From Dehalococcoidia bacterium (GTDB lineage Bacteria > Chloroflexota > Dehalococcoidia > Bin125): DNA of 64,000 nt. The notes beneath the pieces were generated by a model that searched no databases, was not told the DNA's origin, and saw only the letters and a list, made by a program, of their open reading frames with translations. Shown in pieces: positions 1 to 64,000 of this stretch. The first letter of the stretch is position 1. Each line of letters begins with the position of its first letter. The translations under genes were made by a program, and so were the position numbers. The stretch is taken from positions 224,001 through 288,000 of the forward strand of contig CAXXNO010000006.1 of NCBI GenBank assembly GCA_963663235.2, in the 5' to 3' direction.

Positions 1-3
1 TCG

Positions 4-1254
4 GTGAGCGAGGATCTGGCCGACCTCGCGCTGGACGAGATCGAAGGGCCCCAAGGCCGCCCGCGGACTACGGACGTCTTTGAACGGCTGCGCGACTTCC
101 GCCTGCCGGACCAAGCCCGCGCGGTGGGGCTGTACCCGTTCTTCATCCCCATCGACGTGAACGAGGGCACGGAGGCCGTCATCGATGGGAAGCGCGTGCT
201 CATGCTGGGCTCGAACAACTACCTGGGGCTCACGCGGCATCCGAAAGTGCTGGAGGCCGCCAAAGCGGCGCTGGAGAAGTACGGCCCGTCGATGACGGGG
301 TCGCGCCTATTGAACGGCACGAGCGTGATCCACGAGCAACTCGAGGAGCGCATCGCGAGCTTCCTGGGCCACGAAGCAGCGTTGATCTTCACGACCGGCT
401 ACCAGGCCAACCTCTGCGTCATCTCGGCGCTGATCGAGCGCGGGGGCAGCGTGGTCATCGACAAGATGGATCACGCGAGCATCTACGACGCGGCGGCGAT
501 GTCGCAGGGGCAATCCGTGCGCTTCCGGCACAACGACCCCGCGCACCTGGAGGAAGTCTTGAGCGGCCTCCCGAAGGACGCGGGCCGACTGGTGGTGGTG
601 GACGGCGTCTACTCGATGGGCGGTGACATTGCGCCGTTACCGGAGATCGTCGACGTGTGCCGCCGTCAGCAGACCCGACTGGTGGTGGACGATGCCCATG
701 CGATCGGCACGATGGGGGAGCGGGGCACGGGCACGCCCAGCCACTTCAACATCCAGGAGGGTGTGGACCTGGTGGTCGGCACGTTCAGCAAGTCGCTGGC
801 GTCGGTGGGGGGATTCTGCACCGGGCCGGGGTACGTGCTGGAACACATCAAGCACTTCGCCCGGCCGATGATTTTCACGGCCTCGCCGCCGCCGGCGTCC
901 GTCGCGGCGGCGATGGCGGCGATCGAGTGCATGGAGGAGGAGCCCTGGCGGGTGGAGCGGGTCAAAGAGATCGGCGGGCGGGTGCGGGCGGCCCTGCGGG
1001 AGATGCAGTTCAACATCGGCACGACGGAGACACCCATCATCCCGATCGTCGTCGGCAGCGAGCTGAAGACCGGGATGTTCTGGCGCGACCTGATGGACCA
1101 CGGCATCTACACCAACGCGGTGATCGTGCCGGCCGTGCCGCGGGGCCAGTCCTCCCTGCGGACCTCATACATGGCAACGCACAGCGACGAACAGATCGAC
1201 CGGGCGTTGGATCTGTTCGGTGAGCTGGGGCGAAAACACGGCATCATCCCCTAA
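4..1254 (+). CDS. PLP-dependent alpha-oxoamine synthase, most likely serine palmitoyltransferase (alternatives BioF/KBL)
   Basis: GSNNYLGL, TGSRLLNGT, DHASI, DDAH, GTFSKSLASVGGF (PLP Lys), PAVP and LRTSYMATH motifs. The GTG start overlaps a TGA (5-7), so the operon probably continues to the left. Confidence 0.8.
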   Translation: MSEDLADLALDEIEGPQGRPRTTDVFERLRDFRLPDQARAVGLYPFFIPIDVNEGTEAVIDGKRVLMLGSNNYLGLTRHPKVLEAAKAALEKYGPSMTGSRLLNGTSVIHEQLEERIASFLGHEAALIFTTGYQANLCVISALIERGGSVVIDKMDHASIYDAAAMSQGQSVRFRHNDPAHLEEVLSGLPKDAGRLVVVDGVYSMGGDIAPLPEIVDVCRRQQTRLVVDDAHAIGTMGERGTGTPSHFNIQEGVDLVVGTFSKSLASVGGFCTGPGYVLEHIKHFARPMIFTASPPPASVAAAMAAIECMEEEPWRVERVKEIGGRVRAALREMQFNIGTTETPIIPIVVGSELKTGMFWRDLMDHGIYTNAVIVPAVPRGQSSLRTSYMATHSDEQIDRALDLFGELGRKHGIIP

Positions 1255-1260
1255 ACCTGC

Positions 1261-2235
1261 ATGCGAGTCCTGCTGACGGGCGCCAGCGGCTTTATCGGCG
1301 GACACACAGCGCGCGCGCTGGTGGCCGCGGAGCACGACGTGCGAGCGCTGGTGCGCCCTACGAGCGACCGCGCGGGGCTGGTCGATCTCCCGATTGAGCG
1401 GGCGGTGGGCGATCTCAGCGGCGCCGGCCTCGCGGCCGCGTGCAGGGACCGCGAGGCGGTGATCCACGTCGCCGGTCTGACCAAGGCGCGTGACGAAGCC
1501 GAGTACCAGCGGATCAATTGCGAGGGCACCGCGCAACTGGCGAGCGCCGCCGCCAGTGCGGGCGTGCGGCGCTTCCTGTACGTCTCCTCGCTGGCGGCGC
1601 ACGGACCCGTCTCGACGGAGCAGTATCGCGATCCGGGCGAGCCGTGCCGTCCCGTCTCCCCGTACGGCCGCTCCAAAGCCGCCGGCGAAGCGGCCGCGCT
1701 GGCGCTGCGTGATCAGATGGCGGTGCAGGTGCTGCGTCCCAGCGTGGTCTACGGACCAGGGGACCGCGGCCTATTGCCATTCTTCCGGATGGCCCGTCTC
1801 CGCCTGATCCCGGTGATCGGGCGCGGGGAGAACCGGATTTCCTTCATCTACGCCACCGACCTGGTGGAGGGGATCACGGCCCTGCTGGCGCACGAGCCGG
1901 ACGGATCGCCGTATTTCCACATCGCGGACGCGGAAGGGCCGTACACGTGGCGGCAGTTGGTGGGGGCGCTCTCCGTAGCGGTAGGACGGTCGGTAGCAGT
2001 CGTGCCGGCGCCGGCGCTGGGCTTCAGCGCCGCGGCGGTGCTGATGGAGGGAGTGGCCAAAGTGGTGCGCCGACCGGCGCTCCTCGATCGGGGCAAAGTA
2101 GCGGAGATGAAGCAGCGCGCGTGGGCCTGCGACAGCGCCGCGCTGACGGCCACGACCGGCTGGACGCCGCGGACGCCGCTGGCAGCCGGCTTGCGCGACA
2201 CGGTGGAGTGGTATCGCCAGCACGGCTGGCTGTAG
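1261..2235 (+). CDS. NAD-dependent epimerase/dehydratase (extended SDR)
   Basis: TGASGFIG Rossmann motif, YVSS, YGRSK catalytic motif, RPSVVYGPGD. Confidence 0.9.
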   Translation: MRVLLTGASGFIGGHTARALVAAEHDVRALVRPTSDRAGLVDLPIERAVGDLSGAGLAAACRDREAVIHVAGLTKARDEAEYQRINCEGTAQLASAAASAGVRRFLYVSSLAAHGPVSTEQYRDPGEPCRPVSPYGRSKAAGEAAALALRDQMAVQVLRPSVVYGPGDRGLLPFFRMARLRLIPVIGRGENRISFIYATDLVEGITALLAHEPDGSPYFHIADAEGPYTWRQLVGALSVAVGRSVAVVPAPALGFSAAAVLMEGVAKVVRRPALLDRGKVAEMKQRAWACDSAALTATTGWTPRTPLAAGLRDTVEWYRQHGWL

Positions 2236-2237
2236 CG

Positions 2238-2837
2238 ATGAGCGCCCGCGATGCCGGCGCATCGGGGGACCGCCCGCTGCTCTCGTTCGACCTGGACGGC
2301 GTCCTGGCTGCACCGCCGTTGGGACGCAACCTCACCATGAATCGCCGGCTCGACATGTCGCCGCCGGAGCGTGAGATCGCGCAGCGGCGGCTCTCCGCGT
2401 GGGACCGCGTGCTCATGGCGACGTACTACCGCGTGCGCTACAGCGGGCGCGGGCCGATGCCGGGCGCGCTGGACGCCGTCGCCACGGCAGCCGAGCGTCA
2501 TCGCGTCATTCTGATCAGCGGCCGTGACCGGCGCGGGCGGCTCGCCACCGAGGCGTGGCTCGATCGACACGGCTTCCTCTCGCTGTTCGAGGACGTGCTG
2601 TTGAACGACAGCGGGCTGCCGCCCGCGGACTTCAAGTATTTGACGGCGCGCCGCTTGGGCGTGCGTCGCCATGTGGAAGACGATGCGGGAACCGCCGCGC
2701 TGCTCGCGCGCGCCGGCATCGCCGTGGACTTGATCGATTGGCCGCGGAATCGCGGGCTGACGCTGCCGCCGGGAGTGACGCGTCGGGCGGATCTGGCGGC
2801 GCTGCAACAGGCGATCGCGGCAAAGGCGGAGGCGTAA
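2238..2837 (+). CDS. HAD-superfamily phosphatase (5'(3')-nucleotidase-like)
   Basis: FDLDGV motif I, ISGR motif II, conserved K, VEDD motif IV; ATG 2 nt after the previous stop. Confidence 0.75.
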   Translation: MSARDAGASGDRPLLSFDLDGVLAAPPLGRNLTMNRRLDMSPPEREIAQRRLSAWDRVLMATYYRVRYSGRGPMPGALDAVATAAERHRVILISGRDRRGRLATEAWLDRHGFLSLFEDVLLNDSGLPPADFKYLTARRLGVRRHVEDDAGTAALLARAGIAVDLIDWPRNRGLTLPPGVTRRADLAALQQAIAAKAEA

Positions 2838-2860
2838 GCGCTGCGTGTTACGCTCGGCGC

Positions 2861-3223
2861 ATGGCCAAGAAAGAGCGCGCATTCGCCATCCACGCACCCC
2901 CCGCGGTGATCTGGAAGACGCTGATGGGCGAGGTGGAGGAGGGCGTGCGCAGCGGTCGCGCGGTGATCGTGCATCAAGAGGCGCCCCGGCGTCTGGTGTT
3001 GGAGATCCGCCTGGGCTGGGGGTTGGCGGCCCGCTACACCTATGAGCTCTCGCTGGCGGGCGCGCACACCGAGGTCGCAGGGAGAGTGGACGCGCACGGC
3101 GTGCGCAATCGCGTCGCCCGCGTGATCACGCTCGGCCGATCCTCGACGCCGTACATGCTGGCGCTGACCCAAGGCCTGGCCAACCTCAAAGCCGCCGCCG
3201 AGGAAACCGCGAGAGAAGCGTGA
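2861..3223 (+). CDS. SRPBCC/START-like small protein
   Basis: IHAPPAVIW N-terminus and C-terminal helix ending LANLKAAAE, typical of SRPBCC; TACGCT -10 element 6 nt upstream of the ATG. Confidence 0.6.
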   Translation: MAKKERAFAIHAPPAVIWKTLMGEVEEGVRSGRAVIVHQEAPRRLVLEIRLGWGLAARYTYELSLAGAHTEVAGRVDAHGVRNRVARVITLGRSSTPYMLALTQGLANLKAAAEETAREA

Positions 3224-3313
3224 CCGGCGCGCGGCCTGTGTAGCGTTTGACTCGCCGCCGGCGTGAAGCGAACAATGGAAGCCGGAGGGGCGGGGCCGGG
3301 ACGAGGGGCGACC

Positions 3314-4657
3314 ATGCGGCGAGCGGCTCTCATCGCGGCGCTGGCGTTGCTGCTCGCCGCGACGGCGCTTTCCGCCACGCCCGTCACGCGGGCGCAATCG
3401 CTTGCACACGGCGACACTACCGGCGCATTGCGCGATAGCGTCGCGCCCGTGCGGATCAATCGGCCGCTGCAGGGGATCGTGCTGACGTGGGAAGGCGGCC
3501 GACTGGTGCGCCTGGCGGGGGCCCACATCGGCACGGGAGAGACGGCGCTGCAGACGGACGCGACGGGGCGCTTCAGCATCCCGGCGTCGATCCGCACGGA
3601 CCGGCTCAACGTCGTTGCCCCGGGTTACGCCGTGGTCCGTCGGACGACGACGGCCGATTACGCGGTAGTGCTGATGCGCCCGCTGGCCGAGGTACGCGCC
3701 ATCTATGTCCCCTACGCACAGCTCGATCGCCCGGAAGTCTTGGACTGGGTGCTGGGGCTGGCGCGCAGCCGGGTCATCACCAGTGTGGTCCTGGACATGA
3801 AGGATGACAGCGGGCAGGTGCATCCCCTGTTCGCCACGGACCTGGCGCGCCAGGCGGGGAGCGTCAAACCACTGCCCACGGACATCGACGGCTTCCTGCG
3901 GGATTTGGACGCGCTCGGCATCTACACGATTGCCCGCGTAGTCACGTTCCGCGACAGCCTCTTTGGGCGCGCGAACCCCGCGGACGCGATCCTCACCCAC
4001 GGCGGCGAAGTCATGCGGGACATCCAAGGGCTGGTCTGGACGAATCCCTTCAGCGAGACGGCGCGCCGTTACAACGTGGAGATCGCGGCCGAGATCGCCA
4101 AGCGGTTCGACGAAGTGCAGTTCGACTACGTGCGCTTCCCCGCCGACGCGGACGTCGCGGTGCGTTCCGCGACCACGAGCGAGGAGCGGTCGGCGATCAT
4201 CGGGCGGTTCCTGGCGGAGGCGGCGACGGCGATCCACGCGCAGGGCGCTGCGATCGCGGCTGACACCTTTGGGCAAACCACGCTCATCGAGCACGACGAC
4301 GGAATCGGGCAGGTCCTGGAGTTCATGGCGCCGGAGTTGGACTACTACTCGCCGATGGTCTACCCGAGCACCTGGACCACGGGGTGGTTTGGCTTGCCGT
4401 ACCCGCCCTCCGACCCATACCGCGTGGTGCTGGAAAGCGTGCGCACCGCCGTGGAGCGAATGTCGACGCTGGGAAACGTCGTCGTGCGACCCTGGCTGCA
4501 AGACTTCCACGACTACCAAGAGCAGAGTCTGCCGTACGGTGCTGCGGAGGTGCGGCTCCAGATCGAGGCCGCCGCGGAAGCGGGGGGGCAGGGCTTCATG
4601 CTGTGGGACCCCAGCCTGCAGTACCAATTGGGCGTGCTCGCAGAACTCGCCCCATAG
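3314..4657 (+). CDS. secreted putative glycoside hydrolase (DUF4015/GHL-like TIM barrel) with N-terminal beta-sandwich domain
   Basis: Signal peptide; TDATGRF; VVLDMKDDSG, IARVVTFRD, FDEVQFDYVRFP, SPMVYPS, RPWLQDF, LWDP motifs. Confidence 0.8.
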   Translation: MRRAALIAALALLLAATALSATPVTRAQSLAHGDTTGALRDSVAPVRINRPLQGIVLTWEGGRLVRLAGAHIGTGETALQTDATGRFSIPASIRTDRLNVVAPGYAVVRRTTTADYAVVLMRPLAEVRAIYVPYAQLDRPEVLDWVLGLARSRVITSVVLDMKDDSGQVHPLFATDLARQAGSVKPLPTDIDGFLRDLDALGIYTIARVVTFRDSLFGRANPADAILTHGGEVMRDIQGLVWTNPFSETARRYNVEIAAEIAKRFDEVQFDYVRFPADADVAVRSATTSEERSAIIGRFLAEAATAIHAQGAAIAADTFGQTTLIEHDDGIGQVLEFMAPELDYYSPMVYPSTWTTGWFGLPYPPSDPYRVVLESVRTAVERMSTLGNVVVRPWLQDFHDYQEQSLPYGAAEVRLQIEAAAEAGGQGFMLWDPSLQYQLGVLAELAP

Positions 4658-4703
4658 CCCAGCCTCGCAGCGACGGCCACAGCGGCGGGTGTAACCTGAG
4701 GCC

Positions 4704-5780
4704 GTGACCACGACCAGCGAACAAACCGAGCGAGAATCGCCGGCGGACGTGCTGGACCGTCTCACCGTGCCCGGCGAGCTGGTCGAAACCCTGCCGGCGG
4801 GGCGGGTGCGCTGCGTGGCGTGCGGACATCGCTGCCTGATCCCGCCGGGCGCGCGCGGCGTCTGTCGCGTGCGCTTCAACCGCGAGGGCGAGTTGCGCGT
4901 GCCCTCCGGCTACGTGGGGGCGCTGCAAGTGGACCCGGTGGAGAAGAAGCCATTCTTCCACTTTCTGCCCGGCTCCACAGCGCTGTCGTTCGGGATGCTG
5001 GGCTGCGACTTCCACTGCGGCTACTGCCAGAACTGGGTCACGTCGCAAGCGCTGCGCGACCCCGCGGCGGAGGGCGGCGCCCAGCCGGTGGAGCCGGCGG
5101 AGCTCGTGCGGACGGCGCTGGAGCGGGGCAGCCGCCTAGTCGTGAGCACCTACAACGAGCCGCTGATCACGTCGGAGTGGGCGGTCGCGGTGTTCAAGGA
5201 GGCGCGGCGGGCAGGGCTGCGCACGGCCTACGTGTCCAACGGCAACGCGACGGCGGAAGCGCTGGACTATATCGAGCCGTACGTCGATGCGTACAAAGTC
5301 GATCTCAAGTCGATGCAGGATCGGAACTACCGGCGGCTGGGCGGCGTGCTGGAGCACGTGCTGTGGACGATCCGTGCGGTCCACGAACGAGCGATGTGGC
5401 TGGAAGTGGTCACGCTGCTGGTGCCCGGCTTCAACGACAGCGACGACGAATTGCGCGAGGCGGCCGCGTTCCTGGCCGGAGTGTCGCGCGATATTCCCTG
5501 GCACGTCACCGCCTTTCACCCGGACTACAAGATGGTGGACCCCGAGCGCACGCCGACGCGGACGCTGCTCCGCGCCACGGAGATCGGACGGGCGGCAGGG
5601 CTGCGCTACGTCTACGCGGGCAACCACCCGGGGATGGTGGGCGAGTGGGAGAACACCCGCTGCCCGGGCTGCGACGCGACGCTGGTGCGCCGGTCCGGGT
5701 TCAACGTGCAGGAGCAGCGGCTGGACAGCGGCGGGGTCTGCCCCGACTGCGGCAGCCCGGTCGCCGGCGTCTGGGCCTAG
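4704..5780 (+). CDS. amrS: AmmeMemoRadiSam system radical SAM enzyme
   Basis: N-terminal CxxC...C...C, DPVEKKPFFHF, CDFHCGYCQNW radical SAM motif, TYNEP, PWHVTAFHPDYKM, C-terminal CPxC pairs. Confidence 0.92.
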   Translation: MTTTSEQTERESPADVLDRLTVPGELVETLPAGRVRCVACGHRCLIPPGARGVCRVRFNREGELRVPSGYVGALQVDPVEKKPFFHFLPGSTALSFGMLGCDFHCGYCQNWVTSQALRDPAAEGGAQPVEPAELVRTALERGSRLVVSTYNEPLITSEWAVAVFKEARRAGLRTAYVSNGNATAEALDYIEPYVDAYKVDLKSMQDRNYRRLGGVLEHVLWTIRAVHERAMWLEVVTLLVPGFNDSDDELREAAAFLAGVSRDIPWHVTAFHPDYKMVDPERTPTRTLLRATEIGRAAGLRYVYAGNHPGMVGEWENTRCPGCDATLVRRSGFNVQEQRLDSGGVCPDCGSPVAGVWA

Positions 5781-5864
5781 CGCGCTTCCGCGCCGCAGCG
5801 GCACGACGAGGGAAACGCAAGCGAGCGGACGAGGCAGCGCCCGCCGCCGGGGTCGCGCAAGCGA

Positions 5865-6248
5865 TCAGCGGCGCCTGAAAGCCCGGATCGTGCGCGTGAT
5901 CCAGAACACCACCCAGCCCGCCAAGACCAGCGAGGCTATCGTGATGCGGGTGCTGTCGACGATCTGGTGTACTCGGAGCTCGCTCGCGGTCAGTTCCAGC
6001 ACGGCCACCGGCCGGGCGCGAGCGCCCGCGCCGCCCCCGCCGCCTCCGCCCTCGCCGACGCCCTTGTGGCCGTCGCCGGAGCCGAAGCCGCCTCCGAACC
6101 CGTAGCCCGCCGAGACGCTGGCGAGGGGCACGATCAAGCGCCCCTCCTGCTGCTGGATCGGTCCCACCACCGCCGCGGCGTTCGCCATCTCGGTCACGCG
6201 AGCGGCCTGGCGCGGGATCTCGTTGAGGTCGAACCTGGATTCGGTCAC
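5865..6248 (-). CDS. GerW/YtfJ-family protein
   Basis: P(L/V)A-x-V-x-x-G-Y-G-F-G-G-G, Gly-rich loop, ARPVAVL, C-terminal TM; GTG overlaps the upstream TGA. Confidence 0.75.
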   Translation of the reverse strand: MTESRFDLNEIPRQAARVTEMANAAAVVGPIQQQEGRLIVPLASVSAGYGFGGGFGSGDGHKGVGEGGGGGGGAGARARPVAVLELTASELRVHQIVDSTRITIASLVLAGWVVFWITRTIRAFRRR

Positions 6249-6541
6249 GCGTGTCTTCCCCACCTATCGATGATCGTGTGGCAAATGGCGGCCGTGAACA
6301 GGCCGGCCGCCGCCAAGGCCAGCACGGCGCGACCGGTGATATCGCCCACGGGAACCCATTCCACGCGGCCGTCGGGCCGCCGGACCGTGACCTGGTACGG
6401 GCGCAGGAGCCGCAGACCGCCATAGCGGCACTCGCCCAGCAGACCGAGGGCGTCCACCTGGATGGCGCCGACGTCGGTGTGGAGCGGCGGCGCCGGGATG
6501 CGGCCGATCCGCGCTTCGCCCATGCCGCCGGGAAGCTTCAT
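6245..6541 (-). CDS. small membrane-anchored protein, possible divergent YtfJ paralog
   Basis: RPYQVTV...VEWVPVGDIT followed by a TM helix; coupled to the downstream gene. Confidence 0.55.
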   Translation of the reverse strand: MKLPGGMGEARIGRIPAPPLHTDVGAIQVDALGLLGECRYGGLRLLRPYQVTVRRPDGRVEWVPVGDITGRAVLALAAAGLFTAAICHTIIDRWGRHA

Positions 6542-6554
6542 CGCGCCAATCAGC

Positions 6555-7244
6555 CTAGCACGGGTCCTGCGCGTCCCCGGAGGTTGCGAGGCGTTCGATG
6601 GTGTAGAGGACGGGGATGAGCACGAGCGCAGCCCATACCCAGCCGCCCAGAACGTCCGAGGGCCAGTGCACGCCGAGCGAGACCGCGGCCCAGGGCTGTA
6701 AGAAGACGGCGCCGAGGCCCCAGGTAGCGATGGGCAGGCGCAGCCAGAGCGGGCCAGGGATGCGCCAGCAGAGGTATAGCAGCAGCACCCCGGCGAGCGT
6801 GCCGCTCATCACGTGTCCGCTGGGAAAGCTAGACGAGGTGACGGATGCGTGCCGATCTAGCAAGTCCAGCGAGGGGCGGGGGCGGTCGACGGCGAGCTTG
6901 AGCAGCGCCTGCAAGGCGAAGGCCGGCAGGATCGCGGCGGAGAGCAGCGCCGCTCGGGGCCGACGGAGCGCGAGCAGCGCCACGACAACGAGGGCCACTA
7001 TCGCGAGGGAAGCCGGCGTGGAGCCAACATCGCGGAGGAAGCGGCCGAGGTCGCGGCCGGGCACGTCGTTCGCCTGCACCCAGCGGCCCACCGCGACATC
7101 GGCAGGGAAATGATCGGCCTGCGCCGCCCAGGCGGACATGGCGATCGCGCCGACGAGGAGGGCGATCCAGACGGCAAGCAGCAGCGTGCCGCTGGCGGGC
7201 CGGGGCGGGATCGAGGCCCAGGTTGCGTCAATCGTGGTGCGCAG
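6555..7244 (-). CDS. PAP2-family membrane phosphatase
   Basis: KxxxxxxRP (LKLAVDRPRP), FPSGH, GVHWPSDV motifs; probable CTG start 7 nt after GGAG. Confidence 0.85.
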   Translation of the reverse strand: MRTTIDATWASIPPRPASGTLLLAVWIALLVGAIAMSAWAAQADHFPADVAVGRWVQANDVPGRDLGRFLRDVGSTPASLAIVALVVVALLALRRPRAALLSAAILPAFALQALLKLAVDRPRPSLDLLDRHASVTSSSFPSGHVMSGTLAGVLLLYLCWRIPGPLWLRLPIATWGLGAVFLQPWAAVSLGVHWPSDVLGGWVWAALVLIPVLYTIERLATSGDAQDPC

Positions 7245-7267
7245 GGGGCGGCTCCGCTCGGCCGCAT

Positions 7268-7305
7268 CGTAACTTGGTGCGTAACTTGGTGCGTACCTTG
7301 GTGCG
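7268..7305. repeat. 12-bp tandem repeat x3 (CGTAACTTGGTG)
   Basis: Copies at 7268, 7280 and 7292 (one mismatch), between divergent genes. Confidence 0.9.
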
Positions 7306-7377
7306 GGGGGAAGAGCAGGCGCCCGCCCGTGGGGAGCGGACGCATCCGGAGTTCGCGGTACACTGAAAGCGGTCGGA

Positions 7378-9195
7378 ATGGCGCACCTAGCATCCCAACA
7401 TCTTGGGTTTCGGGATCGACTTTCGCGGCGCGCTCTGCTGCGCGCGGCGGCGCGCGCGGGGGTCGGGGCGACCGCGCTCGCGGTCGCCGGATGCGGGGAG
7501 GAAGCGGAACCGCCGGAACTCAGTGAGCCGCCGGACCTGGAGACGCTCCTCCGGGAGGTGCAAGAGCCGATCAGGGCACAGCGGCCGCCGCTGCCGTCGG
7601 AGGGGGTCCCGGAGCGGGGGGGGACGTTACGGCTGCACACCGATCTCGACCTGCTGGACTTCTTCGACATCCATCGCTCGCGGTTCCCCACCACCCAGGC
7701 ATTCTCCGCCCTGCAGCAGAACCGGCTGATCCGCTACGCGGACATCAACGCCGGAATCATGGAGAGCGACCTGGCCGCGCTGCCGGAGATCCCGGAGGCC
7801 GATACGTACGTCTTTGAGCTCAAAGAGGGAATCCACTGGTGGGACCGGAACCCCACGAACGGCCGCCCGTTCACCACCGCGGACGTGCGCGCGAACTTCG
7901 AACGGCAGATCGCCGGCGTCGACGCAACGGGTGAGCCCGACCCGCTCTTCCAGCGGCAGGCCGCCTTCGCCGAGACCATGACGCTGGACGTGGTTGATGA
8001 GCGAACCCTGGTCCTGCAAACCGACGGGCCCAATGCGGCGTTTCTCGGCAGCGTCATCGCGGGGCCGTGGGCGTTCTTTCAAGCGCCGGAAGTGTGGGAG
8101 GGGAATGGAGACCGCCTGCGCGACGACCCGCTGCACGCGTCCTTCTACAGCGGCACCGGTCCATTCATCGTGGACCGATTCGTGGAAGGGAGCGCGATCA
8201 GCTTCCGGCGCAACGCCGCCTATTTCCGGGAGGAGTTGCCACGGCTGGACGCGATTTCGTACCAGAGTTTGACCGACCCAGCCCGGCAGGAGAGCGCCTA
8301 CCGCGAGGGGGAACTGGACCTCTGGAGCCCCGCCGACCCCCTGCTGCTGGAGCCGCTGGTGCGCGACCTGCCGGACCAGCGGCTCAGCGACCGCCCACTG
8401 CCGTTCGCCATCCAGGCGTCGTTTCTTTTCCGGAGTGGAGTGGGAGACAACCCCTACCGCGACCGCCGCCTGGCGCTGGCCGTGCACCTGGCGCTGAATC
8501 GATTCGCCATCGTCGCGGCCACCTACGGCGGATTCGCGCGGCTGAGCGGGCCGCAGCCGTGGTTCGCCGAGGGCTGGGCGATCCCAGAGGAGACCCTGCT
8601 GGAACTTCCCGGATACCGCCCGGACAAGAGCGAAGACATCGTGGAAGCGCGCCGCCTGGTGGACGCCGTGGGGCATCGGGAACCCCTGCCGCTGGTGGTG
8701 CCGGACGTCTTCGAGGCCACCTTCGCGGGCATCGGAGCGGTCATCCGCCAAAACCTGGAGGTGAACCTGGGGGTCCCGATAGAGATCCGGACAGCGAGCT
8801 ACGCCCAGATCATCACCGGGCTGCGTGAGGGGACGACGTTCGCCGCCCTGGGCTGGGGCGACGCCATCACGGACGCGGACCCCACGGCGGATCTCCTGCG
8901 GACCATGCACAGCGAGGGCGCGGACAACCTGGGAGGGTTTTCGGATCCGACGCTGGATGTGGCCATCGAGCGGATGCGGGCGACGCTCGACCGAGACGAG
9001 CGCCAGCAGATCTTTCGGGACGAGGTGCAGCCGCGCTTAAACCGGAGCCCCGCCTGGATCGTCAACGTGGCCAACGGGATCCAGCGCAGCATCAGCCGAG
9101 CCGCCATCCATCTCCCCGCCTCCGGCTTCGGCTGGGACCCACACCTGCTGGAGCAGGCGTGGGTGGAAGGCAGCGACCTGGACGAAGGCGCCTGA
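7378..9195 (+). CDS. ABC transporter substrate-binding protein, family 5, Tat lipoprotein
   Basis: LSRRALL twin-arginine motif, AGC lipobox, RGGTL, GRPFTTADV, GTGPF motifs. Confidence 0.9.
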   Translation: MAHLASQHLGFRDRLSRRALLRAAARAGVGATALAVAGCGEEAEPPELSEPPDLETLLREVQEPIRAQRPPLPSEGVPERGGTLRLHTDLDLLDFFDIHRSRFPTTQAFSALQQNRLIRYADINAGIMESDLAALPEIPEADTYVFELKEGIHWWDRNPTNGRPFTTADVRANFERQIAGVDATGEPDPLFQRQAAFAETMTLDVVDERTLVLQTDGPNAAFLGSVIAGPWAFFQAPEVWEGNGDRLRDDPLHASFYSGTGPFIVDRFVEGSAISFRRNAAYFREELPRLDAISYQSLTDPARQESAYREGELDLWSPADPLLLEPLVRDLPDQRLSDRPLPFAIQASFLFRSGVGDNPYRDRRLALAVHLALNRFAIVAATYGGFARLSGPQPWFAEGWAIPEETLLELPGYRPDKSEDIVEARRLVDAVGHREPLPLVVPDVFEATFAGIGAVIRQNLEVNLGVPIEIRTASYAQIITGLREGTTFAALGWGDAITDADPTADLLRTMHSEGADNLGGFSDPTLDVAIERMRATLDRDERQQIFRDEVQPRLNRSPAWIVNVANGIQRSISRAAIHLPASGFGWDPHLLEQAWVEGSDLDEGA

Positions 9196-9522
9196 CGGGG
9201 GGGACACAGATCGGGGCGGCCCCCCCACTCTTATGGGCAGTTCGCCCGATGCGACGCTCCCGGCCGCGCCTGGACGCTGGCTCCAGGGCAGCGCGGGAAA
9301 GGCTCGCCGATGACGAAGCGGAACCCCAGCGACGACGTGGCCCGTCCGGCCGCCGTGCTGCTCTCGATCGACCGTGCGCTGGTCCCAGATCCGACGGTCG
9401 AGTCCTTGGTGATCGAAGGCGAGCGCGCGGTGGTGCGGTTCGTCGGAGGCGACGGGAGCGCGTCTCTGGTGCGGCTGACGAGGCAGGGCGGCCGCTGGCA
9501 GGTGGCCCGCCGTGGAAGCAGC

Positions 9523-10680
9523 TTAGTCGGCCGCGGTCATCACGGCGTCGGCCACAGCGCGGCCGAGGCCTTCCTCGAAGATGCTGGGCACGATTCGATC
9601 GGGCGTGGGCTCTCGGACAAAGTCCGCGATGGCCTCCGCCGCCGCGATCTTGCGGGCGTCCGTCATCTTCGGGATCCGGCCGTCCAGGAGGCCGCGGAAG
9701 ATGCCGGGGAAAGCCAGCGCATTGTTGATCTGGTTGGGGAAATCGGAGCGGCCGGTGGCGACGATCGCCGCGCCGGCCTCGGCCGCCAGATCGGGCATGA
9801 TCTCCGGCACCGGATTGGCCATGGGGAAGACGATCGCATCGCGGTTCATGGTGGCGATCAAGCCGGGTCCGACGAGGTCGGGCCCGCTCAGGCCCAGGAA
9901 GAGGTCCGCGCCGGGCAAGACGTCGGCGAGTTGGGGGATGCTGCCATCGGCGTTCAAGCCCCGATCGGTCCACTGGGAGGCCTCCCGCTTGAAGGGATTG
10001 ATGTCCTCGCGGTCGGGGGTGATCAGGCCCTTGCTATCGAGCAGGTGGATCTCCTGCATGCCGTAGGCGTGGAGAAGCTTGGCCACGGCGATTCCACCCG
10101 CTCCCGCGCCCAGGAACACGGTGCGGGTATTGCGCGGCTCGCGGTTGGTGAGTTTGAGGGCGTTGATCACGCCGGCCAGCGCCACCACCGCCGTGCCGTG
10201 CTGATCATCGTGCATCACCGGGATGTCGATCTGGTCTTGGAGCTTGCGCTCGACCTCGAAACATCGAGGCGCGGAGATGTCTTCCAGGTTGACGCCACCC
10301 AGGGAGGGGGCGATGGCCACCACGGCGGCCACGATCTCGTCGGGGTCGCGCACGGAGAGCGCGATCGCGATGGCGTCGACGCCGCCGAACTCCCGGAAGA
10401 GGACGCACTTGCCTTCCATCACGGGTAGTGCCGCGGTCGGGCCGATATCACCGAGGCCCAGGACGGCGCTGCCGTCGGTCACGACGGCGACGAGATTGCC
10501 GCGTCCGGTGAGCTCCCAGACCTGCTCCGGGTCGCGGTTGATCTCCATGCAGGGCGCGGCCACGCCGGGCGTGTAGACCACACTGAGATCGTGCTGGTCG
10601 GCGACGGCGGGACGGCTGCGGTAATCGATTTTGCCGCGCCAGGCGCGGTGCGCGTCGATGGCTTCCTGGTCAAAGTCCAT
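9523..10680 (-). CDS. NAD(P)-dependent malic enzyme
   Basis: YTPGVA, TDGSAVLGLGDIG, PVMEGK, NLEDI, HDDQHGT, GAGAGG, ANPVPEI, TGRSDFPNQINN. Confidence 0.95.
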   Translation of the reverse strand: MDFDQEAIDAHRAWRGKIDYRSRPAVADQHDLSVVYTPGVAAPCMEINRDPEQVWELTGRGNLVAVVTDGSAVLGLGDIGPTAALPVMEGKCVLFREFGGVDAIAIALSVRDPDEIVAAVVAIAPSLGGVNLEDISAPRCFEVERKLQDQIDIPVMHDDQHGTAVVALAGVINALKLTNREPRNTRTVFLGAGAGGIAVAKLLHAYGMQEIHLLDSKGLITPDREDINPFKREASQWTDRGLNADGSIPQLADVLPGADLFLGLSGPDLVGPGLIATMNRDAIVFPMANPVPEIMPDLAAEAGAAIVATGRSDFPNQINNALAFPGIFRGLLDGRIPKMTDARKIAAAEAIADFVREPTPDRIVPSIFEEGLGRAVADAVMTAAD

Positions 10681-10803
10681 GTGCTGGGTTCCTCAACAAT
10701 CGCTCGGTGTGCGCGCCACGGCGAAGCGTTGGATCGCAGGCGGGCCTCATCGTAGCGGGGCAGGGTGGGTACGGCCAACTCGATACTCGCCCGGCGTCGG
10801 CGT

Positions 10804-11160
10804 CTAGAGGACGAAGCCTTCCAGGACTCCGCGGTGAGCGCGGAGGACCAGCGTGTCTTCTTCGCGCCGCTCCACGATCAGGGGTCGCCGACAGACCGTG
10901 CAGGGCGTGACCTCCTTGCGTCGCAACGCACCTTTGGGCGGGACGCGCGCCACGGTGGGTTGCTTGCAGTAGGGACAGGTGGTCTCCCAACGGAGGCAGG
11001 CCCTGATGATGAGGTCGCCGCCGGGAGCGCGGGAGACGACCAAGTCGTAGCCGCAGTGGGGGCACTGCGTCACGACGCGTTTTGTGCGCCCGTCCGAGGG
11101 CGGAAGGCCGACTTCGGTCCGCTTCGTGCATTGCGGGCAGCGGATGGCTTTGGTGTCCAC
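10804..11160 (-). CDS. small protein with two tandem zinc-ribbon modules
   Basis: Four CxxC motifs (CPQC, CPHC, CPYC, CTVC) in two similar halves; TAGGAT -10 element 7 nt upstream of the GTG. Confidence 0.7.
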   Translation of the reverse strand: MDTKAIRCPQCTKRTEVGLPPSDGRTKRVVTQCPHCGYDLVVSRAPGGDLIIRACLRWETTCPYCKQPTVARVPPKGALRRKEVTPCTVCRRPLIVERREEDTLVLRAHRGVLEGFVL

Positions 11161-11245
11161 AGCCTCGATCCTATCGCGGGATCCAGGCGCCCGCGGCCAC
11201 CCAGTCAGGAGGATTTGTGGACTTATCAGGAGGGCGCCGCTTACC

Positions 11246-12067
11246 CTGCATTACGTGAACCGCCCCAGTCAGCGAATCCGGGCCCCACTCCGTCAACTGC
11301 CGGGCGGCACGACGCGCCTGCGCGGCTCGAGCGGCCGGCCGTATCGGCTGGATCGGCCCCTGCTGATGCCCAACCAGGGAAGCCGGTGGCAGCCCCCAGA
11401 CGCAATCTGGCGGTTCCGCCGCGGCCTGCTCCCGCTGGCCGCGCTGGCCGGCCTGGGCGTAGGGATCTTCCTGCTCGTCGATACCCTGCTGAACGACGGC
11501 GGCACCGACGAGAGCGCCGCGGATACGAGCGTCGCAGCGGCGAGTGAAGCGGCGCCGGAAGGGACCGTCGCGGAGGCGTCGGTGGAGGCTTCAGAGACGG
11601 CCGCAGCGGCGGCGACCGAGTCGCCCTCTGACGCGCCCCTTGACGGCAGGGCCGCGACCGCGGAGAGCAGCGGGGTGGAAGGGCAACCGGCGATCATTAC
11701 CCCCGTGGACCTCGACGGGGCGCCGGTGGTCGTCGATCGGGGGCACGCGATGCCGGTTCCATCGGGCGGCCCGCCGGACGCGCTGGCCGACGACGTTCCC
11801 TACGACCCTGCCGACAAGACCGTGGCGCTCTCCAGCATTTGGGGTCCGGGCACGGTCCTGGAGCTGACGCGCCTGCCCGGCGGCCCGCTCCTGGACGGCG
11901 AAGACGCCGAGCGGCTGATCGGCTCTACCATCCAAGTCGTGGTGGCGGGCACGGGGGAGTTCGCCACGGAGCTCCAGCTCAGCCCGGCGGCGTACCAAAT
12001 CCTGGCGCTGGTGTTCGAGCCGATCATCGCCGTGCACATCGAGGTGGTGGGTGTGCCGCCACGCTGA
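11246..12067 (+). CDS. membrane-anchored protein with a degenerate RlpA-like double-psi beta-barrel
   Basis: TM helix, acidic/Ala linker, C-terminal GTVLELT...IQVVV.GTGEF...QLSPAAY..L pattern; start uncertain (11246 CTG, 11255 GTG or later ATG). Confidence 0.6.
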   Translation: MHYVNRPSQRIRAPLRQLPGGTTRLRGSSGRPYRLDRPLLMPNQGSRWQPPDAIWRFRRGLLPLAALAGLGVGIFLLVDTLLNDGGTDESAADTSVAAASEAAPEGTVAEASVEASETAAAAATESPSDAPLDGRAATAESSGVEGQPAIITPVDLDGAPVVVDRGHAMPVPSGGPPDALADDVPYDPADKTVALSSIWGPGTVLELTRLPGGPLLDGEDAERLIGSTIQVVVAGTGEFATELQLSPAAYQILALVFEPIIAVHIEVVGVPPR

Positions 12068-12114
12068 GTGGGGCACTGCCAAAGCCTAACCGAAGCGGTA
12101 ATCAGGCAAACGAA

Positions 12115-12141
12115 GGGCCGGGTGCAAGACCCGGCCCGTTT
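12115..12141. terminator. hairpin terminator between convergent genes
   Basis: GGGCCGGGT-gcaag-ACCCGGCCC stem with flanking A/T. Confidence 0.65.
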
Positions 12142-12159
12142 CGGCGGCGTGGCGATTGG

Positions 12160-12351
12160 TTAGATCCGCCGGCGACGTCCGAACGGTAGGCGGAGCTCCT
12201 CCCCATAATTGAGGAAGCGCTTGGACATGCCACACTTCGCGCAGATGCCGCGCGAGTACTGCGCGTCGGGTCTGTGTAGTTGCCAGTGGTGGGTGCAGTT
12301 GCGTCGGAGCGTGCGGACAGACACTTCCTGGATTGCCGACCTGTGCGCCAC
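12160..12351 (-). CDS. small Cys/His zinc-binding protein
   Basis: CTHHW...SRGICAKCG...F.N pattern; own promoter and RBS; start may be 12324. Confidence 0.6.
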   Translation of the reverse strand: MAHRSAIQEVSVRTLRRNCTHHWQLHRPDAQYSRGICAKCGMSKRFLNYGEELRLPFGRRRRI

Positions 12352-12459
12352 GGTGCGGGGGACTCCTTCCTGTGAGCCGAAACGGAGAGAATTCCGGCGT
12401 CAACCAGGCAGGGTTCCCGTCTAAATGACAGTCCGCCCCCAGTCCCGCCGCCGACCGGG

Positions 12460-12489
12460 AGTGTAGTGAACAGAACGGTGTAAATGCAA
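12460..12489 (-). promoter_or_regulatory. sigma70-like promoter
   Basis: TTGCAT-18 nt-TACACT on the minus strand in an AT-richer patch. Confidence 0.55.
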
Positions 12490-12508
12490 GGGGATTGACG
12501 TAAGGGAT

Positions 12509-12958
12509 CTAGGAGCGGGAGCGCTCAAAGAGCGTGTGGTATTTCTCGCCGCCGGCGAGCGCCTGGCGCAGGTCCTCGCGGTCCAGGCGGAAGAGGTCAT
12601 CGAGCGCCGCGCGGCAGTCGCTCTCGGCGGCGGGGTCGTCGATGCAGCGCTGGAGGATGCGGTCGAAGAGGCCGACGTCCACAAACGTCTCGACGCGGCC
12701 GCCCCAGGGGAGGAAGATGAACGATTCGGGGTCATTGAAACCGGGGCGGAGGTCGCGCAGTTGGCGGATGCGCTCCTGCGGCGTGCGCACGGGCGCCACG
12801 ACTCGGACATAAGGACCGGAGGCCTCGGAGCGGCGCGCATCGACGAGGAGGCGCTCGGAGAGCCAGGCGAAGCCGACCACCAGCACGTCCGCCTCATCGA
12901 TGACGCGAAGGGCATCGTCGAGATCAAAGCCGCCGGAGCCCGGCTGCTCAGGTGTCAT
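12509..12958 (-). CDS. hypothetical protein
   Basis: Globular composition and typical codon usage; TATACT 6 nt upstream of the ATG (leaderless). Confidence 0.75.
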   Translation of the reverse strand: MTPEQPGSGGFDLDDALRVIDEADVLVVGFAWLSERLLVDARRSEASGPYVRVVAPVRTPQERIRQLRDLRPGFNDPESFIFLPWGGRVETFVDVGLFDRILQRCIDDPAAESDCRAALDDLFRLDREDLRQALAGGEKYHTLFERSRS

Positions 12959-13038
12959 GGCGTCAGTATAGCGTCGGCCCCGGCCGGTTCGAGGCGGGCG
13001 TTTGACCTGAGAGAAGGGCGCTGCCACCATTCCCTCCC

Positions 13039-14616
13039 GTGAAGCCACCAGTACCCGGTCGCACGCCGGTCTTTGGGTCGCGCGCCATCGCGGCGACGGG
13101 TCATCCTACGGCCAGCGCCACGGCGATCGAAGTGCTCGCCGCCGGGGGCAACGCCGTCGACGCCGCGCTGGCTGCATCGGCGGTGCTGTGTGTGGTGATG
13201 CCGCACATGACGGGGATGGGCGGCGACGGGTTCGTGCAGGTCGTCGAGCCCGAGGGCGGCGTGCAGGCTTACAACGCCGGCGGCACCGCGGGGAGCGGGG
13301 CCGAGCCGGAGCGCTACGGCGAAGGCATCCCCCGGAACGGCCTACGGACCGCCTGTATTCCGGGGCTGCCGGACCTCTGGTCGCTGCTCCACGATCGGCA
13401 CGGCAGCCGCCCGCTGCCGGAGCTGCTGAGACCGGCGATCAGGCTGGCCGCCGATGGCTTTCCGGTATCGGCGGGGCTGGCGGCGTCGCTGGCGGAGAAT
13501 CGGGAACGGCTGGCGCTGTCGCGGGAAGCGGCAGCGATATTCCTTCCCAACGGAGCAACACCGCGTGCGGGCCAGCGGCTGCGCCAGCCGCAGCTCGCAC
13601 GCACGCTGGAAGCGTTCGCGGCGGGCGGGCGCGACGCCTTCTACGGCGGCGGCGTGGGCCGAGCGCTTGCGGGCGCATTCACGCGGGAGGCGGACGGCCT
13701 GATCAGCATCGACGATCTCACGGGCCACGAAGCGATCGCGGGCGAGCCGATGGCTGCGGCGTACCGCGATACGCTGGTCTACGAGCAGCCGCCGGTCTCG
13801 CAAGGACACATCCTGCTGCAAGAGCTGCTGCTGCTGGCCGGCGCCAACCTGACCGGCATGGGCCACCTCTCCGCGGACGCCATCCATTGGATGGTGGAGG
13901 CGAAAAAGCTGGCCTTCGCCGATCGGACCGCCGCAGCCGGCGACCCGCGCTTCATCGACGTCGACTGGGACCAGCTGCTCGCGCCCGAGCGGGCCACCGA
14001 GCGGGCCCGAGCAATCGATCCGGAGCGCGCACGGGAGGTAGCGAAAGCCGACAGCAAAGCGGCGGAAACGACGCAGTTCGCCGTCGGTGACGGGGAGGGT
14101 CGCGCGATCACGTTCATCCAGAGCGTCTACCACCCGTTCGGCTGCGCGGCGGTGGCCGGGGACACGGGATTGTTGCTCAACAATCGGATGCTGGGCTTCA
14201 GCCTGGACCCGAGCCACCCGAACGTCATGGCGCCCGGCAAGCGCACGGTGCACACCCTCAACACGTACACGCTGTTCCGCAAGGGGCGGTTCCTCCTGGC
14301 CGGAGGGACACCCGGCGCCGATTTTCAGGTGCAGACGAACCTTCAAATTCTGACGGGCATCATCGATTTCGGGCTGAGCGTGCAAGAGGCCGTGGACGCA
14401 CCACGATGGGGCCACACGCAGGGGCTGGAGCTCGTCGTCGAGGGGCGCATCGGGGCCGACGTGCGGCGCGAGCTGGCGCGTCGGGGACACGCGGTGCAGA
14501 TCGCCGACGATTGGGAGCCCAAGCTCGGGTCGGCGCAACTCATTGCGCGGCTTCCCGAGGGCGGCTGGGAGGGCGTCTCCGACCTGAGGCGGGAGGGCGC
14601 CGCGATCGGATTCTGA
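13039..14616 (+). CDS. ggt: gamma-glutamyltransferase family protein
   Basis: GGNAVDAA, GMGGDGF, AIRLAADGF, ETTQF (N-terminal nucleophile Thr), LNNR, PGKRTVHTL, GTPG, DLRREG. Confidence 0.92.
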   Translation: MKPPVPGRTPVFGSRAIAATGHPTASATAIEVLAAGGNAVDAALAASAVLCVVMPHMTGMGGDGFVQVVEPEGGVQAYNAGGTAGSGAEPERYGEGIPRNGLRTACIPGLPDLWSLLHDRHGSRPLPELLRPAIRLAADGFPVSAGLAASLAENRERLALSREAAAIFLPNGATPRAGQRLRQPQLARTLEAFAAGGRDAFYGGGVGRALAGAFTREADGLISIDDLTGHEAIAGEPMAAAYRDTLVYEQPPVSQGHILLQELLLLAGANLTGMGHLSADAIHWMVEAKKLAFADRTAAAGDPRFIDVDWDQLLAPERATERARAIDPERAREVAKADSKAAETTQFAVGDGEGRAITFIQSVYHPFGCAAVAGDTGLLLNNRMLGFSLDPSHPNVMAPGKRTVHTLNTYTLFRKGRFLLAGGTPGADFQVQTNLQILTGIIDFGLSVQEAVDAPRWGHTQGLELVVEGRIGADVRRELARRGHAVQIADDWEPKLGSAQLIARLPEGGWEGVSDLRREGAAIGF

Positions 14617-14622
14617 CGGGTG

Positions 14623-14692
14623 GCTTCCGGCGGACGGCTTCCGGCGGACAGCTTCCGGCAGACGGTGTCTGGCGGACGGATCTCAGGCGGGA
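14623..14692. repeat. degenerating 14-bp tandem repeat x4-5 (GCTTCCGGCGGACG)
   Basis: Copies at 14623, 14637, 14651, 14665 and a decayed copy at 14679. Confidence 0.85.
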
Positions 14693-14724
14693 AGATCCGG
14701 GAGGGCGCTCAAGGGAGCGGCCGG

Positions 14725-14730
14725 TATAAT
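14725..14730 (+). promoter_or_regulatory. consensus -10 element
   Basis: TATAAT about 50 nt upstream of GAGGAG RBS and ATG 14779. Confidence 0.6.
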
Positions 14731-14778
14731 CGCTCGTGGCACGCGGCCAGGCCCGCAGGCCACGGATCGAGGAGTGAG

Positions 14779-15606
14779 ATGCATCGATCGCCAGTCGCGA
14801 ACTCCAGCGCGACCTTAGACGGGCAGCGGGACCTGTATCGGGAGCTGTTCCGCCAGCAGAGCGATCGGATCTGGAACGCGGACCGGGACGTGGACTGGAG
14901 CCTGGGGCCGCAGATCCCGGAGGCGAAGCGGGAAGCGTGGTTGAAGCTGGTCAACGTCTTTTACGGCCTGGAGCTCATGGGGCTGGACACGATCCAGGTG
15001 ATGATGAGCCGAGCGACCCACCAACTGCACGACCCCAACCTCAACCTGTACCTGGCGGCCCAGTGCCAGGACGAAGCGCGGCACGTCTACGTGTTGGACC
15101 GGTACCTGGAGGCGGCGAACGGCCGGGGAATGCTCAGCCGACTGGAACGAGGACTGATTAACCGCTTCGGCACGATGGCCTCGTGGGGCGTCTACCGGGT
15201 GGAAAACTGGCTCACGTCCACGCTGTTCAGCGAAAACTTCGCGTCGCTGTTCCTGCAGAAGAGCCGCGAGCAAGGCGACATCGATCCGCTGGCCTCCAAC
15301 ATCTTCGGGCTCATTCTGCGCGACGAAGTGCGCCACGTGAACTTCCTGCACACCGTCCTGCCGACCCTGATCGACAACCTCTCCCCGATGGGCCGGGCCT
15401 ACGTGTGGCAGAGCCAGTTGCTGCTGGTCGGGGCCGTCAGCATCGGCCTGCGGCGGGCCAAGCCCTACGCGATGGCGGTGGGGATCGATATCGATGACTT
15501 CAAGGATACGCTGACCGAGAATCTAGAGGCGCAGTTCCATGACTCCGGCATCGACCAGTTCCTGCGGGCGAGCGCCTACCGCCGGATAATGGACCGCTTC
15601 ATCTGA
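14779..15606 (+). CDS. ferritin-like diiron-carboxylate protein
   Basis: WNADRDVDWS; E...DEARH and E...DEVRH ligand pattern. Confidence 0.8.
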   Translation: MHRSPVANSSATLDGQRDLYRELFRQQSDRIWNADRDVDWSLGPQIPEAKREAWLKLVNVFYGLELMGLDTIQVMMSRATHQLHDPNLNLYLAAQCQDEARHVYVLDRYLEAANGRGMLSRLERGLINRFGTMASWGVYRVENWLTSTLFSENFASLFLQKSREQGDIDPLASNIFGLILRDEVRHVNFLHTVLPTLIDNLSPMGRAYVWQSQLLLVGAVSIGLRRAKPYAMAVGIDIDDFKDTLTENLEAQFHDSGIDQFLRASAYRRIMDRFI

Positions 15607-15657
15607 TTGGCACAGGGCGCCGAGGCCACGGCCTGCGGCCGGAATAGGGAGCGCGGC

Positions 15658-16821
15658 ATGACGGACTTCACGCTCAATGAAGCCGAACGCATGGTGAAAC
15701 AAGTGACGCACGACTTCGCGGTCCGAGAGATCGTGCCGCGGGCGAGGGAGTACGACGATCGCGAAGAGTACCCCTGGGACGTGGCCCGCAAGGGCGCCGC
15801 GATCGGCCTGCACGGCGAGCCATTGGCGGGGGAGGGGATCGAAGAAGGTCTCACCAGCCTGATCATGGGGGAGGAGTTGGCCTGGGGCTGCGGCGGCATG
15901 GCGCTGGCGATGCTCGGCGGTGGGCTGGCCGCGACGGCGATCAACCTCATCGGCACGCCCGAGCAGCGAGAGCGGTTCCTGCCGATGGCGCTGCCCTCGG
16001 ACAGCGAGTTTCGCATCGGCGCGCTGGCGTTGACGGAGTCGGAATCCGGCTCCGACTCCGGCAGCATGAAAACGCGCGCGTGGCGGGACGGCGACGACTA
16101 CGTGCTGCACGGCTCCAAACGGTTCATCACCGGAGGCGGGATCGCGGACCTGACGGTGGTCTTCGCCACGGAAGATCCGAAGACGGGCTGGAAGGGGGTC
16201 TCCGCGTTCGTGGTCCCCAAGGACACGCCCGGGTTGGTGGAGTCCCACGTGTGGAAGAAGATGGGCCTGCGGGCCAGCCACACCGCGGACCTCCTGATAG
16301 ATGAGGTGCGTATCCCCATGGACCACCGCCTGGGGTCGCCGGACCCCGACTTTCGCAGCGGCGGGCGCGGGGCGCTGGGGACCATGACCGGCACGCGTCC
16401 GCAGATCGGCATCATTGCAGTAGGGATCGGCCGGGCGGCGTTCGAGTACGCGGCGACGCACGCAAAGACGCGGATGTCGTTCGGGCAGCCGATCATCGAG
16501 CACCAGGGGGTGGGGTTCATGCTGGCGGACATGGACATCGCGCTGGATGCGGCGCGGCTGCTGTGCTGGCGGGCCGGCTGGCTGCTGAGCCGGGGGGAGA
16601 CACTGAGCTTCGAGGAGGCGAGCAAGGCGAAGTGCTTCGCCACCGACACGGCGATGCAGGTCACCACCGACGCCGTGCAGATCATCGGCGGCAGCGGGTA
16701 CATGCGCGAGCAGCCCGTTGAGAAGTGGATGCGCGACGCGAAGGTCTTCCAGATCTTCGAAGGGACGAACCAGATCCAGCGGCTGGCGATCAGCCGAAAC
16801 CTGGCCGAGCGGAAGTTCTAG
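15658..16821 (+). CDS. acyl-CoA dehydrogenase
   Basis: ALTESESGSD, GSKRFIT, KMGLRAS, FGQPI..HQ, QIIGGSGY, RDAKVFQIFEGTNQIQR. Confidence 0.95.
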   Translation: MTDFTLNEAERMVKQVTHDFAVREIVPRAREYDDREEYPWDVARKGAAIGLHGEPLAGEGIEEGLTSLIMGEELAWGCGGMALAMLGGGLAATAINLIGTPEQRERFLPMALPSDSEFRIGALALTESESGSDSGSMKTRAWRDGDDYVLHGSKRFITGGGIADLTVVFATEDPKTGWKGVSAFVVPKDTPGLVESHVWKKMGLRASHTADLLIDEVRIPMDHRLGSPDPDFRSGGRGALGTMTGTRPQIGIIAVGIGRAAFEYAATHAKTRMSFGQPIIEHQGVGFMLADMDIALDAARLLCWRAGWLLSRGETLSFEEASKAKCFATDTAMQVTTDAVQIIGGSGYMREQPVEKWMRDAKVFQIFEGTNQIQRLAISRNLAERKF

Positions 16822-16841
16822 AGCGGCGGTCGCGGGGAGCG

Positions 16842-17405
16842 ATGGGCCGGCCTTGGGAGCGGATCCGCAGCCAGCGACTGGCCGACTACCACTTCTTCCA
16901 GTTGCGGCAGGACACCAACGTCCACCCCGAGCGGCGCTCGGCGCACGACTTCTACATCTTCGAGTTCCCCCACTGGGTGAACATCATCCCGCTCACGGCC
17001 GCCAACGAGGTGGTGTTCATCCGCCAGTTCCGACACGGGACGCGCGAGGTAACGCTGGAGGTGCCGGGCGGGATCATCGACGCGGGGGAATCGCCTAAGG
17101 AAGCGGCGCTGCGGGAGCTGCGGGAAGAGACCGGCTACAGCGCCGCAGACGCGATAGAGCTGGGGTGGGTGCACCCCAATCCCGCGATCCAGGAGAACCG
17201 CTGCTACACGTACCTGGCCGAGAACGTCACGTCAGTCGGTGAGCCGAAGCAGGACGGGACCGAGTCGATTGAGGTTGCGCTGGTGCCACTGGAGGAGGTG
17301 GTGGGGCTGTTTGAAGACGGCACGATCACGCACGCGCTGGTAGTGACGGCGTTTCACCTCTACCAGCAGCGGACGGGGCGATCGCTGCCGTGGGGCCGGC
17401 GCTAG
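16842..17405 (+). CDS. NUDIX hydrolase (ADP-ribose pyrophosphatase-like)
   Basis: Nudix box GIIDAGESPKEAALRELREETGY; QFR, LEVPGG. Confidence 0.9.
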   Translation: MGRPWERIRSQRLADYHFFQLRQDTNVHPERRSAHDFYIFEFPHWVNIIPLTAANEVVFIRQFRHGTREVTLEVPGGIIDAGESPKEAALRELREETGYSAADAIELGWVHPNPAIQENRCYTYLAENVTSVGEPKQDGTESIEVALVPLEEVVGLFEDGTITHALVVTAFHLYQQRTGRSLPWGRR

Positions 17406-17776
17406 GAGCGCCAGCGGGTGATATCGAAGTCGTCGGGGACGAGGATGAAGAGGCTTTGACGGGGGCCGCCGACGCCGCGGCTGATGTGCCCCTGGCCGGT
17501 CACATCCTCGGCGAACAGGATCTCGCCGGGTCCGAGGCGCCGCTTCGTGCCGTCGCCGGTTTCGATCTCCAAGATGCCGCTCAGGTTGATCACGAACTGC
17601 CGCTGGGGCGCGTTGTGGAAGTCCATCTCGAACTCGCCCGGGGTGGCGCGAAAGATCACGCCCTTGGTCTGGACAAGATCCGTGAGGCTGCCCACATCGC
17701 CGTCGCGCAGGGGCACGTCGATTTCCTGGAAGTGAGTCCGGTCATCGTCGCCGGTGTAGATGCGGGTCACCTTCAT
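17402..17776 (-). CDS. cupin-domain protein
   Basis: HNAPQRQF...G..EIETGDG...PG....EDVTGQGH; GGAG RBS. Confidence 0.85.
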   Translation of the reverse strand: MKVTRIYTGDDDRTHFQEIDVPLRDGDVGSLTDLVQTKGVIFRATPGEFEMDFHNAPQRQFVINLSGILEIETGDGTKRRLGPGEILFAEDVTGQGHISRGVGGPRQSLFILVPDDFDITRWRS

Positions 17777-17814
17777 GCCGGTCTCCTTCGCCGCCGTAGC
17801 GGCACAACGCCACC

Positions 17815-18189
17815 TTAGCGGCCGAGCGTCGTCACGTCGTAGTCGTCGGGGACGAGGATAAACAGGCTGTTGCGGGGGCCCTCGATGCCGCGGCTGATGT
17901 GCCCCTGCCCAGTGGTGTCCTCCGCGTAAATGATGGTGCCCGGGCCGAGCCGCTTGCGGCTGCCGTCGCCGGTCTCGACCTCCACCACGCCGGTGAGGTT
18001 GGCGACGAACTGCTTCCTGGGAGCGTTGTGATAGTCGAGGAAGTAGTCCTCGCCCGTCTCGCGGAAGATGAGGCCCTCCGCGCCCACGATCTCCGAGAGG
18101 CGGCCGAGATCGTGGTCGTGGAGGGGAACTTCGATGTCTTCGAGATGGGAGCGGTTGTCATCGCCGGTGTAGATGCGGGTAATCTTCAT
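17815..18189 (-). CDS. cupin-domain protein (paralog of neighbour)
   Basis: Same 124-aa length and motifs: HNAPRKQF, ETGDG, EDTTGQGH. Confidence 0.85.
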   Translation of the reverse strand: MKITRIYTGDDNRSHLEDIEVPLHDHDLGRLSEIVGAEGLIFRETGEDYFLDYHNAPRKQFVANLTGVVEVETGDGSRKRLGPGTIIYAEDTTGQGHISRGIEGPRNSLFILVPDDYDVTTLGR

Positions 18190-18231
18190 GCGGTCTCCTT
18201 TCGCTGCGGCCTCTCCCGTTGTCAGGCCGGC

Positions 18232-18918
18232 TCAGTGATCTAGCGGCAAATGGAGCCGCTCCGCAAGGTCCTGCAGATCGCACGCGACCAGGGCCGGCTC
18301 CACGCCGGGCGGCAAGGGCCCGCCGCGCCGGTTGACCCAGACGCAGGGGACGCCGAGCCGCAAGGCGGGCTGGACATCGTGGTGGAGGGAGGCGGCGACA
18401 TGGAGCGTCGCCGCGGGCGCCAGGCCCAGGCGGGCGTGCGCCTCCAGCCAATGCGCGGGCGCCGGCTTGTAGGAGCGGACGTCCTCCGCGGTCACGAGCA
18501 AATCGAAGGGCGCGGAGAGAGAGCGGACGCTGGCGCGCAGGGTGGCGGTGGTGACGTTGGAGACGATGGCCAGCGGCTTTCCCAGGCGGCGCAGGCGGCG
18601 GAGGAAGCCGGGCGCGTCCGCAAACGGCGGCCAGTCCGGGACGCTCGCGGCAAAAGCGCAGGCTTCAGTGTCGGTCACGGCGACGCCAAACTCTCGCGCG
18701 GCTTGCCGGAGGCTGCGCGCCAGCACTTCCTCATAGGGGAGGTAGGGGCCGGCCTCGAGATCTAATTCCAGCGCCTCGCGGCGCTGGAGGAATCGCTCGG
18801 CATCGACATCCTGGAGCGCGGGGATGCGCCGGATCGCCGCAGCGATACCGACGTCCCAGTCGATCAACGTGCCGTAGCAGTCGAAGGTGAAGGCCTGAGC
18901 CGAGCGGACCAGGCTCAC
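18232..18918 (-). CDS. HAD hydrolase, haloacid dehalogenase type II-like
   Basis: FDCYGTLIDW, IVSN, SYKP, HVAASLHHDV. Confidence 0.88.
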   Translation of the reverse strand: MSLVRSAQAFTFDCYGTLIDWDVGIAAAIRRIPALQDVDAERFLQRREALELDLEAGPYLPYEEVLARSLRQAAREFGVAVTDTEACAFAASVPDWPPFADAPGFLRRLRRLGKPLAIVSNVTTATLRASVRSLSAPFDLLVTAEDVRSYKPAPAHWLEAHARLGLAPAATLHVAASLHHDVQPALRLGVPCVWVNRRGGPLPPGVEPALVACDLQDLAERLHLPLDH

Positions 18919-20105
18919 TCCGCCGACCGATCGGCGGGGCGGCCGCGGTAGATCGTCGCGTCGCCGAAACGCTCGCGCAGGCCGGTGACCGCGGCATCGA
19001 GCGCGTCGGGCTGAGCGGGCGGGGGGCGGTCAAAGAGGTCCAACTGGCCGGCCGTCTCCGGCTCGATCAAGTTCGAGACGCCCGCGCCCAAGAGGCGGAA
19101 CTCGCGGCCGGGCGTTAGCTCTGGGTCGAGAAGGGAGAGGGCCTCGGCGGTGATCGTGGATGGGGAATCGGTGGCCTCGACGAGAGTGCGTTGCCGGGTG
19201 AAAGTGGTGAAATCGGCGAGGCGCAGCTTGACGTACACCGTGCGGGCGCGGAGATGGGCGCGCTGGAGCTGCCGCGCCACCGAGGCGGCCTGGTCCCGCA
19301 GGGCCTGCTCCAGCTCACCGCGGTCGCTCTTGTCCTCGGCGAAGGTGGTCTCCGAAGAGATGGACTTTCGCCGACGGGACACGGTCACAGGGCTGTCGTC
19401 GGCGCCGATGGCCAGCCGGTGGAACCACTCGCCACGGACGCCGAAGCGCTCGATCAACCAGGCCAACGGCCGTTGGGCCAGATCGCCGATCGTCTTGACG
19501 CCGGCCCGCTGCAATCGCGCGGCCGTCTTCGGCCCCACGCCCCAGAGGTCGCTCACGGGGAGGGGGGCCAAGAACTCGCGCTCGCGGCCGGGGAGCACGA
19601 TCGTCAGGCCGTCGGGCTTCTCCATGCCCGAGGCGATCTTGGCCACCGACTTGCTCATCGCCACGCCGCAGGAGACGGTCAGATCGGTCTCGCGTCGCAC
19701 CTCGTCCTTGAGCCAGCGGGCCATCGCGCCGGGATCCTCGCCGCTCTCGACGCGCTGCGTGACGTCGAGGAAGGCTTCATCGAGGGAGAGGGGCTCGACC
19801 AACGGGGTCGCGCGACGGAAGATCGCCATCACCTGGCCGCTCACCGCCCGGTAGCGCGGGAATCGCGGCGGCACGACCACGGCCCGCGGGCAGAGGTGGA
19901 CGGCCGTGCGCATTGGCATGGCGGAGCGGCAACCGAACGCTCTGGCCTCATAGGACGCCGCGGCTACGACGCCGCGCGACCTGGGCGAGCCGCCGACGAG
20001 CACGGGCTTGCCGCGCAGGGAGGGGTCATCGCGCTGCTCGACGGAGGCATAGAAGGCGTCCATATCGGCGTGAATCACATAGCGAAGCGAAGCGCTAGCC
20101 TGCAT
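18915..20105 (-). CDS. dinB: DNA polymerase IV
   Basis: HADMDAFYAS, ASYEAR, SLDEAFLD, AKIAS..KPDG, GVG; C-terminal QLDLF beta-clamp motif. Confidence 0.96.
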   Translation of the reverse strand: MQASASLRYVIHADMDAFYASVEQRDDPSLRGKPVLVGGSPRSRGVVAAASYEARAFGCRSAMPMRTAVHLCPRAVVVPPRFPRYRAVSGQVMAIFRRATPLVEPLSLDEAFLDVTQRVESGEDPGAMARWLKDEVRRETDLTVSCGVAMSKSVAKIASGMEKPDGLTIVLPGREREFLAPLPVSDLWGVGPKTAARLQRAGVKTIGDLAQRPLAWLIERFGVRGEWFHRLAIGADDSPVTVSRRRKSISSETTFAEDKSDRGELEQALRDQAASVARQLQRAHLRARTVYVKLRLADFTTFTRQRTLVEATDSPSTITAEALSLLDPELTPGREFRLLGAGVSNLIEPETAGQLDLFDRPPPAQPDALDAAVTGLRERFGDATIYRGRPADRSAE

Positions 20106-20192
20106 GTTGCCTTCCGTGTTGGGCACGGTAACAGCGTCGCGGCCTGCGCTCGGGAAGGCGTGAAGCGACGGGCATTAGGCTACATAACTTAC

Positions 20193-20831
20193 ATGCAGAT
20201 CCTGAAACACTGGAGACGGCGGCGAGCAGCGCAACGGCTCTTCCGCGAAGGCGAGGCGCTGTTAAGAGAGGCGGTGCGCCGCGATGCCGCCGGACGGGCC
20301 GAGGGGCCGGCCCCGGCCGCGGAGGCGCTGGGGCGACTCGAAACGGCGGGTAGGGCAGGGTATCCGGACCGGGCGCACATGGACCTACGGCTGGCGGAAA
20401 CGTTGCTCCTCCTGGGCCGGCCTCAAGACGCGCTGGCGCCGGCGCACCGGGCGGCCGCGGCGCGGCCGTACGACGTCGACAGCCGGATCGTGCACGGAAG
20501 GGTGCGGCTGGCGCTCGGCGACCTGCGGGAGGCGGAGCACGAGTACACGTCCGTGCTGGAGGAGTTCGCGGGCGACCCGGACGCGCGGCGCGGGCAGCTG
20601 GCGGTCGCGCTGGCGCGGGGGAGCCGGACAGTTGACGGTCAAGAGAGCGAAGAGGAGCTGGAGGCGGCGGCAGACTTGCTCGTTGGCGCGTGGGAGGCGG
20701 GGGGCGGCGTGGGCGAGCGTCTGGCGGCGCTGCGGCGCTCCGGGGCAACAGAAGCCGCCGCCGTGGAAGCCGCGCGAGCGCGGCGGGAGTCGCTGCGGAG
20801 TGGCGCGATCAAGAGCGCGAAACGCCCATAA
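20193..20831 (+). CDS. tetratricopeptide repeat protein
   Basis: LAETLLLLGRPQDA...P and HGRVRLALGDLREA..EY..VL TPR patterns. Confidence 0.7.
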   Translation: MQILKHWRRRRAAQRLFREGEALLREAVRRDAAGRAEGPAPAAEALGRLETAGRAGYPDRAHMDLRLAETLLLLGRPQDALAPAHRAAAARPYDVDSRIVHGRVRLALGDLREAEHEYTSVLEEFAGDPDARRGQLAVALARGSRTVDGQESEEELEAAADLLVGAWEAGGGVGERLAALRRSGATEAAAVEAARARRESLRSGAIKSAKRP

Positions 20832-20897
20832 CCGCGGCCCGGCATAAGGTCGATCCGGGCGCCGGACGCGGACGACCGAGAGATTGGGGAGTCGCTC

Positions 20898-21215
20898 ATG
20901 GGCCTGCTCCGACGCTGGAATCGCCGGACATCGACGGCCTCAGGCGAAGACGCCCGTCGGGACATCGACGAGGTCGAGGCCGTGCGGCGGGCGCTGCTGG
21001 AGGAATCGAGGCGGATCGGCCGCAGCACGGGGCTGTCGCTGACGATGCTGCTGGAGCACGGCGCGCCGACGCTGCGCGACATCGATCTCTACGCCGTCCT
21101 CGCGCATCTTGAGGCCGAGGGCGAGATCACGAACCTGCAGCAGCCGTCGGACGGGAACATGCGGTTCGACCTGACCGAGCGGCCGGGCGCGCAGCGGCGG
21201 GACCGGCACGGATAG
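20898..21215 (+). CDS. hypothetical protein, possible winged-helix
   Basis: GGGGAG RBS; LYAVLAHLEAEGEI followed by a beta-hairpin-like segment. Confidence 0.6.
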   Translation: MGLLRRWNRRTSTASGEDARRDIDEVEAVRRALLEESRRIGRSTGLSLTMLLEHGAPTLRDIDLYAVLAHLEAEGEITNLQQPSDGNMRFDLTERPGAQRRDRHG

Positions 21216-21750
21216 GCGCTTCTTCCGTTTCGGATAGATTGTCGGGGCGGAGGCCGTCCCCTTTGAGCGAAGAGGGCATCCGATAGTGCGACGATCCGCC
21301 TCACGGGGCACCGTGGTCGTCAGCAGGGAGAGGCTCATTCCGCCGCCGGGGCCCGCTGGAGTCCGCGATGGAGGACCCCGCCGGCACGAGCGCAGAGCGG
21401 TCGCACAGAGTTTGCCTGCGCGCGGCGCCTGGTACTCGAGCGGACGTCTGCGGCGGCTCACGTCGCAAACGATGGACGGCGCGGGAAGCATCGGCAGGGC
21501 GCGAGCGCGTCCCGCCAAAGCAGGGGATGGGCCAAAAGATGATCGCCCTATAAGGGTTATGTATGAAGCCAAGTGGAGCTCGGCCGGGCTGGGGCCGGCT
21601 ACACACGGCCCGCTGCGGGGCCACGGAGGCCGCCAATCCGCCGCCGACGGTCCCGGCAGAGCGTGAGAGCCCGGAGAGCGAGCCCGCAGCCGCCTCTGTC
21701 TTGACGCTGGCCATAGCCCCGCAGGGCGAGGCGAGCGCGGGCCAGACATC

Positions 21751-21845
21751 GTCTCGGGGCGTACAGAAGGTCTCGGGGCGTACAGAAGGTCTCGGGATAC
21801 GCAGAGGGTGTCGAGGCGCACAGAAGGCCTCGGGTGCGCAGAAAC
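21751..21845. repeat. 19-bp tandem repeat x5 (GTCTCGGGGCGTACAGAAG), progressively degenerate
   Basis: Two perfect copies at 21751 and 21770, diverged copies at 21789, 21808 and 21827; no spacers. Confidence 0.9.
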
Positions 21846-22002
21846 GGCCCTGCCCGCCCGCGGGGAGGGCCAGGCGTCCAGCCGCGACGCGCCGGAGGCA
21901 GGCGGATCACTGAGGTGGTGAGCCGACCCGGCTGCGTCGGCCGACGGGCCTTCGGGAAGGCGGCGACCGAACTTCGCACTATTAGTTATGTCGAGGGACG
22001 CC

Positions 22003-22968
22003 CTACTGCTCGCCGAGGGGCTGATTGAGCCGGACGACGGCGATGGGCCCCGTGACCGTGCGGGCAAAGCGTCGCAGCAAGCCGGCCATCGCGTTGCCGG
22101 GGCCGGTGACGATGAATGTGCGGACGCCCGCCGCGTACGCCGTCTGGAGCGCCGGGAGCCAAGCGATGGGGCGACTGTACTGGCCGCGGAACTCGTCGCG
22201 CAGCGCGGTGGCGGTGTCGATCACCTGGCCGCGCGCGTTGCCGATCATCGGCGTGAAGGGCTCCCGCACCGAGAGCGCATCGATGAGGGGGCCGGCCAGC
22301 GCGTCCGAGTCGCGGAAGAAGCGAGTATGGAAAGCGCCGGCCACCCTGAGCACGACGGCCTTGACGCCGCACGACTCAGCCCGCGCCCGGGCGCGGGCCA
22401 CGGCCTCCGCGCTGCCTCCGACGACAAACTGATCCTCCGCGTTGTGATTGGCGATGGACGTCTGGCTGAGCGCGGCGATCTCCTCCGCCACCGCGCGGGT
22501 CACGCCCGAGAGCGCCAGGAGCGTGTTGGGGGTCGCGTCGCAATCGCGGTCCATGAGCCGCCCCCGCTCGTGGGCGAAGCGGACGCCGTCCTCGAAGGCG
22601 AGCGCGCCGCAGAGGACGGCGGCCGAGTTCTGGCCGGACGAGTGCCCCAAGGCGTAGTGAAGGGCAGGGAGATCGGGACGCTGGGTGCGGGCCCGCTCCC
22701 AATCGGCTTGGGCCCAGGCGAGCAGCAAAGGCTGGAGGACCGACGGCTTGGAGAGCTGCTCCTCCGAGGCGTGGAGCCCGGCGGCCCACAAGTCGACCCC
22801 GATGACGGCCGAGGCGCGATCGAAGACCGCACGGTCCGTGGGGGCGAGATCCGCGATCCCGCCCGGCTTCTGCGATCCCTGTCCGGGGCAGATCAGCGCG
22901 ACTCGGCCCGGCGACGCGTGCGTCGTGCCCGAGGCCGTGAGCGCCGCCGGTGCGTCGCCGCTCCCCAT
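22003..22968 (-). CDS. fabD: ACP S-malonyltransferase
   Basis: PGQGSQ, GHSSG catalytic Ser, ERG, GAFH; AGGAGG RBS. Confidence 0.85.
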   Translation of the reverse strand: MGSGDAPAALTASGTTHASPGRVALICPGQGSQKPGGIADLAPTDRAVFDRASAVIGVDLWAAGLHASEEQLSKPSVLQPLLLAWAQADWERARTQRPDLPALHYALGHSSGQNSAAVLCGALAFEDGVRFAHERGRLMDRDCDATPNTLLALSGVTRAVAEEIAALSQTSIANHNAEDQFVVGGSAEAVARARARAESCGVKAVVLRVAGAFHTRFFRDSDALAGPLIDALSVREPFTPMIGNARGQVIDTATALRDEFRGQYSRPIAWLPALQTAYAAGVRTFIVTGPGNAMAGLLRRFARTVTGPIAVVRLNQPLGEQ

Positions 22969-23015
22969 CCGTCCTCCTACACTGGAACGTACCAGACAGC
23001 GTAGAGGGAGCGCTC

Positions 23016-24329
23016 ATGACGGACACCCGGCGACTGCGCGTGGTTCTGGCGGGGATGGTGCTGCTCCTGGCGGGGGCCGGGTTCGCGCTGGGGCTCGGCG
23101 TCAAGGGGCTAATCGACGGCGACGAGGACGGCAGGGCGGTTCGCGCCCTGCGCAGCGACGGCCGAGGGGCGGTCGTGGTCGCGGCGGACAGCGGGGGCGC
23201 CGAGCGGGGCTCGCGCTTCGGTCTGCTGGACGAGGTGTACGACATCCTCAATCGCGACTTCGTGGAGCCCGAGCGGGTCAACGTCACGGATCTGCGGCGC
23301 GCCGCCATCGACGGCGCGGTCGCTTCGCTGAACGACCCCCACTCCGTGTACATCGATGCGGAGACGTTCCGGCTGAGCAGCGAGGACATCAGCGGGGCGT
23401 TCGAGGGGATCGGCGCGACCGTCGACCAACAGGCGGACGAGATCTTCATCACCGGCACCTTCCGCGACTCGCCGGCGGAGCAGGCGGGGATCCGCGCGGG
23501 CGATGTGATCCTGGCGGTCGACGGCGAATCGACGGAGGGCTGGACGGTGCAGACAGCGGTGGCGCGCATCCGCGGCCCCGAGGGCACGATTGTCGAGTTG
23601 CTCGTCCGTCACCGCACCGACCAAGAGGAGACGATCCCGGTCACGCGAGGCCGCATCATCATCCCGAGCGTGCAGGCGATCGAGATCCAGGATCGGGCCG
23701 GGCAGCCGGTGACGGACCTGGGGTACGTGGCGATCTTCCAGTTCACCGAGAACACGCGAGGCGAACTGGTGCCGATCCTGGAGGGGATCCAGGCCGCGGG
23801 GTTCACGGGCCTGATCGTCGACCTGCGGGGCAACGGGGGCGGCCTGCTGACCGCCACCGTGGTGACAACGGGTGAGTTCCTGGACGGCGGGCTGGTGCTC
23901 ACGCAGGTCGAGCGAGACGGCAGCGAGGAGGCCTACAGCGACACGGCCGGCGGGGCGGCCCTGGGCATCCCGATGGTGGTGCTGGTGGACGGCGGATCCG
24001 CCTCCGGCTCGGAAGTCATGGCGGCGGCGCTGCGCGATCACGGCCGGGCCGTGGTGATCGGGGAGCAGACGCTGGGCAAGGGCACGGTCAGCATCCCACG
24101 CCAGCTCTCCGACGGCAGCGTGCTGTACGTCAGCACGGCGCGCTGGCTTTCGCCCAACGGCGACCTGATCGAGGGAGTGGGACTCATCCCCGACTTCATC
24201 ATCACCCCGAGTGACGAGGACTTTGAGGCGCGCCGCGACGTGCAACTGTTCGCGGCGATCGAGTTCCTGCGCACGGGGACGATCGACTCAAGCTTGACCA
24301 CGCCAGCGGAGGGCGGCGCGGGAGCCTAA
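23016..24329 (+). CDS. ctpA: S41 carboxyl-terminal processing protease with PDZ domain
   Basis: DPHS, FEGIG, SPAEQAGI..GD, DLRGNGGG, SASGSE, GKG motifs; N-terminal TM. Confidence 0.92.
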   Translation: MTDTRRLRVVLAGMVLLLAGAGFALGLGVKGLIDGDEDGRAVRALRSDGRGAVVVAADSGGAERGSRFGLLDEVYDILNRDFVEPERVNVTDLRRAAIDGAVASLNDPHSVYIDAETFRLSSEDISGAFEGIGATVDQQADEIFITGTFRDSPAEQAGIRAGDVILAVDGESTEGWTVQTAVARIRGPEGTIVELLVRHRTDQEETIPVTRGRIIIPSVQAIEIQDRAGQPVTDLGYVAIFQFTENTRGELVPILEGIQAAGFTGLIVDLRGNGGGLLTATVVTTGEFLDGGLVLTQVERDGSEEAYSDTAGGAALGIPMVVLVDGGSASGSEVMAAALRDHGRAVVIGEQTLGKGTVSIPRQLSDGSVLYVSTARWLSPNGDLIEGVGLIPDFIITPSDEDFEARRDVQLFAAIEFLRTGTIDSSLTTPAEGGAGA

Positions 24330-24374
24330 TCGCCGGACGCCGGTCGCGTCGACACGCTGGGCTAGACTGACGGC

Positions 24375-24887
24375 GTGAGCAAACGGGCGCGCAAGCGGAC
24401 GGCGAAAAAGGGCCCGGCCCCGCGCACAGACGGCGCGGAGGCGAACTTCCAGACGATCGCCCGCAACCGCCGCGCCAGTTACGACTACGACATCAGCGAG
24501 CGCTACGAAGCGGGCCTGGCCCTTGAGGGCAGCGAGATCAAGTCGATCCGGCAGGGCAAGGCGAGCATCGCCGAGGCTTACGTGCGGCCGCGTCAGAGGG
24601 AGCTGTGGCTGGTCGGCGCGACCATCGCGCGTTACGACGCGGCCAGTCGCTTCGGCCACGAGCCTACGCGGGATCGCAAGCTGCTGCTGCATCGTCGCGA
24701 AGTGCGCGAGATCGAAGAGGCGTTCGAGCGGAGCGGGCTCACGGTGATCCCGATCCACCTCTACATCAAGCGGGGGCTGGCCAAGTTGGAGATCGGGGTG
24801 GGCCGGGGGCGGAGCAAGGGCGACAAGCGGCAGACGATGGCGAAGCGCGAAGCGGAGCGCCAGATGCGGGCGGCGGTGCGCCGGTAG
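24375..24887 (+). CDS. smpB: SsrA-binding protein
   Basis: NRRASYDY, EAGLAL.GSEIKSIR, RKLLLH, DKR; directly upstream of tmRNA. Confidence 0.97.
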   Translation: MSKRARKRTAKKGPAPRTDGAEANFQTIARNRRASYDYDISERYEAGLALEGSEIKSIRQGKASIAEAYVRPRQRELWLVGATIARYDAASRFGHEPTRDRKLLLHRREVREIEEAFERSGLTVIPIHLYIKRGLAKLEIGVGRGRSKGDKRQTMAKREAERQMRAAVRR

Positions 24888-24911
24888 CGGCGGTATACTC
24901 GAAGGTGAAAG

Positions 24912-25265
24912 GGGGACGAAAGGGCTCGACAGCGATTCGTTGACCGGTTTTGCGCGCCGAGGCGCCGCACCCTCGTAAAACAGCGGCAAACCTTTAACTG
25001 GCGAAAAAGAACTCGCCCTCGCTGCCTAACTAAGGCATCGACGTCCCCCGCCGTCTCAGCCGGACGGATGGTGGAGGGGCGACACTCAGTCCGGCTGCTC
25101 GACTCCTGAGGTCGGGAAGGGGTCGCTAAGCCAACTCCGACTGGTCCCCGAGCCAGCCCGCCGGGAGGCGGACCCGGGGACGAGAACAAAACCCGGCTAC
25201 GCGCGTAGCAGAGGCCGGCGGTCGATCGACTGGACGGGGAGTTCAATTCTCCCCCGTCTCCACCA
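24912..25265 (+). ncRNA. ssrA: tmRNA
   Basis: GGGGACG/CGTCTCC-ACCA acceptor stem with G3.U; tag ORF 25000-25029 GEKELALAA*; T-loop TTCAATT; TATACT -10 at 24894. Confidence 0.96.
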
Positions 25266-25268
25266 ACT

Positions 25269-25313
25269 CCAACAGCGACGGCCGAGTCCGTGGGGCTCGG
25301 CCGTTGTTATTGG
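25269..25313 (+). terminator. hairpin downstream of ssrA
   Basis: CCAACAGCGACGGCCGAG...CTCGGCCGTTGTTATTGG inverted repeat. Confidence 0.7.
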
Positions 25314-25577
25314 TGGTGTGACAGCGACGCTCCCGGGGAGGCCGATGGGGGGCGTGGGGCCGGCACGGACAAGCGCAGGAAGGGAGGCCTATGCACGGCG
25401 CGGTGCGCAGCGCCCCGCCGCCACCCGTCGTCCAAGCGCCGGCCGTGGCTGCTCTGGCCACAATGCGCGCACCACGATCCGTGGGCGGCCGCGTCACGAT
25501 CACCGCGAGGAAAAAAGATGCGATAGTGCGATGCGATAGTGCGGTACGTCCTCATGGACGGATATTGGAGGGTGATC

Positions 25578-26618
25578 ATGTTGCGCGTCCGGTTTTCCCC
25601 TGCCCGCCGATCGTGGCCGTTGGCAGCATTACTACTCGCCGCAGCGGCCGGCATGCTGATCAGCGGTCCGCCGGTGGCTGCCTCCGGGGGCGTCGTCGTA
25701 ACGCCTGCGCCGGGCGGAGGAGCGATCTCGGCTGATGGGACCGGCGGAGCGGGCGTCGGCTTCATACCTGGACACGGAGAGCACGACGGGCCGGGGCCGG
25801 ACGACGGGGACGAGATGGAGCCGGCGGACGAAGGCACGTTCGATCCGGCCACGGGGACGAACACGGTGGACCCGACCACCGGCCACGCGACCATCAACCT
25901 GGACACGGAGAGCACGACGCATAACGGGACGACCGTCGTCAACGTGACGGATGGGACCGGCACCACCGTCGTGGCCGACGTGGCGGACCTGCCGGCGGGC
26001 ACCACCGACATCACGGTGAGCGTGGCGGACCCCTCCGACCAGGCCGTGGCGGACGCCCTGGCGGCTGCGGGGCTACCGGCGGGCACGATGGCGTTCGGCG
26101 TGGAGATCGATATCTCGGACCAGAACGGGACCAATATCGGCGGCACGACGCCGGTGACGGTGCAGTTCGAGTTGCCGGCCGGATTCGATCCGGCCACCAG
26201 CGCGGTGGTCTGGGACGGGGAGATCATCCCGGTGACCGTGGTGTCGCTGGGCCCGCCGGTGGTGGTGCAGGCGTCGTTGCCGCACCTGACGATCGTGTTG
26301 TTCGTCGAGATCGTCGAGGAGGAAGTGGAAGAGGAGCCGATGGACGAGGTGGACGAGGTGGTAGAAGAGGAGCCGCCGGCCCCGGCCCCGGAGGTCCTCA
26401 GCCTCAATGCCGGCGGCCAGTTCCTCTTCTGGGCGTTCGGGGCGGCGCAGGCGGCGGATGTCTTCGGCACGGTCAAGATCGCCTGGCTGTTCGACTCGAC
26501 TACGATCAACTGGACCTCGTTCATTCCCGTGCTCGGCATCACCAACTTCGCCCTCAGCGAGGGCGCCGTGCTGTGGATCGTCACGGACGCGGCGCTGGAG
26601 ATCGTTCTGCCTGCCTAG
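25578..26618 (+). CDS. secreted/surface acidic Thr-rich protein
   Basis: GGAGG RBS, signal peptide ending VAA, beta-rich domain ending HLT, poly-Glu/Pro linker, Trp-rich C-terminal domain. Confidence 0.75.
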   Translation: MLRVRFSPARRSWPLAALLLAAAAGMLISGPPVAASGGVVVTPAPGGGAISADGTGGAGVGFIPGHGEHDGPGPDDGDEMEPADEGTFDPATGTNTVDPTTGHATINLDTESTTHNGTTVVNVTDGTGTTVVADVADLPAGTTDITVSVADPSDQAVADALAAAGLPAGTMAFGVEIDISDQNGTNIGGTTPVTVQFELPAGFDPATSAVVWDGEIIPVTVVSLGPPVVVQASLPHLTIVLFVEIVEEEVEEEPMDEVDEVVEEEPPAPAPEVLSLNAGGQFLFWAFGAAQAADVFGTVKIAWLFDSTTINWTSFIPVLGITNFALSEGAVLWIVTDAALEIVLPA

Positions 26619-26810
26619 CGGAGATCGAAGTCCCGCGCGGGCTGGCGCTCGCTGATCGCGCTGCGACAGCCGGATCGAAGACTCGCCAGTCCTGGCCGCT
26701 TGCAGAGTGCTTAGGGATTCTCCGCGAGGGGCCCCCTCCCACTATGCAGGGCCACCAGTTCCGGGACTGCCTCGCGCCGTTACCTCTCTGTGCGACGGTC
26801 GAATTTACGG

Positions 26811-28264
26811 CTACTCCGGCCGGAGCGGCGCGACCGGGCCGCCGATGGGGGGCGTGGGGCCGGCGGCGGGGAGGTAGCGGCCGTAGCCGGGGTCTTGCTC
26901 CAGGCGGCCGTCGTTGAGGAGGACTTGGCCGCGGAGCAGGGTCATCCAAGGGCGGCCAATTTGCGCCCAGCCCTCGTAGGGGGTGTAGCCGGCGAGGCCG
27001 TGGTGCCGTTCGGCGGTGATCGTGCCCTGGTGGTCGGGGTCGATGATGGTCAGGTCCGCGTCCGATCCCGGGCGGATGGTCCCCTTGCGCGGATAGAGGC
27101 CGAAGATCCGCGCCGGGTTCTCCGCGATCGCGCGCGCGAGCCAGGTGATGGGCAGTCCGCGCTTGGCAACGCCCTCGCTGTAGGCGAGCGGCAGCAGCGT
27201 CTCCGTTGAGGGCGAGCCGAAGGGGATGGGGGCGCCGTCCGGCCCGAGGAGATGTTCTTCCAGCCGGGCTCTTTTCGCTCTTTGGATTTCGGGGAGTGGT
27301 CGCTGGCGACGATCGAGATGGCGCCCTGCGCCAGGCCGTCCCACATCGCCTGCTGGTTGAGGCCGTCGGCCGGGCGCAGAGGCGGCCCGATCTTGGCGAA
27401 GGGCCCCAGTCGCTCCATCTCGGACTCGTCGAGGAGGAGGTACTGGGGGCAAGTCTCGGTCCAAACCGCCTGGCCTTTCGCCTGCGCCTGCCGGATGCGC
27501 TCGATCCCCTCCAGCGTGCTGAGGTGGACCACGTAGGTGGGGCAATCGGTCATGGCGCCCATGAGGATGGCGCGATTGACGGCCTCGGCCTCGGTCCAGG
27601 GCGGGCAGGTGGCGGGGAAGTCGCGCGGGTGGACGCGGCCTTCCGCCACCGCCTTGTCCTGCAAGTAGTCGAGGACATCGCCGCTCTCGCAGTGGAGCTG
27701 CATCAGGCCGCCCGCGCGGGCGACCACCGCCATGGCCCGGATGATCATGGCGTCGGGCGACATGTTGGGGCCCTTCTTGTAGGTCATGAACATCTTGTAG
27801 GAGGTGACGCCCATGCGGATGGCCTCCGGCAGCGAGTCCAAGACGTAGGGCGTGTTGACGATCATCCCGTGCAGTGCGGCATCGAGCACCAACTCGCCGC
27901 GCAACTCGTCCTGCGCGCGGCGAATGGCATCGGGGAAGGTCTCCTGCTCGGCGGCGGCGTAGCTGATGAAAGGGATGATGGTGGTCAGCCCCGCGTAGGC
28001 GGCGGCCGTGCCCAGGGTGCGCCAGTCCTCCATGTATTCGCGGGCGAGCGGGTACTGCATCTTGCCGTGGATGTGGCAGTCGATCGCGCCGGGGAGGACG
28101 TACTTCCCTGTCGCATCGATGTAGCGGCCGGCTTTGGGCAGCGTGTCGGGATCGCCGAGCGCTACGATGCGCTCGCCCTGAATGGCTACGGCGGTGTCGA
28201 CGGCGTCGGTGGCCGTGACGACCGTACCGCCGTGGACGATGGTGTCGACCGTGGACTTCGCCAG
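26811..28264 (-). pseudogene. dihydropyrimidinase/hydantoinase-like cyclic amidohydrolase, frameshifted near 27250
   Basis: DCHIH, SYKMFM, HCE, VVHLS, ETCPQYL, ASDH in one frame; AENPARIFGL.PRKG.I.PGSDAD in another; one missing base in ATC-T[T]C-CTC restores the frame (may be an assembly error); CTG start after GGAGG. Confidence 0.85.
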
Positions 28265-28291
28265 CGGAGCCCTCCGTCTCGCTCTGGCAGA

Positions 28292-29890
28292 TTACGTCGT
28301 GGCGTGTCCCCGGCGGAGCGCCCTGCCGGGGAGCGCCCCCGTGTTCGTCCCGTTCTCGATGACGACGCGGCCGTTGACGATGACGTAGTCGATGCCCAGC
28401 GGGTACTGCTTGGGATCCTCCTTAGTGGCGGGCGCCTTCACCGTCTGCGGGTCAAAGATCACGATGTCGGCGCGGAAGCCGTCGCGGAGGAGGCCGCGGT
28501 CGGGGAGGCCCAGGCGCTGGGCGGGGAAGGAGGTCATCTTGCGGATGGCCTCGGGCAAGCGGAGCCGCCGCTCGGCGCGGACGAACTCGGCCAGCACGAC
28601 GGGGAAGCAGCCGTAAGTGCGGGGGCTGGGGAACTCGCCGAGGAGGATGGCGTCGCTGGCGATCATCCCGGCGGGGTGGGAGACGAACTCGGCCAGCGTC
28701 GCTTGATTGGTCCCCAAGCCCACGTAGGAGATGCCGAGGTTCTCATCGACGAGGAGGTCGAGAAACACGTCGATGGGGTCCTGATCGCGCAGCTCAGCGA
28801 TCTCCTGGATCGAGTGGCCGTCGTACTTGAGGTTCTCCGGCTTCTGGAAGTTCGTGAGCCAGGCGTTGCCCCAAGTGACGCCCATGCCGGTGCGATCCCC
28901 CTCGCCCAGCATCTCCGCCTTGATGCGGGCGCGGTCGCCTGGGTCCTGGAGCACGGCCATCAACCGCTCGGGCCCGCCGTCCTTGGTCCAATCCGGCAGC
29001 ATGATGGTGGGCGTGGTGCCGGAATAGGGATAGGTGTAGCAATCGAAGGTGACGTCCATGCCGGCGTCGCGGGCGTCCTCGACCAAGCCCAGGTAGTCGA
29101 GGTGGCTGCCGTCGCCCTGGTAGCGCTGCCGGTAGTGGGTCAGGTGGACCGCGCTCTCGCCGCGACGGCCGATCTCCAGGGCCTCCTCCCACGGGGCCAG
29201 CCGCCCCTTGGTGCGGAGACCGGCGCGGGTGTGCGTGTGGTAGAAGCCGCCGTAGCGGGCCGAGACCTCTGCTAGGGCGACCAGCTCGTCGGTGTCGGCG
29301 TAAGCGCCGGGCGGGTAGTCGAGACCGGACGAGAGGCCCCATGCGCCCTCCTGCATCGCCTCCGCGGTGACGGCTTTCATCTCCTGCAGCTCGCGCTTGC
29401 CGGCGGGGCGGTCGTTCCAGCCCACGGCCCAGATGCGCACCGGGGAGTTGCCCAAGATGAAGGCGATGTTGATGGCGACGCGGTTGTCGTAGCGCGAGAG
29501 CATGTCGGCGACCGTGAGCCAGTCGGCCGGCTGAGGCGGGTAGCCGTTGAGGCCGGCGTCGAGCCAGATGTAGCGCTGGAGCTCCTCCGCCGACTTGAAG
29601 GGCGCGTGCGAGATGCCGTCGATGCCGATCAGCTCCGTGGTAACGCCCTGGCGCACCTTGGGGTCGTGGTGGGGCTGGCCGAAGATCGTCAGTCCCGCGT
29701 GCGAGTGCAGGTCGATGAAGCCGGGGCAGACGACGGAGCCGGTGGCGTCGATCTCACGCGCGGCGGTGAGGTGAGAGACATCGCCGCGGTGGAGGCTCAG
29801 CGTTTCATTGTCGACGAGCACAGCGGCGTGGAAGCCGGGGCTGCCGCTGCCGTCGATCACGAGGCCGTTCTTGATGAGCAGCTCGGGCAT
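28292..29890 (-). CDS. N-acyl-D-amino-acid deacylase family amidohydrolase
   Basis: LIKNGLVIDGSG, PGFIDLHSH, GLDYPPG, YPY, PRTYGCFP, KMTSFPA, ADIVIFDP. Confidence 0.92.
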   Translation of the reverse strand: MPELLIKNGLVIDGSGSPGFHAAVLVDNETLSLHRGDVSHLTAAREIDATGSVVCPGFIDLHSHAGLTIFGQPHHDPKVRQGVTTELIGIDGISHAPFKSAEELQRYIWLDAGLNGYPPQPADWLTVADMLSRYDNRVAINIAFILGNSPVRIWAVGWNDRPAGKRELQEMKAVTAEAMQEGAWGLSSGLDYPPGAYADTDELVALAEVSARYGGFYHTHTRAGLRTKGRLAPWEEALEIGRRGESAVHLTHYRQRYQGDGSHLDYLGLVEDARDAGMDVTFDCYTYPYSGTTPTIMLPDWTKDGGPERLMAVLQDPGDRARIKAEMLGEGDRTGMGVTWGNAWLTNFQKPENLKYDGHSIQEIAELRDQDPIDVFLDLLVDENLGISYVGLGTNQATLAEFVSHPAGMIASDAILLGEFPSPRTYGCFPVVLAEFVRAERRLRLPEAIRKMTSFPAQRLGLPDRGLLRDGFRADIVIFDPQTVKAPATKEDPKQYPLGIDYVIVNGRVVIENGTNTGALPGRALRRGHATT

Positions 29891-30163
29891 GGTGCGCCTC
29901 CGAAGGTCAGACAGCAGCCGGCGCGGAGTCTAACACGGGGCGGCGGCGAGGAGGCAGCGGACCGACAGGTCGCGATTCACTGCTCTTCGCAACACCCGGT
30001 TCGATCAGCGCTGATACAGATGACGGCTAAGGATCATTGCGCCCTTTTGCGGCGCCCTGTTAGCGTCCGGCGTGGTCGCAAGGGAGACTCCAACACCGGG
30101 GAGCGGTGCTCCCGACGCCGCCGCGGGCCGCCGCGGATGGCACGGAGCGCACTGGGAAGTCCT

Positions 30164-31441
30164 ATGCCACGCGTTTGGCGACGCCTTCGACGCATCCGCC
30201 GCAGCAACTTCGTTGTCACGACATTGCTGATCACGGCGCTGGTCCTCATGGTCGTCGTGAACTTCGACAGCGAGGCGGAGGTCTTCGAACCGCCCGAGGC
30301 CGTGTCGCGATCGCCGGAGACCCCGATGGTGATCCCCGCTGGGGAGCCGATCGTGCTCGGGTTCTCCGGACCCCTCACCGGCCCGGCGGCGAGGCTCACT
30401 GGTATCCTGGCCAATGCGGCCATCGCCGGTGCGCTGCGCTGGAAGGAGCTGAATGGTGACCTCATCCACGGCCACCGCGTCGATCTCGTAGGCGAGGATG
30501 ACGGCGGGACCGAAGAGGACGTGGCCGTCGTGGCGGCCAACCTGCTCCTCGCGCGCCCGCGCCTGGTCGGCATTGTCGGCCCCATCTTCAGCGCCACCGT
30601 GGTGGCCACGATCGACATCTACGCCGATGCGGGCGTCATCATAATCTCCGGGTCTGCCTCGCGTACCGATCTCACTCTCACCCAGTCCGAGCCGGGCTTC
30701 TTTTTCCGCACCGCGTTCACCAACGCGCTGGAGGCCCCCCGGCAAGCCGAGATCCTCATCGAGCGGCTCGGGACGGGAACGGCGTTCATCATCGACGACC
30801 GCGAGGCGTACGGCATCGACCTCGCCCAAAGCGCCGTCGCGCCCCTCCGCGCCGCCGGTTGGGAGATCGTTCGCGAGAGCGTCCCGCAGGGCACCGTGGA
30901 CTTCAGCGAGACCATTGCACGGATTGGCTCCGCCGGCGCCGACGCGGTCATCTACGAAGGCTTCAACCCGGATGGGGCCCTGCTCCTGGGACAGCTTCGC
31001 GACAGCGGCTATACGGGAACGTTCGTTGGCGGGGACGGGGTCGTCTCCCAAGTCGGCTTCCTAGACGTGCTCGGCGATCGCGCCGAAGGCGCAATCCTCA
31101 CCGGCTGTCCCGACACGCTCAGCGGCGACTTCTTGCGTGTTTGGCAGGCGGGCGGGGGTGATACCGTACCGCCCATTATTCCCTTCCTCGGCAGCACCGC
31201 CGACGCGGCCTTCCTCCTCATCGACGCCGTCGCCCGCGTGGCTGAGCCGCAGCCGGATGGTTCCCTCCTTATCCATCCCCTGAAACTCCGCGACGCGATC
31301 GCCGCGACACAAACCGTCGGCTGGGCATCCGGGCGCGCGATCGCATTCGACCAGCAGGGTGATCGCCTCGGCAGCGGCGCTGATACCGGGTTGGTGGCGT
31401 GCGAAGTCCGCGACGGCGCCTTCGTGGAGATCGCGTCGTGA
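30164..31441 (+). CDS. branched-chain amino acid-type (LivK-like) substrate-binding protein, membrane-anchored
   Basis: GPLTGPAA, EDD, VGPIFS, FFRT, YG..LA, DFS motifs; N-terminal TM; start may be 30137. Confidence 0.85.
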   Translation: MPRVWRRLRRIRRSNFVVTTLLITALVLMVVVNFDSEAEVFEPPEAVSRSPETPMVIPAGEPIVLGFSGPLTGPAARLTGILANAAIAGALRWKELNGDLIHGHRVDLVGEDDGGTEEDVAVVAANLLLARPRLVGIVGPIFSATVVATIDIYADAGVIIISGSASRTDLTLTQSEPGFFFRTAFTNALEAPRQAEILIERLGTGTAFIIDDREAYGIDLAQSAVAPLRAAGWEIVRESVPQGTVDFSETIARIGSAGADAVIYEGFNPDGALLLGQLRDSGYTGTFVGGDGVVSQVGFLDVLGDRAEGAILTGCPDTLSGDFLRVWQAGGGDTVPPIIPFLGSTADAAFLLIDAVARVAEPQPDGSLLIHPLKLRDAIAATQTVGWASGRAIAFDQQGDRLGSGADTGLVACEVRDGAFVEIAS

Positions 31442-33837
31442 CCAACGCACCAGGAAAGAACGAAGTTCCTCTGGCCGCGTCGTCGATCACCGGACGCGTG
31501 GCGCTGTGGTCCATCCGGCATCGCCGCCGCGTGGTGCTGGCCTGGCTCGTCCTCATCATCGCCGGGCTCGGCGCGTGTTTCATGGTGCCCGCCGACACCG
31601 ACATCGACGAAGAGGGCACAGGCGAATCGCAGGAGGCCGCGTCGCTCTTCGAGGAGCGGTTCGGGGCGGACGAAGAACCGTTGACGGAGTTCCTCGTCGT
31701 CTCGCACGACTCTCTGAGCGTGAACAGCCGGGTGTTCCGTAGCCTCGTCAACGGCGTCGTCGCGGATCTGCGCGCCCTGCGCACACGCGACACCTTCGAG
31801 GTACTTGGGACCAACGTCGAAGGCAGCCTGCGCTTCGTGGCGGACACCACCACGCACTACGACACGGGCCTGCCGCGCACGGCGTCTCCGTTCGTCACCC
31901 GCAACGAAACCGGCGGCGACATCACGTTTGTCTTGATCGAGCTGGAGCCCGAGTTCGACGATGCGATCGATGGGGTGGGCATCTTCACGGATGTGATCGA
32001 CCGCGCCGCCGAAGCCAACCCCGAGTTCGCGATCGTCGTGGGCGGATTCGTGACCGCGGAGGAGCAGCTCAGCACGATCCTCGAAGACGATTTCGCCAAA
32101 GCCTCCCTGATCAGCTTGCCGATCACCGCCATCATCCTGATTCTCGCCTTCGGCACCCTGGCCGCCGCGGTCTTCCCGCTAGCCATCGGTTTCGCCGTCG
32201 TCGGCATCTCCGTCGGTGTGATGAATCTGATCAGCCAGACGGTGATCCCGCTCAACGACTCCTTCGCGCAAGTCATCCTCCTGGTTGGGCTGGCCGCCGC
32301 GATCGACTACGGCGTCTACCTCGTCAGCCGCTACCGCCGTGACCGCCGGGCGGGATACCCGGAACTTGCGGCCGTGCTCTCTTCCATGGGCACGACCGGC
32401 AAAGCGATCCTGATCTCCGCCATGACGACGGTCTTGGCGCTCAGCGGCCTCTTCTTCCTCTCATCGGCGACCTTCACCAGCCTTGGGCTCGGCGCCATCG
32501 TCGCGATCATCGTCGCCGTGTCGATGGCGATGACGCTGATGCCCGCTTGGATGGCGATCGTCGGCGACGGCCTCAACCGCTGGGGCGAGCCCTTCATCGG
32601 CCGTGGCTTCGATGCCGCCGAAGGCGGCGGCATCGTGGCCGGCGGCATCGACCGCATGCTGAAGCGCCCGGCGATCTACGCGCCGCTCGCCGTGGGGGCG
32701 CTGATCGTCGTGGCCCTGCCGTTGTTCGCGATCAACCTAGGCCTCGACGGGATCCGATCGTTCTCCGACGACGTGGACGCCAAAGCGCCGCTGCTGGAGC
32801 TGGAGGAGAATTTCTCCCTCGGCCTGGTACAGCCCGCCTCGCTCGTCGTCGACGCCGGCGAGGAGGGCAGCGTCTTCAGCCCCGACGTGCAAGCGGCCAT
32901 CGCCCGCCTCAAAGCCAGCGTCGAGGCGGAAACGGCGTCGCCGGACAATCCGGACGGGATCTTCGGCGTTCCCATCCGCACGCGCACCAACGACGCGGCG
33001 AATACGCAACTGATCGACATTCCGATCAATGCCGACAGCAGCGACCCGGACTCCATCGCCACGGTGAAGCGGCTTCGCTCCGAGCTCATCCCTGCCGCGT
33101 TCGCAGACACCAGCGCCGAGGTGAAGGTCACGGGCGCCACGGCCGGCACCATCGATTTCGTCGACAAGGTGAACGCGCGGCTCCCCATCACCCTCGCCTT
33201 CGTCATCGGCGCGTCATTCCTGGTGCTGGTCGTGATGTTCCGCTCCATTCTGTTGCCCCTCGTCGCGATCCTGCTCAATCTGCTGGCGGTTGGTGCGGCC
33301 TTCGGCATCATGAAGTTGACCTTCCAGGACGGGTACCTCCTGGAAGGTCTGCTCAACTACGAAGCGACGGGCATCATCAACGCCTGGGTGCCGCTGTTTG
33401 TCTTCGCGATCATGTTCGGCATCTCCTTCGACGACCTCACCTTCGCGCTCGGCCGCGTCCGCGAGGGCCACGAACGCGGCGAAGACATCGACACGGCGGT
33501 GCGCGGCGGCCTCAAGTCCGTCGCCATGACGATCCTCGCCGCCGACTTGATCCTGGCGAGTGTCGTCGGCATCTTCGCGTTTATGCGCCTCATTGCGATG
33601 CAGCAGTTGGGGATAGCGATGGTCGCGGCGGTCGTGCTCGGCGCCCTGCTGGTCATCGTCATCGTCATGCCCGCGTTGCTGCGCGCCCTCGGCGATCGCA
33701 TCTGGTACTTCCCCTCCTGGCTCAACTGGATCCCCGTCGTCGCCAGCGACGACGCGGCGCTGCGCGCCATCTATGAGGGAGACGGACCCGGCGCGGAGCT
33801 CATCGAAGCGGAGCGCGCCCGAAACGCGGCCACCTAG
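31438..33837 (+). CDS. MMPL/RND family transporter
   Basis: Two repeats of TM + large loop + 5 TM; AIDYG..LVSRYR, TTGKAI, VTGATA, PALLRALG..W; GTG overlaps the upstream TGA. Confidence 0.92.
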   Translation: MTNAPGKNEVPLAASSITGRVALWSIRHRRRVVLAWLVLIIAGLGACFMVPADTDIDEEGTGESQEAASLFEERFGADEEPLTEFLVVSHDSLSVNSRVFRSLVNGVVADLRALRTRDTFEVLGTNVEGSLRFVADTTTHYDTGLPRTASPFVTRNETGGDITFVLIELEPEFDDAIDGVGIFTDVIDRAAEANPEFAIVVGGFVTAEEQLSTILEDDFAKASLISLPITAIILILAFGTLAAAVFPLAIGFAVVGISVGVMNLISQTVIPLNDSFAQVILLVGLAAAIDYGVYLVSRYRRDRRAGYPELAAVLSSMGTTGKAILISAMTTVLALSGLFFLSSATFTSLGLGAIVAIIVAVSMAMTLMPAWMAIVGDGLNRWGEPFIGRGFDAAEGGGIVAGGIDRMLKRPAIYAPLAVGALIVVALPLFAINLGLDGIRSFSDDVDAKAPLLELEENFSLGLVQPASLVVDAGEEGSVFSPDVQAAIARLKASVEAETASPDNPDGIFGVPIRTRTNDAANTQLIDIPINADSSDPDSIATVKRLRSELIPAAFADTSAEVKVTGATAGTIDFVDKVNARLPITLAFVIGASFLVLVVMFRSILLPLVAILLNLLAVGAAFGIMKLTFQDGYLLEGLLNYEATGIINAWVPLFVFAIMFGISFDDLTFALGRVREGHERGEDIDTAVRGGLKSVAMTILAADLILASVVGIFAFMRLIAMQQLGIAMVAAVVLGALLVIVIVMPALLRALGDRIWYFPSWLNWIPVVASDDAALRAIYEGDGPGAELIEAERARNAAT

Positions 33838-33932
33838 TCCCCGCGGCGCCACTGGAATTGACGATCCCGGCGCGGCTTCCCAGACTGGTGGAGCCGGAGC
33901 GCCAGGGGGCGCGCGAGCAGAGGGGGAGCGCC

Positions 33933-35717
33933 ATGCACGACCTCATCATCCGGGGCGGGACGGTAGTCGACGGGACGGGGGGCGCGCCGTTCGAAGCGGA
34001 CGTCGCCGTCGACGGGGGCGCGATCGCCAAGGTGGGGAAGGTGACGGGCAAGGCGCGGGAGGAGATCGACGCGCGCGGCCTGCTGGTGACGCCCGGGATC
34101 GTGGACATCCACACGCACTTCGACGCGCAGGTGACGTGGGACCCGATGTGCACGCCGTCCTGCTACCACGGCGTGACCACCGTCGTGTTCGGCAACTGCG
34201 GCGTGGGCTTCGCGCCCGCGGCGCCCGACGGGCACGCGTGGCTGATCGATTTGATGGAGGGGGTGGAGGACATCCCCAACGACACGATGGCCGAGGGGAT
34301 CCGCTGGAACTGGGAGAGCTACCCCGAGTACCTCGACTACGTGGAGGGGCTGCCGCTGATGCTGGACGTGGGCACGCAGATCCCGCACGCGGTCGTGCGG
34401 GCCTACGTGATGGGCGAGCGCGGGGCCAAGAACGAGCCGGCGACCGGGGAGGACATCGAGAAGATGGCGGCGATCGTGCGGGAAGCGATGCAGGTGGGGG
34501 CGCTGGGGCTCTCGATGTCGCGCACGATCAACCACCGCGCGGTGGACGGGGCGCGCTCCACAAAGACGAACCGCGTCCTGGGCGAGAACATGCCCGGCAC
34601 TTTCGCCGCCGAAGACGAGCTGCTGGGTCTGGGGCGGGTCCTGGGGGAGCTGGGCCGGGGGTTGTTGGAGATCGCGCCGGGAGGCATGACGGGGGACGAT
34701 CTCTCGCTGCCGTTCAAAGAGATCGCCTGGATGCGGCGGCTGGCCGGCGAGAGCGGACGGCCGGTGTTCCACGCGGTCACGCAGCACGACGTGGAACCGA
34801 ACCAGTGGAAGGAGTTGCTGGAGCTTTCCGCTGAGGCATCGGCGGAGGGGGCGCCGCTGGTGGCGCAAGTGGCGGCCCGGCCGATCGGGATCCTGCTGGG
34901 GCTGGATTCACGGCACCCGTTCGTGAAGGCGCCGTCGTTCGAGGACCTGAGGCCGCTGCCGCGGGCGGAGAAGGTCGCGCGGCTGCGCGATCCCGAGTTG
35001 CGGCGGCGACTGATCGACGAGGCGGAGCACCCCGACACGCCGGCGCTGGGGTTCATCGACCCGATGTGGCGGTTCACCGTGTTCGAGAAGATGTTTCCCC
35101 TGGACGATCCGCCGGACTACGAGCCGCCCCCCGAGCAAAGCCTGGCGACGGTGGCGGCGCGCGAAGGGCGCTCCGGCTTTGAGGTGTTCTACGACCGCAT
35201 GCTGGAGCAGGAAGGCCGCCAGATCTTCCTGGCGCCGTTGCTCAACTACAGCGATTACTCGCTGGACCCGACCTACGAGATGCTCACCCACCCGCACACC
35301 GTGGTCTCGCTGGGGGACGCGGGGGCGCACTGCGGCGTGATCTGCGACGCCAGCGGACCCACGACCCTGCTCTCGTTCTGGACGCGCGACCGCACGCGGG
35401 GCGCCACGATCCCGTTGGAGCGGGCGGTGAAGATGTGCACGCAGGACACGGCATCGCTGTACGGGCTGCACGATCGCGGGGTGATCCGGCCGGGGATGCT
35501 GGCGGACCTCAACGTGATCGACTACGACGCGCTGCGGTTGCGGTTGCCGGAGTTCCATCACGACCTGCCCGCGGGCGGGGGGCGCTGGGTGCAGAAAGCG
35601 GACGGCTATCGCTACACGATCAAGCGGGGCGTCGTGATCATGCGCGACGGCGCGCCCAGCGGGCTCTTGCCGGGGCGGCTGATCCGGGGAGAGCAGGCGG
35701 CTCCCGCGGGGGCGTAG
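33933..35717 (+). CDS. N-acyl-D-amino-acid deacylase family amidohydrolase
   Basis: [43 protein letters not shown]. Confidence 0.92.
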
Positions 35718-35791
35718 GCCGGCGGGGCCGGAGGCCAGCTTCTCCAGATCCTCGTCGCGGAGGCGGTCGTAGAGCGCGACATCGACGGCGC

Positions 35792-37582
35792 TCAGCGGCG
35801 CAGGAAACGGCGGGCCAGGTCCTGGTTGGAGAGGCGCAAGAGGGTGGGGCGGCCGTGGGGGCAGGTGTGGGGGTTGAGGCAGCGTTCGAGGTCGCGCAGC
35901 AGGGCGCGCAGCTCCAGGGGCTCCAGGCGCTGGCCGGCGCGCACGGCGGCGTGGCAGGCGGCGGAGGCGGCCACGGGGTCGTGCCGCTCGGGGACGCGGT
36001 CGGGTCCGGCGAGGTCATCGAGGAGGGCCAGCAGCGCCGACCGGGCGTCGCCCGGAGCCCAGCAGGCGGGCAGGGCGCGCAGCCGCAGGGTGCGCTCGCC
36101 GAACGGCTCCAGCTCGAAGCCCAGGGCCGTCAGCGCCGCTTCGTGCCCGGCCAAGGCGGCGGCCTGCTCGGCCGAGAGCTCCAGCAAGGGCGGGTCGAGC
36201 AGCGGCTGGCGCGCCTCCGGGCCCGCCGGCGCGGCGAGCAGCCGCTCGTAGAGCACGCGCTCGTGCGCGCCGTGCTGGTCGATCAGGTAGAGCGCGTCGG
36301 GCCCCTCGGCCACCAAGAAAGTCGCGCCCACCTGGCCCAGCGCCCTCAGCGGGGGGATCGCAGGAGGCGCGGGCGTCGGGGGCGGGGAGGGGCTCGGGGC
36401 GAGGGCCGTCGCGGCGCCGGCGCCGGCGCCGGCGACGGGGGTGGCGGCGGTGGTGGCACGGCGCAGCGCCGCGGCCTCCGGTCCGGGGGGATCGGAAGGC
36501 GCGGGGAGGGGGAAGGCCGCCGCCGCGGGCGCGGCGGCGGCAGTGAACGGGGACGGATCCAGGGGGCGGGGACCGGCGGCTTGCAGCAGCGCCGCCCGCA
36601 GGGTGCGCTGGATGAGCGAGAAGGCCGCATCCTCATCGGCCAGCTTCACCTGGGCCTTGGTGGGGTGCACGTTGACGTCGACCCGGCCCGGCTCGGCCTC
36701 CAGGAAGCAGACGGCCAGCGGGTGGCGGCCGGCGGGGAGCAGCTCGCGGTAGGCCTCCTCCACGGCGTAGTTGAGCCGTCGCGAGGTCACGGGGCGCGCG
36801 TTGACGAAGAGGCGCAGCGCGTCGCGGCGGCCGCGGTGATGCTGGGGCGGGGCCGCCAGTCCCGTGAGGCGCAGGCCGGCCTCGGGCCGGGCGCCGCTGA
36901 AAGACAGCGCCGTCTCGGCCGGCTCGAGCCCCCAGAGAGCGCGCAGCACCGCGCGGCGCTCCCCTTCGCCGCCCGTGCTGAGGACCGCGCGTCCCTCGGC
37001 GCGCAGGTGAAGGGCCACGTCCGGCCGGGCCAGCGCCGCCTCGGCGCAGACCCGCGCGATGGCCGCCCGCTCGCCACGGGCCCCGGCCAGGAACTTGCGT
37101 CGCGCCGGCTGGCGGGCGAAGAGGTCGCGCGCCTCGACGGTGGTGCCCAGCGGCGCCCCCGCCGGCTCCAGCGGCGCGGGGCGGCCGTGCTGGATGCGCA
37201 GCCGCGCGCCCAGCGCTCGCTCAGGTGTGCGGCTGAGGCAGTCGATCTCGGCTACGGCGGCCACGCTGGGCAGCGCCTCGCCGCGGAAGCCGTAGCTACG
37301 GACGCCCGGCAGCTCCCGGGCCGCGCGCAGCTTGGAGGTGGCGTGGCGCTCGAAGGCGAGGGGCAGTTGCTGGGGCGGGATGCCGTGGCCGTCGTCGACC
37401 ACGCGGATCAGGTCGATGCCGGCGCCGGCCACGGTCACCTCGATCCGGGTCGCGCCGGCGTCGAGGGCGTTCTCCAGCAGCTCCTTGACCACGGAGGCTG
37501 GGCGCTCGATCACCTCGCCGGCGGCGATCTGGGCGGCGGCCTCGGGGGGCAGGCGGAGGATGGCGGGGCGGTCGTCGCTCAG
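35792..37582 (-). CDS. mutL: DNA mismatch repair endonuclease MutL
   Basis: IAAGEVIERPASVVKELLENALDAGA, HATSK, GFRGEAL, DVNVHPTK, DQHGAHER, CPHGRP; probable CTG start overlapping the mutS TGA. Confidence 0.96.
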   Translation of the reverse strand: MSDDRPAILRLPPEAAAQIAAGEVIERPASVVKELLENALDAGATRIEVTVAGAGIDLIRVVDDGHGIPPQQLPLAFERHATSKLRAARELPGVRSYGFRGEALPSVAAVAEIDCLSRTPERALGARLRIQHGRPAPLEPAGAPLGTTVEARDLFARQPARRKFLAGARGERAAIARVCAEAALARPDVALHLRAEGRAVLSTGGEGERRAVLRALWGLEPAETALSFSGARPEAGLRLTGLAAPPQHHRGRRDALRLFVNARPVTSRRLNYAVEEAYRELLPAGRHPLAVCFLEAEPGRVDVNVHPTKAQVKLADEDAAFSLIQRTLRAALLQAAGPRPLDPSPFTAAAAPAAAAFPLPAPSDPPGPEAAALRRATTAATPVAGAGAGAATALAPSPSPPPTPAPPAIPPLRALGQVGATFLVAEGPDALYLIDQHGAHERVLYERLLAAPAGPEARQPLLDPPLLELSAEQAAALAGHEAALTALGFELEPFGERTLRLRALPACWAPGDARSALLALLDDLAGPDRVPERHDPVAASAACHAAVRAGQRLEPLELRALLRDLERCLNPHTCPHGRPTLLRLSNQDLARRFLRR

Positions 37583-40494
37583 GAGGGCACCGCCCTCTCC
37601 GCGGGCCTCTCCAGCGCCAGGTCCGCGGGGCCGTCCCAGCCCTGGCACTCCTCTTGGGCGCGCCGGCGCAGGGCGTAGAGCGCGCTGATCGCCTCCAAGG
37701 GCGTGAGCGCGTCCACATCCAGGGCGGCCAGCTCAAGGGCCAGGGCGGACGGGTCCGGGGGAACGGCGGGCGCGTCCACAGCGTCCGGGTTTGACCCATC
37801 GGGGCGTGCAGCGTCAGGACGTCCTGCGTCGGGGCGCCCCTCCAAGCGCTCCAGGATGCGCGCCGCGCGGGCCAGGAGCGGGGCAGGGAGGCCGGCCATC
37901 CGCGCCACCTCCAGCCCGTAGGAGCGGTCGGCGCCGCCGGGCACGATGCGGTAAAGGAAGCGCAGCGCCGCCTTGCCGCCTCCGGGGCCTTCGAGGCTTT
38001 GGGGGGCCGCGCGCACCGCCACGCTGGCGTTGTGGACCCGGCCGTGCTCTTCGGCCAAGGCCGTGAGCTCGTGGAAGTGGGTGGCGAAGAGCGTACGCGG
38101 CCCGCGCTCGGGCGCCGCCGCCAGGTGCTCGAGCAGGGCGCGGGCGATGGCGAGGCCGTCGTAGGTGCTGGTGCCACGCCCGATCTCGTCCAGCACCAGC
38201 AGCGAGCGCTCCGTGGCCGTGGCCAGGATGGCGCTGGTCTCCAGCATCTCCACCAAGAACGTGCTGCGTCCCGCGGCCAGGTGGTCCTGGGCGCCCACGC
38301 GGGCGAAGATGCGGTCCACCAGCCCGATGCGCGCCTCCGCCGCGGGCACGAAGCCGCCGCACTGGGCCATGAGCACGATCAGCGCCGCCTGGCGCAGGTA
38401 GGTGCTCTTGCCCGCCATGTTGGGCCCGGTCAACACCAGCACCTGGGCGCCGTCCGCGCTCAGGTCCAAGTCGTTGGGCACGAAGCGGCCGGCCCCGCCC
38501 CCCGCAGCGCCCTCCGCGCCGGCCGCCTCCAGCGCCGCCTCCACCAAGGGGTGACGGCCCTCGCGGATCAGCAGCCGCGGCGAGCGGTCCAAGCGGGGGC
38601 GGACGTAGCCGCGCGCCAGCGCCACCTCGGCCAGGGCGCAGGCCACGTCCAGGCGGGCCACGCCCCGGGCCAGGGCGCGCACCGCGGCGGCCTCCCGCCC
38701 CAGCCCGCGGCAGAGATCCTGGAACAGCGCGCGCTCGCGCAGGGTCAAGGCCTCGCGGGCCTGGAGCACCTGCGCCTCCAGCGTCCGCAGCTCCGGCGTG
38801 ACGAAGCGCTCGCCGCCGGCCAGCGTCTGGCGGCGCTCGTAGTTTGGGGGCACCCGGCCCAGGCCGCTCTTGCTGACCTCCAGGTAGTAGCCGAACGTGC
38901 GGTGATAGCCCACCCGCAGGTTGGCGATGCCGCTGCGCCCGCGCTCGCGCGTCTCCAGCGCCGCGATGGCCGCGCGTCCGCGGTGCAGGCAGGCGCGCTG
39001 ACGGTCGGCCTCGGCGTCGGCGCCGGCGCGGACGACGCCGCCGTCCTCGAAGGCGGCGGCGGGCTCGGGCTCCAGGAGCGCCGCGATCGCCTCTTGGGCG
39101 GCGGCGCAGGGGCGCAGCTCCGCCGCCACGCGGGCCAGCAAGAGGGGGCGCTCTTGGGCCGCGGCCTCCCCGTCCCCGGAAGCGGCCTCTGCGCCGGTGG
39201 GGGGATCTCGCTCCGCGCCGGCCCGCTCTAGGATCGGGACCAGCGCCGCCGCCGCCGCCAGCCCCCGGCCCAGCGCCGCCACCTCGGGCGGGGCGGCGAG
39301 GCCCGCGACGGCCCGGCTCAGGAGCCGCTCCAGGTCCGGCAGCGGGGCCAGGGCCCGGCCCAAGCCCTCACGCAGCAGCGGCACCTCCACCAGCAGGGCC
39401 ACCCGCGCCAGCCGCTCCTCGATCCGTTCCAGATCCAGTAAGGGTCGCGTCAGCCGGCGCCGCAGCAGCCGCCGCCCCGGGGCCGTGCGCGTGCGGTCCA
39501 GGAGCTCCAGCAGCGAGGGCCGCGCGCCCGCGTCCTCTTCCGCGCGGCCGCGGGGGAAGAGGTCCAGGGCACGCACGGTGGCCGGGTCCAGGCGCATGGT
39601 TGCGCCGGGCTCGTAGAGCCGCGGCCGCTCCAGGTGCGCCAGGGGTCCGGCGCCGCCGGAGCCGTCGGGGCCGTCGGGGCCGGACTGGGTCTCGCGCAGG
39701 TAGCGCAGCAGCGCCCCGGCGGCGGCGACCGCCGCCGCTCTGCCGGCCAATCCCAGCCCCTCCACGTCCGCCACGGCGTAGTGACGGCAGAGCTCCTCCG
39801 CCCCGGCCCGGGGCCGGAACTGCTCCGCGGGCCGCAGAGCGCGAGCGCAGCGCTCGCCCGGCAGCGCCTCCGCCAGCGCGGCCTCGAGGGGATCGGGGTC
39901 CGGGGAGGCCGGCGCCGGAGGCGCCGCCAGCAGCAGCTCGGCGGGGCCCAGGCGGGCCAGTTCAGCCGCCGCCTCGCGGGCGGGCTCCGGCCCGGCCAGC
40001 TCGCAGACGCGGAACTCGCCCGTGCTGAGATCGATGGCGGCCAGGCCGACCACCCCTCCCTCCGCCGACGGGGCGTCGCCGCCCCACTCCGCCCCTGGGA
40101 GGAGCGGGGAGAGGGCCGCGCAATAGTTGTTGAGCCCGCCCTCGAGCAGGGCGGGCTCCAGCGCCGTGCCCGGCGACATCACCCGCACCACCCCCCGGGC
40201 GACCAGCCCCTTGGTCGCGCGGGGGTCCTCCAGCTGCTCGCAGATGGCCACGCGATGGCCGGCGCGGATCAGCCGCGCCAGGTGGCCCTCGGCCGCCGCC
40301 ACGGGCACGCCGGCCAAAGGCACGCGCAGGCCCGGGCCCAGCGGCTTGCTGGTGAGGACGATGCCGAGAACGCGGCTCACCAACTCCGCGTCGGCGTCGA
40401 AGGTTTCGTAGAAATCACCCAAGCGGAAGAAAAGGATCGCGTCCGGATGGCGCGCCTTGATCTCCAGGTACTGCCGGCGGACGGGCGTGGACAG
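37579..40494 (-). CDS. mutS: DNA mismatch repair protein MutS
   Basis: TPVRRQY, GDFYE, TGPNMAGKST, STF, DEIGRGT, ATH, SYG; own RBS and CTG start; in frame with the upstream nuoF-like ORF. Confidence 0.96.
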   Translation of the reverse strand: MSTPVRRQYLEIKARHPDAILFFRLGDFYETFDADAELVSRVLGIVLTSKPLGPGLRVPLAGVPVAAAEGHLARLIRAGHRVAICEQLEDPRATKGLVARGVVRVMSPGTALEPALLEGGLNNYCAALSPLLPGAEWGGDAPSAEGGVVGLAAIDLSTGEFRVCELAGPEPAREAAAELARLGPAELLLAAPPAPASPDPDPLEAALAEALPGERCARALRPAEQFRPRAGAEELCRHYAVADVEGLGLAGRAAAVAAAGALLRYLRETQSGPDGPDGSGGAGPLAHLERPRLYEPGATMRLDPATVRALDLFPRGRAEEDAGARPSLLELLDRTRTAPGRRLLRRRLTRPLLDLERIEERLARVALLVEVPLLREGLGRALAPLPDLERLLSRAVAGLAAPPEVAALGRGLAAAAALVPILERAGAERDPPTGAEAASGDGEAAAQERPLLLARVAAELRPCAAAQEAIAALLEPEPAAAFEDGGVVRAGADAEADRQRACLHRGRAAIAALETRERGRSGIANLRVGYHRTFGYYLEVSKSGLGRVPPNYERRQTLAGGERFVTPELRTLEAQVLQAREALTLRERALFQDLCRGLGREAAAVRALARGVARLDVACALAEVALARGYVRPRLDRSPRLLIREGRHPLVEAALEAAGAEGAAGGGAGRFVPNDLDLSADGAQVLVLTGPNMAGKSTYLRQAALIVLMAQCGGFVPAAEARIGLVDRIFARVGAQDHLAAGRSTFLVEMLETSAILATATERSLLVLDEIGRGTSTYDGLAIARALLEHLAAAPERGPRTLFATHFHELTALAEEHGRVHNASVAVRAAPQSLEGPGGGKAALRFLYRIVPGGADRSYGLEVARMAGLPAPLLARAARILERLEGRPDAGRPDAARPDGSNPDAVDAPAVPPDPSALALELAALDVDALTPLEAISALYALRRRAQEECQGWDGPADLALERPAERAVPS

Positions 40495-40516
40495 AACGGC
40501 CCCCTCCCCGGAGCAC

Positions 40517-40537
40517 AGCATACACGGAACCGTGTAT
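40517..40537 (-). promoter_or_regulatory. mutS -10 element (TATGCT) overlapped by a perfect palindrome ATACACGG-AA-CCGTGTAT
   Basis: Palindrome at 40520-40537; -10 at 40522-40517; [12 protein letters not shown] at 40509-40501. Confidence 0.6.
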
Positions 40538-40657
40538 ACAGCACGCCGGGACGCCGACCGACAGGCTGACTCCAGAGCGCAGCCTAGCAGTTTGGCGGCG
40601 CATGTAGAACATCCGTGCACATAAGGGCCGGAGGGCGAGAACTGGGGCTCGCCGGCC

Positions 40658-40790
40658 GGGGCTAGCCGGAGGCGGCGACGGGCTGGGGCGAGGCGGGGTG
40701 GGGCTAGCCGGAGGCGGCGACGGGCTGGGGCGAGGCGGGGTGGGGCGGGGCGGCGACGGGCTGGGGCAGGCGGGGTGGGGCGGGGGGGAG
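40658..40790. repeat. 42-bp G-rich tandem repeat (two perfect copies plus a degenerate third) ending in a G7 run
   Basis: Copies at 40658-40699 and 40700-40741; G7 at 40782-40788. Confidence 0.9.
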
Positions 40791-42681
40791 CGCGGTCCTC
40801 CAGGACCACCGCCGCCGGCGCCAGCTCGCGGCAGAGGCCGCACTGAATGCAGCGGTCGTCGTCGATGCGCAGCCCCTCGGGGGCCTCCACGAAAGCGGCG
40901 GTGGGGCAGAGCGCGGCCGCCTCGCCCAGGGCGGGATCGGCCGGCGCGCTCACGCGGTGGCGGATCAGCGCCCGGCAAACCTTGGCGGGGCAGCGCCGCT
41001 CCACGATGTGGGCCTCGATCTCGTCGCCGAAGAAGCGCAGCACGCTGCGGATGGCGTAGGGCGTGAACTGGCCGTGCAGGCAGTTGGAGTTCTGCAGGGT
41101 GCGGTCCAGGGCGGCGATGCGCTCCAGGTCGTCGTGCCGCCCGAGGCCGGCGGCGATGCGGGCCAAGATCTCCACCAGCCGCTGGCCGCCACCGAAGCAG
41201 GTGGTGCAGCGGCCGCAGGACTCGTCCTCGCAGAACTCGCTGAAGTAGCGGGCCAGGTCCAGGACGCAGCTGCGCTCATCGAAGAGGATCAGGCCGCCCG
41301 AGCCCAGCAGGAGCGAGCGCTCGGTGAAAGGCGCCCGCTCCAGGGGCAGGTCGAGGTCGGCCGCGGCCAGCACGCCGCCCAGGGGGCCGCCGGGCTGCAG
41401 GCCCTTGGCCGTGTGGCCCGGCGGGGGACCGCCCGCGGCCTCCAGCATCAGCGTGGAGAGGGGGAGGCCGAAGGGCACTTCCAGCACGCCCGGCCGGCGC
41501 AGGTGGCCGCTGAGGCTGAAGATCTTGGTGCCGGCGTCGGCCTCCACGCCCTCGCCGCGGTACCAGTCGGCGCCGTGGCGCAGCACCAGGGGGGCGTTTG
41601 CGTAAGTCTCCACGTTGTTGACGTTGCTGGGGCGGGCGAAGACGCCGCGCTCGGCGGGGAAGGGCGGGCGGATCTTGGGCATGCCCCGCAGCCCCTCGAC
41701 CGAGGCGATGAGGCCGGTCTCCTCGCCGCAGAGGTACGAGCCGGCGCCGCGCACCACCTCCAGGTCGAAGGCCGTGCCCGAGCCCAGCACGTCGGGCCCC
41801 AGCAGGCCGCGGTCGCGCGCCTGCGCCAGGGCGCGCTCAACGCGGGCGATGCTTAAGGGGTATTCGTCGCGGATGTAGATGAAGCCGTGGCCAGCGCCCG
41901 TGGCGCGGCCGGCGATGATCATCCCCTCGATCATGGCGTGGGGGTCGGACTCCATCTGCACGCGGTTGACGAAGGCGCCGGGGTCGCCCTCGTCGGCGTT
42001 GCAGACGAGGTACTTGAGCGGCCCCGGGGCGCCGAGCAGGAACTTCCACTTGCGGCCGGCGGGGAAGCCGCCGCCGCCGCGACCGCCCAAGCCAGACTGC
42101 TCCACCAAGTCGCAGATGGCCATGGGCTCCAGCGCCAGGGCACGGGCCAGCCCCGCGTAGGCGTCCACGGCGAGGGCGTCGTCGATCGATTCGGGGTCGA
42201 TCACCCCCATCCACTGCATCAGCCGCCGCACCTGAGGGAGCCAGAACGGGTGTTGGGCCAGCGGCGGGATGCCGTCCTGGGCCTGGGGCCCGCGCACGCC
42301 CAGGGCCCAGTCCGGGCGGGGGTCGCCGTCCTGCAGCACCGCGGCGACAAACTCGGGCAGCGAGGCCGGGGACACGGGGCCGTAGAGCACCGGGGCCTTG
42401 CCGGGCGCCTGCACATCGATAGTGGGCAGGGCGAAGGAGGCGCCGAAGGCGCCGGTGGTGATCAGCTCGGCGTCCAAGGCGCGGGCCTCGATCGCGAGGC
42501 GCAGGGCGGCCAGCAGATCGTCGGCGCCGGCCGCCACGGAGGAGGTGGTGAGGTCCAGGCGCAGCAGGGTGCGACCGGCCCCCTCCCGCCGCTCCCAGCG
42601 GACGCGGGCGGCGTCGCGCAGGGCCTGCCAGCGCGCTTCCGCGTTGGTCAACGTCGGCTGGGTTAATGTCGGCTGGGTCAT
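40704..42681 (-). CDS. nuoF: NuoF/HoxF/HydB-like NADH-binding flavin Fe-S subunit (natural stop apparently out of frame by one base)
   Basis: GRGGGGFP, NADEGDPG, YIRDEY, GAGSYLCGEET, NNVET, ESCGRCTTC...C, C-terminal CIQCGLC. Confidence 0.88.
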
Positions 42682-42682
42682 C

Positions 42683-43222
42683 TCAGGGCTGCGCCTCCGG
42701 CCCGGGCTCATCGCGGCGCCGGACGGCCGGCGCCGTCTCCAGCGCGCCCGCCGGCGGCGGGGGCGGCGCCTGGCCCTCGCGGACGCGAAGGGCCAGGCGG
42801 ACGGCCTCGGTCAAGCTCAGCGGGCCGACCACGCGGCCGTCGAGCCAAACTTGAGGAGCGCGCTCGCAGGTGCCGTTGCACTGTCCCAGCCAGAGGCCGT
42901 AGCGGTCGTCGGGCCCGTTCTGGCCCAGGCGGCACCCGAGCACGGCCTCCAGCGCCTCCTTGATCCGCTCGCCGCCCACGATGCGGCAGCTGGGGCCGCT
43001 GCACCAGGTGATGAGCGTGCGCGGGGGCGGGGTCAAGCGGAACTCCGTGTAGAAGGTGGCAGGGCCGTAGACCTGGGCCTCGGTCAGGCGCAGATGCGCG
43101 GCGACCAGGCGCATGGCCGGGCGGGGGATCCAGCCCAACTCCTCCTGCACCAGATGCAGAGCGGGCAGCAGCTGCGCCCGCTCCCGCGGCAACTGGGCCA
43201 GCCGGCCCGCCACACGCTCCAT
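42683..43222 (-). CDS. nuoE: NuoE-like [2Fe-2S] subunit
   Basis: LLPALHLVQEELGWI, ATFY, CSGPSC...CNGTC..AP; GGAGG RBS. Confidence 0.9.
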   Translation of the reverse strand: MERVAGRLAQLPRERAQLLPALHLVQEELGWIPRPAMRLVAAHLRLTEAQVYGPATFYTEFRLTPPPRTLITWCSGPSCRIVGGERIKEALEAVLGCRLGQNGPDDRYGLWLGQCNGTCERAPQVWLDGRVVGPLSLTEAVRLALRVREGQAPPPPPAGALETAPAVRRRDEPGPEAQP

Positions 43223-43320
43223 GCGCCCCGCCTCCGGGCGGCGGCCTGGAGCCCGCCGCGGATCGCGTTGATTGTCGCGCAGGCCCATCCTAGCGAGGGG
43301 GCGTGGCGAGGAACAGGCGG

Positions 43321-44334
43321 CTAGCCGTTGCCCTCCAGCAGGAGCGCGTCGACGAAGGCCTTGGGGTCGAAGGGGGCCAGGTCGGCGGGCCTCTCGCCCG
43401 TGCCCACGAAGCGCACGGGGATGCCCAGCTCGGCGGCGATGGCGAAGACCACGCCGCCCTTGCTGGTGCCATCCAGCTTGGCCAAGCAGATGGCGGTGAC
43501 GTCCGCCGCCTCGGCGAAGAGCCGCGCCTGGCTGAGGCCGTTGCGGCCGGTGCCGGCGTCCATGACCAGCAGCACCTCATGCGGCGCCCCCTCCACGCGC
43601 CCGGCCAGCACCCGGCGGATCTTGGACAGTTCCGCCATGAGGTTCTTCTTTGTCTGCAAGCGGCCGGCGGTGTCGACGATCACCAGGTCGGCGCCGCGGG
43701 CGCGGGCGGCCTCCAGCGCGTCGTAGGCCACCGCGCCGGGATCGGCCCCGGGCTGGTGGGCGATCACCGGCGCTCCCACGCTCTCACCCCAGTGTTGCAG
43801 CTGATCGATGGCCGCCGCGCGGAACGTATCGGCGGCCGCCAGGATCACGCTGCGCCCTTCCCGGCCGTAGGCGCGGGCGAGCTTGGCGATGGTGGTAGTC
43901 TTGCCCGACCCGTTGACCCCCACCACCAGCACCACCTGCGGGGGCGGGGGTTGCTCCGCGCCTCCGTTCCAGAGGCGCCCGCCGGCGGCGCGCTCCCCGG
44001 GGCCGCTGAGCAAAGCCAGCAATTCATCGCGCAGCAGCTCGCGGAGGGCGTCCGGGCGGGCGTCGCGTTTCTCCTCGGCGCGGCGGCGCACGCGCTCCAG
44101 CAGAGCCACGGCGGTGGTCGCGCCGACGTCGGCGGCGATCAGCCCCTCCTCCAAGTCCTCCCAGGCCTGCTCGGGGACGGCGTCGCCGCGGGCCAACAGG
44201 CCGCCCAGCCGGCCCAAGAGCGAGCGGCGGGTGGGGGCGGTGGCGTCCGCCATCACGGCGGCCAGTTCGGCCTCGGCGGCGGCGTGGGCGGTATCGACCG
44301 CGCCGCCGCGTTGGAATCGAAACAGCTTGACCAT
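43321..44334 (-). CDS. ftsY: SRP receptor FtsY
   Basis: GVNGSGKTTTIAKLA, DTFRAAA, DTAGR, KLDGTSKGG, GTGE. Confidence 0.96.
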   Translation of the reverse strand: MVKLFRFQRGGAVDTAHAAAEAELAAVMADATAPTRRSLLGRLGGLLARGDAVPEQAWEDLEEGLIAADVGATTAVALLERVRRRAEEKRDARPDALRELLRDELLALLSGPGERAAGGRLWNGGAEQPPPPQVVLVVGVNGSGKTTTIAKLARAYGREGRSVILAAADTFRAAAIDQLQHWGESVGAPVIAHQPGADPGAVAYDALEAARARGADLVIVDTAGRLQTKKNLMAELSKIRRVLAGRVEGAPHEVLLVMDAGTGRNGLSQARLFAEAADVTAICLAKLDGTSKGGVVFAIAAELGIPVRFVGTGERPADLAPFDPKAFVDALLLEGNG

Positions 44335-44369
44335 GGCGGGCGGCGCTCCGGTTGTTGGGTTCGAGGGGC

Positions 44370-47300
44370 TCAGTCCGGCAGGTTCAGCTCGGCGAGGCGC
44401 ACGGAGAGGACGCGGCTGGCCGAGTCTTCGCCCATGGTGATGCCGTAGATGGTGTCGGCCTGCTCGATGGTGCGGCGGTTGTGGGTGATGACGACGAACT
44501 GGGTGCGCGGCGCCAGTTGCTTGAGCGCGTCCACGAAGCGGCCCACATTGGCCTCATCCAGCGCGGCGTCCACTTCGTCCAGGACGCAGAACGGCGCCGG
44601 GTTCACGTCCAGCATGGCGAAGAGGAGGGCGATGGCGGTGAGCGAACGCTCGCCGCCGGAGAGCATGGCCATGGTCTTCAAGCGCTTGCCCGGGGGTTGC
44701 GCCTCGATCTCGATGCCGCCGCCGTCCCAGTCGTCGTCCACCAGGATGAGCTTGGCCTTGCCGCCGCGGAACATGGTCTGGAAGTAGCGGCGGAACTGCG
44801 CGTCCACGGCGGTGAAGGACTCGCGGAAGGATCCGCGGATCAGGTCGCTCAGCTCGGTCTCGGCGTCGCGCATGCGTTGCTCGGCGCCCTCCAGGTCCGC
44901 GACCTGGCCGGTGAGGTAGTCATAGCGATCGCGCAGCTCGGCGAACTCCGCCGCCGCGTCCGGATTGACGTTGCCCAGCCGCCGCAGGCTGGTGCGGAGC
45001 TCGTCCACGCGCGCGCGCAGATCCTGGTCCGACAGGAGCGGCGTCTGCTCCTCTTCCTTCTCCTCCCCGGCGGCGCCGCCGTTGGAGCCGAGGCGCAACT
45101 CGGCAACGGCCGCGGCGGCGCCCGCGGGGGCGGGCGCCGGGGGCGGCGCTTGGCCAGCGGCGGGAGGCGCGAAGGCCACGGCGGCGGCGGCGTTAGCGTC
45201 AGCGTCGAGGGCCGTGATGGCGCCGCGGTCATCGGCGTCGAAGCCGTCGGCGCGCATCGCCTCGCGCAGGCGGTTGCGGACCGCCTCCCCTTCCTGGAAG
45301 GCGGCCTCGGCGCTGAGGAGGGCGCGATCCGTCGCCAGGAGGGTGCGTTGGGCCGCCTGCAGATCCTGCCGGCGGGTGGCCTCGAGATCCGTGACGCGGG
45401 CCAGGGCCTCGGACTCGGGCGTGCGGTCCGCGACGGCGGTGTCGCGCGCCGCGCGCAGCTGCTCAAGATCGCGCTGGCGCTGCTCCAGGGTGGCGGTGAT
45501 CTGGGAGAGTTCCGCCTCCACCTCCGCCAGCCGCTCCGAGCGATCCCGGCGTTGTTCCCGGACACGGGACTGAGCCGCGTCCCGAGCGCGCACCGCGGCC
45601 CGAAGCGTCTCCAGCCGGCCCGCCTGGACGGCGTGCCGCGCTTCCGCCTCGCCGACGAGCTGGGCCTGTGCGCGGCGGCGGCGGTCGGCCTCCTCCAAGT
45701 GCGAGACAGCCGGGCGCCCGGCCTCCAGCGCGGCGACCTCGGCCGCGCGGTTCTCGGATTCGGCGCGGAGGGCGGCCTCCTCCAGGCGCAAGGCCTCGCG
45801 CCGCTCCTGCGCGCGTTCCCCCTCGGCCTGGCTCGCCTCCAGATCGCCGCGCAGGCGCGCCGTGTCGGCGCGCACCACGGCGGCCTCATCGAGCGCCTGG
45901 GCGCGCGCATCGATGGCGGCTTCGACGTCGCGTTCGGCATCGGCCAGGTGGTGTTCGAGTTGCTCCAGTTCGGCCCGGTGCACATCGATCTCGCCGGCGT
46001 CCTTTAGGGAACGCTCGAGTTCGGTGATCTCCGCGGGCAGCGATTGCAACTCACTCTCGCGGGTGAAGGAGCCGGTCTCGCCCACCTCGCCGCCGATAAT
46101 GGCACCGATGGGACGCAGCAGTTGCCCGTCGCGCGTGACCACGCTGCCGAACCCGCGCGTGAGGATCTTGCGGGCCGTCTCGATGTCTTCCGTCACGATC
46201 GTGCGGCCGAGGATCGTATCGATCAGGGGGCGGAAGCGCTCATTGCACTGCACCAACGAAGCCGCCGTGCCGAGGACGCCGGGCTCCGGCTGCAAGGCGG
46301 GCGGGCTGCGGCGTCCGAGCGACTCCAGCGGGAGCGTGACGATGCGACCGGCGCGCTCCCGGAGCAGCGCCTGGATCACTTGCAGGGCGTCGTCGGTTTT
46401 TTCGAAGACCACGGCATCGACGTAGTCCTCCAGCGCCGCCTCGATGGCCCGCTCCAGGCCGCGGGGCGCGCGCAGCAGGTGGCGCACCACGCCGAGCACC
46501 CCGGGGATGCCCGTCGGCTCGTCGCCGCGGGGCACGCCGCGCGCCCCGAAGAGCGCGCGGAGCCCCTGCTTCATCCCCTCGGCCTCCGCTTGGAGCTCAC
46601 GCAAGAGTTGCAGGCGGTCCCGGGCGCGGGCCAGGCGCCGCTCGCGATCGGAGCGGGAGGCCTCCAGGTTGCGCAAGAAGGCGGCTGCGCCGTAGGAGCG
46701 CTGCGCCAGGTCCTCGCGGGTGCGGCGCGCCTCGGCGGCGGCGGCGGCGGCGGCCTTGGTGGACTCGTCGGCCCGGGCGACGCCGTCGTCGGCTTGAGCG
46801 CGCGCATCTTCCAGCAAGCGGCGCCGTTGCTCCCACACAGAGGCCTGGGCCTCGATCTGTTCGATCTCGGTGGCAATGCGGGCCAGTCGCGTATCATTTT
46901 CGCGGCCGGCGGCGTCCAAGCGGCTGAGCCGCTCCTGCGCCGCCGCCGAACGGCCGCGCAGCGTCTCCTGCTCGGCTTCGATGGCCGCGAGCCGCCGACG
47001 GGCCGCGTCCAGAGCCGCCTCGGTCTCCGTGACCGCCTCGCCCACGGCGGGGTCGGGGGGCGCGGCGGGTGGCTCATCCAGCGTGCGATCGTCGTCGCGA
47101 TCCAGCGCGGCCAAGTCCCGCCGCAACTCGGCGGCGCGATCGGTGAGCAGCCGCTGTCGCTCCTGGAGAACCGCGCGCTCTTGCTCCAAGCGACGGAGGT
47201 CATCGACGCGGCGCCGTTCCTCCGTCTCGGCCCGGTCTGCGGTGAGGCGGGCATCGCGCAGCTGGCGCTCGCAATCGCTGAGGGCGGTTTCGGCGTCGAC

Positions 47301-48086
47301 CTCCGTGCCGGCGGCGGCCTGCTGTTCGCTGCGCCGTTGGTCGTGGGTGGCGCGCAGGAGCGCTAGTTGGTCGCCGAGGCGACGCCACTCGCGGCCGTAC
47401 CAGTCGCTCAGTGCGCGCTGGAACTCGGCCTGGCCCTCCGCGTACTTGAGGGCGCGCTTGGCTTGCCGCTCCAGCGTGCGGACGCGGGGTGCGATCTCGT
47501 CGGCGACCAGGCGCACGCGGGCGAGATTTTCGTGCGTCTCTTCGCGCTTCTTGCGAGCCTCGTCCATCTTGAGGCGGTAGCGGCGCACATTCGCCACCTC
47601 TTCGATGAGAGCGCGGCGCTCCTCCGGGCGGAGGCGCAGGACTTCCTCCACCAACCCCTGGCCCATGACGGCGTAGGAGCCGGGGCCGAGGCCGCTGCGG
47701 AGGAAAAGATCTTGGAGGTCGCGCAGGCGCACCTTGTTGTCGTTGATCCAGAACTCGGAATCGCCGTCGCGGTGGACGCGCCGGGCGACGGTCACCTCCG
47801 TGAAGTCGAGCGGCAGCCAGCCGTCTTCATTGTTCAGCGTGATACGAACCTCCGCCATCCCGGCGGGCGGCCGCTGCTCGGAGCCCGCAAAGATGACGTC
47901 TTCCAAGCGGCGGGTGCGAAGCGCCTTGCCGGCGCCTTCGCCCAGGACCCAGCGGAGGGCATCGGTGATGTTGGACTTACCAGAGCCGTTGGGCCCGACG
48001 ACGGCGGTGATGCCGGCGTCGACATCGATCACCGTGCGAGCAGCGAAGGACTTGTAGCCGTGGATCTCCAGGCGCTTGAGGTGCAT
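44370..48086 (-). CDS. smc: chromosome segregation protein SMC
   Basis: GYKSF, GPNGSGKSN, coiled coils with hinge, LSGGE, DEVDAALD, ITH. Confidence 0.97.
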   Translation of the reverse strand: MHLKRLEIHGYKSFAARTVIDVDAGITAVVGPNGSGKSNITDALRWVLGEGAGKALRTRRLEDVIFAGSEQRPPAGMAEVRITLNNEDGWLPLDFTEVTVARRVHRDGDSEFWINDNKVRLRDLQDLFLRSGLGPGSYAVMGQGLVEEVLRLRPEERRALIEEVANVRRYRLKMDEARKKREETHENLARVRLVADEIAPRVRTLERQAKRALKYAEGQAEFQRALSDWYGREWRRLGDQLALLRATHDQRRSEQQAAAGTEVDAETALSDCERQLRDARLTADRAETEERRRVDDLRRLEQERAVLQERQRLLTDRAAELRRDLAALDRDDDRTLDEPPAAPPDPAVGEAVTETEAALDAARRRLAAIEAEQETLRGRSAAAQERLSRLDAAGRENDTRLARIATEIEQIEAQASVWEQRRRLLEDARAQADDGVARADESTKAAAAAAAEARRTREDLAQRSYGAAAFLRNLEASRSDRERRLARARDRLQLLRELQAEAEGMKQGLRALFGARGVPRGDEPTGIPGVLGVVRHLLRAPRGLERAIEAALEDYVDAVVFEKTDDALQVIQALLRERAGRIVTLPLESLGRRSPPALQPEPGVLGTAASLVQCNERFRPLIDTILGRTIVTEDIETARKILTRGFGSVVTRDGQLLRPIGAIIGGEVGETGSFTRESELQSLPAEITELERSLKDAGEIDVHRAELEQLEHHLADAERDVEAAIDARAQALDEAAVVRADTARLRGDLEASQAEGERAQERREALRLEEAALRAESENRAAEVAALEAGRPAVSHLEEADRRRRAQAQLVGEAEARHAVQAGRLETLRAAVRARDAAQSRVREQRRDRSERLAEVEAELSQITATLEQRQRDLEQLRAARDTAVADRTPESEALARVTDLEATRRQDLQAAQRTLLATDRALLSAEAAFQEGEAVRNRLREAMRADGFDADDRGAITALDADANAAAAVAFAPPAAGQAPPPAPAPAGAAAAVAELRLGSNGGAAGEEKEEEQTPLLSDQDLRARVDELRTSLRRLGNVNPDAAAEFAELRDRYDYLTGQVADLEGAEQRMRDAETELSDLIRGSFRESFTAVDAQFRRYFQTMFRGGKAKLILVDDDWDGGGIEIEAQPPGKRLKTMAMLSGGERSLTAIALLFAMLDVNPAPFCVLDEVDAALDEANVGRFVDALKQLAPRTQFVVITHNRRTIEQADTIYGITMGEDSASRVLSVRLAELNLPD

Positions 48087-48826
48087 CAGGGACGCACAGC
48101 CTCCGGGAGGCGGCGGAGCGCCGCCTCGGCGGCGTTCTTCTCGGCCGCCTGCTTGCTCTTGCCCTCACCGGCGCCGAGGATCCGACCTTCCAGGCGGACC
48201 TGCACGCGAAACTCGCGCTGGTGAGGCGGTCCCCGCTCCTCGATGGTGTGATAGGTCGGGGTTGCGCGCCACTGTCCTTGGCAGGCCTCCTGGAGGAGGC
48301 TCTTGGGGTCGCGCTCCAGGCCGGCCACGGAGATGGTGGTCAGCTCCGCAGCGAGCGCTTGGAGGATGAGCCGTTGGGCCGTGCGCAAGCCGCCGTCGAG
48401 GTAGAGCGCGCCGATCACGGCTTCGAACGTGCGTCCCAGGATGGTCGGCCGGCTGCGGCCGCTCTGCGTCTCGACGCCCTTGCCGAGCACGAGACAGCGT
48501 CCGAGATCGTAGTCCTCGGCCAGAATCGCCAGCATCTCGTTGCGCACGAGACGCGAGCGCGCCTCTGTCAGCCAGCCCTCGGCGGCGGCAGGATAGTCAT
48601 CGTAGAGTCGACGGGAGATGACCAACTCGAGCACGGCGTCGCCGATGAACTCGAGGCGTTCGTTGGACTCGATCAACTCCGTGGGATTCTCGCTGAGGTA
48701 GGAGCGGTGGATCAGAGCCTGATGGAGGAGGGCGGGCCGCTTGAAGCGGTGGCCGAGACGACGCTGGAGCGCAGCGGCCGACCGGCCAGCGCGGGCGCGG
48801 CCCGCGACCGCAGTCGAGGGCGTCAT
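48086..48826 (-). CDS. rnc: ribonuclease III
   Basis: [12 protein letters not shown] signature, [11 protein letters not shown], dsRBD (DPKS.LQE, GPPH, SKQAAE). Confidence 0.97.
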
Positions 48827-48968
48827 GACATCCGCCTCTCGGCGCGGGAGCGCGCTACAGAGAGCCGGGGCGCCGCAACCGCCAGACTACAACTCACCTG
48901 CCTAAGCACTTTCGCAGTTTAGCCCTTATCATCGCGCGACCGCCAGCCGTGTTATGAGGATAGACGAT

Positions 48969-50315
48969 ATGGAACAGGTTCCCTCCGCGGAGCAGCTCTT
49001 GAGCCGGCTGCGGCGGCGCCTCAGCCCGCCGGCTCGGCGTCTCCTTGCGTTATGTCGCGAAAGCGCCAGCGCCCGGGGCGAGGCGCTCTACCTGGTGGGG
49101 GGAGCGCTCCGCGATCTCCTGCGAGCCGGCGGAGCCGCGGACGAGGCGCCGGAGCTGGACCTGGCGCTGGAGGGCGACGCGGCGGCGCTGGCCCGCGCCG
49201 TGGCCGCCGCCAGCGGCGCCACGCTCTTGCTTCACGATAGCTTCATGACAGCGCGAATCACTTTGGGTGAGGCAACGATCGACATCGCCGCCACGCGCAG
49301 CGAGCGCTACCCGCAGCCAGCCGCCCTGCCGGTGGTGCGTCCAGCGCCGATCGAGCACGACCTGACCCGACGGGACTTCAGCGTCAACGCGCTGGCCCTG
49401 AGGCTCACGGGCGAGCAGCCGGCGGAGATCATCGACCCGTGTGGCGGACTGCGCGACCTCAAGGCGGGCCGCATCCGCATCCTGCACGACGCCTCCTTCC
49501 AGGACGATCCCACGCGCATGCTGCGCGCCTGCCGCTATGGCGCGCGCCTCCAGGCGGGGCTCAGCCGAACCACAGCGCAGGCGCTGCGACGCGACGCCGC
49601 CACGGTCCGCCGTCTCAGCTCGGAGCGCTTGGGGACGGAATGGCGACGGCTCCTGGAGGACCGCGCGGCACCCGGAGCGCTGGAGCGGGCGGCCGCGCTC
49701 GGTCTCCCGGCGGCGGCCATCCGCGGCTGGCGGCCGCCGCCGCGGCTGCGACGGGCGTTCAGCGGCCTGGGGGCGAGGCGAAGGCCGGAGCAGTTCTGGG
49801 CGCTGAGCGGCTTGATCGAGGGGGAGAGCGCGGTGGCGGCGGCCTTCACCCATCGTTGCGCGCTGCGACGGGAGGAGCAGGAGGCGCTGGCGGATGGGCA
49901 AAGGCTGCGGCGCCTGCAGCAATGGCTGGGCCGTCCTGGCCTGCGGCCCAGCGCGGCCGCGTCCGCGCTGCGTCCGATGGCGGAGCCGGCGCTCGTGGCC
50001 GCCGCCGCCCTGTGGCGGGGTCGCGCCGCGCAGAGCGTGGAACGGTTCCGCGGCGAGTGGCGGCCGGTCGAGTCGCCGCTGGCGGCGGAGGCGCTGCTGG
50101 AGCTGGGCGTGCCGCACGGACCGGAGATCGGGGCCTGGCTGACGGCGCTGCGCGACGCCCGCCTGGACGGGGCGTTGGCGCCGGGTCGGGCCGGTACCGC
50201 CGCAGCCAAGCGCTGGGTAGAATCGAGTCCGACCGGCGATCGGGCCAGACGTCCCGGGATCGCCACCCGTCCACCGCTCCGGCGCGCGACGCGAAAGGGG
50301 AGCCGTACCCGGTGA
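48969..50315 (+). CDS. class II tRNA nucleotidyltransferase (CCA/A-adding-like)
   Basis: VGGALRD, ELD, RRDFSVNALA, DDPTRMLR, LGVPHGPEIG; start 48954 or 48969. Confidence 0.85.
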   Translation: MEQVPSAEQLLSRLRRRLSPPARRLLALCRESASARGEALYLVGGALRDLLRAGGAADEAPELDLALEGDAAALARAVAAASGATLLLHDSFMTARITLGEATIDIAATRSERYPQPAALPVVRPAPIEHDLTRRDFSVNALALRLTGEQPAEIIDPCGGLRDLKAGRIRILHDASFQDDPTRMLRACRYGARLQAGLSRTTAQALRRDAATVRRLSSERLGTEWRRLLEDRAAPGALERAAALGLPAAAIRGWRPPPRLRRAFSGLGARRRPEQFWALSGLIEGESAVAAAFTHRCALRREEQEALADGQRLRRLQQWLGRPGLRPSAAASALRPMAEPALVAAAALWRGRAAQSVERFRGEWRPVESPLAAEALLELGVPHGPEIGAWLTALRDARLDGALAPGRAGTAAAKRWVESSPTGDRARRPGIATRPPLRRATRKGSRTR

Positions 50316-50659
50316 CGCTGCCCTCTTCCCGAAGCAGGCCGGAGTCGAGTGAGGGCGTCTGCACCGTCTGCGCGGAGCCCCTGGACGACAGCAACTCCGC
50401 CTACTGCTCGCGCTGCGGCCAGCGCTTCCACCTGCAACTCAGCAACGCCGGAACGACGCCGGAGAGCAAGGACTGCGGCGCGGTGTGGGTCAACGACGAG
50501 AGCATGGCGCTAGAGTTCGGCTGCCAGCGCTGTCTGGACGCACTGCAAGGCGAAGCGCCGCCGCCAGCCGCTCCCGAGGCGGGGTCCGCGCGCGAGTCAC
50601 CGCGCGCGAAGCGCCGCGGCGGGCGGGCGCGGGACATTGTGCGGCGCAAGCGGCGCTGA
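50312..50659 (+). CDS. small Cys4-His-Cys3 zinc-finger protein with basic tail
   Basis: CTVC, CSRC-GQRF-H, C, CQRC; GTG overlaps the upstream TGA and follows a GGGGAG RBS. Confidence 0.75.
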   Translation: MTLPSSRSRPESSEGVCTVCAEPLDDSNSAYCSRCGQRFHLQLSNAGTTPESKDCGAVWVNDESMALEFGCQRCLDALQGEAPPPAAPEAGSARESPRAKRRGGRARDIVRRKRR

Positions 50660-50674
50660 CGAGGGAGCGCGAGA

Positions 50675-51034
50675 GTGCCGAGACGGCGCCGGCGGAGGCG
50701 GAGAAGCGCGGGGGCGGGAGGCGCAGGCGCGTCAGCGGGCGAGGCGGAGCCCGGCGTCGCGCGGGCGCCCCTGCGGCGGGCGTGGTGGGTCCCCACCAGC
50801 GGTGTTTTCATCGCCTTCTTTCTTGGTCTGTGGCTGGGCGGAACCCTCTCGGTCACCGAGACCGCCAGCGGGGTGGCCCTAATCGTCGGCGCGCTGGGCA
50901 GCGGCCTGGGGCTGGCGCGCGTGATGGGGCGCGGGCGGGCGCGGCGGCTCAGCGCGCGCCGACGGGCGGCGGGGGAGCCAGCGCACGTGCACACGCGCAA
51001 ACGCGGAGCAGGCGCGGCCACAGACGAACCCTAG
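50675..51034 (+). CDS. small two-TM membrane protein
   Basis: Two hydrophobic helices; start uncertain. Confidence 0.55.
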   Translation: MPRRRRRRRRSAGAGGAGASAGEAEPGVARAPLRRAWWVPTSGVFIAFFLGLWLGGTLSVTETASGVALIVGALGSGLGLARVMGRGRARRLSARRRAAGEPAHVHTRKRGAGAATDEP

Positions 51035-51053
51035 TTCCCGTCCCCCCGTCCTC

Positions 51054-51542
51054 TCACAAAAGGTCCCGCACCATCCAGGCTCCCGAGCCTTCCCGCGGCC
51101 AGGGCGCGACCGGGAGGGGCCGGTAGCCTAACCGCAGCCAGAAGTAGAAAGCGACGCCGTTGGAGCCGGGCACGAGCACGCGCGCCCGCCGCGCATCTTG
51201 GCGGCGCGCCGCGCGCTCCACGAGCGGGACGGCCGCCGCCGCGATACCCCGCAGCCGCCAGAGGGCGCCGACGGCCAGCCAAGTCCAGATCAGATCGTGA
51301 TGATCGAGACGGGCGGCCAGCGCGCCCACCACATCGTCGCTCTCAGCGTGGGGCAGCGCGATCCAATAGCCGCGATCACCAGCGCCCAGGCGATCAGGCA
51401 AGGAGCAGTCGCCTTGAGCGGAGAGGGCGCGCTCGGCGTCGGCGAGCCAGCGCGGCGGCGAATCGGCGGGACGGATGGCGCGCAGCCGGAGCCGTTTCGC
51501 GCGCAGCCGCGGCGGCCACGGCGCCCGCGGAGGGGCGTTCAT
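51054..51542 (-). CDS. GNAT-family acetyltransferase
   Basis: LAV...WRLRGIA acetyl-CoA motif, N.VA.YFW.RLGY; ATGA overlap with dinG. Confidence 0.75.
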   Translation of the reverse strand: MNAPPRAPWPPRLRAKRLRLRAIRPADSPPRWLADAERALSAQGDCSLPDRLGAGDRGYWIALPHAESDDVVGALAARLDHHDLIWTWLAVGALWRLRGIAAAAVPLVERAARRQDARRARVLVPGSNGVAFYFWLRLGYRPLPVAPWPREGSGAWMVRDLL

Positions 51543-54364
51543 CGATGCAACCACTCCGCGGCAAACGAAGCGAGATCCCGCGCCGGGAGGCGACGCACGC
51601 TCACGGGCGGCAGCGAGCGGACAAAGGCCTCGCCGTAGCCCTTGGCGGTGATACGTCCATCCAGCACGACCACAACGCCGCGATCATCGCGGCGGCGGAT
51701 GAGACGGCCGAACCCCTGCCGGAAGCGCACGATCGCCCGCGGCAGCGAGTACTCGCGAAACGAATCCTCGAAGAGCTCGGAGCGCGCCGCAAAGACGGGG
51801 TCAGTCGGCACAGAGAACGGCAGCCGCGCAATCACCACCAGCGAGACGCTGGGGCCGGGCATATCGACGCCCTCCCACAGCGAGGCGGTCCCCAACACGG
51901 CGGCGCGGGGGTTCTCCGCCAGCGTGCTCAGCAGACGGGCGGGTGCGCCGTCGATCCCCTGCGCCAAGACGAGGATGCCCGCCTCCTGCAAGGGGCGGCG
52001 GATGGCCTTGGCGGCGGCGCGCAGCGCCGCGTGGGAGGTGAAGAGCGCCAAGGCGCGGCCTTCGCTCGCCAGGATCAAGTCGATGAGCATCTCCTGCACG
52101 GCATGGCCGTAGGCGGGGTCGGCCGGCCCGGGGACATCGGTGGGCAGCAACAGAGTGACCGCGCGCCGGTAGTCGAACGGCGATCCGAAGCGGGCCTCGT
52201 CCGCCTCCTCCAGTCCCACGCTGTGCCGCAGGAAGTCGAAGCGGCCCTCGGCGGAGAGGGTCGCGCCGGTCAGCACGACGCATCGCCGGCGGCCGAACAA
52301 CTGCTCGGTCAACAGATCCGCCACGCGCAGGGGCGCCGCGCTGATCCGGATGGCACCCGTGCGGGCGGAGGCCGTGAGCCACGTGATCAGGGCGTCGTCG
52401 AGCTGGGTCAGCAAGCGGCCGCACTGCTCCGCGCGGTCAGCGAGGAGGTCGCGCAGGGCGTCGACCTCAGCCGCGAGATCCTCCGCATCGGGCAGGGCGC
52501 TGGGGGCGATCTCCAGGAGCGCCTCGTGCAGCCGGTGCAGCCGATCGTCGAGCGCGCGCAGGCGCTCCCAGGCCGACTCCCACACGATCTCCACGCGGCT
52601 CCAGGCGGGCTGTGCGCGACGGCCGGCGGTGAGGCGCAGACGCTGCTCGGCGCCGAAGCGATCGTCCGAGTGCTCGTCCGTGAAGGCGAGCAAGTCAGCG
52701 AAGAGCGAGTCGAGGGCGTCGGCGGCGGCCCGCGTGGCGCCGGGGAGCGCCTCCGCCAGCGCGGCGACATCCGCACACCCCGCAGCCTGCGCCTTGCCGC
52801 GCACGGCAGCCGCGAGGCCAGCGGGCGCGCCGCGCGGCCCGGTGCGGTGGAGCCGCTCCAGCGGCTCGCGGAACGATTCCCCGCTGAACGAAGCGCCCAG
52901 ATGCTGAGTGGCTTCCTCCTCAAGGTGGTGCGCTTCATCGATGATGACGGTGTCGGCGGCGGGGAGCGCCGTGCCGCCGGCCGCGAGGTCGCTGAGCAGC
53001 AGCGCGTGGTTCACCACCACGATGTGCGCCGCCTCGGCGCGGCGGCGGGCACGGAGGAGAAAGCAGGATCCATCGCGCACGAAGGAGCAGGTCCCGCCCG
53101 CCAGGCAATCCTCCCCTTCCGCGCTGAACCGGTTCCAGATGGCGTCCTCGCCGGGCAGGAGACGGAACCCGGCGCGGTCGCCGGTCTCGGTGGTGCGCAG
53201 CCAGAGGAGGATGCGGGCCAGCAGGCGGACGTCGGCAGTGGTGTTCGATTCGGCCCAGCGCTCGGCCAGCAGGCGCCGACGGCAGAGATAGTTGCGCCGC
53301 CCCTTGAGCGGCGCGACCCGCAGGGCGGCCGCGACCTCGGCGCCCACGGCGTCGGCGAGCAGCCGCCGCAAAGCGGGCACATCTTTCTCCAGCACCTGCT
53401 CCTGGAGGTTGATGGTGTTGGTGCTGATGATCACGCGCGCGCCCTCGCGGAGGGCGTAGAGCGCCGCGGGAATGAGATAGGCGAGCGTCTTGCCCGTACC
53501 GGTGCCCGCCTCCACGACCAGGTGCCGACCGGCGCCGAGCGCCTGCGCCACCGCGCGGGTCATGCCGATCTGCTCCGCGCGTTCCTCGAAGGCGCCGAAC
53601 GGCTCGGGATTGCGGGCGCCCGCCGCCAGCACGCGCACGGCGGCATCACCATCGAGCGGGGGCACGGCATCCCCCAGCGCCGGCGGGCGCGAGGGAAGCT
53701 CCGAGGCGTCCACCCCGGTGGCAGGCTCGCCCGGGGGCGCGGGGCGCACACGGCCGGCCGGCCGCAGAACGTCCCGCGCCGGAACGAACTCGCGCAGCAA
53801 CTCGACCAGCGGCCAGTCGGCGCAGGCGCCGAGCGCGAGCAGGTCGGCCAGCAGGTCCGCGGGGAGATCCCGCGCGCTGTGGTAGAGAGCCAGGAAGACC
53901 TGCCGGCTGGTCTCGGCGTCGGCCAGGGCGCGGTGGCGGACGGGCGTCTCCACCCCCAGCCGGCGCGCCAGCGCCTCGAGGTTGTGTTCACGCTCCTGCG
54001 GCTGCAGCAGAGTGGCGAGCTCGAACGTATCGAAGGCGGGGCCGGGCGGGATAATCCCGGCGTCTTCGAGGAAGGCAAGGTCAAAGGCGACGTTGTGGCC
54101 CACGACGGCGGCGTCAGCGATGAACCCTTCGATGTCCAAGCGGACGCTGTCGAAGTGGGGGGCGTCGCGCACGTCGGCGTCGGAGATTCCGGTCAGCTGT
54201 TCGACGACGTAGGGGATCGGCATCCCCGGATTGATCAACGTGCTGAAGGTCGTCTCGACCCGATCAAGGTTGAAGCGCACCGCGCCCACTTCCGTGATGC
54301 GGTCGCGCCCCGGCTTGAGGCCGGTGGTTTCCAGATCGAGAGCGACGAAGGTCCGGGAGGCCAC
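51539..54364 (-). CDS. dinG: DEDDh 3'-5' exonuclease-DinG helicase fusion
   Basis: DLETTG, HNVAFD, HRALAD; GTGTGKT, Fe-S Cys cluster, DEAH, GATL, WEGVD, QGFGRLIR. Confidence 0.93.
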   Translation of the reverse strand: MASRTFVALDLETTGLKPGRDRITEVGAVRFNLDRVETTFSTLINPGMPIPYVVEQLTGISDADVRDAPHFDSVRLDIEGFIADAAVVGHNVAFDLAFLEDAGIIPPGPAFDTFELATLLQPQEREHNLEALARRLGVETPVRHRALADAETSRQVFLALYHSARDLPADLLADLLALGACADWPLVELLREFVPARDVLRPAGRVRPAPPGEPATGVDASELPSRPPALGDAVPPLDGDAAVRVLAAGARNPEPFGAFEERAEQIGMTRAVAQALGAGRHLVVEAGTGTGKTLAYLIPAALYALREGARVIISTNTINLQEQVLEKDVPALRRLLADAVGAEVAAALRVAPLKGRRNYLCRRRLLAERWAESNTTADVRLLARILLWLRTTETGDRAGFRLLPGEDAIWNRFSAEGEDCLAGGTCSFVRDGSCFLLRARRRAEAAHIVVVNHALLLSDLAAGGTALPAADTVIIDEAHHLEEEATQHLGASFSGESFREPLERLHRTGPRGAPAGLAAAVRGKAQAAGCADVAALAEALPGATRAAADALDSLFADLLAFTDEHSDDRFGAEQRLRLTAGRRAQPAWSRVEIVWESAWERLRALDDRLHRLHEALLEIAPSALPDAEDLAAEVDALRDLLADRAEQCGRLLTQLDDALITWLTASARTGAIRISAAPLRVADLLTEQLFGRRRCVVLTGATLSAEGRFDFLRHSVGLEEADEARFGSPFDYRRAVTLLLPTDVPGPADPAYGHAVQEMLIDLILASEGRALALFTSHAALRAAAKAIRRPLQEAGILVLAQGIDGAPARLLSTLAENPRAAVLGTASLWEGVDMPGPSVSLVVIARLPFSVPTDPVFAARSELFEDSFREYSLPRAIVRFRQGFGRLIRRRDDRGVVVVLDGRITAKGYGEAFVRSLPPVSVRRLPARDLASFAAEWLHR

Positions 54365-54449
54365 TGCCTCCCCCCGCCTAGACGCCAGCCTCGGGAGAGG
54401 CGGCGTTGGATGGATGCAGGGTAGCGCAGGGGGCGGTGGGGCAGAGGCG

Positions 54450-54863
54450 TCAGGCCTCGGCGAGATGGGGCAGGAACCAACCGAAGAGGCCGGCGAAGAG
54501 CAGCGCCGCGAACGTCGCGCCGCGCCATGAGGCCGGCCGCAGGGCCCAGGCCGCGGCGAAGGCGAAGGCAGAGAGCGCCAGCACCCCGACGGTGAAGCCA
54601 AGGCTGGGGCTGCCCAGGCCGCCGGAGGCGTTGTCCGACAGGGCCCAGTACGCGCCGCCGAAGAGGAGGCCGATCAGGCCCCACAGCGCCTGCCCGGCGA
54701 GAGCCAACGCCGTCGTGATCCAGGGCAACGATGCGCCGTGAGGAAAGCGGCGCTGGAGCGGAGCCGTCCAGCCCGCCAGGGCGTGCACCTGCGTGGCCAG
54801 CAAGGCGAGCGAGAACACGCCCATGGCGTAGCCGGCGACGAAGCCCGCGAGCAGCGCCTCCAT
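54450..54863 (-). CDS. four-TM membrane protein
   Basis: Hydrophobic helices; lies in the rsmA-ispE-dinG run. Confidence 0.7.
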   Translation of the reverse strand: MEALLAGFVAGYAMGVFSLALLATQVHALAGWTAPLQRRFPHGASLPWITTALALAGQALWGLIGLLFGGAYWALSDNASGGLGSPSLGFTVGVLALSAFAFAAAWALRPASWRGATFAALLFAGLFGWFLPHLAEA

Positions 54864-54866
54864 GGC

Positions 54867-55817
54867 TCAGCCCTCTCCAAGCGACGACGGGGCGACCTCC
54901 TGGATGGCCCAGGCCGAGCGGGCGAACGGCCGGACCAGCCAAGCGCGCCCGCCTTGACCATCAAGCGAAGCGACCGCAGAGGCGAGGCGTTCCGGGTCGC
55001 CCAGGGCGAAGAGGGCGGGGCCGGCGCCGGCGAGGAGCGGCACCGCTCCGAGCGCCGCCGCAAAGCGACGCCGCGCCGGGCGCAGGCCCAGGAGGACCTC
55101 ATCGGCGATGGCGTCAAAGGTGTTGTACACATCGTCCGCGCGCGGCGGGCGGCCGCTCTCCAGGCGAGCGACCAGCGCCCGGGAGGCCCGGCCGCCAGCG
55201 AAATTGGTGGGGCGCAGCGCATGGAACATCGTGGCGGTTTTGGCTTGCGGTAGCGGCAGCTCCGGACTCCAGACGGCGGCGGCCCAATCGTCGGCGGCTG
55301 GAGCCTCGGGCAGCGACCGCACCTTCTCACCGCGCCCCTCCATGACCACCGTGCCGCCGTTGAGGAAGAGGGTCACGTCCGAGCCGATCTCGGCGGCGAG
55401 GGCGGCCAGCTCGGCGTCATCGAGCGCGAGGTTCCACCAGCGCCGCGCCAGGCGGAGGAAGGCGGCGGCATCGCTCGAACCGCCACCGAGCCCGGCGGCG
55501 ACAGGGATGCGCTTCTCCACACGCACCGCGGCACGATCGTCCACGCCGTAGCGATCGATCAGCAGGTCCCAGGCGCGGGCGATCAGCTCCGGTTGCGAGG
55601 GGCCCACTCCCGGAACGGCCAGCGGACGGCCGCCCTCTCCGACGAAGCGCACGCTGCGCCCAGGCGCCGCCTCGATCGTGACGGCGTCCAGCAAGTCCAC
55701 GGTCTGGACCACAGAGACGAGATCGTGAAAGCCGTCCGAGCGACGGCCGAGCACTTCAAGGGTGAGGTTGATCTTGGCCGGCGCCGCGAGGCGCAGGGCG
55801 CCGGCCGAGCGGCTCAC
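54867..55817 (-). CDS. ispE: 4-diphosphocytidyl-2-C-methyl-D-erythritol kinase
   Basis: APAKINL.L.V..RR.DGFH, KRIPVAAGLGGGSSDAAA, GSDV; GTGA overlap with rsmA. Confidence 0.93.
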   Translation of the reverse strand: MSRSAGALRLAAPAKINLTLEVLGRRSDGFHDLVSVVQTVDLLDAVTIEAAPGRSVRFVGEGGRPLAVPGVGPSQPELIARAWDLLIDRYGVDDRAAVRVEKRIPVAAGLGGGSSDAAAFLRLARRWWNLALDDAELAALAAEIGSDVTLFLNGGTVVMEGRGEKVRSLPEAPAADDWAAAVWSPELPLPQAKTATMFHALRPTNFAGGRASRALVARLESGRPPRADDVYNTFDAIADEVLLGLRPARRRFAAALGAVPLLAGAGPALFALGDPERLASAVASLDGQGGRAWLVRPFARSAWAIQEVAPSSLGEG

Positions 55818-56674
55818 GACCGCGCCGTACCGACGAAGGGAGCGGGCGGCGCGGCGGATTCCTCGCGGGACCAGGCCAGCCGGGCCCACTCCTCCAACTC
55901 CAGCGTGCCCGCGCGGCGGCTGGGATCGATGTCGCAGCGCTCGAGCCAGCGCTTGGCCTCGCCCTCGGGCAGCCAGAGCGCCAACGAGAGGGAGTTGTGC
56001 AACTGCTTGCGGGGCGCGCGAAAGCCCGCGCGCACCACCTCGAAGAAGCGGGGCTCGCTGGGCACCTCCACCGCGGGCCGGTCGCGCACGGCTAGGAACA
56101 CGACCGCCGAGCGCACCTGCGGAGGCGGGCGGAAGGCGTCGCGCTCGACATTGAACAGGATCGTGGGCTGGGCGTAGAACTGCACGGAGACGCCGAGCAG
56201 CGATCGCCGGCGCGGCGGGGCGACGAGCTGGAGGGCCACCTCACGCTGCACCATCACCAGCAGCCAACGGGGCCGGGGCCGGGTCTCGCCTAGGAAGCGG
56301 CGGAAGATCGGCGCCGTAATCGCGTAGGGGAGATTGCCCACCACCCCGTAGGGCGCCGCCGCCGCGACCGTCGCCAGCAGATCCTCGGCCGGCAGGTCAA
56401 GGATGTCGCCGTGCACGAGGCGGCAATCGTCGCGCTCGGGGAGACGACCGCGCGTCAGCATCGCCCAGCCCTCGTCGAACTCGACGGCGACCAACGGCCG
56501 CCCGAGCCGGGCGAGCGGCAGGGTGAGGACACCGTCGCCGGCGCCGATCTCGATGAGGGGCAATCCGTCGTCGGGCACGGCGGCGATGATGCTGTCGCAC
56601 ACGGCAGAGTCGCGAAGAAAGTGCTGCCCGAGGCGCGGCCGCCGCCGAGCGCCGCCGCGACGGTTTGCGCTCAT
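55814..56674 (-). CDS. rsmA: 16S rRNA m6,2A dimethyltransferase
   Basis: GQHFL, EIGAG.G.LT, NLPYAI, QREVA, F.PPPQV.S, RK. Confidence 0.95.
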   Translation of the reverse strand: MSANRRGGARRRPRLGQHFLRDSAVCDSIIAAVPDDGLPLIEIGAGDGVLTLPLARLGRPLVAVEFDEGWAMLTRGRLPERDDCRLVHGDILDLPAEDLLATVAAAAPYGVVGNLPYAITAPIFRRFLGETRPRPRWLLVMVQREVALQLVAPPRRRSLLGVSVQFYAQPTILFNVERDAFRPPPQVRSAVVFLAVRDRPAVEVPSEPRFFEVVRAGFRAPRKQLHNSLSLALWLPEGEAKRWLERCDIDPSRRAGTLELEEWARLAWSREESAAPPAPFVGTARS

Positions 56675-56779
56675 GCCCGGCTCCCGCCGATGGAACGGGA
56701 ACCGCGGCCAGCGCGAGAAAAGGAAAGGAGAGGAGGGGGACTCACCGAACCGAATCGCAGCAGTGGGACGGCGAAGGGA

Positions 56780-57050
56780 GTGATCGTGCACCCGCCGTCG
56801 AACGCCGCCACAAGCTTATCGCCGTCAGCCAGCTCCGCCCAGGCACCCCTGTGGCACCCGAAGCCTTCTACTTACCGCTGCTTCCTCTCGGATCTGACGG
56901 AGTTCGCAGCGCTTCGCCGCACAGGACCCAGGCATCAACACCGCTTGGCGCCGACAGTTCTCATCGCGGACGCCCTCGGGCGGGAATTCGACCCCGCTGA
57001 AGCGGATTGCGGGTACAGGGCACCGCTGGCTCCCCGTCTAGCACGACCAC
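56780..57050 (-). ncRNA. ffs: large (Alu-domain-containing) SRP RNA
   Basis: GTCAGATCCGAGAGGAAGCAGC domain IV; 5' GTGCTAGACGGGGAG...GCGGTGCCCTGTACCCGCAATCCGC Alu; complementary ends; TACAGT -10. Confidence 0.93.
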
Positions 57051-57199
57051 CCGCACTGTATCGCCGGCTAGCAGAATTGGTCAAACAGGCATCAGCCTAA
57101 CCGAAGCGCAAAAGAGCGTCCCGCCGAGGAGAGCCGTTTGCCGCTCCTCAAGAGCCGAGGATAGACTGAATGTTCAGCGGATCAGACGGAGAGAGGCCG

Positions 57200-58669
57200 A
57201 TGCGCGTCGTTTCATTGGGCTTCGCGCTGCCGAACCAGAGCGTCGATAACCACTCGATCGCGAACGCGCCTTCGCTCTTCGAGTACGACGCATGCTTCAT
57301 CGATCCGCGGGCGGTGTCGCGGCAGATCGAAGAGATCGTCGCGGGGACCAGCGAGCACCGCACCGCGGACGCCGCGCCCGTGCTGGCCGGCGCCAGCGGC
57401 GCGTTCCACTACGGCCTGGCGGAGTTGCTCCAGCAGCGCCGGCAGGAGTTGGTGCGGCTGCTCGATCGCGGTGGGCTGGTGGTGCTTCTCGGCTACCCCA
57501 ACGTGCCGCATCCATCGGTGAGCGCGCTGCCCGGCGCGGACCGTTACACCATCCTGCCCGGCGCGCCCGGCGTGCTCTACCGCCCACCGCAGTTGCTGGC
57601 CGGGGCGGGGTCCGGGGTGCGGCCGGTGGACCCGACCCACCCGTTCAGCGTGTACATCGACGATCTTGCGGGGAAGCTGCGCTACCAGGCGCATTGGGAT
57701 GTGGCCCAGGTCCCCGAGTTCGACAGCGTTGGCACGGTGATCGCACGCAGCCACGGGGGCGCGGCGGTCGCGGTGGAGTTCCGGGTGGGGCCCGGGCGGG
57801 TGGTGTTCGTGCCGCCGCCGGCCACGGAGCCACGGGGGGAAACGCGGCGCGCCTTGACCGCCGCGGTGCTGGAGAGCATTACCCGCAGCCTGGAGGGCAG
57901 CGACGGCGAGGAAGCGCCGGCTTGGAGCCAGAGCTACGGCCTGCCGGGGCTGGCGGAGGCGCGCGAACGGGTCGAGGCGGCCGAGAGCGCGTTCGCCGAA
58001 ACGGAAAGCCGGTTGGTGGAGGCGCGGGCGGCGCTGGCGGACGTGGCGCGGTTTCAGGGGCTGCTCTGGCGTCAGGGGCCATACGGCTTCGCGCCGCTGG
58101 TGCGCGACGCCTTCCGGGCGCTGGGCTTCAGCGTGACCCCAGACTTGCAGCAGCCCGCGGAGCTGAAGGACGGCGACGAGATCGCGCTGCTGGAGGTGGA
58201 CGCGTCCGCGCACACGGTCAAGGAGCAGAGCTACCTCAAGCTGCAGCGACGGATTGAGGAGGAGTTCCTGCGCAGCGGCGTGCGGCGCAAGGGCGTGATC
58301 GCGGTCAACGGCAAGCGGCGAGTCGATCCCAAGAACCGCGCGGAGCCGTACTCCAAGACGCTGACCAATGCCTGCGAGAGCTTCGGCTACGCGCTGATCA
58401 CGGGCGACTCGCTGTTCACGCTGACGACGTACGCGCTGGAAGACGCCGAGGCCGAGACGCTGGCGGAGATCCGGCAGACGATCCTCAACGCCGAGGGCGT
58501 GCTGGTGGTGGAGGAGCGCGACGAGGCCGTCGCGGATGCGGACGACGAGGCGGAGCCCGAGGCGGCGGAGGAAGAGCCCGCGGCGGTCCCGACCGACGAG
58601 CCTCCGGCGCCGGTGGAAGCGGCGGTGGCGGGGGCGTCGGAGGACGGGGGGTCGGGGGAGGGGGGCTAG
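57200..58669 (+). CDS. hypothetical protein with coiled coil and degenerate restriction-endonuclease-like C-terminal domain
   Basis: RBS GGAGAGAGG; ...RALGF.V...LLEVDA...LQRRIEE...KGVIAVN..R..P..R pattern; acidic tail. Confidence 0.7.
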   Translation: MRVVSLGFALPNQSVDNHSIANAPSLFEYDACFIDPRAVSRQIEEIVAGTSEHRTADAAPVLAGASGAFHYGLAELLQQRRQELVRLLDRGGLVVLLGYPNVPHPSVSALPGADRYTILPGAPGVLYRPPQLLAGAGSGVRPVDPTHPFSVYIDDLAGKLRYQAHWDVAQVPEFDSVGTVIARSHGGAAVAVEFRVGPGRVVFVPPPATEPRGETRRALTAAVLESITRSLEGSDGEEAPAWSQSYGLPGLAEARERVEAAESAFAETESRLVEARAALADVARFQGLLWRQGPYGFAPLVRDAFRALGFSVTPDLQQPAELKDGDEIALLEVDASAHTVKEQSYLKLQRRIEEEFLRSGVRRKGVIAVNGKRRVDPKNRAEPYSKTLTNACESFGYALITGDSLFTLTTYALEDAEAETLAEIRQTILNAEGVLVVEERDEAVADADDEAEPEAAEEEPAAVPTDEPPAPVEAAVAGASEDGGSGEGG

Positions 58670-58759
58670 CGCGTGACGGCGCAGCCGCGGTCATCACCTC
58701 AGCCTCTCATCGTGCGGCGGTGGACGTGGGAGCACGGCCTCTCCGCGCCGCGCTGATCC

Positions 58760-60610
58760 CTAACGCTCGTCGAGGCGGAGGACGGCGAGGAAGGCCTCCT
58801 GGGGGATCTCGACGTTGCCGACGCGCTTCATGCGCTTCTTGCCCGCGGCCTGCCTGGCCAGGAGCTTGCGCTTGCGGGAGACGTCGCCGCCGTAGCACTT
58901 GGCCAGCACGTTCTTGCGGGAGGCCTTGACCGTCTCGCGGGCGACGATGCGGCCACCGATGGCCGCCTGGATAGGGACGTCGAAGAGTTGCCGCGGGATC
59001 AGTGAGCGCAGCCGCTGGACCAAGAGGCGCCCGTGGGCGGCGGCGCGGTCCGCGTGGACGATGCTGGAGAGGGCATCGACGGGCTCGCCGTTGACCAGCA
59101 CCTCCAGCTTCACGAGTTTGGCGGCGCGGTAGTCGATGGGGGTGTAGTCGAGGCTGGCGTAGCCCTGGGTACGGGACTTCAGCTCGTCGTAGAAGTCGAC
59201 CAGGATATCCGAGAGCGGCGCCTCGTACTCCAGCAGCACGCGCTGGCGCCCGGCCTCCGCCGCCTGCGCCGCCTCCGCCCCGCGCTCCAGGTACTCCATC
59301 TTGTCGAAGCGGCCGCGCCGCCCGGTGACCATCTCCATCACGGCCCCCACGTGGCGGTCCGGGGTGATCACGCTGATGCGCACCCAGGGCTCGCGCACCT
59401 CGGCGATGCGGCTGGGGTCCGGCAGATCGGCCGGGTTATCGATGCGGCGCACGTCGCCGGCGGTGGTTTGCACCTCATACTCGACGGAGGGGGCCGTGAA
59501 GACGAGCTCGACGTCGTACTCGCGCTCCAAACGCTCCTGGACGATCTCCATGTGCAGCAGGCCGAGGAAGCCCATGCGAAAGCCGAAGCCGAGGGCAGGC
59601 GAGCTCTCCGGCTGGTAGTGGAGGGAAGCGTCGCTGAGGCGGAGCTTCTGCAGCGCGGCCTGGAGCGTGGGGTAGTCGCTGGACTGGGCAGGGTAGAGGC
59701 CGGCGAAGACCATGGGCTTGGCCTCGGCATAGCCGGGCAGGGGGGTGGAGGCGGGGCGCGTCCGCTCGGTGATGGTGTCGCCGACGCGCACCTCGCCGAC
59801 GTCCTTGAGGCCGGTGGCGACGTAGCCCACCTCCCCCGCCTGGAGCCGGGGAAGCGCCGTGAGTTGCGGGCGGAAGGTCCCGACTTCCAGGGGCTCCAAG
59901 CGTCGCTGCGAGGCGAAGAGGCGCAGGGGCACACCGGCCGCGATGGAGCCGTCCACCACGCGCACGTAGGCCACCACACCTTTGTAGGAGTCGTATTCGG
60001 AATCGAAGATGAGCGCGCGGAGCGGGGCGCTTGGATCGCCGCGGGGCGGCGGGACGCGCTCGACGATCGCATCGAGCAACGCGGGCACGCCCTCCCCGGT
60101 CTTGGCGGAGACGTACAGCACGTCGCGGGCATCGAAGCCCATCACATCCACCAGCTCGCGCGTGACCTGTTCGGGCTGCGCCACCGGAAGGTCGATCTTG
60201 TTCACGACGGGGATGATGGTGAGATTTTGCTCGAGAGCGAGGTAGACATTGGCCAGCGTCTGGGCCTGGATGCCCGCGGCGGCGTCCACCACCAGCAGCG
60301 CGCCCTCGACGGCGGCCAAGGTGCGCGACACCTCGTAGGTGAAGTCGACGTGGCCGGGCGTGTCCACCAGGTTCAGCTGCAGCGGTGCGCCGTCGGGAGG
60401 GGCGTAGGTCATGCGCACCGCCCGGGCCTTGATGGTGATGCCCTTCTCCCGCTCCAAGTCCATGAAGTCGAGCACCTGGTCGGCCATGTCGCGCGGGCCG
60501 ACGGTGCCGGTGATCTCCAGCATGCGGTCCGCCAGGGTCGATTTCCCGTGGTCGATGTGGGCGATGATGCAGAAGTTGCGGACGCGGTTGCGAGAGGGAT
60601 CGCGCTCCAT
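58760..60610 (-). CDS. lepA: translation elongation factor 4
   Basis: [52 protein letters not shown]. Confidence 0.98.
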
Positions 60611-60674
60611 GCGGACGTGATCGTATCACCTTCGCGCGGCAGGGAGAGGCGGCGCAGGCCACCAGCGCGCAGGC

Positions 60675-61784
60675 TCAGACGATGCTCTCCTCAGCGCGAT
60701 GGCAGGTCACGCCGTGGCCGGGGCGCAGCTCCCGCCACTCGGGCTCGACCGTGCGGCAGATATCGATGGCGAGCGGACAGCGGGTGTGGAAGGTGCAGCC
60801 AGGCGGGGGGTGGAGGGGGCTGGGGATGTCGCCGGAGAGCACGATGCGCTCGCGGCGGCGCTCCAGGCCCGGGTCAGGGATGGGCACGGCGGACAGCAGC
60901 GCCTGCGTGTAGGGATGCAGCGGGTTGCGGTAAAGCGCTTCGCTGTCCGCCAGCTCCACGATCTTGCCCAGGTACATCACCGCCACCCGGTGGCTGATAT
61001 GGCGGACCACCGCCAAGTCGTGGGAGATGAAGAGGAAGGTGAGATGGAAGCGATCCTGCAAATCCTGCAGGAGGTTGATGATCTGCGCCTGGATCGAGAC
61101 ATCGAGTGCGGAGAGAGGTTCGTCCGCCACCACGAACCAAGGCTCCACCGCCAAGGCGCGCGCGATCCCCACCCGCTGGCGCTGCCCGCCGGAGAACTCG
61201 TGGGGGAAGCGCCCCGCGAGGTGCGGGTTGAGGCCCACCGTCTCCAGCAGCTGCGCGACGCGCTCCTTGCGCCTGCCCTTGTGGAGCCCGTGGATGGCGA
61301 GCGGCTCCCCGACGATCCCGCCCACCGTCATGCGCGGGTTCAGGGAGGCGTAAGGGTCCTGGAAGATCATCTGCATGCGGCGGCGGTAGGCACGGAGCCG
61401 CCGGCCTTTGAGCGTCGTGAGGTCCACGCGGCCGTCCGGCGCGGCGGCGGTGGCGTCGCGGCGCTGGTGCAACCAGACGTGTCCCGCGGTGGGCCGGTAG
61501 AGCTGCAGAATCGCCCGGCCGGCGGTGGTCTTGCCGCAGCCGGACTCGCCGACGAGGCCGAGCGTCTCGCCGTCGCGGATGGTGAACGAGATCCCGTCGA
61601 CGGCCTTGCTGTCGGCCACCTTGCGCTGAAACAAGATGCCGGACCTGACCGGGAAGTAGAGTTTCAGATCCTCGACCTGGATTAGCGGCTGATTGCTGGG
61701 TCCCGTGCGAGGGGCAGGCGGAGCGGAAGCCCTAGCGTCCGCGGTCACAGGCGCCGCAGCGTCGGCGGATGCATCGGCGGTCAT
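60675..61784 (-). CDS. oppF: oligopeptide/dipeptide ABC ATPase (OppF-type)
   Basis: [30 protein letters not shown]. Confidence 0.9.
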
Positions 61785-62818
61785 GGAGCGGGGCTGCCGG
61801 GTGAGGCGACGGCCGCCCCAGGGGCGCGCTGCTCCATGGCGGCCGCCAGCACCTGGTCCGCGTGGTGGCAGGCGGCGAAGTGGCCTTGGGCCTGCTCACG
61901 GAGATCGGGCCGCTCGTCGCGGCAGACGTCGGTCGCGAAGCGGCAGCGGGGGGCGAACTCACAGCCGGGCGGCAGGTTGATGGGGTCGGGTGGCACGCCT
62001 TCGATGGGGACCAGCCGAGCCAGGCCCGCGTCGAGGCGGGGCACCGACTCCAGCAGCCCGAGGGTGTAGGCGTGCCGCGGGCGGGCGAAGATCTCGGCGG
62101 CCGGCGCGCTCTCGATGATGCGCCCCGCGTACATCACGTGCACGCGGTCGGCGTAGCGGGCGACGACGCCAAGGTTGTGGGTGATGAGGATCACCGCGGC
62201 CCCGAGCTCGTGGGTCAAACGGGCCAGGAGCTCCAACACCTGCGCTTGGATGGTGACGTCCAGGGCGGTGGTGGGCTCGTCGGCGAGGAGGATCTTGGGA
62301 TCGCAGGAGAGGGCCATGGCGATCATGACTCGCTGGCGCATGCCGCCCGAAAACTGATGCGGGTAATCGTTGAGACGTTCCTCGGCGGAGGGGATCCCCA
62401 CCATCTCGAGCAGCTCGGCGGCGCGTCTCCTGGCCGCCGCGCCCTTCATGCCCTTGTGCAGCTCCAGCGCCTCCGTGATCTGCCGGCCGACGGTCATCAC
62501 CGGGTTCAAGGAGGTCATGGGCTCCTGGAAGATCATGGCGATCTCGTTGCCGCGGATCTGACGCAGACGGGCATCGTCCACGCGCAGGATGTCCTCGTCT
62601 TGGAATCGCACCTCGCCGCCCACAATGCGGCCGGGCGGGCTGGGGATGAGGCGCAGGAGCGAGAGGGCGGCCACGCTCTTGCCGCTTCCGCTCTCGCCGA
62701 CGAGTCCGACGGTCTCGCCCTCCAGCAGGTCAAAGAAGAGGCCGTTCACCGCCTTGACCTCGCCCGCGGCGGTGAAGAAGGAGGTGCGCAGGTCCATGAT
62801 CTCAAGGAGTTTCGTCAT
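61781..62818 (-). CDS. oppD: oligopeptide/dipeptide ABC ATPase (OppD-type)
   Basis: [31 protein letters not shown]. Confidence 0.9.
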
Positions 62819-62860
62819 GGGTCCCGGCCTTGCAGAGGCATCGCCGTGCGGGCGGCTGGG

Positions 62861-62945
62861 TGGTGGGGAAGGGGAGATTCGAACTCCCACGCCTTGCGGC
62901 ACATGATCCTAAATCATGCTCGTCTGCCAGTTCCGACACTTCCCC
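62861..62945 (-). tRNA. tRNA-Leu(TAG)
   Basis: Cloverleaf with long variable arm; anticodon stem CATGA/TCATG; encoded CCA. Confidence 0.95.
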
Positions 62946-62980
62946 AGGTCCGGGCGCGGAGCGCCGGCCCGGGAGGGATG

Positions 62981-63056
<76 letters not shown>

Positions 63057-63199
63057 ACGCCGACCGGCCTCCCGCCGATCCTAGCATCGCGCGGGCCATC
63101 GAGCGGGCGCCGGGGCGGCCGTGGCGTTTCATCCGGGCCCGGGGGCGGGCAAATTGACCCCTTCGCCGAGCCGTTGTTAGCATCGAGCGGACGATGCGC

Positions 63200-63276
63200 G
63201 GGCGGTTAGCTCAGTCGGCTAGAGCGCTGCGTTGACATCGCAGAGGTCACTGGTTCGAGTCCAGTATCGCCCACCA
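63200..63276 (+). tRNA. tRNA-Val(GAC)
   Basis: CTGCG-TT-GAC-AT-CGCAG anticodon arm, TTCGAGT loop, CCA. Confidence 0.96.
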
Positions 63277-63347
63277 CCGGCCGTTTCCCTCGCCCCGGAG
63301 ACGCGACGCCAGCGGTCCCTTCTCAGGAAGGGCGTGAAGGGTTGACG

Positions 63348-64000
63348 ATGGCGCAAGCGACCCCCGACACGGCCCCAGCGGACCGCGACGAGCGGCTGCG
63401 ACGGATGCGCCACTCAGCGGCGCACGTGCTGGCGCAGGTGGTCCTGGAGATGTTTCCGGACGGCAAGCTGGCGATCGGGCCGCCCATCGACACGGGCTTC
63501 TACTACGATTTTCTGCTCCCGCGGTCGCTCACGCCGGACGACCTGGCGATCATCGAGCGGCGGATGCGCGAAGAGATGGCGAAGGCGCATGCGTTCGTGT
63601 GGCGGCTGGTGCCGACGGCGGAAGCGCGGGCGCGGTACGCGGAGCAGCCGTTCAAACTGGAACTGATCGACGAATTCGGCGAGGACCAGGTGGGGCTGTG
63701 CACGCACGCGGATTTCACCGATCTCTGTCGCGGCGGGCACGTGGGCGATACGTCCGAGATCGGGCCGTTCAAGATCATGCACGTGGCCGGCGCGTACTGG
63801 CGGGGCGACGAGAAGCGGCCGCAACTCCAGCGCGTGTACGGCGCGCTCTTCGAGACGCAGGAGGAGATTGAGGCCTACCTGCGGCATCTGGAGGAAGCGG
63901 AGCGGCGCGACCATCGACGGCTGGGGCGCGAGTTGGATCTCTTCTCGCTGCAGGACGACGTCGGTCCGGGGCTGGTTCTGTGGCACCCCAAGGGGGCGCG
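63348..64000 (+). CDS. thrS: threonine--tRNA ligase (5' partial, runs off the window)
   Basis: RHSAAHVLA, IGPPI..GFYYDF, DLCRGGHV, GAYWRGD, LQRVYG, RDHRRLG. Confidence 0.95.
   Translation, partial: MAQATPDTAPADRDERLRRMRHSAAHVLAQVVLEMFPDGKLAIGPPIDTGFYYDFLLPRSLTPDDLAIIERRMREEMAKAHAFVWRLVPTAEARARYAEQPFKLELIDEFGEDQVGLCTHADFTDLCRGGHVGDTSEIGPFKIMHVAGAYWRGDEKRPQLQRVYGALFETQEEIEAYLRHLEEAERRDHRRLGRELDLFSLQDDVGPGLVLWHPKGA

Follow-up and report, generated by a model that had tools for sequence, protein, structure and literature searches.

The probable core of a ceramide-type bacterial sphingolipid pathway in a Chloroflexota genome of the Dehalococcoidia type

The window, a 64,000-nt stretch of a Dehalococcoidia bacterium genome (assembly GCA_963663235.2, contig CAXXNO010000006.1, positions 224,001 to 288,000, forward strand), opens with four closely packed genes, followed by a DUF4015 gene (Table 1). 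The four encode an Spt-like alpha-oxoamine synthase (AOS), an extended SDR, a protein of the HAD fold and a small protein of probable SRPBCC fold. The first four genes, their motifs and their gaps had been noted from the sequence alone, and we confirmed this layout across positions 1–3223: the ATG of the SDR gene lies 6 nt after the AOS stop codon, the ATG of the HAD gene 2 nt after the SDR stop codon, and the small SRPBCC ORF begins after a further gap of 23 nt.

Table 1. Genes at the start of the window (window coordinates)
Feature	Position	Strand	Basis
Spt-like alpha-oxoamine synthase (AOS), 426 aa	1..1254, begins 27 nt before window base 1	+	Pfam, NCBIfam, PDB, tree
CerR-like extended SDR, 324 aa	1261..2235	+	Pfam Epimerase, 3Beta_HSD; synteny
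HAD-fold phosphatase-like protein, 199 aa	2238..2837	+	motif residues, AlphaFold model, Foldseek
Small protein, probably SRPBCC fold, 120 aa	2861..3223	+	AlphaFold model, Foldseek, synteny
DUF4015 putative glycosyl hydrolase, 464 aa	3263..4657	+	Pfam PF13200 1.2e-86

The 5′ end of the AOS gene had to be revised. The preliminary description placed its start at a GTG (4–6) overlapping a TGA (5–7), which was taken as a sign that more genes probably lie upstream. The overlap is real, but the TGA terminates no gene, and the AOS frame continues to an ATG that precedes the window by 27 nt (G000:C6:223974; L004 15974), where the gene starts. Many homologues span 100% of the resulting 426-aa protein. 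The 6.5 kb upstream of AOS contain PAP2_3, GYD, LysM, enoyl-CoA hydratase, ThiS and DAHP synthase genes, with the PAP2_3 gene ending 108 nt before the AOS ATG; no ACP, acyl-ACP synthetase, acyl-CoA ligase or bCerS gene was found in this interval, which had been pointed out as a place to look for such genes. A sigma-70 promoter scan returned a single promoter-like site, at 3247–3276 ahead of the DUF4015 gene, and a terminator scan gave a frequency of terminators not above that of shuffled sequences, so that both are weak evidence for the ends of the operon. The original guess of a Chloroflexota source was correct, as close homologues bear Chloroflexi or Dehalococcoidia names.

AOS is a member of the PLP-dependent fold-type I family (Pfam Aminotran_1_2, 1.2e-57). 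The motifs GSRLLNGT, GTFSKSLASVGGF and RTSYMATH, the basis of its first assignment, are all found in the translation of positions 4–1254 and align with GSRFLNGT, GTFSKSLASLGGF and RFSLMATH of Sphingobacterium multivorum SPT (PDB 8guh/3a2b), while the Schiff-base lysine motif GTFSKS aligns with GTFSKS in 8guh. The solved structures closest to AOS are SPTs (368.6, 304 and 284 bits), ahead of Thermus BioF/KBL (273 bits), cysteate acyltransferase (228 bits), E. coli BioF (220 bits) and CqsA (126 bits). The best of these, the S. multivorum enzyme, matches query residues 36–414; it is from another phylum, and AOS scores under the cut-off of the CFB Spt model. Among NCBIfam models, AOS matches best to those for Spt, equivalog models that were built for three named groups, but it lies below the cut-offs of all of them (CFB 458 < 640, BetaP 414 < 500 and AlphaP 337 < 670); it is therefore labelled Spt-like rather than an equivalog member.

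It is very improbable that AOS is instead a housekeeping BioF or Kbl, acting in biotin synthesis or threonine breakdown beside unrelated neighbours. AOS is the sole gene of its kind in the genome, JGI names its close homologues 8-amino-7-oxononanoate synthase, and the bioF model gives 373 bits. However, this score is under the cut-off of 426 (the KBL model gives 334), and across the genome (92% complete) bioB, bioD and tdh each lack a match at their cut-offs; the earlier remark that no bio genes or threonine dehydrogenase adjoin AOS thus holds genome-wide at these cut-offs. In a careful maximum-likelihood tree of 61 rows, AOS grouped with Spt and apart from BioF and Kbl with branch support of 100/99, the rows being without ALAS, CqsA, cysteate acyltransferase and characterised Bacteroidota Spt. 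The AOS side of this branch also holds 24 other Chloroflexota orthologues, 12 Pseudomonadota Spt, and sequences from Nitrospirota, Phycisphaerales and Gamma MAGs. BioF and Kbl of E. coli fall opposite, together with 16 Chloroflexota paralogues, and these paralogues exceed the KBL and bioF cut-offs. The Spt labels come from the NCBIfam equivalog cut-offs (four of the 12 Pseudomonadota sequences exceed the AlphaP cut-off, and 2/2 others tested exceed the BetaP cut-off), and the BioF/Kbl side is anchored by the named E. coli genes. A quick tree of 81 rows gave the same placement with an SH-aLRT of 96. Moreover, other Chloroflexota genomes hold the Spt-like AOS alongside BioF/KBL-type paralogues (2 to 4 matches per genome). 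A BioF or Kbl role was rejected on the tree, the cut-offs and the absence of bioB, bioD and tdh.

The second gene is an extended SDR, as first described (Pfam Epimerase 1.1e-35, 3Beta_HSD 1.3e-21), carrying the NAD(P)-binding glycine motif GASGFIGG and the YxxxK catalytic pair in YGRSK. Full-length homologues with 29–40% identity adjoin AOS in 28/32 non-Chloroflexota loci. Homologues lie beside Spt in Nitrospirota, Phycisphaerales and Pseudomonadota, in the last of these at 7/14 loci. We call the protein CerR-like on the basis of homology to these Spt-adjacent reductases, not to the Caulobacter protein itself.

An acyltransferase gene is absent from the operon in all 47 AOS-bearing loci of the synteny sample described below. 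Using the gene directly 3′ of AOS in Nitrospirota (L010) as a query, we found one strong homologue in this genome (1.5e-69), on a contig other than that of AOS (G000:C2:28306-29490). It has no NCBIfam match and a sub-threshold match to Pfam GNAT (7.3e-4); the name bCerS-like refers to a GNAT-like protein (class of ~370 aa) matched to genes clustered with Spt and CerR, not to the characterised Caulobacter enzyme. Among 400 other Chloroflexota genomes, a bCerS-like match occurs in 36/37 whose AOS orthologue is strong (395 bits or more) compared to 35/363 of the others, both counts including G227. The gene is also present in 5/5 chromosome-level genomes carrying the operon and in 4/4 genomes of other phyla. 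It lies within ~1.4 kb of AOS in 5/35 Chloroflexota loci, one of them in a same-class relative with the order AOS–bCerS–SDR, and its closest relatives outside the family (G292, G338 and G007, each 40% identical) each adjoin AOS and SDR. The family is not confined to Spt-bearing genomes: of the 35 genomes that have it without a strong AOS orthologue, six, all of one genus, match at ~1e-82. A PHP phosphoesterase gene adjoining the bCerS-like gene was considered as a pathway member and dropped, being adjacent in 0/16 other bCerS-like loci.

Conservation of the operon was followed in 49 Dehalococcoidia/Chloroflexota loci retrieved by the HAD gene. The AOS–SDR pair lies directly upstream of the HAD gene in 47/49 loci, a small SRPBCC gene follows it in 44/49, and a DUF4015 gene lies downstream in 43/49. 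DUF4015 is thus a conserved downstream neighbour that may perhaps belong to the system. A LysM neighbour gene is conserved across the loci as well, so some of the shared gene order may be due to relatedness and not to function.

The window's HAD protein has no Pfam or NCBIfam match at E ≤ 0.01, and profiles from the HAD and SRPBCC alignments, searched against solved structures, gave nothing significant (best E values of 0.068 and 0.48), so a comparison of folds was needed. The HAD assignment holds on motif residues and modelled fold: D18, D20, K133, D148 and D149 are invariant among 44 sequences, giving the DxDGV nucleophile motif and the conserved K and DD, and the AlphaFold model (pLDDT 91.1) has the HAD Rossmannoid fold. 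Foldseek returned 202 matches at E ≤ 0.001 (best 5.6e-7), and those listed were solely HAD hydrolases. Within the 44 relatives, Pfam matches were to LNS2_PITM1-3 (PF24694) in 18, HAD (PF12710) in 13, Hydrolase in 6, Hydrolase_6 in 6 and NT5C in 3. The protein thus resembles lipin/LNS2-type and other HAD phosphatases in motifs and fold, but the LNS2 resemblance of the relatives is weak (best 3.6e-6).

The small protein likewise has no Pfam match. Its AlphaFold model (pLDDT 85.3) resembles SRPBCC/Bet v 1-type proteins, consistent with the fold first proposed: the top Foldseek matches are CalU16 (3.8e-5), TcmN ARO/CYC and CoxG, with E values from 3.8e-5 to 1e-3 and TM scores of 0.44–0.69, in a list that also includes some non-SRPBCC folds (the BamC N-terminal domain and kinase domains). 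Pfam Polyketide_cyc2 was matched by 2/16 relatives, at 0.031. Polyketide aromatase/cyclases and CalU16 are among the best matches, and CqsA belongs to the AOS family, so one could imagine a small signal or secondary metabolite as the product of the AOS–SDR pair. This might be an alpha-hydroxyketone of the CqsA type or an amino ketone resembling a polyketide, and the SRPBCC protein would then serve as cyclase or binder. Such a product seems most unlikely, given that CqsA scores far lower than SPT against AOS, the quorum-sensing synthase model gives 224 bits against a cut-off of 428, the neighbourhood is free of PKS and NRPS genes, and the protein, with 120 residues, is shorter than the matched cyclases.

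Taken together, the Spt-side placement of AOS, the Spt-adjacent homologues of the SDR and the bCerS-like gene on another contig support, at the level of sequence, the long-chain-base or ceramide pathway originally suggested, and we consider it likely that the locus encodes the core of a ceramide-type bacterial sphingolipid pathway. In such a pathway, the PLP enzyme would join an amino acid, most likely L-serine, to a fatty acyl thioester, with a 3-keto long-chain base as the product. The GNAT-like N-acyltransferase encoded elsewhere would attach the second chain, and the co-transcribed SDR would reduce the 3-keto group before or after acylation. The Spt, bCerS and CerR pathway and a proposed order of its steps appear in the accessible parts of PMC11087976 and PMC11324152, the former of which has the reductase of the Caulobacter model acting after N-acylation, whereas the preliminary description had the SDR reduce the 3-keto intermediate formed by AOS. 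Two clade-specific operon partners, the HAD-fold, lipin/LNS2-like phosphatase and the putative SRPBCC lipid-pocket protein, probably act on a lipid intermediate that is phosphorylated or hydrophobic.

An unlikely alternative is that the operon yields a long-chain amino alcohol or other aminolipid rather than a canonical ceramide, with AOS acting on alanine, glycine, cysteate or phosphoserine, the HAD protein stripping a phosphate from the product, the SRPBCC protein carrying it, and the distant bCerS-like gene serving elsewhere. The missing acyltransferase gene in 47/47 loci, the occurrence of the bCerS-like family in 35 genomes without this type of AOS, and the AOS scores below every Spt equivalog cut-off all fit such a product, as do the LNS2 lipid-phosphatase domain being the best Pfam resemblance of the HAD family (18/44 relatives) and the presence of a solved cysteate acyltransferase in the AOS family. 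Against it, the bCerS-like gene accompanies AOS in nearly all genomes with a strong orthologue and in every operon-bearing chromosome, its nearest relatives outside the family adjoin AOS and SDR, and SPT scores far above the cysteate enzyme.

Within a sphingolipid pathway, it is possible, though we hold it only tentatively, that the Spt-like, CerR-like, lipin-like HAD and small SRPBCC proteins, perhaps with DUF4015, form a distinct branch. Here, a phosphorylated intermediate (candidates are a long-chain base phosphate derived from phosphoserine, ceramide-1-phosphate and a phosphoinositol-phosphate head group) would be made and then dephosphorylated, and the lipid-pocket protein, as a soluble carrier, would pass the product on. 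In the sub-lineage of the window, PAP2_3 could then convert this product to an inositol-phosphoceramide-type lipid, fed by the genome's own inositol-lipid locus.

Among bacteria, sphingolipids were long believed to be limited to a small number of Gram-negative groups. Predictions from metagenomes now extend to dozens of phyla, and to our knowledge almost none of the predicted producers has been tested. The present locus is a compact, clade-conserved Dehalococcoidia gene set that is open to expression and assay, and its lipids could act as biomarkers for this uncultured clade. The Caulobacter crescentus ceramide pathway (Stankeviciute et al. 2022 and Olea-Ozuna et al. 2021, as cited in the accessible parts of PMC11087976 and PMC11324152) is similar in having an Spt-clade AOS, an adjacent extended-SDR reductase and a GNAT-like N-acyltransferase in the genome, and Pseudomonadota Spt loci are flanked by homologues of both the window's SDR and this genome's acyltransferase. 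In contrast to Caulobacter, the surroundings lack a dedicated ACP or acyl-ACP synthetase gene and the acyltransferase is unlinked, whereas HAD and SRPBCC genes, with PAP2_3 in the sub-lineage, lie in or beside the operon. The lipin-like HAD and small SRPBCC proteins would point to steps missing from the Caulobacter model, e.g. lipid-phosphate handling or lipid carriage; the periplasmic CerR of that model may or may not apply to this organism.

The preliminary description regarded the lineage as one where such lipids are not well established, a view overtaken by Ding et al. 2024 (ISME J, PMC11334938). The available part of that paper reports 218 Chloroflexota MAGs from the Black Sea with Spt-like proteins ('Spt-like' clade B), proposes Chloroflexota as sphingolipid producers, and ties ceramides to the class Anaerolineae through abundance correlation. 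Spt-like genes in Chloroflexota are thus already known. As far as that part goes, clade B is alike in comprising Spt homologues outside the classical Spt clade that are linked to bCerS and CerR by genomic proximity; the locus here is Dehalococcoidia-type with another operon make-up, and its clade may or may not be among the 218 MAGs. Here, in an uncultured Dehalococcoidia-type bacterium, probable genes of the known bacterial route to ceramide-like membrane lipids sit in a clade-specific operon with HAD (lipid-phosphatase-like) and SRPBCC add-ons.

The PAP2_3 gene directly upstream of AOS encodes a membrane protein that matches PF14378 at 140.6 bits (gathering score 27, E 6.7e-41), and its sole NCBIfam match is to the phosphoinositol dihydroceramide synthase model NF052609, at 30 bits against a cut-off of 480. 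The protein carries PSMH and NHYFLD, which we take to resemble the catalytic motifs of the PAP2_3 (Aur1/sphingomyelin-synthase) family. Adjacency to the operon is rare, with 3/49 loci in addition to that of the window, and most Chloroflexota with a PAP2_3 match lack this type of AOS (a strong orthologue in only 2/41). A general partnership of PAP2_3 with Spt in Chloroflexota is therefore unsupported. In the window's sub-lineage, PAP2_3 may attach a phospho-headgroup to ceramide, possibly phosphoinositol since the genome has an inositol-lipid locus; should it transfer head groups to ceramide, it would be a bacterial equivalent of Aur1 in fungi.

In the window (G000:C6:224001-288000), the four open reading frames of the operon, which encode an alpha-oxoamine synthase (AOS), a CerR-like extended SDR, a HAD-fold protein and a small SRPBCC protein, match the preliminary description. 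Successive intergenic gaps measure 6, 2 and 23 nt. All three motifs of the AOS are present and align with their counterparts in the solved serine palmitoyltransferase (SPT) of Sphingobacterium multivorum. The GTG previously taken as the AOS start proved wrong: in the upstream DNA (C6:208001-227500), the frame continues to an ATG that lies 27 nt outside the window, and many homologues cover the resulting protein over 100% of its length. Because the frame is open to this ATG and the longer form is covered by homologues, the TGA overlapping the GTG terminates no gene; the nearest upstream gene has its stop 108 nt before the ATG.

Positions of the operon genes, their downstream neighbours and related loci
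Feature	Position	Strand	Description
AOS	to window 1254, start 27 nt before window	+	ORF, 426 aa
SDR	window 1261-2235	+	ORF
HAD	window 2238-2837	+	ORF, 199 aa
SRPBCC	window 2861-3223	+	ORF, 120 aa
DUF4015	window 3263-4657		putative glycosyl hydrolase
Radical SAM and PAP2 genes	window 4704-5780 and 6555-7694	minus	
bCerS-like	G000:C2 28306-29490		candidate N-acyltransferase
Second PAP2_3 copy	G000:C4:334927-335736		
Inositol-lipid locus	G000:C12:379545-385007 (L171 3045-8507)		six genes
MGDG-synthase-like GT28	L104 8034-9167; L114 5717-6922; L102 9356-10495; L107 5843-6976		

Pfam assigns the AOS to Aminotran_1_2 (1.2e-57). Spt equivalog models rank first, second and fifth in NCBIfam (458, 414 and 337 bits), with bioF at 373 and KBL at 334 bits, and the score falls short of the cut-off for each of these models. 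Among solved structures, the top matches are SPTs (368.6, 304 and 284 bits), followed by Thermus BioF/KBL (273), KBL (247) and cysteate acyltransferase (228), with E. coli BioF (220), ALAS (204) and CqsA (126) lowest. The genome assembly (14 contigs, 2.75 Mb, 91.9% complete) yielded no second AOS gene by tblastn and no bioB, bioD or tdh at cut-off. When the AOS was scanned against 400 other Chloroflexota genomes, strong orthologues (≥395 bits, 45-61% identity) were found in 37, a count that takes in one unpublished genome (G227), and the next match below them reached at most 326 bits. Many of the 37 genomes hold two to four AOS matches each; therefore, the Spt-like type coexists with BioF/KBL-type paralogues.

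For a phylogeny, we combined the query, Chloroflexota orthologues and 20 Chloroflexota paralogues with relatives from Nitrospirota, Phycisphaerales and Gamma MAGs, 14 Pseudomonadota Spt-type sequences, and E. coli BioF and Kbl. The AlphaP Spt cut-off is passed by six of the 14 Pseudomonadota sequences and the BetaP Spt cut-off by two Pseudomonadota rows. The Spt side received an SH-aLRT of 96 in a quick tree of 81 rows. In the careful tree of 61 rows, built after removal of 20 near-duplicates, the AOS falls on the Spt side, apart from BioF/Kbl, across a branch with 100/99 support; no sequence of ALAS, CqsA, cysteate acyltransferase or a characterised Bacteroidota protein is included in this tree, where the branch leading to E. 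coli BioF is long. On the Spt side, the query is joined by 24 further Chloroflexota orthologues and by every row from Nitrospirota, Phycisphaerales, the Gamma MAGs and Pseudomonadota. The opposite side comprises BioF and Kbl of E. coli together with the two Chloroflexota paralogue groups, one of which is over the KBL, BioF/Kbl and bioF cut-offs and the other over none of these.

The locus is real, sphingolipid-type and of a kind already known; we infer all of its enzymatic steps. Ding et al. (2024, PMC11334938) report 218 Chloroflexota MAGs with Spt-like proteins and tie ceramides to Anaerolineae. The make-up of the operon described here is clade-specific and so far unexplained. The SDR is an extended SDR (Epimerase, 1.1e-35) with GASGFIGG and YGRSK in its sequence. 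Of 32 non-Chloroflexota loci, 28 have a homologue of it next to the AOS, as do 12 of 35 Chloroflexota loci; among Pseudomonadota, where the flanks span only 1.5 kb, 7 of 14 loci have one next to Spt. Two studies describe CerR as an NDUFA9-like reductase encoded within the Caulobacter sphingolipid region (PMC11087976, PMC11324152).

The HAD and SRPBCC proteins of the window are named by neither Pfam nor NCBIfam. The HAD-like family, represented by 48 proteins in a large collection, has D18, D20, G21, K133, D148 and D149 invariant; the predicted model (pLDDT 91.1) matches HAD hydrolases, and among 44 relatives 18 weakly match the lipin-type LNS2_PITM1-3 and 13 a HAD model. The small family has 16 members, two of which match Polyketide_cyc2 (0.031), and its predicted model (pLDDT 85.3) best matches SRPBCC proteins with modest TM-scores. 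Searching genome contigs with the HAD alignment gave 49 loci, all in MAGs titled Dehalococcoidia, Chloroflexota or Chloroflexi. AOS-SDR lies directly 5′ of HAD in 47 of them, the small gene 3′ in 44, a DUF4015 gene downstream in 43 and a divergent LysM gene upstream in 39. A gene for PAP2_3, an Aur1/sphingomyelin-synthase-type membrane protein, lies upstream in only three, and these carry the AOS closest to the window's own (63-81% identity). This distribution identifies AOS-SDR-HAD-SRPBCC as the core module, with PAP2_3 added recently in the window's sub-lineage.

A candidate for the N-acylation step came from the Nitrospirota loci, where a ~370-aa protein with a weak GNAT signal is encoded directly 3′ of the AOS. 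The genome has one strong homologue of this gene (1.5e-69), termed bCerS-like, whose product fits no NCBIfam model. Matches occur in 36 of the 37 Chloroflexota genomes with a strong AOS orthologue, the lone exception being 82% complete, and in 35 of the 363 without one, so the family is not limited to genomes with Spt. Six genomes from a single genus (G048, G060, G099, G144, G189 and G223, ~6 Mb each) have bCerS-like matches at ~1e-82 and only paralogue-level AOS matches (~1e-77); either they use another long-chain-base synthase or the acyltransferase has another role there. Of 35 Chloroflexota loci, five have the gene at most ~1.4 kb away from the AOS, among them that of a same-class genome (G292), where the order is AOS-bCerS-like-SDR. 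It is present in all four genomes of other phyla and, distant from the operon, in all five chromosome-level operon-bearing Dehalococcoidia genomes.

The PAP2_3 gene upstream of the AOS matches PF14378 (6.7e-41), and in NCBIfam it matches a single model, phosphoinositol dihydroceramide synthase, scoring 30 bits where the cut-off is 480. The second copy (PF14378, 1.4e-42) is ~40% identical to it and, by eye, adjoins a leucyl-aminopeptidase-like gene and the rpsO/pnp region. Because only 2 of 41 other Chloroflexota genomes with PAP2_3 homologues have a strong AOS orthologue, we offer its connection with ceramide as a hypothesis. The inositol-lipid locus encodes an inositol monophosphatase, which is on the minus strand, as well as myo-inositol-1-phosphate synthase, two Lip_A_acyltrans proteins, a PHP phosphoesterase and a CDP-alcohol phosphatidyltransferase. 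This gene set points to synthesis of phosphatidylinositol-type lipids by the organism and renders a phosphoinositol donor plausible. In loci of other Chloroflexota lineages, a candidate ceramide glycosyltransferase, MGDG-synthase-like (GT28), is encoded directly next to the AOS in all four cases tested. Its gene separates AOS and SDR in two of these loci and bCerS-like and SDR in a third; in the fourth, it adjoins an AOS that has no SDR nearby. This suggests that head-group genes vary by lineage.

In three Gammaproteobacteria/Competibacteraceae MAG loci (L031, L034 and L037), an NTP_transferase gene follows the Spt-like gene, no SDR is adjacent and a bCerS-like gene lies elsewhere; in the latter two, the opposite strand then encodes a large Aas-like protein that combines acyltransferase and AMP-binding parts and, in L034, is fused to an MFS domain. 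Downstream of the operon, the DUF4015 protein has an N-terminal hydrophobic signal-like stretch, judged by eye. Two genes farther along encode a radical SAM enzyme of the AmmeMemoRadiSam system, which exceeds the TIGR04337 cut-off at 291 bits, and a classical PAP2 phosphatase whose N terminus carries a long extension rich in Ser, Arg and Pro. GC content is ~0.68-0.71 throughout the region, and rises to 0.74-0.78 at window ~36000-46000 compared with ~0.68-0.71 in the rest of the window.
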